From Octopus bimaculoides (lineage: Eukaryota), in NCBI RefSeq assembly GCF_001194135.2, contig NC_068999.1, positions 6,861,218-6,925,217 on the forward strand: 64,000 bases of DNA. The letters are read 5' to 3'. The number at the start of each line of letters is the position of its first letter. Position 1 is the stretch's first letter. This document shows, one piece after another, positions 1-64,000 of this stretch. The notes beneath the pieces were generated by a model. It saw only the letters and a list, made by a program, of their open reading frames with translations, was not told the origin of the DNA and searched no databases. The position numbers and the translations under genes were made by a program.

Positions 1-1669
1 TATATATATATATATATATATATCATCATAATTTATTGTCCATGCTGGCACGCATGAAGGCTGCACCAGACTCCAGTCTGATTTGGCATAGTTTTCTACG
101 GCTGGATGCCTTTCCTAACACCAAGCACTCCAAGAGTATAATGGGTGCTTTTATGTGCCACCAGCATGGGTGCCGTTTGTGTGACACCAGGGTGCTTTTA
201 CATGCCACTGGTACAGGTGCTAATTGCGTGACACTGGTATCTGCCACCACTGCGATTTTTCTAGGCTTGATGGGTCTTCTTCTCAAGCACGGCATAATGC
301 CAAAGGTCTCGGTCGTTATCCCTGTGAGGCCCAACACTCGAAAGGAACCCAGCCACTTTGCTTCTCTGAGGCCCAATGCTCGAAAGGAACTCAACCATGT
401 TGCCTCTGTGATTACATGATGTATTTCTTTCAGTTTCTGCCTTCCAAATATACTCATAAGGCTTTCATTGGCTGGGAGCTATAGTTGGAGAGATCTTGCC
501 CCAAAGATCAAAGATAAAACAGACACACTGGAGTGAATAGTCATAAACACTTACATGAGGTCTGCATAGAGAACACAATGGCCTTTGATCCTAGCCAGCT
601 TGATCAGGGCCGATCTAAATAGGAACTCTATTGATCCTCGCACAGGAAAGGGTGCAATGGCTCTAAACAAGTGTTATATTGCAGTAATAACACTTTCTGT
701 AACAGGATGCAAAGGAAGAGATAAGACAGCTCTTCTTATTTCATCCACTTTCAATTGACGAGAGGTTTGTCACAACTGGAGATTATTATCATCATTATCA
801 TTTTGCAAAGTAGTTTTTATTTGCGATGACACTTTTACAAGTGGATCACACATGTAAGTGTGTGTGTGTGTGTGTTGTGGGGAAGGGTGTGGAGCTATGA
901 GGACCTTGAAATACTTTAGAAACCAGTTAAGACACCCTGCAAGTTTACTAAAGCCTCGTTCCTAAATTTGTAAGTGACGTTTATCTCTGAATGGTCAACA
1001 GGATGTCAATGTGTATCTCTGCAAATATTCCACAGTCAAGACTGGCAGACAAGCAGAAGGACTGTTTTTACAAGATCCTTCTATAAACTGCGTTAGTGAA
1101 GAATGATGCCAACTTCATCCAACTTATTTCCTTACTCAAGCCCTCCACTCCCTATGGAGTAAAAGCCATCAACGACTTTTCTCTGCTGTTCTTAACACTG
1201 AGCTGGGCTATAAGAAGGGCAGTGGGCCTCCCTCTTCCAGATCTTGTTGATTTTCAATTGTCATCTGGCTTTTATTCTTTGGTCTGTCAACCTGTCCAGC
1301 AGGGGAAGGCCCAATCGGGAGCTTGTACTCTGTTGGCACAGCTCCCAGTATCATTTATGGCACACAAGCCACCACATTCCAACAAGAATGGCACCTTGTG
1401 GTTTTTCATTATCAAAGCCAACAGTTTTGATTAAAACACATCGCGCAACACCATGAGGGCTTTTTCAGTGTACTTAACAGTGATGGTTATGACCCAAGGA
1501 GTGCAAAAGGATTAAAGTTCTTGGTATTCTGTGACACAAAAGACTCACACATTTTCTAACACTAACTTCAGGAACCTGACCAGCTAACTCATCAACATAC
1601 ATGTTTGCACATGTATATGTTCATGTCTGTATACATAAATGGGTATATATGTGTATATATTATATACGC

Positions 1670-1891
1670 ATTGTGATGGCACCTGTGCCCAGCGTCGCCT
1701 TCCTGGCACGTAAAAGCACCCACTACACTCTCAGAGTGGTTGGCGTTAGGAAGGGCATCCAGCTGCAGAAACTCTGCCAAATCAGATTGGAGCCTGGTGT
1801 AGCCATCTGGTTCACCAGTCCTCAGTCAAATCGTCCAACCCATGCTAGCATGTAAAGCGGACGTTAAACAATGATGATGATGATGATGATG
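1670..1891 (+). mobile_element. Family A retroposon; other copies at ~24-420(-), 2740-2895(+), 11010-11160(+), 13840-13975(-), 18720-19050(-), 35365-35530(-), 35960-36160(+), 38030-38720(-, several), 39050-39205(+), 52355-52520(-), 53255-53575(-), 55262-55445(+)
   Basis: Shared 3' block and (GAT)n tail, variable 5' ends, no tRNA head seen. Confidence 0.82.
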
Positions 1892-2186
1892 ACGCATGTG
1901 TATAAATATGTTCATGTGTGTATATGGTTTTCTGTTGTGTTATATATTTCTGTGTGTATGTATATCTGTGAGTGTGTACTGCTAGTGTGCATGTTACATT
2001 TTGTGTGTTGTCTTATGTTACAGCCATGGCGATCCTGTTCAGTTTGTGTCGTTTAGGCTACATTATACAAATGTGTCTGGTTTTTTTTCTTTTTAAGATG
2101 GTACAAATTAGATTAAGGGAGATTTGGCTGCTATATCTAACGGTCACACAATTGCCGAGAGCCTATCTCAGTAACTTGAGATGCGC

Positions 2187-2224
<38 letters not shown>

Positions 2225-4187
2225 NNNNNNNNNNNNNNNNNNNNNNNNNNNNNNNNNNNNNNNNNNNNNNNNNNNNNNNNNNNNNNNNNNNNNNNNNNNN
2301 NNNNNNNNNNNNNNNNNNNNNNNNNNNNNNNNNNNNNNNNNNNNNNNNNNNNNNNNNNNNNNNNNNNNNNNNNNNNNNNNNNNNNNNNNNNNNNNNNNNN
2401 NNNNNNNNNNNNNNNNNNNNNNNNNNNNNNNNNNNNNNNNNNNNNNNNNNNNNNNNNNNNNNNNNNNNNNNNNNNNNNNNNNNNNNNNNNNNNNNNNNNN
2501 NNNNNNNNNNNNNNNNNNNNNNNNNNNNNNNNNNNNNNNNNNNNNNNNNNNNNNNNCTCCAGCTGGCCACACTAAATAAATTTTCTGGCTGATTTTATTT
2601 GTCTTGATTTAAAAAAAGTCTTTGCTTTTATTTTCTATTTTAATATTCAACTTGAAAATTTCAATTGTTAAATTGCTAATGAACTTAATCACTCACGAGT
2701 CATTTGCATTTGGGGGGTGGGTCTTGTCTCACAAATTACTTGGTGATTTCATTAGTGCTGGCGTCACATAAAAAGCACCCGGTACTCTCTGTAAAAGGGT
2801 TGGCATCAGCTGTAGAAACCATGCCAAAGCAGATAATGGAGTTTGCTAGCTCCTGTCAAACCATCCAACCCATGCCAGTATGGAGAACGCACATTAAACG
2901 AAGATAATGATGGATAAAATGAAAATGAGAAGGAAGAATTTAATGCTTTCATTTTATTCATTTATTTATTTTTAGGCCATTTAGCTTTTCATTTGAGGAG
3001 ATGCATCCATGGCTGTGTGGTTAAGAAGTTTGCATTGAAATCATGTTGTTAGGGGTTCAATCCTAACCAATGCACATTGTTGGTTTGGCATCCTTCATCC
3101 TAGCCACAGATCAACCAATGTCCCAAAATCTTGTGAGTGACACTGGTGGGCAGAAATTATCTTTCCAACTCTTGTAAATATCGGTGGGTCCAACCCCCTC
3201 AGCCCCAACTAACCCCTATTCCTAGTCCTTCCCCATCAGCCTTCGGGAAGCTTTTTCCCTACTTGTGTCTTTCTTGCAAATGTTAACCTGCAACAGTTTA
3301 AACATTTTGTGAGCATATTTCTTTGAAAATACACTGCAAATGTTTTTATTAATTTTGAAAACAGTGAAGAATTTAGTAAAAGAACTTTGTTTTGTTAGAG
3401 GGTTTTAATTTAGATCAGTTTAAAACAGGAAATTTGTATCATAGAACCCAGGGTGGGTGGGTTCAGGTGGGTTGCTATCAAAAGGGTTAACTGGAAAATT
3501 AACAGCATCAAGTTCAGCAGTCTTGGAGGGCCAACATTGGTCATGAGCAGTTTTTTTACTCTTCACTTGACAAGGTTAAAAAAAAAAAAACACGCACACA
3601 GACAAATACAGATATACCAATGTGTGTGTGTATCTTTGTGCCTGTGTTTGTCCCACCAACAACATCACCTGACAGGTGGTATTGGTTTGCTTACATCCCC
3701 CGTAAATTAAATGTATGGCAAAAGAGACCAATAGAATAGGTACAACACCTACAAAAAAGTACTGAGGCCGATTTTTTCAACTATAACCCTTCAAGGTAGT
3801 GCCCCAACATGGCCACAGTCTAATGACTGAAACCGGTAAAAGATAAAAGAAAAAAAAGAATATTTGACAAAACAAAAATAAAAAAAGAGAAAACAAAAGA
3901 GAACCATCCGATTAATTCTGGTTTTCCTGTCACCCAGTTTGTCGCCATTCATTGTCTTAGAATTTCTTTGACAGATTGGTTTACTGGCAGAGTCGTAACC
4001 AGGTGTTTAGGAAAATTTTAAGAGTTGAGACGAATAAAGAATAGATTTTTGCACAGTTGCCATGATCTCTAATTAGAGCTTAACTATTGAGCTATGTCAA
4101 TTTAGAGATGATATTTGTCACCTGTTCAACAGACATAGAGAGCCTTTATGTGGTTACTCAATCTGCAAGAAATAGCAGCTGTGTGTG

Positions 4188-4223
<36 letters not shown>

Positions 4224-4273
4224 CTTCAACACACAAACTCACATAAAGAACTTGCAAACCAAATCCCAAAACG

Positions 4274-4307
<34 letters not shown>

Positions 4308-5214
4308 TGAACAGTATGAAGTGTTCACGAGGAATTTAATTTCATGAAATTCATGAAGCTGACATATTTGCGAAAATAAATTCCATGAAATTTAATTCCA
4401 AAAGGTAATAAGTTTCAGTCATTTACATAAAATTTTATGGGGAGAAACCTAAGGCAAGAAAATCAACAGTTCTTTGTAATATGTTTGTTTCAAATGAAAA
4501 ATATGCAAAAATGTATAATCAATCACTTAGAATTATGACATTCTTGTGTATTTGCGAAATTAAATTCTTGTGAATTTGTCTCTAGGTCCCAATTCACGAA
4601 ATTATATATATGTTATAATGTGGATCCTCATCCACTTGTATGTTGTTGTCGCCACTGTAATATTCTCATCACCACTATCATATTGTAGCAGTATTCCACA
4701 TCTTATTATCTTTGGCTTGTCTACCGTACTATTGCTGATAGCTCTGCAAAATGACTTTGTAATGTCTACCTTGACAGTAACTCGAACTTGTATATATCCC
4801 ATGCAAGCAACGAAAAGTAGACAATAAAACAATGATGATGAGGAAGAGGACAATTGATATGTGGTTTGCAAATGATCTGGTTGCTATTTCTAGCAAATCC
4901 AGTGACCTCATAGAGGCTCCCAATGCCTCATATAATTTCTCATGCAATTAATAATACAGGATAGACAACAGTAAGTTCTGAAAGTTTACTGTTGTGATGA
5001 ATGCAAACACTTACAATCATACTTTTAAATTTTACTTTCATAAGAAACGCCCAGCATGTGTAACTAGAGCTGAAAATATTCAATTAGCAACAAATGATTT
5101 CATTTATTAATGCTTAATTGCTACTGAGAAGTGTACCTAGAGTTTAAAAAACAAAAACAAAAAAAAATCAAGCATTTGGTCATAAGTGTATGAACACTGA
5201 TAGAAGTAAGTAAG

Positions 5215-5225
5215 TAATAATAATA

Positions 5226-5264
<39 letters not shown>

Positions 5265-5660
5265 TTTTCTTTATTGGCCACAAGGCCCAAACACAAAACA
5301 CACGGGGACAATACAACACAAAGGACAAGTGAGGTTTAGTACAAAGTCATGTAAAAAATAACAATTAACAATAAAATTAAACAATAAAAATCGCTAAAAG
5401 CAGGGAGTTCATCCCAGAGGCAACCAAGGAACCCCGCACATTCTGGTTATCCCAACTGCCAGGTGCCCCTCTTTCGCAACTCCTCCACACGAGCCATCTT
5501 CGCCACATTCACACGAGCCATCTTTGCCACATTTACCCACCTTTCAAGAAAAATACTCAGGGGCAGTACTTCTCTCTCCACCTTCATTTTCCTTTTTAAG
5601 TTTCACTTGAAAAAGTCAATGAGGGCTTGACCAAAAAGGGAAACTATCTGTCTTTAGCCC
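5215..5660 (-). mobile_element. 3' end of a non-LTR element (L1/Tx1-like) with AATAAA and (ATT)n tail
   Basis: Decayed frame KLKKENEGGERST..IFLERWVNVAKMAR, then a 3' UTR, AATAAA and an (ATT)n tail; 24-nt tandem duplication at ~5485-5532. Clade assignment is from memory. Confidence 0.5.
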
Positions 5661-5699
5661 TTTCAGCCTCCTCCTCCGACAACGATGACGCTACCGCTG

Positions 5700-6315
5700 C
5701 CAAGTCGATTAAATCAAACCCAGTGCTCAACTGGCACTTAATTTATCAACTTTGATAAGACGAAAGGCAAAGTCAACCTCGGCGGTATTTGAACTCAGTG
5801 TGCTAACGATTCTGCTAGCTTGCCACTTTACTGATAATAATGATGGTTTCAAATTTTGGCACAAGGCCAGCAGTTTCGGGGGCAGTGGCTAAGTCGTTCA
5901 CATCGACCCCGAAAGGACGAAAGGCAAAAGTTGATCCCAGCAGATTTGAACTCAGAACGTGAAGATGGATGAAATGCGGCTGAGCACCTTGACCGGCACA
6001 CCAACAATTTTGCCAGATTGCCGACTTCATAATAAAAATAACGATGATGATGATGATGATAATAATGATAATAGTAACAACAACAACAATAATATTAATA
6101 ATCCTTTCTACTATAGGCACAAGGCCCAAAATTTTTGGGGAGGGGCCAGTTAATTAGATCAACCCCAATACGCAACTGGTACTCGATTTATCAACGCTGA
6201 GAGGATGAAAGGCAAAGTCGACATCGGCAGAATTTGAACTTAGAACATAGTTACAAGCGAAATACCGCTAAGCATTTCGTCCAGCATGCTAACGATTCTG
6301 CCAGCTCAACACCTT
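5700..6315 (-). mobile_element. Three tandem family C SINEs (tRNA-like head, GCCTTTCATCCTTTC central block, (ATT)n tail)
   Basis: Repeated GAAAGGCAAAGTCGAC..GAATTTGAACTCAGAAC..CTAACGATTCTGCCAGC on the plus strand at ~5700, 5840 and 6100, separated by (AAT)n. Confidence 0.8.
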
Positions 6316-6373
6316 TACAATAATATCAATAATAACAATAATAATAATAATAATGATAAAAATAATTACTTAC

Positions 6374-6500
6374 CAGTATGCCAAACATAATGAACCCATA
6401 CATAAGTGCTAGCAGCAAAGAAAAGCCACTGAACAGGTATGAAGAGATAGCAGATGACATCTGATGTGATAGCAATACAAACAAAAAATACAGAAAATGC
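6374..6500 (-). CDS. MACO1: Macoilin coding exon 3 (127 nt): AFSVFFVCIAITSDVICYLFIPVQWLFFAASTYVWVHYVWHT+G
   Basis: Forms the C-terminal part of ORF 6366..6779. Poly-T plus TTTCAG acceptor and GTAAGT donor; phase 0 in, phase 1 out. Matches the recalled macoilin motif LFIP.QWLFFAASTYVWV.YVWHT. Confidence 0.97.
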
Positions 6501-6614
6501 CTGAAAAAGAAAAAAAAAAAAAGTTAAGTCAATTAATTTTGCCAATAATGAAAAAATTAGTGAAATAGTTTTGACATTAATTAATTTGATGTTTGGAGTA
6601 TAAGTCAACAATGG

Positions 6615-6780
6615 GCGCAGGCATGGCTGTGTGCTTATAAAGCTTGCTTTGCAACCATGTAGTTTCAGGTTCAATCCCACTGCACAGTACCTTGGGCAAG
6701 TTTCTTTTAAAATAGCTCTGGGCTGACCACAGCCTTGTGAGTGTATTTGGTAGATGGAAACCATGAGGAAACCCACCACA
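6615..6780 (+). mobile_element. Family B SINE head and core; other partial copies at ~425-500(-), 3005-3160(+), 3620-3845(+ tail), 11455-11580(-), 13240-13398(-), 15400-15560(-), 16541-16735(-), 23720-23940(-), 25490-25635(+), 27760-28115(+), 29075-29190(+), 52660-52745(+)
   Basis: Shared GGCATGGCTGTG..AAGCTTGC..CCTTGGGCAAG..GATTTGGTAGA.GGAAAC blocks. Confidence 0.8.
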
Positions 6781-6794
6781 TATCTCTCTCTCTT

Positions 6795-6844
<50 letters not shown>

Positions 6845-8232
6845 GTGTGTGTATTTATAAATATAGATGTTTTCAATCTAGTTTGAATTCTTTGCCATCA
6901 AATTCGAATTCTTTGCAATCAAATTTGATGGCAAAGAATTCAAATTTGATGGCAAAAAATCCAAACGTTGCAGCACCTCGGGTAAGTGTCTTTCTACTAT
7001 AGCCCTGGGCTGACCAATGCCTTGTGAATGAATCTGGTAGGTGGAAACCGCACTTCACATTGAAAGCCAGCAAGCCACAAGCAGTGATGCTTATTGTTGT
7101 ATCCATATCAACAACGACTGCTGACTCTGTACTTCTGAAGATGTGTGGAATAAGAGATCCCTTACTTGGAAAAGAAGGGTTAACAACAGGAAGGGTATCC
7201 AGCTGTAAAAACACTATCTCAACAACATGTATTCATCTAACTCCCCTCACAGCACAGAAAAGCATGTAAAAATAGAGAAAAAAAATAAAAATTTAATTAG
7301 TGAATTTACAATCTATAAGTTTGACAATTAAATTAAATTTATTCATGTTACAACAATATCCATTTTTACAATTTTAAACAAAGTGAAGTATGATACTCCA
7401 AGGAGAACTAGTATGAAAGTCTAATGTTACGTCTACTTTTAGTGGCATTAAATGTCAAGTTAGATAATGGTACTAATTATAATAGTGCTTTTAACATGAA
7501 ACTCATTAACAATAGAAAAGGGGTAAAATAGACAGAAATTAATTAGGTGATGCATTATACACCATATGTTGTATAATCTACTGTTACAGGCATATATGCA
7601 TGTGTTTGTGTTATATGCATGTATATTTATTGTTGGGAGTAAAAATAATACTGTGGAGGTGCATGGCTCAGTGGTTAGACTGTCGAGCACACATACACAT
7701 GAAAGCATGTGGCCTCGTGGTTATACTGTTACACACGATCATTAGATTTTGGGTTCCATCCCCAGACTTGGTAGTACACTGTGTTCTTGAATAAAACAAT
7801 TTATGTCAAATTGTTCCAGTCCTCCTTTTGATCACAGGGAATGTTGGTCTGCTTGTCCAGCCAGCAGAGTAGCCTCGTTTGAAGGCTAAAACAATGCAAA
7901 GGGCAAAGGACATTTTCTAAGCGTTACCCACTATTCTCGTCTCCTTGGCCCCAAGGCTGTATTTCGTTTGACTGTCTGTCCTCCTCCACTGTCCTAAATC
8001 ACACTGTGTCGTTTTACTTCCTTTTTGTTTTGTTTTGTTTGCTCTTGTTCCTAATTCCCCACAAGAAAAACAAATTTTGCGGGTGCCACCAATTGGGAAG
8101 CACTCAGTCCTATCGTTAAAGGTATGAAAACTGAACAGTACCAATTGGTTGATAACTGATGAAGAATTATGAACCTTCTGTTTGTCTCCCGTTCATTTTT
8201 ATATTCAGTATATATTATGTCATTTGTTATAC

Positions 8233-8267
<35 letters not shown>

Positions 8268-9019
8268 TAGATAGATAGAGAGAGACAGAGAGAGATGGGG
8301 GGGGGGCAGGCAAATACATGAAACTGTTTCATTAAGTTCTAACATGTTATGTAACGGAGAGAGAGTGATGAAGGAAGGGAAGGAGAAAGAGAGAAAGGGA
8401 GGGAGAAAGAAAGGAAAATCAGACAATACAGAGGGCAATAAAGGAGAGAGAAGGAAAGGAGGAAGGAGACATAGCAGGAGGGAGATGGGGGAAGGAAGAT
8501 GGAGGAGAGAGGTGAGTGGGGGGTGGAGGGCAAGAGGGAGAAAGGAAAAGGGAGAGGAGAGAGAGAGAACTGAACCCATCCAGTTTGGTGGCTATCTACA
8601 AATATTGTCGTCAAATTGTAATATTCAACATGAATGAGTGAACCCCTATGTGGTTGGTTGATCTGCTAGTAATAAACCCAAACCTCAATCGATCAAACTA
8701 CACACCCCATTGTCTTAACGGATGATGTGTCCACAGATACACTAAACCTGAAGAAAAGGCAGGAAGCGTCATGGTTGGAATGCGTTGATCATAACGCCCT
8801 TTGATCAGGTTTAACCTGGTGTGAGGAGATAAAACGGCAGTAACAACAACAACAACAGGAGACAATTAAATGAATTACTGCTTAAAATGTCATAAAGACA
8901 AACAGGAATTTTGTTTGCAAGGACATGGATTATCTCAGCTATATTATTAGTGCATCTGGCAAATGATTATCTTGGAAAAATTCTGGTGCTATTAAAAAAA
9001 ATTACCAATTCCAAAACAT

Positions 9020-9640
9020 GCAAATGAAAAATTAGCATTTGTTTTAAAATTTCGATGTTAACACACATTCATTAAGAACATGGTAACCGTTACTGCACTG
9101 CTATTATAATTAATCAAAAAGGACTGTACTGCCCAAAATATTAGCATTCAAAAATCAGATGTTATAAATTCATTAAGAATATAGTAGATTTTATTATGCT
9201 GTCATGTAATTAAATGAAAAGGATTGTATTGCCTAAAATGTTAGCATAATAAGATCTATTATATTTTTGATGACTGTATAACATTCAATTTTTGAAAGAA
9301 ATGCTGTCATATAATTAAATGAAAAGGATTTTATTGCCTGAAATATTAGCATTCTTTTCAAAAGTCAGATGTTATACATTCATTAACAACATATCAGACC
9401 TCACTATGCTGCCATATAACTAAATGAAAAGGATCATATTGCCTTAAATATTAGCATTTGTTTCAAACGTTAGATGTTATCGTACAATTATTAAGAATAT
9501 GCTAAGCATTCATGCACAGTCACACAATGAAATGGAAAATAATGTAATCATTCATTTCAAAATTCAGGTGTTATCATACAACAAGATCACGGTAATCCTT
9601 ACTGTGGTTGCTATATAATTAAATGAAAAGGTAGATACCA
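9020..9640. repeat. Degenerate ~105-bp tandem minisatellite (5-6 units)
   Basis: TAA(T/C)TAAATGAAAAGG recurs at ~9206, 9311, 9416 and 9615, with TTAGCATT..AGATGTTAT between. Stops occur in all frames checked. Confidence 0.75.
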
Positions 9641-9729
9641 TCCAAATGGTTAGTTGATTAACGATAAAGTTGTGAGGAGCTGAAACTAGGGATTAAGGCC
9701 ATAGAGTATGTGCATCACAATGAAATTTT

Positions 9730-10810
9730 ATCATTGTATTGGAGTGGTCCCGTCACATTGTGGAAATGGTGTCTAACATCCAATGGCTCAAACCAGCTAA
9801 AACACTGAATGCACATTAAGGGTGATATTTGCAAATAGATAAAAGAGAAATTATTTATAATATTCCATCTTCATCAGTTTAATTAATCAATTTCTACATA
9901 TGAATGACATTTTGAATTAACCACCAAGCCAAAAGCTGCTAATTTACATATTGTCACTGAATAAAAATATATACAAGTATTTAGATCTCGGCAGCTGCGA
10001 TATTGGATAACATTATACGGGGTGTAGGGGTGGCAGTTGTACAAATACACAGTTTGACAAGAAGCTTTGAAGCAACACAAAAATGTTGATTAATTATCAA
10101 GACTGCTGGCCGGACTTGATTACGATTTTGACAATGATCATAAAAATCGTATTCTATATAAGATTTTTAAAAATACATCAAATTATTGATGAAAGTCTTC
10201 AGGGAAAGCCAGACGTCATTGAAGAAACTGAATCAGTCATGAGGTCCGATGTCAATGTTCTTTGAATTAAACAATTTATTGATAATGGTTGGCCAGGAAA
10301 AAAAAAAAAAAAAATCCCAAGACAAAACCAAACCAAAAACAACCATATATTAAATGAGAAACAACTGAGAGAGCATTGGATAAAATGTGAGGCAATTAAT
10401 TACCAAAATAATTTATTAATCTTGCAGTACAGTTTTCCTAAAGTAATTATTCTGCAAGTATTACAAAATAAACTTTGACTCGACCGCATAAAGGCCACGG
10501 AGGCATGGCCTGAAGGAAACAAACGAGTCATAGAAGTTGTAGATACGACAACTGGCCGCAAATACAGTTTGATAGCGTTGCAATAATCAAATCATGTCCA
10601 GCATACCAATCAATTGCAAATTTGCTTGATAAACATTATAAGGAATAGTCAAAACCAGCTGGACCATAGAAACAAATTGATATTGACTATACTGGACCAT
10701 TCTACGATAAAATGTTCTTTATTGCCATTGGTTTATTCTCGAAATTTCCATATGTTGCTTTAGCAACATAAACTACTAATAAAACACTGGCAGCACTCTT
10801 TGTTCCAGCT
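9730..10810 (+). mobile_element. Degenerate Ty3/Gypsy LTR retrotransposon pol remnant (RNase H to integrase)
   Basis: Frame-shifted motifs: IGVVPSH..GV.HPMA / KTLNAH..YLQIDK / HFELTT (RNase H), IKQFIDNGWP, and KPAGP*KQIDIDYTGPFYDKMFFIAIGLFSKFP at 10652 onward (integrase core). Many stops; no LTRs recognised. Confidence 0.8.
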
Positions 10811-12009
10811 ACTCCTACCAACCCCCTTATATAACATGGTGCGCCCTTGTGTCTCCCCTGTAGCAAGACATCTAGTCTTGTCCCTTTTTCACACTTCAGC
10901 TTGCCAATACCTGGCATAGAACCATCACTCAAATAGCCCCCACCCCCACCAATTTAGATGAGGTGGTTTTTTTCCTTTTTCCTGTTAAAAAAAGCTATCT
11001 GTACATTCTGTAAAGTGGATGGTGTTAGGAAAGACATCCAGCCATAGAAACAGTGCCAAAGCTGACATTGCGCTTAATGCAGCCCTTTGACTCACTCGAC
11101 CCTATTAAATCAGCCAACCCATGCCAGCATGGAAAACCGGCATTATATGATGATGAATGCTTGGTAAAATTTTCACTATTGAAGGATTGCTCAAACAATT
11201 ATATCAAAATAAGTCTTCTATAAATGATGTACCATGAATGCCAATTTAGCTATAAAGAATAGCTAATAAAACATTGGGGTTTAACATTGAAAACTTATTT
11301 CTAAATGGTCCCATTATTATGTTTCAAACCATCAACATCATCATCATCATTGCTTTTAGTGTCCACTTTTCCAAGCTTACATGGATTGGACAGAATTCAT
11401 AGAGGCAGATTTCCTAAGGTTGGCTGTCTTTCCTGTTGCTAACCCTCACTTTTTCAGTTTCCGTCTACCAGATCCACCTTTAAAAGACACTTGCCCAAGG
11501 TGCCACACAGCAGGACTGAACCCAAGACCACATGGTTGCAAGACAAGCTTCTTAACCACATAGCCAAGCCTCCACCTATCACACACAAAAAAACAAAAAA
11601 AACAAAAAAAAACAACCGTTTACTGGTTCTAAATTTAAATATTTTCTCCCTGACAGTGTAACTCAATTTACATCACCTAAATTTTAAGTGCCTATTTGGT
11701 TGTAAAATGATTTTATTTTGCAACCGAATGGGTATTCGGCATTTGATGTCACCTGTTTCCTCATTTATTTTCAATCAATGAAGGAGAGCTCTTTGATCAA
11801 ATCAAATGCTGAAACATAAAAGTCATTCACTGGTGGATGGCCAATCAAATTTTTTTTTAATTCTCATATTGGTTTACACCAATTCCAGCACAGAACAGGG
11901 AAATTACTAGTGAATAAAATACTTCATGGCTGACAGCTATGAATGATTATGTCCTTATTAATGGCACCAATCCACAATCAGATGGAGGACAAGCAGAAAA
12001 AACACTTCT

Positions 12010-12335
12010 AATAAGCTGCATGGTAATAAACTTGCATTCCAACCACATGGTACCAGGATCTGTCCCACAGTGTGACACCTTGGGCAAGTGTCTTCTTCCT
12101 ATAGCCTCGGGCCAACCAAAGCTTTGCGAGTGGATTTGGTAGATGGAAACTGAAAGAAGCCCGTTGTGTGTGTGTATGTATTCATGTATGTGTCTTTGTG
12201 TTTGTATCCCCACCATTGCTTGACAACCAATGTTGGTGTGTTTATGTCCCCTAACTAAGGGGTTCAGCAAAAGAGACTGATAAAATAAATACTAGACTTA
12301 CAAAGAATAAATCCTGGGGTCGAGTTGTTCGACTA
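12010..12335 (+). mobile_element. Family B SINE (left arm of inverted pair)
   Basis: Head, CORE-like block and tail; 3' truncated. Confidence 0.8.
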
Positions 12336-12345
12336 AAAAACCCTT

Positions 12346-12795
12346 AGCTGAACAAATCGACCTCAGAGCTTTTTATCCTTAAGCTGGTACTTATTACATT
12401 AGTCTCTTTTAGCTGAACCACTAAGTTACAGGGTCGTAAACGTACCAACACCAGTTGTCAAGTGGTGATAAGAAACAAGTACAAACACACACAGATATGT
12501 ACACGAACACACACACACACACACACAGATATATATATTTATATATACATACACACACATATATATACAAACACACACACAGATATATACAAACACACAC
12601 ACATATATATACACACACAGATATATACATACACACACATAACAGGCTTCTTTCAGTTTCCCTCTACCAAATCCACTCACAAAGCTTTGGTCAGCCTGAA
12701 GGTATAGTAGATGACACTCGTCCAAGGTGGCAGGCAGTGGAACTGAACCTGGAACCATGTGAGTGAGACACAAACTTCTTACCACACAGCCACGA
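12346..12795 (-). mobile_element. Family B SINE (right arm of inverted pair)
   Basis: Reverse complement of family B with a longer (CA/TA)n interior; 3' truncated. Confidence 0.8.
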
Positions 12796-14739
12796 CTGCT
12801 ATATTATCTTTTCATTGTATGTCAATCATTATAATTTATCATCAGATTGAAATAGGATGCAGCTATTACAGCATCGAATAATCCAATTATTGTTACGGCT
12901 TATTTTTGTAATTACTTATCCAATCTTATCGGCCCAAACTGCTGAAGTGTGCACTAATGTATTTCATATAACATATTCTATTTCGGCTTCACACATGCAG
13001 ACAAGTACAGGGTGATTTTTTTGTTTGTTGTTGTTGCATGTCGTCATGGCACTCCGTCTGTTACGACGACGAGGGTTCCAGTTGATCCGATCAACGGAGA
13101 AGCCTGCTCGTGAAATTAATCTGCCAGTGGCTGAGCACTCCACAGACACATGTACCCTTAATGTAGTTCTTGGGGATATTCAGCGTGACACAGAGTGTGA
13201 CAAAGCTGGCCCCTTTGAAATACAGGTACAACAGAGACAGGCTCCTTTCAGTTTCCATGTACCAAATCCACTCACGAGGCTTTGGTTAGCCTGAGGCTTT
13301 ATCAGAAGACACTCGCCCAAGGTGCCACACAATGGGACTGAACCCAGAACCATGTGGTTGGGAAGCAAGCTTCTTACCACACAGCCATATCAGCGCCTAA
13401 TAAAACACATGATGGGCCTCTTTCATCCCCATCCACCATATGCGCTCATCAAGCTTTGGTGATAAATGCAGAATATCTATATATAGAATCATTATAATTA
13501 CAAAAGACACTTCATTTGCTCCAAAATTCTTTATACCTACCGTAATGGGTGGGTGTGGGGAGGGTACAGAAATATTTTCCCATCAATATAACAAGATTCT
13601 CTCCATTGTGTTATGTTAAGGAAAGTAATATTATCTTCATTACTTCACGGTTAGCTGAATATCAGATCTAATTCTTCAGATTGAAACCATTACTACATAC
13701 GGCAAACAGTGCAGGAGTGTCTATGTGGTAACTCGACCTGCTAGGAATAGCAACCAAATCTCCCTGATATTACATCCTACTGTTAAAAAAAAAAAAAAAA
13801 AAAGGAAGGAAGGACACATTGGATAAATCATCATCATCATCATCATTTAACACCTGTTATCCATACTGGCATGGGCTTTGACGGTTTGGACGGTTTCTAC
13901 AGCTGGATGCCCTTCCTAATGCCAACTACTTTATAGAGTGTACTGGGTGATTTTTTTTTCATGGTACCAAGTACTCAAAAGACAAGACCACACAACGTGT
14001 GCATGTTACTGTCTCCTCATCCTGACATTGTATGATAGTTATCGTGGCACTCCGGCGGTTATGATGACGAGGGTTCCAGTTGATCCGATCAACGGAACAG
14101 CCTGCTCGTGAAATTAACGTGCAAGTGGCTGAGCACTCCACAGACACGTGTACCCTTAACGTAGTTCTCGGGGGGATATTCAGCGTGACACAGTGTGACA
14201 AGGCTGACCCCTTTGAATTACAGGAATCGAAACCGCAATCCTATGACCACGAGTCTGCTGCCCTAACCACTGGGCCATTGCGCCTCCACACTCAATCAGG
14301 GCTAACCTGGAGTTAAACAACAGCAACACCACCAATGACATTGAAAAATTTAAAGTATATAAGAACATTCGGTGGAAAACAGGTTGACATCCTCTGTGAC
14401 TTGCAGTCCTTTCCTAATCAGCTTAAAGAAAATACTTGAATCAATCAAATGTTATTTTTTTTTCCTTCTTTTTAATCCTTACTCAATCGCTAATGACTCA
14501 ACGAGATAGCTGACACGTCTGACTTGCAATGACTTCACTGTACTCAAGTATAAAAATAGATGGTTTTTACTTTTACCCCGTAAGGCCGAAATATTGAAGG
14601 ACCTGGAGGAATAGGTGAATTAACAGATGGGGATGAAATATGGTATGAGGGGCTACAGAGAAGTTCTTGGCTTTAAGAGTATCGTGAAAGGCCTGGTTTG
14701 GAAGCCCAACCTTCTGTGTTCTTTTCAGGTTAAAAACAA

Positions 14740-14779
<40 letters not shown>

Positions 14780-15070
14780 GCCCGGATGCAATACCAGGCA
14801 GTGGCTCTCTGGCTTTCGATCTTAACTGATTGGAAGTATTATCATGTACATGTTTTATCTTGGTATAAAAGATGGGCTACAGCAAATATTCTGCTCAATA
14901 CCACAGATTTGCTTGTCAGTCGCTTAACCATAACTCAATTCTATAGCTGAGTGAACTGGAGTAATGTGAAATAAAAGTGTCTTGCTCAAGAACACAACAC
15001 ACAGTCTGGTACGGGAATCAAACTCACAACCACATGGTTGTAAGCCTGATGCATTAACCACTTCACCTTC
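14780..15070 (-). mobile_element. tRNA-derived SINE (family E); related copies at ~7640-7900(+), 29215-29435(-), 29455-29580(-)
   Basis: Head with GAGTTTGATTCC B-box-like site and GTGTTCTTGAGCAAGACACTT core-like block. Confidence 0.7.
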
Positions 15071-15348
15071 ACACAGATACATACATACATTACACAATGG
15101 GCTATATATATATATATATATATAAAACAAATAATAAATGAGTATATGCATATATACGAACAAGTATGTGCATACATACATCTACTTGTATATATAAGTG
15201 CATATCTGGGTACAGGACATTGCAAACAAAACGTAGACAAAAAAATAATAATAATAACCAGAGTACAGAAAACACACAGGCCACATAGAGAACATTTTCC
15301 TTCATCAGCTGCCCCCATTCTAACACAGGCGTTTCGAAGAGTAGGGCA

Positions 15349-15393
<45 letters not shown>

Positions 15394-16039
15394 TACATGA
15401 TGGGCACCCACTCACTTTCCGTCTATCTGATCTACTCGCAAAGCTTTCAGTGGCTCAGGGCTATAGCAGAAGACAACTTTCTTAAAGTGCTACACAGTGG
15501 GGCTGAACCCAAGACTACATGGTCAGGAAGCAAGCTCGTTAAGCACACAACCACATCTGCTCTGATTTCACATGTTCATTCATGATGTTCGCAAGCGACA
15601 CTTCGAAACTTGGAATCTCGCTTGATTATTTCCCCCACATTCCATTGAACAAAACTAACAGTCAGTCTTTTACACAAAAGATCTGCAATATTATTACCAA
15701 ATTCAATTTGCTAATATTTGTCAAATATCTTGCAGGGTTTCCTATTTTATTTAATTTTATTTTATTATCACACCTAGATGTATGTTATAAGATGAAAATT
15801 CTCTATTCTGATGCGCATTATAACAATTAACAGATGAAGAATATTAGAGAATGCATTTATATTGTCATGTACCCTGGGGGGAAAAAGCTTTGTTCAAGTG
15901 ACAGCAAAAATTTTCTGGAACGTTAAGAATGAAATTATCTTCTAATCCCTTCATTACTTGCAGAATTCATAAAACTAATTATCAATAATAATTTTATACA
16001 TTTTTTTTTTCCTTCTTCAAGTTTTATGCACATGTGTGT

Positions 16040-16077
<38 letters not shown>

Positions 16078-16317
16078 TGGGGAAATGTTAGGATATACTG
16101 TATGTAATCGACACAATAGAATGCCAGGCTGAACTGGATTGATGGGATGAATATAGCTTAGAACCTCAAGGGCTCTGAATTCAAATCCTATCCTAATTAG
16201 GTGGATTTTGCTGTTTATTGCTCCACAGTTCATAATATGAGGACCAAAAGTACACCGGATTCAAATGGACATCAATACTTCTTTATATGGCATAATTATG
16301 TCTCTATCCATGCTTAT

Positions 16318-16540
16318 ACTCATCATCATCGTTTAACGTCCGCTTTCCATGCTAGCATGGGTTGGACGATTTGACTGAGGATTGGTGAACCAGATGGCTA
16401 CACCAGGCTTCAATCTGATTTGGCAGAGTTTCTACAGCTGGATGCCCTCCCTAACGCCAACCACTCCGAGAGTGTAGTGGGTGCTTTTACATGCCACCGG
16501 CATGAAGGCCAGTCAGGCGGTACTGGCAATGGCCATGCTC
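16318..16540 (-). mobile_element. Family A retroposon 3' end ((GAT)n tail), downstream of exon 2 in gene orientation
   Basis: AAGGGCATCCAGCTGTAGAAACTCTGCC...GCGGACGTTAAACGATGATG block in reverse complement. Confidence 0.85.
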
Positions 16541-16903
16541 CACAAGGCTTTGGTCTGCCCAAGACTATAGTAGAAGACACTTGCCCAATGTGCCATACAG
16601 TGGGACTAAACCCAGAATCATGTGGTTGGGAAGCAAGCTTCTTACCACACAACCATGCCTGCACCTATACATATTTTTTATTCTTTTACTTGTTTCAGTC
16701 ATTTGACTGCGGCCATGCTGGAGCACCACCTTACACACACACACATATATATATATTTTTTTTTTTTTCTGTAAAGTTTGTTTCACAACTTGGGTTTCAT
16801 GGCATTGCAATCTTCAAGCAAAAATTCATATAAAGGTATATATGTGCTTAAATCATAAAAAGACTATAATTCTTGAAAAAGATTTGTTTTTTAAACTACT
16901 TAC

Positions 16904-17045
16904 CAGGCCTTGATATTTGAATGAATCATACACACTCCTTAACAATAACCAAAATGGCCACAGATATTCAAATCGAAATTCCAACATGAAGTCAGCCATT
17001 ACAACTATAGCCCAAACCATAAAAAACTTCAGGTAGAGGAATGTA
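16904..17045 (-). CDS. MACO1: Macoilin coding exon 2 (142 nt): (S)TFLYLKFFMVWAIVVMADFMLEFRFEYLWPFWLLLRSVYDSFKYQGL
   Basis: Polypyrimidine tract plus TTTCAG acceptor and GTAAGT donor; phase 2 in, phase 0 out. Near-identical to the recalled macoilin membrane region (EFRFEYLWPFWL, RSVYDSF.YQGL). Not in the ORF track. Confidence 0.97.
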
Positions 17046-17392
17046 CTGAAATAGAAAAGGAGAAAAAAAAAAAATTTTAATTTTTAAAATATAACAAATA
17101 GTATAAATCACAAATCTAAAAATCTCTCTGATTAAAAGAAAAGAATAAAACAATTATACAAAACACATAAATATTGATATTTATAAATATGGGAGATATC
17201 AAAAGATGTGTGTGAGAGTGTGCATGTATGTATGTATGTATATATATGTATATATNNNNNNNNNNNNNNNNNNNNNNNNNNNNNNNNNNNNNNNNNNNNN
17301 NNNNNNNNNNNNNNNNNNNNNNNNNNNNNNNNNNNNNNNNNNNNNNNNNNNNATATATATATATATATATATATATATAATTGTGATTGTTA

Positions 17393-17675
17393 CCAGTGTC
17401 GCCAGTGCCACTGGACTGGCCCCTGTGCAGGTGGCACATAAAAAACACCATTTGAGCGTGGCTGTTGCCACTACCGCCTGACTGGCCCCTCATGCCGGTG
17501 GTACGTAAAAGCACCCACTACACTCTTGGAGTGGTTGGCGTTAGGGAGGGCATCCAGCTGTAGAAACTCTGCCAGATCAGATTGGAGCCTGGTGCAGCCA
17601 TCTGGCTGACCAGTGGTCAGTCAAATCGTCCAACCCATGCCAGCATGGAAAGCGGACGTTAAACGATGATGACGA
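17393..17675 (+). mobile_element. Family A retroposon copy, upstream of exon 2 in gene orientation
   Basis: Same block on the plus strand with internal subrepeats. Confidence 0.85.
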
Positions 17676-18394
17676 TGTACCTGTATAAGTAGAAATCTCA
17701 CTAGCCACCTCATTATTACTGTTTATAACGGTAATAATACTTCATATATATCAATAAATTCTGTATGTTCCATGCAAGCATAGAAAAATGAATGTTAAGC
17801 AATGATGATGATGATGATGGTGATATCCATGTGAATAGATGATAGGGTGTGATTTGAGGATTTAGTTGTTCGTTCTAGCATTCTTGGCAACCACATAGAA
17901 GCTCCTTCAGACAGTATCATAGCTGTTTTACTTTATAGTAAATCTTCTTGAAATGAAGAATACTTTTACTTTCCTTATGGTGCCACCACAAAAGCATGGA
18001 ATAAATATTTCTTGCACACAAGCATGAAGAAATATCACAATGGTAATGGAAGCACAATGAACGGTGCATTAGCAGTTATGGAAGCAAAGGTTATTATGCC
18101 AAGAATCTCCAACCAGGAATTAAAGCAGGATTATACGGTCACTTCATAAAGAACTTAGTGTCACACAACGTCGAGAAAGCTTTTGACAGAAGTACATTAC
18201 TTCATAATAAAATGCAGAAAAATCAATTGTCAAAGACATAATTTCAGAAAGTTAGGAACACGAAATTTACAGAGAAATAATAACCACTGTGGTTTTCGCC
18301 ATTTCTTAAAAAGATAAACAAAAAAATAAATAAATAAATAAATAAAAAAAAAAGATATCAAATCCAATATGGAGAGCATATATCATCATTATCA

Positions 18395-18660
18395 CCGTTA
18401 TCATTTTAATGTCTAATGCCCACTTTTCTTTGCTTGCATGGATGAGATGGAATTCGTTGATGCACATTTTCCATGGGTGGGTGGGTGCCCTTCCTGTTGC
18501 CAACCTCACCTGTCCCCAAGTAAGGTACTATTTCCCAATGACCAGAGATATGTTTACACAGAATATTGAAAGTGAACAGCACTTCTTGTTTGGTGATGAC
18601 ACTCACAACTAGAATACAATGTCAAGATGGGAGACGAATAAACACAACCACACACACATA
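18395..18660 (-). mobile_element. Family G retroposon sharing the family A-type tail; copies at ~7080-7270(+), 11340-11460(-), 21710-21860(-), 23515-23730(-), 31440-31560(+), 35570-35735(+)
   Basis: TTACCTTACTTGGAAACAGGTGAGGGTTGG..AAGGGCA/ATCC..CCATGCAAGCATGGAAAA block. Confidence 0.7.
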
Positions 18661-20984
18661 CATACAGACACACACACGACAGATTTCTTTCAGTTTCTCT
18701 TCACCAAATCCACACGTCTACATATCATCATCATCATCATCATCTAACATCTGTTTCCTGTTTCCTGGATTGGATAGTTTGACAGGAGCTGGCAAACCAG
18801 AAGACTACACCAAGCTCTACTGTCCACTTTAGTATGGTTTCTACGGCTTGATGCCCTTACCAGCGCCAACCACTTTCTGTATATGGCACCGGCACCGGTA
18901 AGATCACCAAGTAGTAACTTGCGAGACAAAGCTCCCTCAACTAAGAAGGGGACTAGTATTGAGGGTGCTGGCTTAATGTCAGTTAAAGAGAGGTTAAAGT
19001 ATGATAGAGGGATAAAAACAGGAGTCTTGTTGTGGAAGAGATACATGCCTACATACATCTATATTTATATACATACACACACACACATACACACAAAATT
19101 TTCTTTAAAACAAGAAATGAAATCCCCACCCCATTAATAATGGAAGCTGGTGTAGAAGGAGGAAATGCAAGCAGATCCATCATTCAACGGTCTTTGAGAT
19201 AAAAGAAAAAAAATAATAAAAATAAGGCTTTTGTTTGCTAGGTTTGTTCTAAACATGTCATGAACCCACCCCACCATCCGAACACCACCATTCTCCCGCT
19301 GCCACCGCCGCCATCACCTATTGCATCAGAGAAACACTTGTAATGGATATTAAGGCCTTTGTTGTTTGACAAGATGAAATTTGAGTTAATCTATCGGTGG
19401 GGTTTCTTCCTTGAATATCATATCATCCCAGACATTAAAAACAGAAGGGGATAAGCAGATGAAGATGGCGGAGGTGGTGGTGATGATGGCGGTGTTAGTG
19501 GGGGGAGAACAGTTTCCCTTGAAAATGATTGTTTAGACAATTTACTTTTGACATCTGTTGAAGGAAAGAAGCTTTTGTTTATACTGGTGCTTGACACTAT
19601 CTTTGCCATATTCCCTTAGGAAAACTAGCATTGCATCATAGAATTCATTTTCAAGAAATATTATTAACATCAACAATTCTTCAAATCCTCACAAATTCTT
19701 CACGCTTTACAAAATTCAAGAAATGAGTAATCAAGAAATGTTTTCTTAACAATTAAAAAAAAACATACATACATATATATATATGTGTGTGTGCGTAAAT
19801 AAAATTTTAAAAATCCTATTAATTTTAAAGCGAAAGGCGTTTTTAAATGTTTTGCAAAAATAATTCTTTGTATTGGCTTAGAATAAGAATGGTAATAATT
19901 GATGTGAAATAATTACTTAAAAAAAGCAGCAAGCAGATATGAAATGCTTAAAGAGGGAAGATACAATAAAACAGTAATTTATAAAATGCATCCATAATAT
20001 TGCTTGTTTCACAATAATATCTAACAGGAAAGATGAATTTTTAATTAATCATAATGATTTTTAATACACATAATTATCACCAGCATCATTCACAGAATTT
20101 ACAAATATTTTCCTATCAAAAGCATGTGCTGGCCAAGTATGTTGAATATTTTACCTTCTGTTTCAACCTGGCTACTCTTATTTGTAGACCCCCTAAAATC
20201 CTCAGTTGAATTTACTTGACGCCTCTCTGGGCTATTCTCTACCTCATAACACTATCTCACCCAACAAAAAGCCTTAACACAAGTGATTTTCAACATGGGT
20301 CCATGTGACTCCTAGCAGGGTGGGCACTGTATAAGATTTTTGGGGTCCACACAAGCAAAATAGTAAATAGGGAGTCCACTGTAGTAGTTTAAGGGTTCAT
20401 GAAGAAACTTCGCTTTAGTTGTAGTTATTGCAAAGAAGCAACTCAGTTTCTTTCCCTAATGTTTTATACAGGTTCCCAGATACTGAAACACATGTGTTCC
20501 CTCAGAAAGAGTTATTGCATACCTACACAAGTGAAAAACCAATCCCAATACTTGACAGATATTTATTTTATTGACTCCCTGAAAGATGAAACCCAAAGTT
20601 GACCCTGGCAAGATTTAAAATTCAGAATGCCAAGAAACGTAACTGAATGCAACGAAGTATTCTGTCCAGTGTTTCGCTCATTCTGCTTTGCACTGCAATA
20701 AAAATTTTCTTAAGTGGAATAAAGACGGTTGGAAAGGCACTTAATTGAACTTCAAAAGGCTTTGTGGGAATAGAACACTAATTGATTAGTATCACAAACT
20801 ATATTAAACAGGCAAGGTTGAATACGCTCAACTGGGAAAACTATAATGGACTGACTCTAATTGGCTACAATAGGAAAATAGTCAATTAATGGAGAAATCA
20901 TGCAAAGACAATAATAGAGTTACAATTAAGCCGTGTAAGAGACAGATCTAAACATGACATTTGATAATAACGGTAACAACAATA

Positions 20985-21505
20985 ATGATAATTCTAATTC
21001 TGGCACAAAACCAGCAATTTTTGAGCGGAAGGCTAAGTCAATTATATTGACTCCAGTGCATAACTGGTACTCGTTTTCTCAACCTTGGAAAGAACAAAAG
21101 GCAAAAAAGAAGAAAAAAAAAAATCAACCTCGGTGGCATTTGAAATCAGAACGTAAACAGCTGAAAGAAATTCCATGAAGCATTTTTTTGACACTCTAAT
21201 GATTCTGCCAGTTTACTACGTTTCTAATAATAATAATAATAATAATAATAATGATGATGATGATGATGATGATGGTGATGGTGATGATGATGATCTTTCG
21301 TACTAAAAGCACAAAACCTGAACTTTTGAGGGAGGGGACTAGTCAATTACATTGACCCCAGTGTTTCACTGGTACTTAATTTATCGACCCCAAAAGGATG
21401 AAAGGCAAAGTTGACCTTGGTGGAATTTGAACTCGGAATGTAAAGATGGACAAAATGCCTCTAAGCATTTTGCCCAGGACAGTAACAATTCTGCCAGTAC
21501 ACCAT
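20985..21505 (-). mobile_element. Two tandem family C SINEs; further copies at ~20590-20690(-), 22915-23140(+), 27670-27765(+), 34335-34545(+), 36865-37050(+)
   Basis: Same diagnostic blocks as the other family C copies. Confidence 0.78.
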
Positions 21506-21506
21506 C

Positions 21507-21551
<45 letters not shown>

Positions 21552-23147
21552 TCAAATTTTGGCACGAGGCCAACAAGTTCAGGGGAATTTGTTAGTCTTG
21601 ACTGTTGAATTGAAAGTCAATTTGGAAACTTAAAATAATTATGCATCGACTTGCATGAACAGATAGGTCCCTTGTTGTTTACTGCTCATTGAATTAAAAT
21701 GAGGCAGATTTTTATGGCTGGGTGTCCTCCCTGTCACTAACCCTCACCTGTTTCCAAGTAAGGTAATATTTTTCTGTGGCCAGACATGTTTTCATGGAAG
21801 ACTGAAGATAGCCACTGCTTGTATGATGGTGACACTCATTTACAACAATCATGCAATATGGAGACAAAGTTGGCCCAGAGCTATGGTAGAAGACACTTGC
21901 CCAAGGTGTCATGCAAAACCACACAGTTGGGAAGCAAACTTCTAAATCACTGGTACACACAAAATTATTTTCATAAATTCTTTTATTTTCAGAATTAATT
22001 AAAAGAAAAGCAATATATTTCAACAGAAATATGACAAGGAAAGGGTTAATAAAGACAAAGTTATTTTACCAAATTAATTGAAACAAATGCAATCTAGTTC
22101 AAGAGAAATATGGTAAGAAAAGGGGTTAAGTAGTTCACTTGGAGCAAGGATGTGGATCAAACAAGCAATTAGTGCATTCCAATGAAATCAATCAATATTT
22201 ATCTCATACAAGTGAAATAAATATTGACCTGATTTAATGAACAGGGGTCAAATAAATCGTCTTTAAAGAAAAACAAAGTGTCTTTTCAAAGATGTTTTTG
22301 GGGGGGAGGGGGAATAAACTTTCTTCTGCCTCCTCTCTTCATTTAAACTGATTCTTAAATTTCAAATCCAGCCAGTCATATATATTTATAAGTAATTGTG
22401 TTAGTACCTCCAACTAATAGTATGTCATCATTAAATATAATTACTTTCTTTAGCCGGCTGGCTTTAGAGCATTCGTTTCTCTTCAACAAATAGTGCAATG
22501 CTTTTCTTCAACATTTTTAACGATTTTATTTCTTTCTTTTACAAAAACTAATTGTGCCCACGGCAAAATTACTTGTCTTATAAGAAGCTTCTATAAATTT
22601 TTAAATTTCATTACCTCATTAGATAGAAATAATTATACCCGACTAAGACAATAAGAGGACAGTGGAATTGGCACAGCCTGGGTACTTTTGGTGACCCACC
22701 GTTCTCAATTTCAATGGCACCATGACCAGCTTAGCATTGGTAACTAAGCACCGGTATTACACTGGAGTAAATTAAATTGATTACACAATTTTTACCCCAA
22801 AATTGGACTAAAAGGATAATTAAAAATATTTTAAATATTTATTATAATCTTTCTTGCATCCAAATGGAAACAAAGAAAAACAATCATATAATAGAGCAGC
22901 CTTTGACCTTTTAAGATGGTGAGCTGCCCAAATTATTAGCATGTTGGACAAATTGCTTTGCAGCATTTCTCCTAGCTTTATGTTCTGAGTTCAAATTTTG
23001 CAGAGGTCAACTTTGCCTTTCATCTTTTCTGGGGTTCATAAAATAAGCACCAGTCGAGCACTAGGGTTGACACAATCGACAAGTCTCCACCCTACCTCCA
23101 TCATAATTTCAGGCCCTGTGCCTGCAGTAGAACAGAAAAAGAAAAGG

Positions 23148-23183
<36 letters not shown>

Positions 23184-25933
23184 TAAAAATGGGTAGCCTT
23201 TGTCAGCCTTGCTTCGCTTGAGAGAAAACTACAAGTTTAGCACAAATGATAAGCACGACCCCAATATCATCTGGGATTACATTGCTGACAGTCAAGTAAT
23301 GTTTAGTGGATAGGTAACAGAGTGCTAGTGAAGGTTTGCTCTATTTAGTTTGATGTATATCATCTTTTTGGTGATGATTACAGCAGAGTGGTGGGTGGTA
23401 AACTGGATTTGGTGAGTATGTAGTGAACCCAATTGTTTGAAATTCAATATATATATGTTTGGTAACCAAGTACAGAATTTGAATTTATCGTCATTATCAG
23501 GACCATCACCACCACCGTTTTAACATCCAATTTCCCATGCTTGCATGGGTCAGACAGAATTCGCCAAGGTGGATTTTCTATGGCTGGATGACCCATCTTA
23601 TGCCAATCCTCATCTGTTTTGATGCCAGGTAATATTTCCCCCAAAGCTGAACATGTTTTCATAGACGACTGGAAACGAGCTATTCTGTAAGATTTATAAC
23701 TATTCAATGATGTCAAGACAAGAAGATACAAACACACACACACACATATATATTCATATACACACATACACAAACGTATAGACTCTCACAAACACACATG
23801 AATGATGGGCTTCTTTTGGTTTCCATCTACCACATCCAATCACAAGGCTTTGATCAGCCTAGGGCTATAGTGAAAGACAAAATGTTATGTAGTGGGACAG
23901 AAAAAAACCCATATGGTCAGGAACTTAGCACAACCATGCTTGCATCTACAGGAAGTTGTAAAAGAAAAAAAAATGATGTTGGCGCTACTTTTATGTGTAT
24001 GAATTGTTTATGTTTATTTATAGCAGATAAAAAAAACATAAATTGTTCTTGTTAAGAATTTCCAGAAAGAAGTCTGAAAGTAAATATTTTAAAACTGTTT
24101 CATTGAATATGGAGAACATTATTTTGGAAAGTTTCTAAATTTGTTTTGGTTTGCAGTAGAAAAATTAAGAATCCAAATAACAATGGAATAAATATATAAC
24201 AGACCCAGTTACTATTTGTAAAATAATGCCATCTTCCCTTAGTCTTAATTTAGTATTTAAGTAAGCACTTAGAATGTGTTTGGTATCTTAACTATTTTGT
24301 TACCATATTTCTGTTAAAAAAAAACACTACCATTATTTCAATTAATCTTTAAAATGATGATGAGTTTAGTAAAATAACTTTGTTGTTATTAAGATGGTGT
24401 TTGAAACATAAATTAAAATGAAATTTTGATGGAAGGTTTTAATTTCGATTGCTTTGTCCCTTTGGCATTTAAATTATACTGTCAAATGTAACGTTAATTT
24501 ATTCATGTTTTGAATTAGTTGGGCTCAAGAGGGTTATAAACACTGTTTGTAGCTTTGTTAACTTTTTACAGGCAGACTTGAAATTTTGTCAGCTTGTGTA
24601 TGAAATACTAATGGTTTTAGTGTGACCTGATCCAGCCTCTCATGCATATCCTACAATGTCATTCTAAAAATATACAAACACACCACTGAAATCTTGAAGC
24701 TGCAAAAATAATGTGTGATTAATTCAAAGCAATATGAATAAATAAGCAATACATCTGACAAAAAAATCTGAACACTAAAGGTTAAAATGATTGAGGATCA
24801 AATCATGAAATTTGCATCACAGAACCGAGGGCCATTATGTCTCATATGTTGAGTGTATGACAATAAGGAGAGGCCTACAGTATTGACTTCTGTGTATGCA
24901 GAACAGAGATTATTGAGTGGGGTACGTAGAAACAAGTTCTGTGCATCAGCAATGCTTATATGTGTGGTGAGCAAAAGTAAATCTATGCTTGTACAGCTGG
25001 GACTTCAGTTTTTAATACGTTACAACATGATAGTGTGCAGCTGTGTCTGGTGTGACATGAGAAGATGTGATTCTGATGTCACCGGTATAATATAATAACA
25101 TATGTGCATTATGTGGTAGGTGTCGAGGTGTCATGCAATATAAGAGAGAGGAGACAGTTGAGGGACTATTTTTGGACAACTACAAATCTTTGAGTTTCTG
25201 TTAGATGATAGGTGTACAGCTACTGTCTCAAGATATGGTTGACGAGGCCAGCCATGATTTTTTAAAATAATTATTTTGTATTTAGCTTTTCTGTAATTAA
25301 TGAAAATAATTGGATATCAACATTTTACATCCAATATAAATTTTTCTGGTTTGGCTTGCCAAAAATATGACTCTCTGTTTTCCAACATTTGGCAAAGTCT
25401 CTAAGTTTTAACAAATTGATTTCATTAAAAATCTCATTCATGCCTAATAAAATATCGCTAGTGTGTGTGTGTGTGTGTGTGTACATATGTATAGGCACAG
25501 GTATGGTTGTGTGGTTAAGAAGTTTGCTTCCCAACCATGTGGTCTGGGTTCAATCCCTCTGTGAGACACCTTGAAGAAGTGTCTTCTACTATAGCTCTGG
25601 ACTGACCAAAGTGGGTTTGGTAGATGAAAACCCAAATAATAGGGGGTGGTTGGAATAGGCAGGTGGCTTGGACATTTGCTTAAATTCATATAAGCGGGTG
25701 GGTTGGAATAAATGGGGATGGGTGGGAATCAGTAATTGTATAATGTATGTACGAAAATTAGGAAAAAAGCATCTTAAAGTACATAATACGATACAACGAG
25801 GCAAAAGAAATTAACAAGAGGCAAGTGAAATTAGCACATACGTGTGCTTGAAATGTTCACTTTAGTTAAGATATACGTTTGGATAATAAAATAAGACATT
25901 TGTTAATTGGTTATAATATAGTTGTGCATTAGT

Positions 25934-26454
25934 GGAGGTGCAATCGCCCAGTGGTTAGGGCAGCGGACTCGCGGTCATAGGATCGCGGTTTCGATTCCCA
26001 AACCGGGTGTTGTGAGTGTTTATTGAGCGAAAACACCTAAAGTTCCATGAGGCTCCGGCAGGGGATGGTGGCGAACCCTGCTGTACTCTTCCACCACAAC
26101 TTTCTCTCACTCTTACTTCCTGTTTCTGTTGTGCCTGTAATTCAAAGGGTCAGCCTTGTCACACTGTGTCACGCTGAATATCTCCGNNNNNNNNNNAGGG
26201 GATGGTGGCGAACCCTGCTGTACTCTTCCACCACAACTTTCTCTCACTCTTACTTCCTGTTTCTGTTGTGCCTGTAATTCAAAGGGTCAGCCTTGTCACA
26301 CTGTGTCACGCTGAATATCTCCGAGAACTACATTAAGGGTACACGTGTCTGTGGAGTGCTCAGCCACTTGCACGTTAATTTCACGAGCAGGCTGTTCCGT
26401 TGATCGGATCAACTAGAACCCTCGACGTCGTAAGCGACGGAGTGCCAGCAACAC
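25934..26454 (+). mobile_element. Young tRNA-derived SINE (family D) with 15-bp target-site duplication
   Basis: Head GGAGGTGCAATCGCCCAGTGGTTAGGGCAGCGG..GGTTTCGATTCCC, tail ..CGACGGAGTGCCAGCAAC. AGTTGTGCATTAGTG occurs at both 25920-25934 and 26455-26469. Other copies at ~13021-13237(-), 14046-14288(-, internal deletion) and 31838-32078(-). Confidence 0.88.
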
Positions 26455-26877
26455 AGTTGTGCATTAGTGCAAAACACTTGGTTATAATATAGTTACTGCA
26501 ACACTTGGTTATAATATAGTTGTGCATTAGTGTAAAACAGAAACAATGTATACAACTGGTGCAGTTATGCATTTTGTTAGAAGAGTTATTGTTCTCATAC
26601 ACTTGATGTCACTCCAATTGACGTGTTCTTAAGCTTTGTTTTGAGGATATATAAACACATAAATTACAATCTACACCAGTTTATTGTTTCTCCTCCAATA
26701 CTAGCTTTCATGTTGTTCTTTATATTTTAAAACTAACCCAGTCAGAGAAAGTAAATATCAAAGGGATCAGTTTCACACATAAGATATGTGTCTGGATGGG
26801 TATGTATGTATGTATGTATGAGAGAGAGAGAGAGAGGGAGAGAGAGAGGGGGAGAGAGAGAGAAGGAGAGAGAGAGA

Positions 26878-26915
<38 letters not shown>

Positions 26916-27081
26916 AAGGGAGTGTGTGTATGATTGTATGTGTGTATAAGTACATGTACAGACAAATACTTATATATGTGTAATATGTATGTATTCAAGT
27001 CTGTGTATAAATACACACACATTGGAGCATGATGCAGTCCTTGGACCCCTAGGATTCTAGTAAGCCCTTAAATGATGATCG

Positions 27082-27112
<31 letters not shown>

Positions 27113-28652
27113 AAATACACATGTGTAATATGTACATTTGTGCATATGCTAGTGCTAACATGCTATCTTCAAGATAGCAATGTGTTCTAGGAGATGTTTC
27201 ACTTTAATTAAATTTATTCATCTAAGTTATCCCCTTTGTAGAGTGGATTTCACTTATCATCTTAATTCAATTCATACATTTGCAGTGATTCAACTGCCAA
27301 TATTCTGAGCAGAATTGGAGTTGCAAATTGGATTTATTATACATTATACCGGAAATCTGGAAGATTCTCCCACTTTTGAAACGGTGCTCTTGTGAAAGTT
27401 TTTCTGTACTTTCAATATACAAGCATGAATTAGACATGTCTTAATACACAAAAGTGTTTTAAAAATCATTTCCTGTGGATAAGATGGGTTCCTTTAATTG
27501 GTTCAACTGATTTCATATTCAGTGTATTCTGTTATGTGATATCGTGTGATGTATAAAAAGGAAAAACATCAAAGTTACAGTGTCGGATAGACACCTCTTC
27601 TCTTCCAATAAATCACAGGAATATTGAAGTTTGGAGCTGACAGAATAATTAATACATTTCACAAAATACTTAGGTGACATTTCTCACAGCTCTTTACATT
27701 CTGAGTTCAAATCCTGCTCAGGAAAACTTTGACCCTATTGAGGTCAATAAAATTAAGTACCAAAGGTGTGGTTGTGTGGTAAGAAGCTTGCTTCCCAACC
27801 ACATGGTTCTGAGTTCAGTCCCACTGCATGGTACCATTGGTAAGTATCAACACAACTTTCTCTCACTCTTTCTTCCTGCTTTTGTCGTATCTGTATTTCA
27901 AAGTCGCCAATAAGCTTAGAAATATTACAAATACCTTCCAAAATAATTATACTGACCCCAAACGCACACGTCAACAGCACAAGTTCACTGTGGAAACACA
28001 TGGTTTGGGGTTCAGTCCTGGCATGCGGCACCTTGGATAAATGTCTTCTACTATAGCTCCAAGTCAACCAACACATTATGAGTAATCTGGTAGATGGAAA
28101 CTGTGTTGAAGCCCCATTGTATATATGATCCATGGCCCTATATGTGCCAACAGCCTGGTAGTTAAGGATCTCCTGGCATATAGGACCACATTTCAATGGG
28201 CCATGTCCATGCTCCAAAAAAAAAAAAGTAGGATGTGATTTGAGAGATATTCTGGTTCCCGTTTCTAGCACATAAAAGTGCTTTTACTGATTCACCAATG
28301 GGTTTTGTGCATTTTGTGGGCACTCGCAGATTACAAAGGATGTATGGATATGTATGCTGTGTGTGGGACAGAGAGATGGAAGGAGGAAGGCGGGGGCTGT
28401 GTCGGTGGGGGTACAGAATATGAAGCAGCTGTATTGAGCAAGGGAGAGGGGTGTTCTAAAACTATAAGCATACAAAAAAATAACAGCAACAGCGATAATA
28501 ATAATAATAATAATAATAACAAAATAAAATAAAATAAAAGGATGGACTTCCAAATCAGGAAAACGACAATTGTTTTCTGACCATTGTTTCTACAATTAGA
28601 ACGCCGGCAACACGAAGTATATTTACATAACTACTTTGCAAACAGACAAAGC

Positions 28653-28737
<85 letters not shown>

Positions 28738-31029
28738 GAGAGAGAGAGACACTTAAAGACAACAGAGAGTAAACTCCACAACACAACAAAACCAAACAAT
28801 TAACTCCTTTAACTCCAACTTGCAACTACAAGCACAAATTAACACACACACACACACACAGACACACAATCTCAGTCCAGACTTTTAATATGTTAGTCAA
28901 TATCCTCTTTCTCTGTGAGCTTCTACATGGTCACTAGAACCACAAGAAATAGCAGCCAAACCACTCTACCATGTTCTCCCACTTATGCACCTGAAAAGGA
29001 CCGTGTTGGATAATGTAGTCCCAGATACACTGTGCATATGAATATGGGGGGGAGGAGAGCATTTCTGTATGGAGAAGCATGGCTGTGAAGTAATTAAGAA
29101 GCTAGCGTTGCATGCATGTGGTTTTGGGTTGACCAATAATGCCTTACGGGTGAATTTGGTAGACGGAAACTGTGTGGAAGCCCATCACATATTACATACA
29201 TACAAGTCACATGGTTATGTGACTGACCAGACTATTGCTACCAGACTTGTTACACATCGCTGGTCACAATGCGCTTTGCATCGTTTTAGTTTTTGAATGA
29301 TGCCATTGCAATGGCGAGGCAAACAGGTCAACATTCCCCCTGAGCGACCTGGAGCAATGTGAAATGAAGTGTTTTGCTCAGTCTGGGAATTGAACCCACG
29401 ATCTAGTGATTGTGAGTGCAACAGCCTAACCACCAGTGACGTCACAACTGACGTCTACAGCTGAGCGACCTGGAGCAACATGAAATAAAGTGTTTTCATC
29501 AAGAACACAACACACAGCCCGGTCTGGGTATCGAACTCACTACCTCATGATTGCAAGCTTAATGCTCTAACCACTCTAAGTGTTAGTGGGTGGGTGCCTT
29601 TTACATGTGACCAGCACCAGCCACAACTACAATTTCACTTGACTTGATAAGTCTTCTCAAGCACAGCAAATCCTCAAAGGGCTGGCCAGTTTAAATGCTA
29701 AAATGTCAATACTACAACCCCCATCTTGATAATGACAATTAATTTACTAGAACCTCCATTTTTTTCCGTCCCCCCACCCAAATTAATTGAAACAAAAGAA
29801 ATGTGATGGATTCCATTGGAACTCGCAAGCAACTGCAAGAAGAGTGCACACAATATTTCTCTGCCTATAATAACCATGTCACCAAATCAACTCACTTTTG
29901 ATGGATAACTGAACAGTATGAGATATATATTGTCTTAAAACCCGAACCAACACAAACAGATTAATAGATTCAAAGGTAGTTATTTATTCATTTTGCATAT
30001 TTTTACATGCATACCCACCACATTCTTCTTATTACCCACCTCTCTCTCTCTATCCCTCATTTTCTCCCCCACCCTCTGTACAGATAATATAGATTTTTTT
30101 GTTTTTTTTTTGTTTATTGTCTGCATTTCCATCCAGAAAGAATAGCAAAACGTCTGACAGACTTGATGGTCTATTTACCGAGATGAAACAACAACCAGTT
30201 AAATATAAACTCAGCAAACATTTTAATTCATAAAAATCAGACATGGAACTGCTTTGAAGGTCTTGNNNNNNNNNNNNNNNNNNNNNNNNNNNNNNNNNNN
30301 NNNNNNNNNNNNNNNNNNNNNNNNNNNNNNNNNNNNNNNNNNNNNNNNNNNNNNNNNNNNNNNNNNNNNNNNNNNNNNNNNNNNNNNNNNNNNNNNNNNN
30401 NNNNNNNNNNNNNNNNNNNNNNNNNNNNNNNNNNNNNNNNNNNNNNNNNNNNNNNNNNNNNNNNNNNNNNNNNNNNNNNNNNNNNNNNNNNNNNNNNNNN
30501 NNNNNNNNNNNNNNNNNNNNNNNNNNNNNNNNNNNNNNNNNNNNNNNNNNNNNNNNNNNNNNNNNNNNNNNNNNNNNNNNNNNNNNNNNNNNNNNNNNNN
30601 NNNNNNNNNNNNNNNNNNNNNNNNNNNNNNNNNNNNNNNNNNNNNNNNNNNNNNNNNNNNNNNNNNNNNNNNNNNNNNNNNNNNNNNNNNNNNNNNNNNN
30701 NNNNNNNNNNNNNNNNNNNNNNNNNNNNNNNNNNNNNNNNNNNNNNNNNNNNNNNNNNNNNNNNNNNNNNNNNNNNNNNNNNNNNNNNNNNNNNNNNNNN
30801 NNNNNNNNNNNNNNNNNNNNNNNNNNNNNNNNNNNNNNNNNNNNNNNNNNNNNNNNNNNNNNNNNNNNNNNNNNNNNNTTATCTTATTTTACAGATTGAT
30901 AATTTTAGCCACCAGATCTGAAAAAAAAATCTCAGTTCATTTCAAGAAAGCAATATAAAAATAAAACTCTACTGATTATAATTTGGAATTCAGGAAAAAG
31001 TACAAATTATGAATGATCTTTTGCATGTA

Positions 31030-31385
31030 TGCAGGCGTGGCTGTGTGGTTAAAGTTCTGTTTCCAAATCGCATAGAACATGGTTTGGGGTTCAGTACCAC
31101 TGCATGGCAGCTTGGGAGAATCTCTTCTCCTTCTGTCATTGTCTCTGTCAGGCCAACTGAAGCCCTGTGAGTGGATTTGGTAGATGGAAACTGATAGAAG
31201 CCCGTCCGCAGGCATGGCTGTATGGTAAGAAGCTTGCTTTCCAACCACATGGTTCTGGGTTCAGTCCTACTGTGCGGCACCTTGGGCAAGTGTCTTCTAT
31301 TATAGCTTCAGGCCAACCAAAACCTTGTGAGTGGATTTGGTAGATGGAAATTGAAAGAAGTCCTCTGTGTGTGTATGTTACTGTC
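31030..31385 (+). mobile_element. Head-to-tail dimer of family B SINE heads
   Basis: Two consecutive GCAGGC(G/A)TGGCTGT..GG...GAAGCCC/GAAGTCC units. Confidence 0.8.
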
Positions 31386-33039
31386 TCCTGCTTTTGACTT
31401 TGCATGATGGTTATAAATGAACATCACCAACATGAGATCAGTGTCCTTCATTTCCAATCTTCCCCAAAAGCATGTCAGGCCACAAGGACATGTCGAACTT
31501 ACTCAGAAATAGGAGAAGATTGGCAACAAGAAGAGCATCTGGCCATAGAAAAATTCAATGCCCCAGCACACACTACCAATGTGACCAAATGCAAACTTGG
31601 GAAGCTGGAAGCACTGCATCACCTTACATCAGAGCCTAGATGTTGTGCCAATAAATTACCACCTTTTCTGAACCATGGCTCATTTCCTGCACATATGGAG
31701 GTTTAACAATGTGGATGGCATTGAAAATGGGCACAGGGAATTCTTCACCCGAAACCCAGCCAAATGGTATAAGTATGGTATTCAGCTTCTGGCACAATGA
31801 TAGTAACTAGCAGACAATAGAATATGATAGGATATGTGTTGTTGTTGGCACTCCGTCGCTTACGACGTCGAGGGTTCCAGTTGATCCGATCAACAGAACT
31901 GCCTGCTCGTGAAATTAACGTGCAAGTGGCTGAGCACTCCACAGACACGTGTACCCTTAACGTAGTTCTTGGGGATATTCAGTGTGACACAGTGTGACAA
32001 GGCTGACCCTTTGAAATACAGGTACAACAGAAACAGGAAGATAGAATGAGAGAAAGTTGTGGTGAAAGAGTACAGTAGNNNNNNNNNNNNNNNNNNNNNN
32101 NNNNNNNNNNNNNNNNNNNNNNNNNNNNNNNNNNNNNNNNNNNNNNNNNNNNNNNNNNNNNNNNNNNNNNNNNNNNNNNNNNNNNNNNNNNNNNNNNNNN
32201 NNNNNNNNNNNNNNNNNNNNNNNNNNNNNNNNNNNNNNNNNNNNNNNNNNNNNNNNNNNNNNNNNNNNNNNNNNNNNNNNNNNNNNNNNNNNNNNNNNNN
32301 NNNNNNNNNNNNNNNNNNNNNNNNNNNNNNNNNNNNNNNNNNNNNNNNNNNNNNNNNNNNNNNNNNNNNNNNNNNNNNNNNNNNNNNNNNNNNNNNNNNN
32401 NNNNNNNNNNNNNNNNNNNNNNNNNNNNNNNNNNNNNNNNNNNNNNNNNNNNNNNNNNNNNNNNNNNNNNNNNNNNNNNNNNNNNNNNNNNNNNNNNNNN
32501 NNNNNNNNNNNNNNNNNNNNNNNNNNNNNNNNNNNTATATATATATATATATATATATGTATATACACATACACACACACAAATGATATATGATAGATAT
32601 ATCATATATCAAAATGAAATTTCTGCCTTAAGTGAGTCTTTATTAGCTCCACAATATATTAATTAGATAAAGAAATTAATGTACAAATTGCATGGTGATT
32701 GCCAATCAATTGAATAAGACAAGAGCCAGGAAGTTAAGTATAAAGTTTCTGTTATTGACCAGTTCCACTTCATATAATAGCATCGGAAGGAAAGTAAGGA
32801 AAGTAGAGCAACGTCAGCTTTGTCACCAGCCTTAACAGAATCTGCTACTGCCAATAGATAATCCGATAATCCGCTCTGTGATGAACCTACAGGAGTCTCA
32901 TTTTCCTTCAATACCCTAGAGTAATGCATGGTTGTATACATTCTATCTCAATTAATAGTGGAGATTGATTCAGGTTTGTATGTTTAATCTCTGGCAGGGA
33001 AGACAAAGAATAGACTATAAATATAGTGTTGTATGGAGA

Positions 33040-33142
33040 GAGAGGTGGTAGAGACCGTGAGCGAGAGAGAGAGAGAGAGAGAGAGAGCAAAGGAGAATGG
33101 ACAAGGGAAGGAGAGAGCTTGAGCAAGAAAGCGTTAATAAGA

Positions 33143-33183
<41 letters not shown>

Positions 33184-33252
33184 AGGGAGGGCTAGAGCAA
33201 GGAAGAAAGAATAAAAGAGGGACAAAGAACTTGAGCAAAAAAGAGAGAGAGT

Positions 33253-33316
<64 letters not shown>

Positions 33317-33360
33317 TTAAGCCAAGAAAAGAGTAAGGGAGAGAGTAGAAAAGAGAGACA
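33040..33360. repeat. Compound (GA)n/(AGAT)n purine-rich microsatellite; similar tracts at 8345-8570, 26820-26915, 43550-43631
   Basis: Direct reading. Confidence 0.9.
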
Positions 33361-33936
33361 AATGAATTAACATAACAAAATAAAAATGCAACAAAAAAAA
33401 AATAATAAAATCTTGAATCGTAGAGTTAGATAATCTTCAGTTATAAGATGAGATGAAGAGGAGACAAAATGATGGAAAGTAAATTCTTTATTTTTCTGTT
33501 AAAACACCAAATCATTTTCACACAGATTGTTTGTTGACTTCTATGTCTGTCTTAACTCTAACTCCAACACTTAATACTTATACTTCCATTTGGGTAACTA
33601 TAGCAGACTAATAAATGACATACAACTATTGATTCAGCTTAATGATTAAAAGCAAGCCATGCTTTTAAAACCTAGGCTGGAGACAACTGAGCAGAGCTAA
33701 CCAATGACAAAGCTGCTACTCGGTTGCTCATCCTGTTCGAAATGGTGAGTCAAAAAGGGAATCCTTACAAGATTGCTTGAATCATAGCGTACCGTCTTCG
33801 GAAAGGAAAATATACACAGGTCAACTGTTGCTTCATACCAACCTTGAAAGAGGAGGGGGTGATTTTGGCATGATTATGATATTTAATGCATATGTCTTGC
33901 TTAATTTTGAAAATAATACTAAAATAACCGTCATTA

Positions 33937-34323
33937 TTAACCCTTTAGCATTCAGATTACTCTATCAAATAGCATGCTTATTTATTCACATTGTTGTAAG
34001 TTAACCATGTGTTATTTTGTAGCTTTGAGATTTTGATGGGGTGATTGTATATTTTTAGAATGACATTGTAGGGTAGGTGTGAGAGGCCAGATCTGGTGAG
34101 TTAGAACGTAAAACAAGTAGAATATTTTGGCCACTTATCATCATCATCATCGTTCAACGTCCGCTTTCTATGCTAGCATGGGTTGGACGGTTTGACTGAG
34201 GACTGGTGAACCAGATGGCTACACCAGGCTCCAATCTGATTTGGCAGAGTTTCTACAGCTGGATGCCCTTCCCAATGCCAACCACTCTAAGAGTGTAGGC
34301 TGGTTTAAATGCTAATGGGTTAA
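33937..34323. mobile_element. TTAA-flanked MITE (piggyBac-like) carrying a nested retroposon copy
   Basis: TTAA-CCCTTTAGCATT...AATGCTAATGGG-TTAA ends; body matches the 53822-54043 copy; family A insert at ~34136-34297. Confidence 0.75.
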
Positions 34324-34544
34324 AATGGTGCTGAAGGCAGCGAGTTGGCAGAACCGTTAGCACACTCGGAATGCTTAGTGACATTTTCATCTATCTTTAT
34401 GTTCTGAGTTCAAATTCCGCTCAGGTCAACTTTGCCTTTCATCCTTTCAGGGTTGACGAAATATGTACCAGTTAAGTACTGGGGTTGATGCAATCAACTA
34501 ATCTCCTCCACACAAATTTCAGGTATATAGTAGAATAAATTATT

Positions 34545-34800
34545 AAGCTGGTGCTTGAAACATAAATTAGCAGGAAATTTTGATGGTAGGTCTTAATTTA
34601 GATCACTTTTTGTCATTATATTGTTTCAATTAACTTTGAAAATAATGGAGGATTTAGTAAAATAACTGTCATTATTCCGTAAAATAACTTTGTAGTTATC
34701 AACATGGTGTTTGGAACATTAACATAGAATTTTGATGGAAGGTTTTAATCGAGTACACTTTAAAACAAGACATTTGTATCATAAATTCAGGGGCAGTCTC
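34545..34800 (+). repeat. Unclassified AT-rich interspersed repeat with internal duplication; copies at ~3330-3450, 24270-24460, 11170-11330(-)
   Basis: Shared TTTAGTAAAATAACTTTG..GGTGTTTG.AACATAAATT..TTTTGATGGAAGGTTTTAAT. Confidence 0.6.
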
Positions 34801-36162
34801 AGGAAGGTTAAGACAGTAGGGGGTGATTTCAGGAGTGATTTGGCTGCTATTTAAACCATGTTGAATGGCTATATACTTGTTGCTGTAGAGTTCCAAGCCA
34901 GCTCTGATCTACCAGACCTACAATCAAACAAGTTCCAAATATGACTATTCCATCTATTTTTCAGATATTGTGCATCAAGGACTATCAAATACAATGTATT
35001 CTTTTTCTTTCAGGCAGTGAGAGATGTGAATTCGAGAAATTTTGCTGCTATCTCTAGCAAGTCGGGTGACCACATGAAGGTTCTCTTGTTGACAACTAGC
35101 TTAATAATAAAGGAGTGGGGGAAAAACCGTTGCTGGTTGAATGATACACCAGATATTTACAACACACATAACAAAACAAAATCAATTATGTTGGCCTACT
35201 TAAATAAATCTAAATATTTGGTCACACAAAAAAAAAAAAATTAAATACACATTCCTCGTATTTCTGAACAGTAAATAGCTATAATTATAGAATAAAAGAT
35301 AATAATTTTGTATCCATTTCAAACCACCATTTAAATAAACTGACCACATCACTGAACATATGACGTCATCATCATCATCTGACGTCCCTTTCTTTTCAAA
35401 CTGGCATGGATTGGATAGGAACTGACATGCCAGAGGGCTGTGCTGAGTTCCACATTTTGATATGGCAGGGTTTCTGCAGCTAGATCACCTTCCTAATGTC
35501 AGCTATTTTACAGTGTGTACTGGGTGCCTTTTTTTTTTTCTTTTGTCTTGTGGCACCAACACTAGTAAGGTCGCCAAATACTTGTAAGCCAATATTCTGT
35601 GAAAACACGTCTGGCCATGGGGAAATATTACCTTGCTTGGAAACAGGTGAGGGTTGGCTACGGGAAAAGCATCTGACCATATAAACTTTGTCCAACAAAT
35701 GCAAGCATGGAAGTGGACATTGAAATAACGATGAGTTTGACAGAAACAAAAAAGGCGGCAGAAGATTAAATGTTCAAACTGTTTTGGGCCTTGACAACTT
35801 GACACTTTATCAACACTCGTTTGTTTCTCTTTCATGCTGGAGCAGCCAGCATCTTCTCTTCTTCCCCTATCATGCTTTAAACCTCTCAGTATAAAGTCAA
35901 CTCTCAATAGTACACCTCCACCCAGTTGAAGGATCTTATCTTATGAGCTACTTAGTGATCTCACTAGTGCTGGTGCCACCAAACAACAAAAAAAAAAAAA
36001 GCTCCCAGTATGTTCGGTAAAGTGGTTGGTGTTAGAAAAGGCATCCATCCACAGAAACCATGCCATCGTAAACATTGGAGCTCAATTCAGTCCTCTGGCT
36101 TATCAGATCCTGTTGAACTGTCCCAACCCATGATAGCACAGAAGATGGATGTTAAATGATTA

Positions 36163-36215
<53 letters not shown>

Positions 36216-36323
36216 TTACACACGTGTGTGTACAATTACCAAACATGAAATTAACATACAATTACCACACACACAAACACATATATATATATATATATGA
36301 ATATTTGTGTGTGTGTATGTGTG

Positions 36324-36361
<38 letters not shown>

Positions 36362-37370
36362 CTGTTATTGACAAGTACAATTATCAAGTGTTAACATTTG
36401 AGACCAGGAAGTGTGACGTCTCACTGACAGTTTTACATTTTTCTCATAAATTTTGCCAAAAAAAAAAAAAAAAAAAGATAGACAGATAGAGGATGGGGAA
36501 AAGAACAAAATACTAAAGGAATGGAGGAATTAAATTTATTCCAGCAAATAACATTAAAATAACAAACAACTAGATGTCCAAAACAAAATGAAAAAAAAGA
36601 ACGAAAAGAAGAAGAAAAAAAACAATAAATCAAAAACAAAACCTAGTTTGGAGTAGAAAGAGAGGAAAAAAGTGGGGAGGTTTAATTTTTTGTATTTAAT
36701 GAGGATTTCCCCCCGTATGTTTATGTTTCATCTGCTGCAGCAAAATAATGTAAAATGTGGTGAAAGATTTACTTAATTTGAAGGCATAGAAGACACACGG
36801 GGTATATAAGGCACACCCTGATTTCAAGAGTGCATATTCAAGTACATTAAGGTATGTAATGTAGGCCTAACTTTCTGAGCTGGCTCAATCATTTGCACAC
36901 CAAGCACAATGCTGAGCGGCATTTCGTCCGTCTTCAAGTTCTATGCTCAAATTCTACTGAAGTCAACTCTGCATTTCAACCTTTCAGGGTCAATAAAATA
37001 CATACCAGTAGAGCACTGGGGTCGATGTAATCCGTCAAATGTAAATAATGTATTTTGGAAGGTTTGCAGATTTTGGCCTTTCGTTGGTTTCAAGGATAAT
37101 CAATCATCACTTCTGGGTGAGTAAGACTTGCTAGTAAGTACCAGGCTTTTGTTAATTGCTTTAGGTGCTTATGTAGATGGTCAAAGGTGGAAGGGCTTTC
37201 ATTATAGGTTGGCTTGACCATTGGCTAACCAAGAGTTGACCAACAACAATAACATAAGAAAAAAAAAACAACTGATTGGAATATCTAGGATCCTAGGTTT
37301 GCAATTTGAAAGCTGATCTGAGACTAAATAACAAAAATACCAACATTAACAAAAAAAAAAAATGATAATG

Positions 37371-37403
<33 letters not shown>

Positions 37404-37752
37404 AAGATGAAGCTGGGCAAGTATTTTTTAGGGAAAAAAAAATGTCTTTTTAATCATTAAAAGAAGAGAAAAAAAACCTGAACCAAACTTGTTAAATATA
37501 ATAACATCATGGCGCTAAAAATTCATAAATGGTGAGAGAATAAAGAGAATAGGAAACAAAAAGAAAAAAAAATATAAAGATTAAAAAAAAATTCAATGGT
37601 CTGTTATTTGGTTATTCATAATGATCCAACATGAAGTAAATCAATAGAATAACGATACGTATATACATATATATATATACATATGTGTGTGTGTGTATAT
37701 ATGTATTCTGAGATTATTATCAGCCAAATACGACACTACAATCAGTACAATG

Positions 37753-37806
<54 letters not shown>

Positions 37807-37978
37807 ATTTAAGTAGGTGATGCATTGGTAGAAGCAAGCCAAAAACTTGCTCAGCTGCTATTCCAGGACGCAAATTGTTCTATCACTCCCACTCATGTCT
37901 TGGCAACAGTAAACCTCACACATGGCTGGCTGCTCTTCGTGTCAACAACGGCAGCAACGTCTGTGAATGACTATACAT

Positions 37979-38020
<42 letters not shown>

Positions 38021-39324
38021 TTATATTTATTTAAAGTCTGTTTTTCCATGCTAGCATGGGTTGGAAGGGAGCATTTTTGAGACAGGTTTATTTTTATGGT
38101 TGGTGCTCATCCTGTCACCAACCTTTACCTATTTTACAAGGGATTTTAATCCATAGGTCTTCAAAAGTGCAGGGGGACCAATCATGAAGTAATGTCAATA
38201 CAGAACATCATCATCGTCACCATTTAATGTCCATTGTCCATGCTGGCATCGGTTGGATGGTTTGACCAGGGCTGGTAAGCTGAGGACCGAATGCCCAGTC
38301 AGGCATGCCAAATCACCAGCATCCAAACAGCCATGCCGAATCATCTCATTCCGGGTTCCAGATAACCCCTTTATACTTTTCACACCACATATTTCCCTAA
38401 AGGATTTGATGAGCTCACTACGACTTGTAGAAAGTCCTGTTGTTTATATTTATGTTCAAACACCAGCTTGTATTCAAAATTAACTGAAACAAAGGCAGTG
38501 TATTTTAATAGAAATCATCATCATCATTTAAAGCATGTTTTCCATGCTGGCATGGGTTGGACGGTTTGACAGGAACTGGCAAGGCCAAGGGCCACATGAG
38601 GTTCGTTCCATAGCCTGTTTTTGGCTTGGTTTCTATGCCTGGATGTCCTTCTTAAAGCCAATCACTTTACAGAGTGCACTGGGTGCTTTTCACGTAGCAC
38701 CAGCACCAATGAATTTTATGTGGCACCATATCAGGCCCAAACATTCTAACCGTTTATGTTCAAACTGGCCAGATCCAGCATCTCACACCTACTCCACAAT
38801 ATCATTTTAAAAATGAATAATCACATCATCAAAATTCTCAAGACCAAAAGTTAATACATGATTAATTGAAGACAATATTAATAAACAAGCTCTACCTTTG
38901 ACAGAATAATTTGAACGGTAAAGGGTTTAGGGCGACAATATTTTGGCAAGTGATAAAGTCATCTTGAAATGTAGAAGTGGACAACATCTCTGCATCTGAA
39001 TGTGTACATAAATCACTCTACACAAGAAAGTGTATATATATCTCTAACCACAAGAACATTGGCATTAGGAAGGGCATCCAGCTGTAGAAACTCTGCCAGA
39101 TCAGATTGGAGCCTGGTGCAGCCATCTAGTTCGCTAGTCCTCAGTCAAATCGTCCAACCCATGCTAGCATGGAAAGCGGACATTAAACGATGATGAGGAT
39201 GATGATATATATATTTATACATATAGATATGGATGTGTCCATGTACATATCTGTATACACATATATGTATATCTTTCTAAAAAAAAAAAATCACATAAGT
39301 ATATCCCTCTACATATACTCCTTG

Positions 39325-39650
39325 TTTCCGTCTTTGACTGTGGCCATGCTGGAGCACCGCCTTTAGTTGAACAAATCGACCCCAGGACTTATTTTTGGTA
39401 AGCCTAGTACTTATTCTATTGGTTCTTTTGCCTAACTGCTAAATTATGGGGATGGAAACACAGACCCAAATACACATATATATACAATGGGCTTCTTTCA
39501 GTTTCCATGTACCAAATCCACTCACAAGGCTTTGGTCAACCTGAGGTTATAGTAGAAGGCACTTGCCCAAGGTGCCATGCAGTGGGACTGAACCCAGAAC
39601 CATGTGGTTGGGAAGCAAGCTTCTTACAACACAGCCACTCTTGCGCCTAT
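39325..39650 (-). mobile_element. Family B SINE, near full length
   Basis: Reverse complement match to 51792-52180. Confidence 0.82.
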
Positions 39651-40540
39651 GTATAACTCCCTAGACAGCGATGCATGTGTATCTCTCTACATACGTATAT
39701 ACTTCTACACATGAATGTACATGTATACCTGTATACACAAAAATGTGTACGTATATCTCTCTATACATAAATTCATACATATATCTGTCTATATGAATGT
39801 GTATGTTTGTATATACATAAACACACACATAAAAATGCGTGCGTATACCTCTCCATACATGAATGAATATATATATATATATATGATATATATATATATA
39901 TATATATATATCGCTATACATAAATGTCTATATATATCTCTTTACACGTGTGTGTATGTGTACATGGATGCATGTGTATGTGTGTTTGTTTTCAATGTGA
40001 CGAAGCTGTCTAAGTGCTGTTTCAATTTCAGGCCTCTGACATAACATAGCCAATTTATTTTACAGCCTTTCTTTTATTATTTTTTTTTCCTCACAGAAGA
40101 ATCAATCGATGGCATGGACCAAACATAAAACAACACAGAAAGTCTTCGAAATAGATTCGGTTCCAAACATTAATCAACCCCCCCCCCAAAAAAAAATTGC
40201 GAAGATAAAATATAAAAATTAAAACCGAAATTACACACACACATATGGAGAAAGAGAGAAAGAAAGAGAGAGAGGGGGAAGGGGGACTCGAAGCCCCTAT
40301 CAAATCTAGCTGCAGTTCGCAAGATAAAACTGAAGTGGGGTGGTGGTGGCGGCGGAGAGGGTTCAATTCCTTTGTTAGCGAAACAAAAACTGCTCTCGAA
40401 CACATATGCAGCCACGGTATTCTTTCGTGAACAGACAGTAACAACAAATGCAACAACAGCATTGCCAACACAAACACCAATTACCAGCAATCAGCACATT
40501 TTTGCGGGCGACACACACAAAGTGCACATGCATATAGATG

Positions 40541-40576
<36 letters not shown>

Positions 40577-40952
40577 GATATGTATTAGTGGTTATTTCTG
40601 TATGGTAGTAAAGTAAGGATGGTAACATTATATTATTATTATTATTATTCATAGCTGCATTTAGTTTGAAGATGTCGTAAAAATAAGACGTGACTAATTC
40701 TTTTGTGAGTTTTTGTTTCAACCAACAACGGCGAAATAAAGACCAAGCTGGAGCACCGCTTCCACCGAGTGGCTCTGTTTATAGTTAGAGTTTGCAGAGC
40801 GAATTTTTGTTGTTTCTCTGGAGAACTAAATAAATACGTATATGCGTGTTTACACACACACACAAACACATCAGACACGCGCGTGCGTATGTACGTATGT
40901 ATGTATGTTTTACGCAATACAAATGCCACAATTTTAGTGAGAGACGTAAACG

Positions 40953-40985
<33 letters not shown>

Positions 40986-41039
40986 CATACATATATGTAT
41001 ACCTAGAGCTAAAATTAACATTAAATACACACTATCACA

Positions 41040-41078
41040 TGAAAGAGAGAGAGAGAGACGTGTGTGTATAGATAGGTA

Positions 41079-41133
<55 letters not shown>

Positions 41134-41191
41134 ACAGGTGTGTATGTATATACATGTATATATATATATATATATATATCGAGAGAGAGAG

Positions 41192-41248
<57 letters not shown>

Positions 41249-41249
41249 G

Positions 41250-41287
<38 letters not shown>

Positions 41288-41290
41288 GCA
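41040..41290. repeat. Compound (GA)n/(TG)n/(TA)n array with ~55-60 bp higher-order period
   Basis: Alternating GACAGGTGTGTG..TATATA blocks; source of spurious YIYIYI ORFs. Confidence 0.85.
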
Positions 41291-41683
41291 GTAGATATAT
41301 GTATATATCTACAGCATATAAATATTTGCGTATATAGACATATCCGTATTTTTAAACGTATATCATAGACATACATGTGTGTATGCCTTATATGCGCGCG
41401 CGCGCATCCAGTGTCTATACATGCAGACACAGTGCGGTGATGATAAAAACGGGGAGAGAGAGAGAAAGCGAGGGAGTCCATCCATGCACGGCACAAATTT
41501 CCAGTGCGAAAAAAACAAACACTAATAACAACAACCACAACAACAGCACCTAAATAGAACTGACGCCCCCACACAGCAACATGGAATGCCAATTGGACAG
41601 TACAGAGATGGGTTATGTAAAAATAGAAAATTAAACATAAGCACCGCCACACAACACAGATTCGAAACTACGTTTTTAAGCGG

Positions 41684-41717
<34 letters not shown>

Positions 41718-42660
41718 TCTTTCATTCCTGAGTAAGCTTTTATTTATTATAATTAATATTAATAGACAAGGTTCGCGTCCAAAAGGGTTGACCCAGATTA
41801 CAATTACACACACACACATATATATATATATTAGAGAGAGAGAGAGAGAGATGGAAGAAGACAAAACGAAGTGGTGCCATTCCAAAGAATATTAGACACG
41901 TAATTACGCAGCGTATATGTGTGTATGTATNNNNNNNNNNNNNNNNNNNNNNNNNNNNNNNNNNNNNNNNNNNNNNNNNNNNNNNNNNNNNNNNNNNNNN
42001 NNNNNNNNNNNNNNNNNNNNNNNNNNNNNNNNNNNNNNNNNNNNNNNNNNNNNNNNNNNNNNNNNNNNNNNNNNNNNNNNNNNNNNNNNNNNNNNNNNNN
42101 NNNNNNNNNNNNNNNNNNNNNNNNNNNNNNNNNNNNNNNNNNNNNNNNNNNNNNNNNNNNNNNNNNNNNNNNNNNNNNNNNNNNNNNNNNNNNNNNNNNN
42201 NNNNNNNNNNNNNNNNNNNNNNNNNNNNNNNNNNNNNNNNNNNNNNNNNNNNNNNNNNNNNNNNNNNNNNNNNNNNNNNNNNNNNNNNNNNNNNNNNNNN
42301 NNNNNNNNNNNNNNNNNNNNNNNNNNNNNNNNNNNNNNNNNNNNNNNNNNNNNNNNNNNNNNNNNNNNNNNNNNNNNNNNNNNNNNNNNNNNNNNNNNNN
42401 NNNNNNNNNNNNNNNNNNNNNNNNNNNNNNNNNNNNNNNNNNNNNNNNNNNNNNNNNNNNNNNNNNNNNNNNNNNNNNNNNNNNNNNNNNNNNNNNNNNN
42501 NNNNNNNNNNNNNNNNNNNNNNNNNNNNNNNNNNNNNNNNNNNNNNNNNNNNNNNNNNNNNNNNNNNNNNNNNNNNNNNNNNNNNNNNNNNNNNNNNNNN
42601 NNNNNNNNNNNNNNNNNNNNNNNNNNNNNNNNNNNNNNNNNNNNNNNNNNNNNNNTATAT

Positions 42661-42817
42661 GTAGTATAGGACAAGCAGTAAGTCGTCATATTAGAACTCA
42701 GAGTTTCAAATACCGGAGCTAAGGCTACTAGGCATTTTCATCGGCTATTTAGACGATCTTAGCTCCGGTATTTGAAACTCTGAGTTCTATTATGACAAGT
42801 TACTGATTGTCCTAAAC

Positions 42818-42820
<3 letters not shown>
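42661..42820. repeat. 160-bp inverted repeat: 63-bp arms (inner 32 bp perfect), 34-nt spacer
   Basis: 42692-42723 is the exact reverse complement of 42758-42789; the outer 31 bp have 6 mismatches; flanked by (TA)n. Confidence 0.92.
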
Positions 42821-42872
<52 letters not shown>

Positions 42873-43562
42873 GTCATGTATAAACACGTCTTATGTATAC
42901 ACTCGCGCGCACATGCATGTTTATATTTGTATAAATAAATTTATGTATTAGTTTTAGGTGAATATACACACACATTTACATATATCAGTGTGTGTGTATA
43001 CACACAAATTTTATGTATATGTATGTAGGTGTAAATATACGTCCACAATAGGTAGATCAGTGAAGGAGAGAATCGAATTCCACGGAGACCCCTAGACAAA
43101 GCGTATATGCGTGCGTGTGTATATATATATATATATGTGTGTGTGAGTGTTTATATAACAAAACACAAACGAGGCATACAGGAAGTGAAATAGATTCCTC
43201 GAGGTCCTTGGTTCCCGCTGAAAATATTTCCAATCCCCTTTTATTGTCGCACCCCCTCCTAACCATTCCGATCTAGACATAAAGGGCTGGTGTGGGGGAC
43301 GCGAACATCACGAATTCACATCCATTACACTTCGTCTGCTCACACCCTTCCCGCTTCTCTCACCCACCACCACCACCACCACCACCACCACCATCATCAA
43401 CATTGCTTAATAGAATCTGAGAGCCTTTATGGCTTCTTTCGGTATACGGCAAAGAAATCAATATTTGAAAGAGCGAAACAACACCTCGTTTCGAAACAGC
43501 TACTTCACGCTGAACCAAAACACACTATTGTGTGTATGTGTGTGTGTGTGAGAGAGATAGGG

Positions 43563-43631
<69 letters not shown>

Positions 43632-44435
43632 NNNNNNNNNNNNNNNNNNNNNNNNNNNNNNNNNNNNNNNNNNNNNNNNNNNNNNNNNNNNNNNNNNNNN
43701 NNNNNNNNNNNNNNNNNNNNNNNNNNNNNNNNNNNNNNNNNNNNNNNNNNNNNNNNNNNNNNNNNNNNNNNNNNNNNNNNNNNNNNNNNNNNNNNNNNNN
43801 NNNNNNNNNNNNNNNNNNNNNNNNNNNNNNNNNNNTATATATATATATATATTTATAAATGCATTACACAGATGCAATGTATATACATAAACACAATCGT
43901 GTTCCGAGCACACTTCGTTAGGGTATTTCGTGTACTGATTGTGATGTGAATCTGCTTCGAAACACTCTCCCCCACCTTCACTCATCAGATTTTCCCCCAC
44001 CTGAAATGGAAGGGTGCCTCGACGCGATCGGTCGCACGATCAGCTAGAAATAGCAGACCAAATCTCCTCCCAAATCACACGTTTAATTAATTAATTAATT
44101 AATTAAACGAAAGCCTACAGTGATGACCATAATCCAGATATATAAAAAAACAAAAAAGGAAAATCCCCTTCCTTCAAGACGAGATGGTCACGGTTGCAAC
44201 GCCTTTTCATCATAGGTCTGCTCGTTCGGAGCTGACCTGGGGTTGAACAACGACTGCAACATCGCCATATCCAACGTTCTGATATAAAATTGGTTTTGAC
44301 AAGCAACGAATATGAACAACAATTGCAGCAGCAGCAGAAAGCGAACCAATGCCAGATCAATAGACAAATCTAGAGAGATCGCTAGATGTTATAGAAACAA
44401 GCAAAGAACATTACGAGTACGTGCATGCATTCGTG

Positions 44436-44480
<45 letters not shown>

Positions 44481-44754
44481 ATTCAACGGTGAGGTTTTCC
44501 CCTGAGTCGTTCAGTTTAGCGACGAAAAGGAAAAACTCAGCTCCAAGAAATAAACACTATTTTCATTGAGTCCTCCTCCACTCTGTATGTAAGTGTATAT
44601 ATATATATATATAAACAATATATGAGTATATGCATATATATGTACATGTATGTACATACCTTCATCTATATGTACATATAGATACATAACTGGGTACATG
44701 ACGTTGCAAAAGAACATGGACAAAATGATAAACAAGGTACAACAAACAAGCAGG

Positions 44755-44793
<39 letters not shown>

Positions 44794-44887
44794 TTAGGGA
44801 CAAAATCCAAAATTACAGGTGAAAACTCAAAATCAATTTATAAAAAATTAAAATGAGTTCATGAACCTTGGTTCTTTTCCCTAAAAC

Positions 44888-44919
<32 letters not shown>

Positions 44920-44964
44920 ATGTATGAGTGCATACATGTAGATATATATGTATATAAAAATGTA

Positions 44965-45011
<47 letters not shown>

Positions 45012-45230
45012 TATAACCACGCTGACAGAGAAAAGAGTGCGAGAACGCGCACGCGCACGAACACAATGCTGTGACAAGAAGATAATTCTAGCAAGTACTT
45101 GGCAGTCTTAGTTATCTTCATTACACTGTGTGTATAATACATACACACACACACAGATATAAATATACACTATTTTCTTTCACTCTTTCGGTATAAATCC
45201 CTAACAGAACAAGCACTACACTACCTTAGC

Positions 45231-45280
<50 letters not shown>

Positions 45281-45404
45281 GATTTTATTCGCCACAGGGG
45301 CAGATATAAAGTGGACATCAAAAGAACAACACAATGATAAACCAGACGCTCTAAAATATCATATACCACACACAGTAACCGTCACTACACACTACGCAAA
45401 ACAC

Positions 45405-45700
45405 ATATCGCCCACTACACAACAAGGGAGCCTTCTGTGTGGACAGCTAGAAATAACAGCCAAATCTCCCTACGTTTCGTCACACAAAAACGAAAAAGAA
45501 TAGGATAGAACGGTCGTGGCTTGAACATCTTAATTAAAAGTACGTTCGATCACAGATAACACTAAACCACAATAACATCGCCTACCACACAAAGGAGCTT
45601 TCTATGTGGTCACTCGGTCGAGATAGCTAGAAACAACAGCTAAATAATCCCCACACCACGTCTCGTCAAACATGAAAAAGACAGGATGGTCGTAGAAAAA
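45405..45700 (-). repeat. Two tandem copies of unclassified interspersed repeat F; others at ~4860-4930, 8640-8830, 13720-13830, 17845-17910, 28940-29030, 34820-35085, 44030-44290, 48690-48750, 63010-63330
   Basis: Shared GATTTGGCTGCTATTTCTAGC..GACCAC.TAGA.GCTCC motif. Confidence 0.6.
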
Positions 45701-46033
45701 TCGCTGGAAGCGGATACAGAAGTGGCATCACCTTCAGGCGACAAAACACTGACAGAATATACTCTACCAACTTTCTCGAAGACAGACGCCGAATTAAATC
45801 ACAGTTTTATTTCATAAAAGCATCGACAGCAGAATTTAATATTTACAATAAACCGTTTTTTCTTTGTCTTTTAAATTTACAAAGGAATACAAAAGAATCA
45901 GCCTTGGTTTTTAGAACAATTTCTACATTCTTTAACTTGTCAAAGAATTACACAGCACGGGCGAGTATTGTGTATACACACACACATTATCATTTAATGT
46001 ATATATATATAAATATATAAATATATATATATA

Positions 46034-46900
46034 NNNNNNNNNNNNNNNNNNNNNNNNNNNNNNNNNNNNNNNNNNNNNNNNNNNNNNNNNNNNNNNNNNN
46101 NNNNNNNNNNNNNNNNNNNNNNNNNNNNNNNNNNNNNNNNNNNNNNNNNNNNNNNNNNNNNNNNNNNNNNNNNNNNNNNNNNNNNNNNNNNNNNNNNNNN
46201 NNNNNNNNNNNNNNNNNNNNNNNNNNNNNNNNNNNNNNNNNNNNNNNNNNNNNNNNNNNNNNNNNNNNNNNNNNNNNNNNNNNNNNNNNNNNNNNNNNNN
46301 NNNNNNNNNNNNNNNNNNNNNNNNNNNNNNNNNNNNNNNNNNNNNNNNNNNNNNNNNNNNNNNNNNNNNNNNNNNNNNNNNNNNNNNNNNNNNNNNNNNN
46401 NNNNNNNNNNNNNNNNNNNNNNNNNNNNNNNNNNNNNNNNNNNNNNNNNNNNNNNNNNNNNNNNNNNNNNNNNNNNNNNNNNNNNNNNNNNNNNNNNNNN
46501 NNNNNNNNNNNNNNNNNNNNNNNNNNNNNNNNNNNNNNNNNNNNNNNNNNNNNNNNNNNNNNNNNNNNNNNNNNNNNNNNNNNNNNNNNNNNNNNNNNNN
46601 NNNNNNNNNNNNNNNNNNNNNNNNNNNNNNNNNNNNNNNNNNNNNNNNNNNNNNNNNNNNNNNNNNNNNNNNNNNNNNNNNNNNNNNNNNNNNNNNNNNN
46701 NNNNNNNNNNNNNNNNNNNNNNNNNNNNNNNNNNNNNNNNNNNNNNNNNNNNNNNNNNNNNNNNNNNNNNNNNNNNNNNNNNNNNNNNNNNNNNNNNNNN
46801 NNNNNNNNNNNNNNNNNNNNNNNNNNNNNNNNNNNNNNNNNNNNNNNNNNNNNNNNNNNNNNNNNNNNNNNNNNNNNNNNNNNNNNNNNNNNNNNNNNNN
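46034..46900. other. Largest assembly gap; other gaps at 2225-2556, 17256-17352, 26187-26196, 30266-30878, 32079-~32535, 41931-42655, 43632-43835, 50216-50517, 52867-53199
   Basis: Runs of N, most abutting (TA)n/(TG)n/(GA)n microsatellites. Confidence 0.99.
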
Positions 46901-46937
<37 letters not shown>

Positions 46938-47058
46938 TCATGCATATATGTATATATCTTATATATATATATATTTATTCATGTGTATGTATATATGTGT
47001 GTGTGTGTGTGTTTATATATATATTTGTGTGTGTATATATATATACACATACATACAT

Positions 47059-47099
<41 letters not shown>

Positions 47100-47201
47100 A
47101 CTTTGCTAATAAAATATGCACTTAATATAATTGTGTATTTTGCCCTTCTATTTCATGTTTGTGTGTGTGTACATATATATGTGTGTGTGTGTGTAAAATG
47201 T

Positions 47202-48490
47202 GTTACTGTCACATTCAAACTCAGTTTGCGACACCTTAGTAATACATATTAAAGCAAACTGATGTTGCTGTATGCACAATATATCGTCCACCAAATACCA
47301 GGAAACATGATGGAAAATTTGAGGATAGCCTCAAACATATCGAAGAGGAATTAAGAAACCTAGATCAGAACATCAACATACTCTTCCTGGGTGATTTCAA
47401 CCTCCCACATGTGAAATGGCCAGAAGGCCACCTCCTCTCTGGGATGTCATTGTATGAACAAAAGCATGTAGAATCATTATTTAAACTTACTAAAAAGCTG
47501 TTCATGGAGCAAGTGATACTCAGGCTAACCATGGGAAACAACATATTGAAACTATGCTTCACAAATAATGTGGACCTTATCCATAGTGTGAAGGTGGCAC
47601 CAACGGCACTCTCAGATTACGACGTTGTTGAACTAACTATGTATAGTCCTGCAGGAACTGTTGGTATCTACCCTATCAGGAGGACTCAAACCTTATCCAA
47701 CCTGAATTTCTACAAGGCAAAATGGGAATCAATCTGCAAAGAAATCCACAAACGAAACTGGTCCAACATTCTGTGTATGTAAGACATTCATCTGAAACCG
47801 AGCCAGTTTATAAACAGTGCAAGCTATATGCACTAAATATGTCCCAGAAAGAAGGGCCAGCACACCACCAAGCAAGATTCCCAGGGACAGAAGAGTCCTC
47901 AAAGATCTCAAAGAAGCTGAATAGGCAACTAAAGGATAGAGAGGAGTCTATCTTAACAGGGACGCCCCTAGAAATTGAAAACAAGATCAGACTCTCTCAC
48001 AGAAGGGAAAGAGCAGAGAGAGGGAGAGAGAAAAAGGCCGTGGAAAGCATAAAAACAAATCCCAAAGCTTTCTATAAATTTGCAAAAGAAACAGCCACAA
48101 TACAATATAAAATAGGACCATTGTTTCAAGGGAATGACTCGCTGACGGCGGACCCAGGAAGGATAAGTGAGCAATTTAAAAGTGTCTTCACTTCCCCCCT
48201 TGGACACATGCAGATAAAAAAAATCCAGCTGGAGGCACCAGCCATCAATTACATCAACATTGAGGAAACAGATGTAACAGCGGCCATACATGAAATGAGC
48301 TCATGTTCCGCCACTGGTCCTGATGGCTTCCCGGCTATTCTCCTAAATTCATGTAAGCACGCTTTAGCGAAACCACTTCAGATACTTTTCCAAAGTTTTC
48401 TTGCAAGTGGTAAACTTCCCAAAAAGCTGAAAGAAGGCATTATATGCCCTGTCCACAAAGATGGAAGCAGAGCAGAGGCCAAAAACGTCG
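47202..48490 (+). mobile_element. CR1-group non-LTR retrotransposon ORF2 fragment (AP endonuclease plus start of RT)
   Basis: TIYRPPNT, ILFLGDFNLPHVKW and GNNILKLCFTNN (APE); SATGPDGFPA and LKEGIICPVHKDGSRAEAKN (RT N-terminus) in ORFs 47411..47782 and 47722..48528. Frameshifted, and truncated before the YRPI and YADD motifs. Confidence 0.88.
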
Positions 48491-49729
48491 GTGAGTTTCC
48501 ATGGCGAGAAATAAACCGCGTTAAATAGATCGAAGCATGCAATATATCGTTGTTTATTATTTAATCCCTAAGATAGCAGTTCTAATCGAAAAGACATTCT
48601 AGCCGTGATCATTCAAAATTTTCAGTATATCTTTCAGACCACACTGGCCAATCTATCCTTCCTATTTTAGGATGGTTGGGTTTGGTTTTGAAGGAAATTT
48701 CAGCTGCTATTTCTTGCTGCAGGATCGACCGTGTAGAAATTTCCTTGTTTACTCAATTCAACCATGACAACCCCATCTGATTATTACTCCCCCCCACCAC
48801 CACCACCAACAACATCTTGGTCACTATATCATTCAAATATGTACTTTCCTTCTTTTACACATGATAGGGTGTAGCTTGAGTCGATATTTCTAGCAAGACG
48901 GGCGACCGCTTATAGGCTTCTTCGCTGGAAACAATAGACGTTATTTTCAGTCTTTCGTCAAGCCCTTTTGGTTCAAAGGGCATTCCAACCACGACCGTCC
49001 AATCTCACCATCCTTTTCCCCACACACACTGCTTCTGTGACAGCCTTTATCCAAGGTTTCCTTTTAACATTTTTAAATGAGAGAAATTTAACTGCTATTT
49101 CTTCTAGTAGCCCACCACCACCACCACCACCGCCATCATATCTCTCTCCTTTGTGTCTTGGGAACCCAAAAAGAATAAGAGAAAAAAAAAAAAAAAAGAA
49201 AAGAACGAAAATACAAAAAGTAGATTTCGTTGGCGTGCCTGATTGAATCCGGTTCTGAAACAAGGATGTTTCTATCATTTATTTATTTATTTATAGAAAA
49301 TATTAATAAAGAAACCCACAAAAAAAAAATATAAAAGAAATAACGGGAGAAAACAATACTACTACTTAAACCGGAACAACTATGGTAAATTGAATGGTGG
49401 AGGCGACTGGCTAAACTTGCCAATCTTCTCATGAAGCCTTCCTCTCTACCGCCTGTAAATTCACATGTATTATAAAAGAGAGATGGCCTGGGATTTTTCT
49501 CTCTTTTCGTTCATTCATTCAGTCACTCATTCATTCATTCAAGAGTTAAAAGCACCAATCTACTCATAATTGTTTTTAGAGGATAAATATCACAAACATA
49601 ATAGACACAAGTTCATTATATAAGCACCACACGGAAGATCATATAAGCACATATCCATGTATTTATGTATACACGTGTGTGTGTGTGTATTTTTTTGTGT
49701 GAATTCTCCCTCCCCCCAACCACACATAG

Positions 49730-49965
49730 ATATATTATATAAATAATATAATATGTATATATTATATATACATAATATAATATATATATTTATTATATAT
49801 ACATAATATATATATATTATATATACATAATATAATATATATATTTACTATATATACATTATATACATAATATAATATATATATATTATATATACATAAT
49901 ATAATATATATATATATTATATATACATACATAATATAACATATATATATATATATATATATACA
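49730..49965. repeat. AT-only minisatellite (TATATACATAATATAA..) array
   Basis: Repeated ~25-30 nt units visible directly. Confidence 0.8.
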
Positions 49966-50673
49966 GAGAGAGAGAGAGAGAGAGATGTATATATGTATTA
50001 ATATTAATTCATATTTATTTCAATATTTGTGCGATTTTCTACATATCTCTCTATATTACCGTATTCTAATATTGCGTAAATATTATTTAGAATACACATG
50101 GATATAAACCAGTCTCTCCTACCACAAGTGAATTGCTCATTCACTGAATTATATATCTTAGCGAGGAAATTGGCTAAATTTCCTTCCACAGACATTTGTA
50201 CTCTTAACGCAAATCNNNNNNNNNNNNNNNNNNNNNNNNNNNNNNNNNNNNNNNNNNNNNNNNNNNNNNNNNNNNNNNNNNNNNNNNNNNNNNNNNNNNN
50301 NNNNNNNNNNNNNNNNNNNNNNNNNNNNNNNNNNNNNNNNNNNNNNNNNNNNNNNNNNNNNNNNNNNNNNNNNNNNNNNNNNNNNNNNNNNNNNNNNNNN
50401 NNNNNNNNNNNNNNNNNNNNNNNNNNNNNNNNNNNNNNNNNNNNNNNNNNNNNNNNNNNNNNNNNNNNNNNNNNNNNNNNNNNNNNNNNNNNNNNNNNNN
50501 NNNNNNNNNNNNNNNNAAAAGATATTGGGAAGCAATTAAAAGGACCAAGTCTCTATCTATCGGACATCGGGTCACGCTCGTTCGTTCGGCATATCGAAAA
50601 CACGTTAAGCGTACAAGTGCCTGTCGAATTTTTCCAGCTACTTCCACCTTAACTAAATGATTTAATGTACAGC

Positions 50674-50708
<35 letters not shown>

Positions 50709-51791
50709 CGTATGTATATCAATGATTCTTTTTATGTTTATATATATATATATATATACACACACATATATGAACGTACGTACATTAATGATTATATACA
50801 TATATATAAATGGCGTAACTACAGGGTTTATGCCATATAAATATATGTGTGTGTGTGTGTGTGTGTGTGAAAAAATATGGCCAGCCAAACATTAACTAAC
50901 GGATCGCTCAAATACCTTAAGCAGATTAACACAATTTCTTTTACAAGGTTGATAGTGACTTCGTCAGACTGACGAAAGCAAATAGACCGAAACTTCGAAG
51001 TCGCTGCCAACCGTTTTCGCGCGCGCGCACGTACGAATGCGTGTGTATTTCCGCGCGCACACAATATGTACTTTTACGTCGAACTGCTAAAATGAAAATT
51101 TACGACCAACAGATATATAAAACACATTTTTAACAGAAACTCAATCACATTACACACACACACAGGTAGACAAACAGACAGACAGACAAATATAGACGGA
51201 CACGCACATGCATGCGAGGATCCACGTTTAACGCATGAATGGTTTTCATTTACTTTAGCGATCGACAATATACTTTTATAAATATCCTCTTCAGTCCACA
51301 AATAGATGGAGAAAAAAAAAAAAATTCTCCTTACAAATGAAACTACAATATTATGAATAAAGCAAAGGCGTTGAAAAGAAGGATTTCATTTTAATTTCAC
51401 GCTTCACTGAATCATTGCCACCTGTCTTTTCACCACGTTTATTCTGAGTATTCCTCGTCTAAAGCTCTTAACAATCTCTTGCAGCAGAATCTCTACGGCC
51501 TTTCGTTTTCCTTGAAGCATCAACAAAATTATCTGAAACCACGTTGTTTATTTATCTCTAGTAACCCGAAGTCAGCTCTGACCTAGCAGACTTCAAGCCA
51601 TGCAACCGTGACGCTCCTCCTCCAAGATGTAACGATGTTTAGGGACATATATATTTAAATGTTGTCCTTTTCTCTTTAAGATGCTAGAATAAAATTTGCG
51701 GGAGTTTAGTTCCTGTGTCTAGCAGGTCTAGGAGTGACTACTTCGAGATTCTATCGTGGGGTTCTTAGGAAACAAATTTTATAATTCATAC

Positions 51792-52180
51792 GTAGGAATA
51801 GCTGTGTGGTAAGTAGCTTGCTTACGAACCACATGGTTCCGGGTACAGTCCCACTGTGTGGCACCTTGGGCAAGTGTCTTCTACTATAGCCTCAGGTCGA
51901 CCAAAGCCTTGTCAGTGGATTTGGTAGACAGAAACTGAAAGAAGCCCGTCGTATATATGTATATATATATATATGTATATGTGTGTGTGTGTTTGTCCCT
52001 CCAACATCGCTTGACAACCGATGCTGGTGTGTTTACGTCCCCCGCAACTTAGCAGTTCAGCAAAAGAGACCGATAGAATAAGTACTAGGCTTACAAAGAA
52101 TAAGTCCTGGGGTCGATTTGCTCGACTAAAGGCGGTGCTCCAGCATGGCCGCAGTCAAATGACTGAAACAAGTAAAAGAG
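51792..52180 (+). mobile_element. tRNA-derived CORE-type SINE (family B), near full length
   Basis: A-box-like TAGCTGTGTGGTAAG, B-box-like GGTACAGTCC, CORE-like CCTTGGGCAAGTGTCTT, internal (TA/TG)n and a conserved tail GGCGGTGCTCCAGCATGGCC. Relationship to the described octopus OR/OK SINEs is unverified. Confidence 0.85.
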
Positions 52181-52789
52181 TATACATACACACACACACA
52201 TCTTTCTCTATTGGCAAGAAATCTTGAAATAAACTGAATAATGACATACATAAGTGCACGCGTGCATATGCGTTATCAGTTCAAGGTTCATTTTCCCATG
52301 CTGACTACAGATATAGTTTGTGCATGTGTATGCGTGTATTTACATATGTACACATCATCAGTGGTTTATGTCCACTTTCCATGTTAGCATGGGTTGGACA
52401 GGTCATTGCTGCTCTCCTAGATGGGTTGAACAACTTCATCACATTCATAAGTTTCATTTTAGGCCTGTTTTTTTTTTTTTCACAGCCGGATACCTTTCCT
52501 AATGCCAACAATTTTGCAAAGTGTACAAGGGACATTTTTATCATGGTATTGGCACTAGAGAGAAGAGGGATGAGAACACATTGGATGGCCAGGGATTTGG
52601 ATAAATGGAGAGAATGACCGACAGATATCGATACCACATGTTCACCTGACATTGTGCACTTTTAGCCTGTGTCTTCTGAAGACACAGGACAACCAAAGGC
52701 TTGTGAGTGGATTTGGTAGATGAATAACTGAAAGAAACCTACTGTATACACACACACACGTATATATATATACATATATATATATATAC

Positions 52790-52824
<35 letters not shown>

Positions 52825-53821
52825 CATATATACACACACACACACACGTATATATATATATATATANNNNNNNNNNNNNNNNNNNNNNNNNNNNNNNNNN
52901 NNNNNNNNNNNNNNNNNNNNNNNNNNNNNNNNNNNNNNNNNNNNNNNNNNNNNNNNNNNNNNNNNNNNNNNNNNNNNNNNNNNNNNNNNNNNNNNNNNNN
53001 NNNNNNNNNNNNNNNNNNNNNNNNNNNNNNNNNNNNNNNNNNNNNNNNNNNNNNNNNNNNNNNNNNNNNNNNNNNNNNNNNNNNNNNNNNNNNNNNNNNN
53101 NNNNNNNNNNNNNNNNNNNNNNNNNNNNNNNNNNNNNNNNNNNNNNNNNNNNNNNNNNNNNNNNNNNNNNNNNNNNNNNNNNNNNNNNNNNNNNNNNNNG
53201 CCCAGTGTGCTAACGATTCTGCCAGCTCACCACGTTATTATATCTACACACACATATCATCATCATCGTCGTCGTTGTTTAATGTCTGCTTTCCATGCTG
53301 GCATGGGTTGGACGGTTTGACTGAGAACTGGCAAGCCAGAAGGCTGTACCAGGCTCCAATCTGATCTGGCAAAGTTTCTACAGCTGGATGCCCTTCCTCA
53401 TGCCAACCACTTCGAGAGTGTAGTGGATGCTTTTTACATGCCACTGGCACGAGGGCCAGTCAGGTGGTACTGACATCAACCACGCTTGAATGGTGCTTTT
53501 TACAGGCCACTGGCATGGGAGCCAGTCAGGCAGCACTGGTAATGACCACGCTTAGATGGTGCCACTGGCACAGCAATATATTTTAATGAATGTATATATG
53601 TATGCATGTTTCTGTCTCTTCAACTGGATATCATATATTAATTGTAACATGATCACCACCACCATACTAATATGTCACCTTTCATCAATGTGATAACTGG
53701 CTTCTGAAAGTGTACTGCTTATGGACCCACTGCCATGGAGTACCTCAACATCCAACATTTAACCATTTTGATACCAACTCACTTGAGACTACCCTTAATT
53801 CTATGATAAAAACTTCCTGTT

Positions 53822-54043
53822 TTAACCCTTTAACATTTAATCCAGCCATACCCGGCCCAAATATTCTACCTGTTTTATGTTTAAACTGGCCAGATCTGGT
53901 TTCTCTCACCTACTCTAGAATGTCATTCTAGAAAATTAATTGCTACCTCATCAAAATCTCACAGCTACAAGACAATGCATAATTAATTCAAAACAATGTG
54001 AATAAATAAGCATTACCTTCGACAGAATAATGTGAAGGGTTAA
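53822..54043. mobile_element. TTAA-flanked MITE (piggyBac-like), intact 222 bp
   Basis: TTAA-CCCTT...AAGGG-TTAA. Related copies at ~24600-24786, ~38720-38930 and ~54545-54690. Confidence 0.75.
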
Positions 54044-54119
54044 AGTGATTTAAATGAAAACATTTCCTCAAATGCCTTATAGAGGCAAAGCTCAATAGAT
54101 GGTTTCAAGTCTAGACTCA

Positions 54120-56100
54120 TTCCTCCAGTGGCCCAGATATAACTGAAGCCTTCTCAATCCTGAAGTTGATTTTGAAATTTAGGGATCTATACTTGCAGAC
54201 AAAGCTGTCAAGATATATAAAAGAATCGGCCACATTAAGTCCAACTCCTTGGACATATGTGGTTCCATCCTTGTCCATCCTCGAGCAGATGTAAGCATCA
54301 TCTTAGTTTTCTTGAGAATTATCATTGCATGTTCAATAGCAGTAGTGGACAGGTTCATCATTTTCTGAATGACTCGTTTTGAGTGAGCCACAAGAACACA
54401 ATCATCAACATACAACAAATTGTAAACAAGGGTTATAAAAGTGCTCGATTGAGACTTGAAATGATTGAGATTAACCCATCAGCATTTAGGTAACTCTGTC
54501 AAATATAATGCTTATCTGTACACTTTGTTTTGTCTTAATCATAGATTATCTTGCAGCTTCAGTATTTTGATTATGTAACAGTTTATTTTTAGAATGACAT
54601 TGTAGGGCAAGTGTGAGAGGGCAGAGATGGCCAGTTTCAACATAAAACTGATAGAATATTCGGGCCAGATGCAGCCAGTTTAAATTGTTTACGTGTTGTG
54701 TGTGATAGTGGACAAAGATGTCTAGACTGGAGCCCTTGAAAATGCATGAGCAATCACCATTAGAAAAAATGACATGGAAAACAAAAAGCTGGCACAAGTA
54801 CATCCTTCTGGACCACTGGAATCAGATTCTACCAAGTGCTATTTGAGCTGAAGTAGGCCTCCATACCAATATGAAGTTAGACAAACAAACCAACAGACTT
54901 AAGTGGCCACCCCAACTCTCTCGAGATTCTCCACAGTGCATATCTATTCATGACAGAATTTAACTACATTCCTCTCACACACTTGTGAAATGCTCCCCTA
55001 CTCCCTACCCCCGATCTACTGTCCACATTCTCACTTATATTCACCTTATTGTACCTTGAGAGTTTGCTCTGATGCCTACCCTCCCCCCCTACCAAATTTA
55101 TCTTCTTCCCACTTACTCCCACATGCTATGGGTTAGTCATGTGTCTCCTCTGTAACAATACACCTGCATGTGATCCTCTATCATACTTTATAAAGCCATC
55201 CCTTCTCAAATACACCCACCTCCACTTAACCGAGCAACTTCTCTTTTTCTTCTTTTTGTCCTGCAAGTCACTTGGTGGGCTCACTTAGTGCCAGCAACAT
55301 GATAAAAGCATCCAGTGCACTGTGTAAAGTGGTTGGCATTAGAAAGGGAAACCAGCCATAGAAACCATGCTAAAGTTGACAGTGGAGCTTGATGCAGTCC
55401 TGCAGCTCATTGGATCTTGTCAAACTACCCAACTCATGCCAAAAGAAAAAAACAAAGGGTAAAAGGGAAGTCTGGACTGTAACAAATTCTTTTGCAACTG
55501 TCTGTGATGCTAAGGATCATATCTGTGGTGCCCCTCCCAAATCTAAATCTACACTGAGGCACTGGGACAATGATGATGGACCATACATAGGTCTACTGTC
55601 AATTCAGGTAAAACCTGGTGAATATCTTAACCAACAGTTAGAAGCAAAGAAATACCATAAAAGTTAACACAGTTGAGTTTGACACCTTCTCCCTTGTCCA
55701 GTGAAATCAGTGTAGTGTGTCTCCAACCGAGTGGAACTGGTGAACCATTGCCTTCATTGACAGTTACAGTGGTGGCAAGGTCAGCCGTTAAACCAAGCTT
55801 GGCAATCTCAGCGGGGACATCATTGGCTCTGTGGAGCTTTTCCTGGCTGCAGCAAGTCTTCTATGAATTCTCATCTATTGTTGATGGATTATGAAAAAAA
55901 AAAAAAGATCTGCAAAATACTCCATCAACCTTTTTCAGCAGTAGATCCATCTCTAGAATGGAGAGGAGCAAGTATTTGTTTTGAAGTCCTTTTTCGCTAA
56001 GGTGAGTTGAATGTCTATGCATATGCTCAACCATTACCCATTCTTCAGTGTCCTCAGTAAAGTTGGTTTATGGTGCTTCATGTAGTTCTCTGTAATCAGA
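54120..56100 (-). mobile_element. Fragmented RTE-clade LINE reverse transcriptase remnant
   Basis: Collinear decayed motifs on the minus strand: PSTIDE..NDVPAEIAK..WRHTTLISLDKGEG and YGISLL (55590-55900), QCRFRFGRGTTDMI (~55520), VQKDVLVP (~54800), LLYVDDCVLVAHS..ILKKTKMM (ORF 54179..54418). Interrupted by later insertions. Confidence 0.8.
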
Positions 56101-56149
56101 TATTGCTTTCTCAGAAAATTAGAAGCAATTTTAAGAACAGTATGTATAC

Positions 56150-56420
56150 ATGCATTTACATATACATCTATTTATATAAACACACATACACGCATTTACA
56201 TATAGACATAGTTATACATATATTATAAATATACATATACAGTGAAACAGACATGCATATACATATATGTGCATATAGTTATACATACATATGCACATAC
56301 AGTTATTATACATAGTTATACATACATGTGCACATACAGTTATATATACATGTGCACATACAGTTATACACACATGTGTACATAGTTATACATACATGTG
56401 CACATACAGTTATAGATAGG
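56150..56420. repeat. Minisatellite (ATACATGTGCACATACAGTTAT-like units)
   Basis: Repeated CATACAGTTAT / GTGCACATAC units. Confidence 0.75.
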
Positions 56421-56452
56421 TATATATAAACAAAATGTTATACATACACACA

Positions 56453-57459
56453 TACAGGAATGTTGTCCTGAAAATAGTGCAAAAGTAGGCATAAATCTTT
56501 GGTATAGTAATTCTTCCTGTTCATCTCCATTGCAAGCAAACAATGACTTGTCAACAGAAGAACTGTAGTGCACCATCACCAAGTTGACAAAGGAATGGTG
56601 CAGGCTGTCCAACATCCACAGAAAGCTATAAGCTGTTTATAGGGACAACACTACTGACAAAAGTAATGTGCTTAGATGGATGAAGACGCTTGACGAAGGG
56701 GAAGCTGGGTTTAAGACAAACCATGCAATGGAAGACCACCACTATGACTACTGACACAAATCGCTAGCATGTGGACGAGGCACAATCCTTGAGCTTAGGG
56801 AGTCTGCTCTTATTTGATGAAAGAGTACAGACAGGTTTTTTTTTCTTCCTATGTGGTGATAGAGGATGGAAAATGGCTGTTTCTTTATAATACAGAAACA
56901 AAGGCTCAGTCCATGGAATGGTGTCACATGTTCTACAAGGCTTAAGAAGCTCAAGAGTCGGTCATGATGAGGGTATCATTTCGCTTGGTACTGGTACATT
57001 GAGACATCCAAAAAGCATAGAGAAGCCATCAAGGAAAGAGAGACCAAACAAGAATCTGAAAGCAATACATTCACTAGGACTACCCATATCTGACAACATA
57101 TCAAGCAATCGGCAAATTCGACTGGCCATAATCCCCTAATCCCCATTCAACCCAGATCTGGACTCCATCTGACTTCCACTCGTTTAGTCCAACGAAGGAC
57201 AGTCACCAGAGACAATGATCTGATGACACGGACAAAGTGAAAGTAGCTGTGAAGAAGTGGGTACAACATTGCAAATCTGAATCTTTCAAAGAGGGATTGA
57301 GAACAGGGTTCAACAACGGCACAAATACACAGCTTGCGACAGAGTTTGTGGAGTATCAGCTTTTTAGAAGGGAAGGACAACTCTATCAATATGTACAGTT
57401 TGAACAAACTATTTCAGATAATGAAAAAAGTTATGCTCACTTTTGGGACAAACTGCATA
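56453..57459 (+). mobile_element. Decayed mariner-type DNA transposon
   Basis: NIHRKL*AVYRDNTTDKSNVLRWMK (HTH region), DGKWLFLYNTETKAQSMEWCH (cf. GDETW..Y.PETK.QS.EW), NPDL/PSDFHSF (cf. YSPDLAPSDF). Degenerate terminal repeats flanked by TA. Confidence 0.8.
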
Positions 57460-57471
57460 TATTCATATACA

Positions 57472-58350
57472 TACAGGGTGCGATGGGTAAATTGTTGCCA
57501 TTTTATATTTTTAATTTCATGCATGCGCATTGTTTGTTTTTGATTTTGTCAACTACACAGTATAGTAGGGTCAGTTGGGCACCATCTGTGAGAAAAACAG
57601 CTCCATGACGCAATTCACTCTGCCAGAAATTAGGAAACAACATGCTGTACTGCTTGGCATTTGCACCGGAAGCTCCAGTACGAACATTTCAGAGTGTTTA
57701 GGTGTCAATCTGAGAACCTGTACGAAGAGTGATAAAAATCAAACATCCAGTCAACATCATGGCATTTGGAGTGATCACTAGTGATGGCGGTGTTATGCCT
57801 CCACTCATCTTCCCACACAGCCTCAGACTCAATACAGAGACCTACATCAAGTAGTGTGGAGGAGATAATGCTGCCCTGAGTCAAGGGGGTGACTGCTGGA
57901 AGACCCTGTGTCTGGCAACAGGACTCTGCACCATGTCACACAAGCAGGAGAACCCAGTCATGGCTGTCAGATAATTTCTGCGACCACATCACCCCTAACA
58001 TCTGGCCACCTAACTCCCCCAGACTGCAAACCCCTTAATTGTTATGCGTGGAGCGCAGTTGAGCGAGAGACCAACAAAAGTCCTTGTAACACCAAAGATG
58101 AACTGAAGACAAGGATTATGGCAGCATTCACCAACTGAAACAAGGAGACCGTTCAGAAGAGTTGCAGGAGATTCCGAAGTCGTCTGGAGGCCATGGTTGA
58201 AGCCAATGGCGATTTTATTGAATAAATCTACTCTTTTGTATTTCCAGATAGTTTTATGTTACGTCGGTAAATATATCTGTTAAAATGAGATGTCAGTGTT
58301 ATTTTCATTTTTGTGTAATTCAGATGACAATTTATTCACCACACCCTGTA
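57472..58350 (+). mobile_element. Internally deleted Tc1/mariner-superfamily element (maT/DD37D-like), TA-flanked, with TIRs
   Basis: TA-CAGGGTG(C/T)G(A/G)TG..TAAATTGT inverted ends. HTH-like start LLGICTGSSSTNISECLGVNLRT, then MAFGVITSDG, WQQDSAPCHTS, WPPNSPDCKPL and RLEAMVEANGDFIE*. Confidence 0.88.
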
Positions 58351-58354
58351 TATG

Positions 58355-58426
<72 letters not shown>

Positions 58427-58499
58427 CACACACACAGAGAAAAAAGCATTAGGACCATGTAACCCATGCTAGCATGAAAGCCTATGAGTACAATGTGAA

Positions 58500-59304
58500 A
58501 TAATGGTTTCAAATTTTGCCACAAGGGCAGCAATTTTGGGGGAGGGGACGAGTCGATTACATTGACCCACCCCCCTCCCCAGTGTTCAACTGGTACTTAT
58601 TTTATCGACCCCGAAAGGATGAAAGGCAAAGTCGACCGCGGCGGAATTTGAACTCTGAACGTGAAGACGGGCGAAATGTCGCTCAGCAGTATTGCCCAGC
58701 GTGCTAACGATTCTGCCATCTCGCCGCCTTTACAATGTGAGATAATGATGTTGCTATATAAACATATACATGAACACACACACATTATGTAAATATATAT
58801 ATTATATACCCGCACATACATATATGCATACACACATATATATATACACGTTGTACACACACATATATATATATATATATACACGCACGAAAATACATAC
58901 ATATAGATATGTATACAATTGTGCGCGCGCTCTGCATTTTTACAGTGGAATCGTTTTTTTGAAATGAGAGGAAGTTGGGGTGGGTGGAAAAAAGTGAGAT
59001 TTTGTTTGATCTTGTCTCCTAAACCTTGCATGAACAAGAAAGTGAAACGAAATTGGATGTTGTGGTGTTCATGCCTGCTTTTCAACGGGAACCAGCAACG
59101 CATATGGAGAGAGAAACCGGCTTGGAAATATGCGAGGTTATTAAACGAAACGAACGTTTATCAACCAGGATTGCCGGGTCGGGGGTAGAAGACATGCAAC
59201 TGCTCTTAGACAAAATAACAACAATAATAATGGTCTCTAATTTAGAAACCAGCAATTTTGAGGGAAGGGAGTCAGTCGATATCACCGACCAGTATAAGAC
59301 TGGT

Positions 59305-59340
<36 letters not shown>

Positions 59341-60950
59341 CTTCTTTCTACTAGAAGGCACAAGGCCTGAAAATTTCGGGGAAGAGGCCAGTCGATATTA
59401 TCAATCAGTGTGCGTGACTGGTACTTAGTATGATCGACCCTGAAAGATTAAGTGCTAAGTTGAAATGTGAGATTCGAACTCAGAACAAAAAGAAATATAG
59501 CAAAGCAATGTTTCCCTCGACGACGCTCTTAAACGATTTTCTACCAGTCAAGCCCACCTCAATATTACTAACAATCATTTTAAACCAGGCACAATGTATA
59601 TATCATGTATGAAGAAAATGCACTATCGAATCGGGTCCTTGTATCCGTTGCTGGCAATTTACTTCATCGATGTGAAATAAATGTCAAAAAGCCGAAAATA
59701 ATTGTGATAATGATTCCTAAAAGAGACAGATACATTCTGAGAGCAGCGGTGGAAATGTCAGTCAAAGTAATTAGACAAACCGTATTTAGTTGGTACTTTT
59801 ACTTTAATCAATCCCAGAAGGACGAAAGATATACACAGCCAACCTCGGCGAGATTCGAATTTAATAATTAATAACGATGGTAATGATTTGTTATATTTGC
59901 CACAAGGGCCCAATATACCGAGGACGATATCAAAGGATAAGATGCAAGACGCGAAAAGATGGGTTCATGTCGATCAAAGGGAGACATTGCAACTATAAGA
60001 TAACAAAATGATATAAAAATAGGATTAAGTAAACTACATAATTAGTAAATAGGATCCCCAAAAGGCGGGATCATCCACCTAGAGTAGGTAATTCGGGGTG
60101 AAAACCTCGCACAAGAAAGAATACCGGATTATTCTGCCATCTCCAAGGCATGGGAAGTGCCATCTTTCCTCCTACTTAATAATCCTTTCTAATATAAGCA
60201 CAAGGCCTGGAATTCGTGGGGAGGAGGACAGTCGATGGCATCAACCCCAGTAATTAACTGGTTTTTAATTTATTAATCCCGAAAGGATGAAAGGCAAGGT
60301 CGACCTCAATGGAATTTGAACTGAGAACATAGCGGTAGATGAAATACCGCTAAGCATTTCGTCCGTTTGCGGTTTAAGGCACAAGGCCTGCAATTTTGAA
60401 GGGAGGCGATCTGTCTCCAGTATATCGGCTTCAGGTACCTCACTTACCTTCATTACATTATCCCAAAGAAGAAATGAAAAGCGAAGTATATCTCAGCAGG
60501 GTTTGATCTCAGAACATAAAAGGACCAGAAAAAAAAAGAGAAAGAGAGAGATAGAGCAATTGCCAGGCATTTTCCGACGCTTCAACGATTCTGCCAACTA
60601 AATAATAATAATCATGATGAAAATGATGATGATGACTTTGTTTCTGAAATTTAAGGGAAAGGGATAAGTCTATTGCATAGACCTAGTGCATGAATGATAC
60701 TTTATTCTATCGACCCTTGAAATGCAAAGCTGGCCCCGGCAAGATTCCGCCAGCGAAATCCTAATAATAGTAATAATAATAACAGTTTCTAATTTAGGCA
60801 TAAAACTCGCGGTTTTAAAGGGAGGTGGTTTAGTCGATACCATCAATCCCCCACCACCACCACCACTAGTATTTGGTTGGTACATTTTGTGGGCTCCCGA
60901 GGGACGATGAACGAAGCTGACCTCGGTGGGATTCGAACCCAGATCGTTCT
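58500..60950 (-). mobile_element. Array of about eight same-strand family C SINE copies and fragments
   Basis: Copies start near 58500, 59225, 59340, 59715, 60180, 60372, 60640 and 60783. Confidence 0.78.
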
Positions 60951-61047
60951 GATAAAGCTTTAAATATGTAATGAAAAGGTGAAAAAATAAAGGAAATCTT
61001 GAAGTGAAAGCGGTTCACAATATATTCGGGAAATAGCTGAGGTATAA

Positions 61048-61086
<39 letters not shown>

Positions 61087-61525
61087 CAAATAAACAAGCA
61101 TCATGATTGAGGGGGATAGAGGAAAAAAAAGGTATGAAATGTGTAACTGAGGACATATTAAGGAATGCAGATGAAAAATAAAAGGCTTTAGAAAGGGGAA
61201 ATCGAACAAAGGAGCACCAATAATTTATTAGGGATCGAAATATAGAATTGTAAACATGCGAGTCTCAAAGACTCTTATGTGCCGGTATAATAATAATAAT
61301 GAAGGGGATGAGGAAGAGGACTAAACAGAATGAAAGAGAAAGAGTTGCCAGAGAAATTAGAAAGACAAAGAGGTAGAAAGAGAGGGACGGGAGAAAGACT
61401 AGTAGTAGTGAGTAAGTAGGAGGAAGGGGAGGGCGCTCTTTTTCTGCCATATTGAAAAACTAGCAAATGTTGGTTTATCCTTCGATCAAAGACATTGAGA
61501 TTGTGTATTTCTGAGAAATGCTTAC

Positions 61526-61605
61526 CTTCCGTAAATGCTATCAGTTATTTTGCTGCGCTTCACCGGGCGCCGCAGTTTGCCACTCTCGGCATTCCGTCTC
61601 TTCAT
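61526..61605 (-). CDS. MACO1: Macoilin coding exon 1 (80 nt): MKRRNAESGKLRRPVKRSKITDSIYG+AG
   Basis: Manual translation closely matches the recalled macoilin N-terminus (human MKRRNADCSKLRRPLKRNRITEGIYGS). ATG at 61605 has A at -3. The exon ends at a GTAAGC donor in phase 2, matching exon 2. Confidence 0.96.
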
Positions 61606-62114
61606 ATTCCAATACGAACCGATGTTTTCTCTCCTTTCTTTCAAGCGAGCTAGCTTAGAAATGACAAAATAACAACACTGTGTATGCGTATGTGTACGTG
61701 TGTGTGTGTGTGTGTGTGTGTGCCTGCCTATGTATGTATATGTGTGTGTTCTAGCGTGTGTGTGTGCGTACTTATTGTAATTGCTTGTTTTTGTTGTTGT
61801 TATTTGTCTCTTCAGTTTTTTTTTTTTAATTTGTTAAAATCGTAAATCCTCACATTAAACTCTCAACTAATTTTCCACAAATAAAAATCAAGAATTACGT
61901 TAAAAGATAAAACAAAAAACACAAGAAACAAGACAAAAATATATTCCAACGAGACTTGTACGAGATCCTGCCGCGCGTTAGTTTGACGTAAAAACAACCA
62001 TTCTCAACAGCGTCTATTACAATACGGAAAGTTCCGTAAACCCAGCATTCACTACGTCAATTTACGTACATTTCCGTATCCCGTTTCGTTAAAGATCGTT
62101 ACTTTCCGTAGTTG

Positions 62115-62129
62115 CTTCAAGAATATTCC
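62115..62129. promoter_or_regulatory. Canonical three-unit heat-shock element (cTTCaaGAAtaTTCc)
   Basis: Exact match to nTTCnnGAAnnTTCn upstream of a chaperonin gene. A second partial GAAagTTC is at 62027-62034. Confidence 0.7.
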
Positions 62130-62130
62130 G

Positions 62131-62138
62131 TATAAATT
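62131..62138 (+). promoter_or_regulatory. TATA-like box (TATAAATT) for CCT8
   Basis: About 30 nt upstream of a 20-nt pure pyrimidine run (62151-62170) and 78 nt upstream of the CCT8 ATG. Confidence 0.55.
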
Positions 62139-62208
62139 GCATTTCACCCATCTTTTCTCTTTCTCTCTCCGAAATTCTTCAGCTCTTCGCAATTATTTCC
62201 CTCACACC

Positions 62209-62268
62209 ATGGCACTACACGTACCAAAAGCACCCGGCTTCTCTTCTATGTTAAAAGAGGGTGCAAGG
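62209..62268 (+). CDS. CCT8: T-complex protein 1 subunit theta (CCT8) coding exon 1 (60 nt): MALHVPKAPGFSSMLKEGAR
   Basis: CACC-ATG-G start context. The peptide matches the recalled CCT8 N-terminus (human MALHVPKAPGFAQMLKEGAK). Followed by a consensus GTAAGT donor at 62269. Exon 2 was not found before 64000. Confidence 0.94.
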
Positions 62269-62959
62269 GTAAGTTAACGAGTTATTTTCGAGGATTTCAC
62301 TTTAAAATTTAACACAAAAACTTGAAAGACCATGTGAGCAGTCATTAATTAAATTCCAATTAATGGTGCTTGTCTTGTTTATTTCCTCAGTTTCTTCATT
62401 GTTATAATTAATTCTGAACACAATTTTACTCTATGATGTTGCCTCAATTACTTAAAAACATATTTTTACAATAAATTACCACATAAGACCTTAATTAATT
62501 AAATAAAAACCGCTTTCTTCCTCTCCCAATGGCCGGGGCGTGATGATAAATACCGCTTTTATAATTAATATCTAAACCATGCGGCCTCTTATTCCCTGTT
62601 ACTATTAGAATTTCTACCTATTTTTATTTACTACATTTATAGATATGTGTTTTAAATTTTTATAATAATGTCATCTGTTGATTGCATGTTCTTGATTTTG
62701 CATGCTGTGTCATCTAAGCGGGTCATAAAGTTACCCATTGATGGAAATTATGAAGGCACCACATGGCATATTACATCTCATATCCATGCTTAACGACTGA
62801 ACCCCATTTATTAAAAAGACTTTATTTTAAATTTTGTATTCTAACAACGGTACAGCATCTCAGTATATTGTTTAATGTCATCATCATTTACTCTGGTTCT
62901 CCCTTCCCCGCCATTTTGCCCTCTTCTTTTTATTTTATTTCGTAACGTTCGCTGACATG

Positions 62960-62998
<39 letters not shown>

Positions 62999-64000
62999 CA
63001 CATATAAAATCAAGGGTTCTTTTCGATCAGTCATGAGCAAACAGCGGCTCGTCTGATTAATGAGGCTCGCTTCTTGAAAAAGGTTCCCCCATGCCGGTCC
63101 TAGATAGTCTCTTGTCCTGTCCTGCCAGAAATACCAGCCACATCACATCCCACCTTGTCATACACTAAAAAAAAAAAAAAAAAAACATGACACCTTGGAT
63201 GTTTTAGTTCTAGATAAGGTACTATTCAAGAAGAGTGGTCCCGGTGCGCGCTCTCGCGAATAGTACCCTAGATAATTAGGACGTGATGGTTACGGATGGA
63301 ACTCTTTTTATAGTGGGTCTGTTCGATCAGGGTTACCCTGATAAACTGGCTAAACAAAAGAAAAAGACCGGCGATATTCTTGGTTATTTTTCACATGAAT
63401 TTTACCGGGATCAATAAAATGAAGTACCCTTAATATACTGCCGATTATTAAATTTTCTGAAGTCACCGCACCCTTATCTTATAAAATAAGTTATGCTATT
63501 TCCGAGGGAAAAGCCATCGCCTCGGTTCTGGCATTTTCTTGCCTGTAATGAAAGTAATTTCGAAAAATGCAGCAATTTTTATGCCAAATATCTCGAAAAT
63601 GGCTTATAAGATCACCAGTGTTGAGTTATACTAACAGTGGTTACTAATAATTGCTCAAGTTCTTGTATTTCGTCTACTATTTGCACGTGGTTAGTTTTTG
63701 ACGATACCTAACCGGTTCAGCTCGTCCGTCTTTGGGAGATATGGTTGCCTGTACTATTTCCCCCACTTGTATGAATGAATAACCGCCTGATTTATTCAAA
63801 GTTACAGGACTTATAATATTGACCATAGGGTTTTTGAGTTGCTGCGGAGATTGTTTTTGTGTTGTTGTTGAAAGTAAATTAAAGTAGTTGGCGTAAGGAA
63901 GGGTTTCTAGACCTGCTTATGCTATTTAATAAATGGGCAAGAAAACGGCGTTAATTTGTCTTTATAAAAGCAATGAATGGTTATATTTAAGCATTTAATT
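62269..64000 (+). other. CCT8: CCT8 intron 1 (runs beyond the window)
   Basis: Donor at 62269. No HFSGLEEAV-like exon seen downstream; contains (TA)n and repeat fragments. Confidence 0.8.

What the first reader, a model, noticed from the sequence alone, without database searches (positions are those of the whole stretch)
61526..62268. Macoilin and CCT8 are head-to-head on a 603-bp shared promoter
Seen: two first coding exons diverge with ATGs at 61605 (-) and 62209 (+). Known: CCT8 is a cytosolic chaperonin subunit; macoilin is a conserved, neuron-enriched ER/nuclear-envelope membrane protein; as I recall, the two human genes are on different chromosomes. Inference: a compact bidirectional promoter in a genome where introns reach 10-44 kb suggests co-regulation of a folding chaperone and a neuronal membrane protein, possibly lineage-specific.
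Basis: partly seen in the sequence, partly recalled or inferred. Interest (0 to 1): 0.72.

Follow-up and report, generated by a model that had tools for sequence, protein, structure and literature searches.

The report
Ancient macoilin–CCT8 divergent gene pair
In this octopus sequence the first coding exons of macoilin and the chaperonin subunit CCT8 face away from each other across 603 bp; the layout is real but is not an octopus novelty, because molluscs, a brachiopod, a nemertean and an annelid all share it.

Summary
Macoilin exon 1 (61605..61526, minus strand) and CCT8 exon 1 (62209..62268, plus strand) diverge across a 603-bp gap. Both have canonical splice donors and good Kozak contexts. 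The window is most likely Octopus bimaculoides (116/116 identity to its macoilin N-terminus).

The "possibly lineage-specific" idea is refuted. The same head-to-head pair occurs in all eight lophotrochozoan genomes sampled, in four phyla: O. sinensis (757 bp between coding starts), Bulinus (209), Ylistrum (209), Liolophura (240), Lingula (359), Lineus (379), Owenia (2,483) and this window (603). It was absent within 10 kb in a scorpion, a wasp, a dragonfly and a fox. NCBI already annotates the adjacency, and it lies inside a block that Schmidbaur et al. 2022 catalogued on their cephalopod sheet.

A shared promoter is plausible but unproven. A CpG-enriched block (about 61,950-62,140) holds six GGAA-core (ETS-like) TTCCGTA sites, CRE-like half-sites and a TATA box followed by a pyrimidine tract. 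Related motifs recur in the other species' gaps. No transcript data were available, so the TSSs, any 5'UTR introns and co-regulation remain untested. This is an ordinary bidirectional arrangement, and a new example of a conserved microsyntenic pair.

The parts
61526..61605 (-). Macoilin first coding exon (ATG at 61605; 26 codons + 2 nt; phase-2 end)
   Evidence: Spliced with exons 2-3 it hits PF09726 at E=2e-62. It is 116/116 identical to O. bimaculoides macoilin.
61520..61525 (-). 5' splice donor GTAAGC of macoilin intron 1 (about 44.5 kb)
16904..17045 (-). Macoilin exon 2 (142 nt), with a ...tatttcag acceptor and a GTAAGT donor
6374..6500 (-). Macoilin exon 3 (127 nt), with a ...ctttttcag acceptor and a GTAAGT donor
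62209..62268 (+). CCT8 (TCP-1 theta) first coding exon: 20 codons, Kozak context ACCATGG, followed by the donor GTAAGT at 62269-62274
   Evidence: All 6 PDB hits are CCT theta residues 1-20, E=6e-6. The exon boundary is the same in six other species.
61606..62208 (.). 603-bp interval between the two start codons (GC 0.36, CpG o/e 1.45)
61950..62140 (.). CpG-enriched, non-GC-rich block: the candidate shared activator and core-promoter region
   Evidence: 13-16 CpG per 200 bp and o/e 2.1-2.25, against 0.51 window-wide; at or above the 99th percentile of 200-bp windows. ACGGAA occurs 5 times against 0.09 expected from the flanks.
62023..62038 (.). 16-nt palindrome TACGGAAAGTTCCGTA, formed by two inverted GGAA-core (ETS-like) sites
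62053..62078 (.). Two overlapping palindrome-like units, TACGTCAATTTACGTA and TACGTACATTTCCGTA. They include the CRE-like half-site TGACGT (minus strand) and a TTCCGTA site at 62072-62078.
62104..62110 (+). TTCCGTA site
62126..62132 (+). TTCCGTA site, overlapping the start of the TATA-like box
61984..61991 (+). CRE-like TGACGTAA
   Evidence: TGACGT occurs twice in the gap against 0.13 expected.
62039..62056 (+). Weak Staf/ZNF143-binding-site-like 18-mer AACCCAGCATTCACTACG (CCCA at positions 3-6, C at position 12)
   Evidence: Read from the sequence against the SBS definition in PMC3082894. The pattern carries little information (about 2.4 expected by chance in the gap), so this is a lead only.
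62131..62137 (+). TATAAAT, a TATA-like box 72 bp upstream of the CCT8 ATG
   Evidence: A promoter role is inferred from position only.
62149..62170 (+). Pyrimidine tract CATCTTTTCTCTTTCTCTCTCC. It is either a TCT/TOP-like initiator about 25-30 bp after the TATA box (predicted CCT8 TSS about 62159-62163) or the polypyrimidine tract of a 3' splice site.
   Evidence: This is inference; no transcript data were available.
62175..62182 (+). Acceptor-like TTCTTCAG, 26 nt before the CCT8 ATG. If it is used, CCT8 has a 5'UTR intron.
   Evidence: Acceptor-like sites sit at similar positions in Lingula (TTTTAG, 21 nt before the ATG) and Owenia (TTTATAG, 28 nt before the ATG).
61654..61673 (-). Acceptor-like GTTATTTTGTCATTTCTAAG on the macoilin strand, ending 48 nt upstream of the macoilin ATG. 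It would mark a possible 5'UTR intron.
   Evidence: This is inference only.
61678..61775 (.). Imperfect (TG)n microsatellite, followed to about 61950 by T-rich and A-rich low-complexity sequence. This spacer makes the octopus gap longer than the 209-379 bp seen in five other species.

Best explanation
The interval is the intergenic region of an ancient divergent (5'-5') gene pair, macoilin and CCT8. The pair has stayed head-to-head since at least the last common ancestor of molluscs, brachiopods, nemerteans and annelids.

The most likely mechanism is a shared bidirectional promoter region. A CpG-enriched block of about 190 bp (about 61,950-62,140) carries clustered GGAA-core (ETS-like) sites and CRE-like half-sites. 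This block would recruit activators that serve two back-to-back core promoters.

On the right, a TATA-like box (62131) and a pyrimidine-rich initiator (about 62160) would give CCT8 a 5'UTR of about 50 nt.

On the left, macoilin transcription would start near the left edge of the block. It would reach the ATG at 61605 either through, or by splicing over, a microsatellite-rich spacer of about 300 bp.

Because the two promoters share or interleave their elements in a few hundred bp, any breakpoint between the genes would damage at least one of them. That would explain why the adjacency has persisted.

Shown here: the exons, their orientation, the conservation of the pair, the CpG and motif enrichment, and recurrence of related motifs in orthologous gaps. 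Inferred: the TSS positions, factor binding, shared use of the elements and co-regulation.
For: - The exons and gene identities are established.
- The pair is head-to-head in 8 of 8 lophotrochozoan genomes: this window (603 bp), O. sinensis (757 bp), Bulinus (209), Ylistrum (209), Liolophura (240), Lingula (359), Lineus (379) and Owenia (2,483).
- The first-exon boundaries are conserved in the seven for which DNA was read.
- Euprymna and Callistoctopus share a block listing TCP-1/cpn60 next to macoilin (PMC9023564 Supplementary Data 1).
- The CpG block is at or above the 99th percentile of the window.
- TTCCGTA occurs 7 times in 64 kb, and 5 of those lie within 110 bp. The chance of that clustering is about 1e-9.
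- ACGGAA occurs 5 times against 0.09 expected.
- Plus-strand purine content flips from 0.63-0.72 to 0.36-0.43 across the interval, as expected for divergent transcription.
- CATGCGC, (A/T)TTCCG and TTCTGGGA recur in the other species' gaps well above flank expectation.
- In Owenia, which was held out when the motifs were defined, GACATGCGC, GGCATTC and TTTCCGT lie within about 50 bp, next to macoilin.
- Published work shows that GABP/ETS and Staf/ZNF143 sites can drive transcription in both directions (PMC2077898, PMC3082894).
- Conserved ancestral gene pairs are enriched for 5'-5' orientation and gaps under 1 kb (PMC3514665).
Against: - No transcript, CAGE or chromatin data were available for this species, so neither TSS is mapped.
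- Acceptor-like sequences lie 48 nt upstream of the macoilin ATG and 26 nt upstream of the CCT8 ATG. Either gene could therefore have a non-coding first exon.
- The motif block is asymmetric: it lies 75-250 bp from the CCT8 ATG but 350-420 bp from the macoilin ATG.
- The CATGCGC and TTCTGGGA motifs shared by other species are absent from the octopus gap.
- Overall k-mer sharing across gaps is only modestly above shuffles (k=7 in at least 4 species: 5 against 1.4).
- A TATA-like box is untypical of classical bidirectional promoters (my own recollection; not checked against a paper here).
- Macoilin is neuron-enriched in worm and mouse (PMC3093358) whereas CCT8 is ubiquitous, so the outputs may not be coupled.
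- The TACGGAA(A/C) sites deviate from the strict GABP consensus CCGGAAGTG.
Confidence: 0.7

Rival explanations
1. The two promoters are merely adjacent and independent. CCT8 has its own TATA-plus-initiator promoter with the ETS-like cluster, and macoilin has a separate, possibly neuron-biased promoter in or left of the spacer. The adjacency persists because the target for breakpoints is tiny or because of other constraints, not because elements are shared. There is no meaningful co-regulation.
For: - The motif cluster and the TATA box sit on the CCT8 side.
- A low-complexity spacer of about 300 bp separates them from the macoilin ATG.
- Macoilin is neuron-enriched in worm and mouse.
- In Owenia the coding starts are 2.5 kb apart.
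Against: - In five species the whole gap is only 209-379 bp, which leaves little room for two fully independent promoters.
- In Owenia and Lingula the motif cluster sits next to macoilin, and CCT8 appears to bridge the gap with a 5'UTR intron, which keeps the TSSs close.
- Retention in 8 of 8 lophotrochozoans across four phyla is hard to explain without constraint.
Confidence: 0.2
2. The interval is not macoilin's promoter. Macoilin transcription starts at a distant non-coding exon, possibly beyond the CCT8 start, and splices into the acceptor-like site 48 nt upstream of the ATG. The genes would then overlap or interleave and would not share a promoter.
For: - An acceptor-like sequence, GTTATTTTGTCATTTCTAAG, lies on the minus strand at 61673-61654.
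- Octopus introns are very long: 44 kb and 10 kb in this gene.
Against: - In five other species the inter-ATG gap is 209-379 bp and holds promoter-like motifs.
- Strand composition flips within the interval itself.
- No candidate upstream exon could be identified, and nothing in the data calls for one.
Confidence: 0.07
3. This is the first reader's reading: the head-to-head arrangement is a cephalopod- or octopus-specific innovation that couples a chaperonin to a neuronal membrane protein.
For: - The five-gene block FAM69-MFAP1-MFAP1-TCP1/cpn60-macoilin is filed on the 'Cephalopod' sheet of Schmidbaur et al. 2022 Supplementary Data 1.
- The pair is absent in fox, dragonfly, wasp and scorpion.
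Against: The two-gene core is present, in the same orientation and with the same first-exon boundaries, in a gastropod, a bivalve, a chiton, a brachiopod, a nemertean and an annelid.
Confidence: 0.02

Closest known systems
Bidirectional promoters of divergent gene pairs, as described in human (GABP/ETS- and Staf/ZNF143-dependent; PMC2077898, PMC3082894)
   Same: - Two protein-coding genes lie head-to-head with under 1 kb between them.
- The intergenic segment is CpG-enriched.
- GGAA-core (ETS-like) sites are clustered in both orientations.
- Orthologous gaps carry a CCCAGAA core that fits the SBS (CCCR at positions 3-6, C at position 12) and a CATGCGC (NRF1-like) motif.
   Different: - No TSS or reporter data exist here.
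- The octopus block is not GC-rich (GC 0.38).
- It carries a TATA-like box.
- Its TACGGAA(A/C) sites differ from the strict CCGGAAGTG consensus.
- Binding by any particular factor was not tested.
Conserved ancestral microsyntenic pairs (CAMPs; Irimia et al. 2012, PMC3514665), for example HSPE1-HSPD1 sharing a bidirectional promoter
   Same: - The two genes are unrelated neighbours.
- The pair is kept in a conserved 5'-5' orientation with a very short intergenic distance across phyla.
- One partner is a chaperonin gene.
   Different: - HSPE1-HSPD1 encode functional partners and are linked from humans to fungi.
- Macoilin and CCT8 have no known functional link.
- Their pairing was found only in Lophotrochozoa here, and not in the mammal or the three arthropods sampled.
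- The CAMP supplementary lists could not be read.
Cephalopod microsynteny block 14048 (EUPSC) / 3067 (OCTBI) in Schmidbaur et al. 2022 (PMC9023564, Supplementary Data 1)
   Same: The block lists TCP-1/cpn60 and macoilin side by side and is shared by Euprymna, O. bimaculoides and Callistoctopus. It is most likely the same locus.
   Different: - The published block has five genes and is filed at the cephalopod node.
- The two-gene core shown here is much older.
- The paper does not discuss this pair or its promoter.

Membership tests
Macoilin family (PF09726) | Sequence match to the conserved N-terminal transmembrane region | tested here: met
   The spliced exons 1-3 (116 aa) gave 222 hits, and all 120 listed carry PF09726 (best E=2e-62). 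The sequence is 116/116 identical to O. bimaculoides macoilin.
CCT8 / TCP-1 theta subunit | Theta-specific N-terminus MA(L/M)H(V/I)P..PGF..M.K.GA(K/R) | tested here: met
   The 20-aa exon matches only CCT theta chains, at residues 1-20 (6 of 6 PDB hits, E=6e-6). The same exon occurs in theta orthologues of six other species.
CCT8 / TCP-1 theta subunit | Full-length group II chaperonin domain (PF00118) | not testable with these tools
   Only exon 1 lies in the window. In O. sinensis the divergent neighbour of macoilin is a 543-aa PF00118 protein.
Bidirectional promoter (divergent pair) | Two genes on opposite strands, arranged 5' to 5' | tested here: met
Bidirectional promoter (divergent pair) | Transcription start sites less than 1 kb apart | not testable with these tools
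   The ATGs are 603 bp apart, but no transcript 5' ends were available. Acceptor-like sites upstream of both ATGs leave non-coding first exons possible.
Bidirectional promoter (divergent pair) | The intergenic fragment drives transcription in both directions, and shared sites affect both genes | not testable with these tools
   This needs a dual-reporter or mutagenesis experiment.
Bidirectional promoter (divergent pair) | Enrichment of CpG and of ETS/GABP-, NRF1- and ZNF143-type motifs | tested here: inconclusive
   CpG and GGAA-core sites are strongly enriched in the window. The NRF1-like CATGCGC and the SBS-like CCCAGAA occur in other species' gaps but not in the octopus gap. The octopus SBS-like 18-mer is weak.
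Conserved ancestral microsyntenic pair (CAMP) | Adjacency of non-paralogous genes conserved across several phyla | tested here: met
   The pair is present in Mollusca (4 classes), Brachiopoda, Nemertea and Annelida.
Conserved ancestral microsyntenic pair (CAMP) | Conserved relative orientation | tested here: met
   The orientation is 5'-5' in all eight genomes (same calls).
Conserved ancestral microsyntenic pair (CAMP) | Conservation reaching beyond one superphylum (deuterostomes, ecdysozoans or non-bilaterians) | tested here: not met
   The pair is absent within 10 kb in fox, dragonfly, wasp and scorpion. Amphioxus, echinoderms, hemichordates, cnidarians and priapulids were not tested.
Cephalopod-specific (novel) microsynteny | The linkage is absent outside cephalopods | tested here: not met
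   The two-gene core is present in seven non-cephalopod or non-coleoid lineages. Only the larger five-gene block is filed as cephalopod-level.

The most novel reading that the evidence does not exclude
The macoilin-CCT8 divergent pair would be a previously unremarked, very old microsyntenic pair: at least the lophotrochozoan ancestor, and possibly bilaterian with losses in arthropods and vertebrates. It would be held together for more than 500 million years by an indivisible bidirectional promoter. That promoter's motif grammar (ETS-like GGAA sites, an NRF1-like CATGCGC and a Staf/ZNF143-like CCCAGAATGC core) matches the motif types associated with human bidirectional promoters: GABP and Staf/ZNF143 per the papers read here, and NRF1 from my own recollection. 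This would imply that the bidirectional-promoter grammar predates the protostome-deuterostome split, and that a housekeeping chaperonin promoter has been co-opted to supply basal transcription to a neuronal ER protein.
Probability: 0.25. Interest if true: 0.5.

Novelty: new member of a known kind. Interest (0 to 1): 0.28.

Why it matters
For the octopus itself this is routine annotation. The adjacency is already visible in NCBI gene models and in a published synteny table.

What is modestly useful is the correction of scale. The two-gene core is not a cephalopod novelty. It is a pan-lophotrochozoan 5'-5' pair that survived the extensive genome reshuffling of coleoids. The published block method appears to need at least three genes, so it could have missed a two-gene core like this.

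The pair offers a compact, phylogenetically replicated test case for two questions:
- Whether invertebrate bidirectional promoters use the same ETS/NRF1/ZNF143-type elements as human ones. The gaps of 209-757 bp in seven of the eight genomes sampled (2,483 bp in Owenia) make this tractable.
- Whether an ubiquitously active promoter can be shared with a tissue-biased gene.

Tried and rejected
I replaced it with a PDB sequence search.

2. I used human macoilin and CCT8 sequences written from memory as tblastn probes only. Database proteins later confirmed their N-termini.

3. I hoped to find same-species transcripts with 5'UTRs.
- No octopus CCT8 was among the top 120 hits.
- The O. sinensis macoilin is on one genomic contig only, and its gene range was too long for DNA to be returned.
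- TSS mapping was therefore impossible.

4. The Tachypleus look-up returned nothing, and all 12 look-ups are now used. Deuterostome invertebrates and cnidarians could not be sampled.

5. My recollection that USP16 is head-to-head with CCT8 in mammals was wrong. In fox it lies downstream and convergent.

6. Literature searches for macoilin, TMEM57 or MACO1 together with CCT8 found no paper. The supplements of Irimia et al. 2012 are not held.

7. De novo k-mer sharing across six gaps is only weakly above shuffles, so I do not claim an alignable conserved promoter sequence.

8. I considered reading GGAAAGTTCC as an NF-kB/Rel site or a STAT site and dropped it. The half-site spacing and orientation do not fit those consensus sequences as I recall them.

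9. I considered the TTCCGTA cluster as a tandem repeat or transposable element and rejected it.

10. The Rfam scan of 60.5-64 kb gave only microsatellite-driven hits far below gathering scores.

11. Pfam on four intronic ORFs gave no hits.
Full report
**What is there**

The window is eukaryotic: GC is about 37%, it has many microsatellites and it contains 3,939 N in assembly gaps.

On the minus strand, an ATG at 61605 opens an 80-nt exon. It encodes MKRRNAESGKLRRPVKRSKITDSIYG and ends at 61526 before a GTAAGC donor. tblastn located two further macoilin exons, at 17045..16904 and 6500..6374. Both have polypyrimidine/AG acceptors, GTAAGT donors and consistent phases. The introns are therefore 44,480 and 10,403 bp long.

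The spliced 116 residues hit 222 proteins, and all 120 listed carry PF09726, the macoilin family (best E=2e-62).

On the plus strand, an ATG at 62209 in an ACCATGG context opens a 60-nt exon. It encodes MALHVPKAPGFSSMLKEGAR and is followed by GTAAGT. Against all PDB chain sequences this peptide matches only T-complex protein 1 subunit theta, at residues 1-20 (6 of 6 hits, E=6e-6).

The two start codons are separated by 61606..62208, which is 603 bp.

**Which organism**

The macoilin N-terminus is 116/116 identical to O. bimaculoides XP_014775788. It is 115/116 identical to the O. sinensis and O. vulgaris proteins, which have L where the window has I in "AIVVM". The window is most likely O. bimaculoides.

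**Is the arrangement lineage-specific? No.**

I looked up genomic loci for macoilin or CCT8 proteins of other animals. I checked the flanks both in the gene tables and by tblastn. The table gives the result; "gap" is the distance between the two coding starts.

| Species | Group | Head-to-head pair? | Gap (bp) |
|---|---|---|---|
| This window (O. bimaculoides) | Cephalopod | Yes | 603 |
| O. sinensis | Cephalopod | Yes (NCBI annotation) | 757 |
| Bulinus truncatus | Gastropod | Yes | 209 |
| Ylistrum balloti | Bivalve (scallop) | Yes | 209 |
| Liolophura sinensis | Chiton | Yes | 240 |
| Lingula anatina | Brachiopod | Yes | 359 |
| Lineus longissimus | Nemertean | Yes | 379 |
| Owenia fusiformis | Annelid | Yes | 2,483 |
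| Centruroides | Scorpion | No, within 10 kb | – |
| Cotesia | Wasp | No, within 10 kb | – |
| Ladona | Dragonfly | No, within 10 kb | – |
| Vulpes | Fox | No, within 10 kb | – |

- In O. sinensis the neighbour is a 543-aa PF00118 gene diverging from the 107.7-kb macoilin gene.
- In Bulinus the macoilin ATG is at L001:10001(+) and the CCT8 ATG at L001:9791(-). All CCT8 exons were found on the opposite strand.
- In Owenia the neighbour's first exon, MALHVPRPPGISQMLKDGAK, confirms that it is the theta subunit.
- In every species for which DNA was read, the two first coding exons end at the same codon positions as in the window.
- In fox a USP16-like gene lies downstream of CCT8 and convergent with it. 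That corrected my own recollection.

The pair therefore goes back at least to the common ancestor of Mollusca, Brachiopoda, Nemertea and Annelida.

**Prior knowledge**

No paper in the searchable library mentions macoilin, TMEM57 or MACO1 together with CCT8.

The locus does appear in Supplementary Data 1 of Schmidbaur et al. 2022 (PMC9023564). On the sheet "Cephalopod", block 14048 (Euprymna) is linked to block 3067 (O. bimaculoides), and Callistoctopus is also in the network. The block lists FAM69, MFAP1, MFAP1, TCP-1/cpn60 and macoilin.

That places the larger block at the cephalopod node. Figure-3 legend text in that paper requires clusters of at least three genes, so the older two-gene core could have escaped such a catalogue.

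**Anatomy of the 603 bp**

The right-hand third of the gap differs from the rest of the window.

- Windows covering 61,900-62,199 hold 13-16 CpG per 200 bp. Their o/e is 2.1-2.25, against 0.51 window-wide. This is at or above the 99th percentile, although GC is only 0.38.
- TTCCGTA occurs seven times in the 64 kb, and five of those fall within 62,023-62,132. The chance of such clustering is about 1e-9.
- ACGGAA occurs 5 times in the gap against 0.09 expected from the flanks.
- Three sites form 16-nt palindrome-like units, TACGGAAAGTTCCGTA, TACGTCAATTTACGTA and TACGTACATTTCCGTA. This arrangement suggests dimeric binding.
- CRE-like TGACGT half-sites occur twice against 0.13 expected.
- A TATAAAT box sits at 62,131-62,137. 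It is followed 12 nt later by a 22-nt tract (62,149-62,170) that is all pyrimidine apart from one A.
- That tract could be a TCT/TOP-like initiator, giving a CCT8 TSS near 62,160 and a 5'UTR of about 50 nt. It could instead be the polypyrimidine tract of the acceptor-like TTCTTCAG that ends at 62,182, 26 nt before the ATG.
- Lingula and Owenia have acceptor-like sites 21 and 28 nt before their CCT8 ATGs. Owenia also has a GTAAGA donor just past its motif cluster. CCT8 5'UTR introns are therefore plausible in this clade.
- The left two-thirds of the gap (61,640-61,950) is an imperfect (TG)n microsatellite followed by T-rich and A-rich low-complexity sequence. It looks like spacer expansion relative to the 209-379 bp gaps elsewhere.
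- On the macoilin strand an acceptor-like GTTATTTTGTCATTTCTAAG ends 48 nt upstream of the ATG.
- Plus-strand purine content falls from 0.63-0.72 left of exon 1 to 0.36-0.43 right of about 62,000. The sense strand is therefore pyrimidine-rich in both directions.
- Rfam finds nothing credible in the interval.

**Comparative motifs**

The gaps of the other species contain three recurring motifs:
- CATGCGC (NRF1-like) in 4 of 5 species, and CATGCG in all 5.
- (A/T)TTCCG or ACGGAA (ETS-like) in Liolophura, Ylistrum and Lingula.
- TTCTGGGA in Liolophura, Ylistrum and Lineus. GGCATTCTGGGA is identical in the scallop and the nemertean, just 5' of the CCT8 ATG.

Each occurs far above the density in its own flanks.

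The reverse complement of the last motif, TCCCAGAATGCC, fits the Staf/ZNF143 binding site as defined in PMC3082894: CCCR at positions 3-6 and C at position 12. ACGGAAGT in the scallop is close to the GABP consensus CCGGAAGTG (PMC2077898).

Owenia was not used to define these motifs. It has GACATGCGC, GGCATTC and TTTCCGT within about 50 bp, 110-165 bp from the macoilin ATG.

There are caveats. Unbiased k-mer sharing is only modestly above shuffles: at k=7, 5 k-mers occur in at least four species against 1.4 expected, and at k=8, 5 occur in at least three species against 1.9 expected. The octopus gap lacks CATGCGC and CCCAGAA. Its only SBS-like 18-mer (62,039-62,056) matches a pattern expected about 2.4 times by chance.

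**Interpretation**

The best reading is a conserved 5'-5' microsyntenic pair with a shared promoter region. This fits the framework of Irimia et al. 2012, in which conserved pairs are enriched for divergent orientation and for gaps under 1 kb, and HSPE1-HSPD1 is the classic example.

An activator cluster at about 61,950-62,140 would serve a TATA-plus-pyrimidine core promoter for CCT8 on the right. It would also serve a leftward macoilin start. Overlap of the two promoters would make the pair hard to separate.

The identities, layout, conservation and enrichments are shown. The TSSs, factor binding, sharing of elements and co-regulation are inferred.

The main rival is two adjacent but independent promoters. 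Supporting it, the motifs and the TATA box lie on the CCT8 side, and macoilin is neuron-enriched in worm and mouse (PMC3093358). A distant non-coding macoilin first exon cannot be excluded, but nothing calls for one.

**Verdict**

The feature is an ordinary kind of genome architecture that is already visible in public annotation. The new element is that this particular pair is pan-lophotrochozoan. Interest is low to moderate.

Noticed in passing
window ~2,250-2,550; 17,200-17,400; 30,270-30,880; 32,050-32,500; 41,930-42,650; 43,650-43,850; 46,030-46,900; 50,220-50,520: Runs of N (3,939 in total) flanked by (AT)n, (TG)n or (TA/CA)n microsatellites. These are assembly gaps at simple repeats inside macoilin introns, so the intron lengths are approximate.
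   Followed up: partly
window 47,722-48,528 (+), with an adjacent ORF at 47,411-47,782: An intact 268-aa ORF in macoilin intron 1 has no Pfam match. By eye it resembles part of a non-LTR retrotransposon ORF2 (it contains GPDGFP), but this is unconfirmed.
   Followed up: partly
window 50,850-51,200 and 58,500-58,800: These are the highest CpG densities in the window (20 and 15 CpG per 200 bp), inside macoilin intron 1. The first contains the palindrome TTCGTCAGACTGACGAA, (CG)n runs and an ATTTCCGCGCGC element. It could be a repeat, an intronic regulatory element or an unannotated promoter.
   Followed up: no
L009 (Owenia fusiformis) ~4,180-4,823: At least eight tandem copies of a fragment encoding QVAHPAAKMIVMASQ, the 5' part of a CCT8 exon, lie in the intron just upstream of the real exon (4141-4007). 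This is an exon-derived tandem array inside the gene.
   Followed up: no
L007 (Lineus longissimus) ~9,725-9,925: The macoilin-CCT8 gap contains a long, nearly perfect inverted repeat, centred on AACAGGTGACGCCAC...GTGGCGTCACCTGTT. It looks like a hairpin or MITE-like insertion in the shared promoter region.
   Followed up: no
L002 (Centruroides sculpturatus) 14,767/23,892 and 17,656/26,780: Macoilin exons 2-4 recur with identical sequence 9,125 bp apart, and the locus is annotated as two partial macoilin genes. This is either a recent tandem duplication or an assembly artefact.
   Followed up: no
L010 (fox) 25,698-34,147: A USP16-like gene (zf-UBP + UCH) lies downstream of CCT8 on the opposite strand, so the two are convergent. 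Nothing is annotated within 10 kb upstream of mammalian CCT8.
   Followed up: yes
L001 (Bulinus truncatus) ~100-9,791 (-): The gene table returned for this locus called no gene over a complete, multi-exon CCT8. A Bulinus CCT8 protein (P0121) does exist in the database on the same contig.
   Followed up: partly
window 61,527-61,533: A sixth plus-strand TTCCGTA overlaps the macoilin exon 1/donor junction; on the minus strand it reads TACGGAAG|GTAAGC. It is probably a coincidence of coding and splice sequence and not a regulatory site.
   Followed up: no
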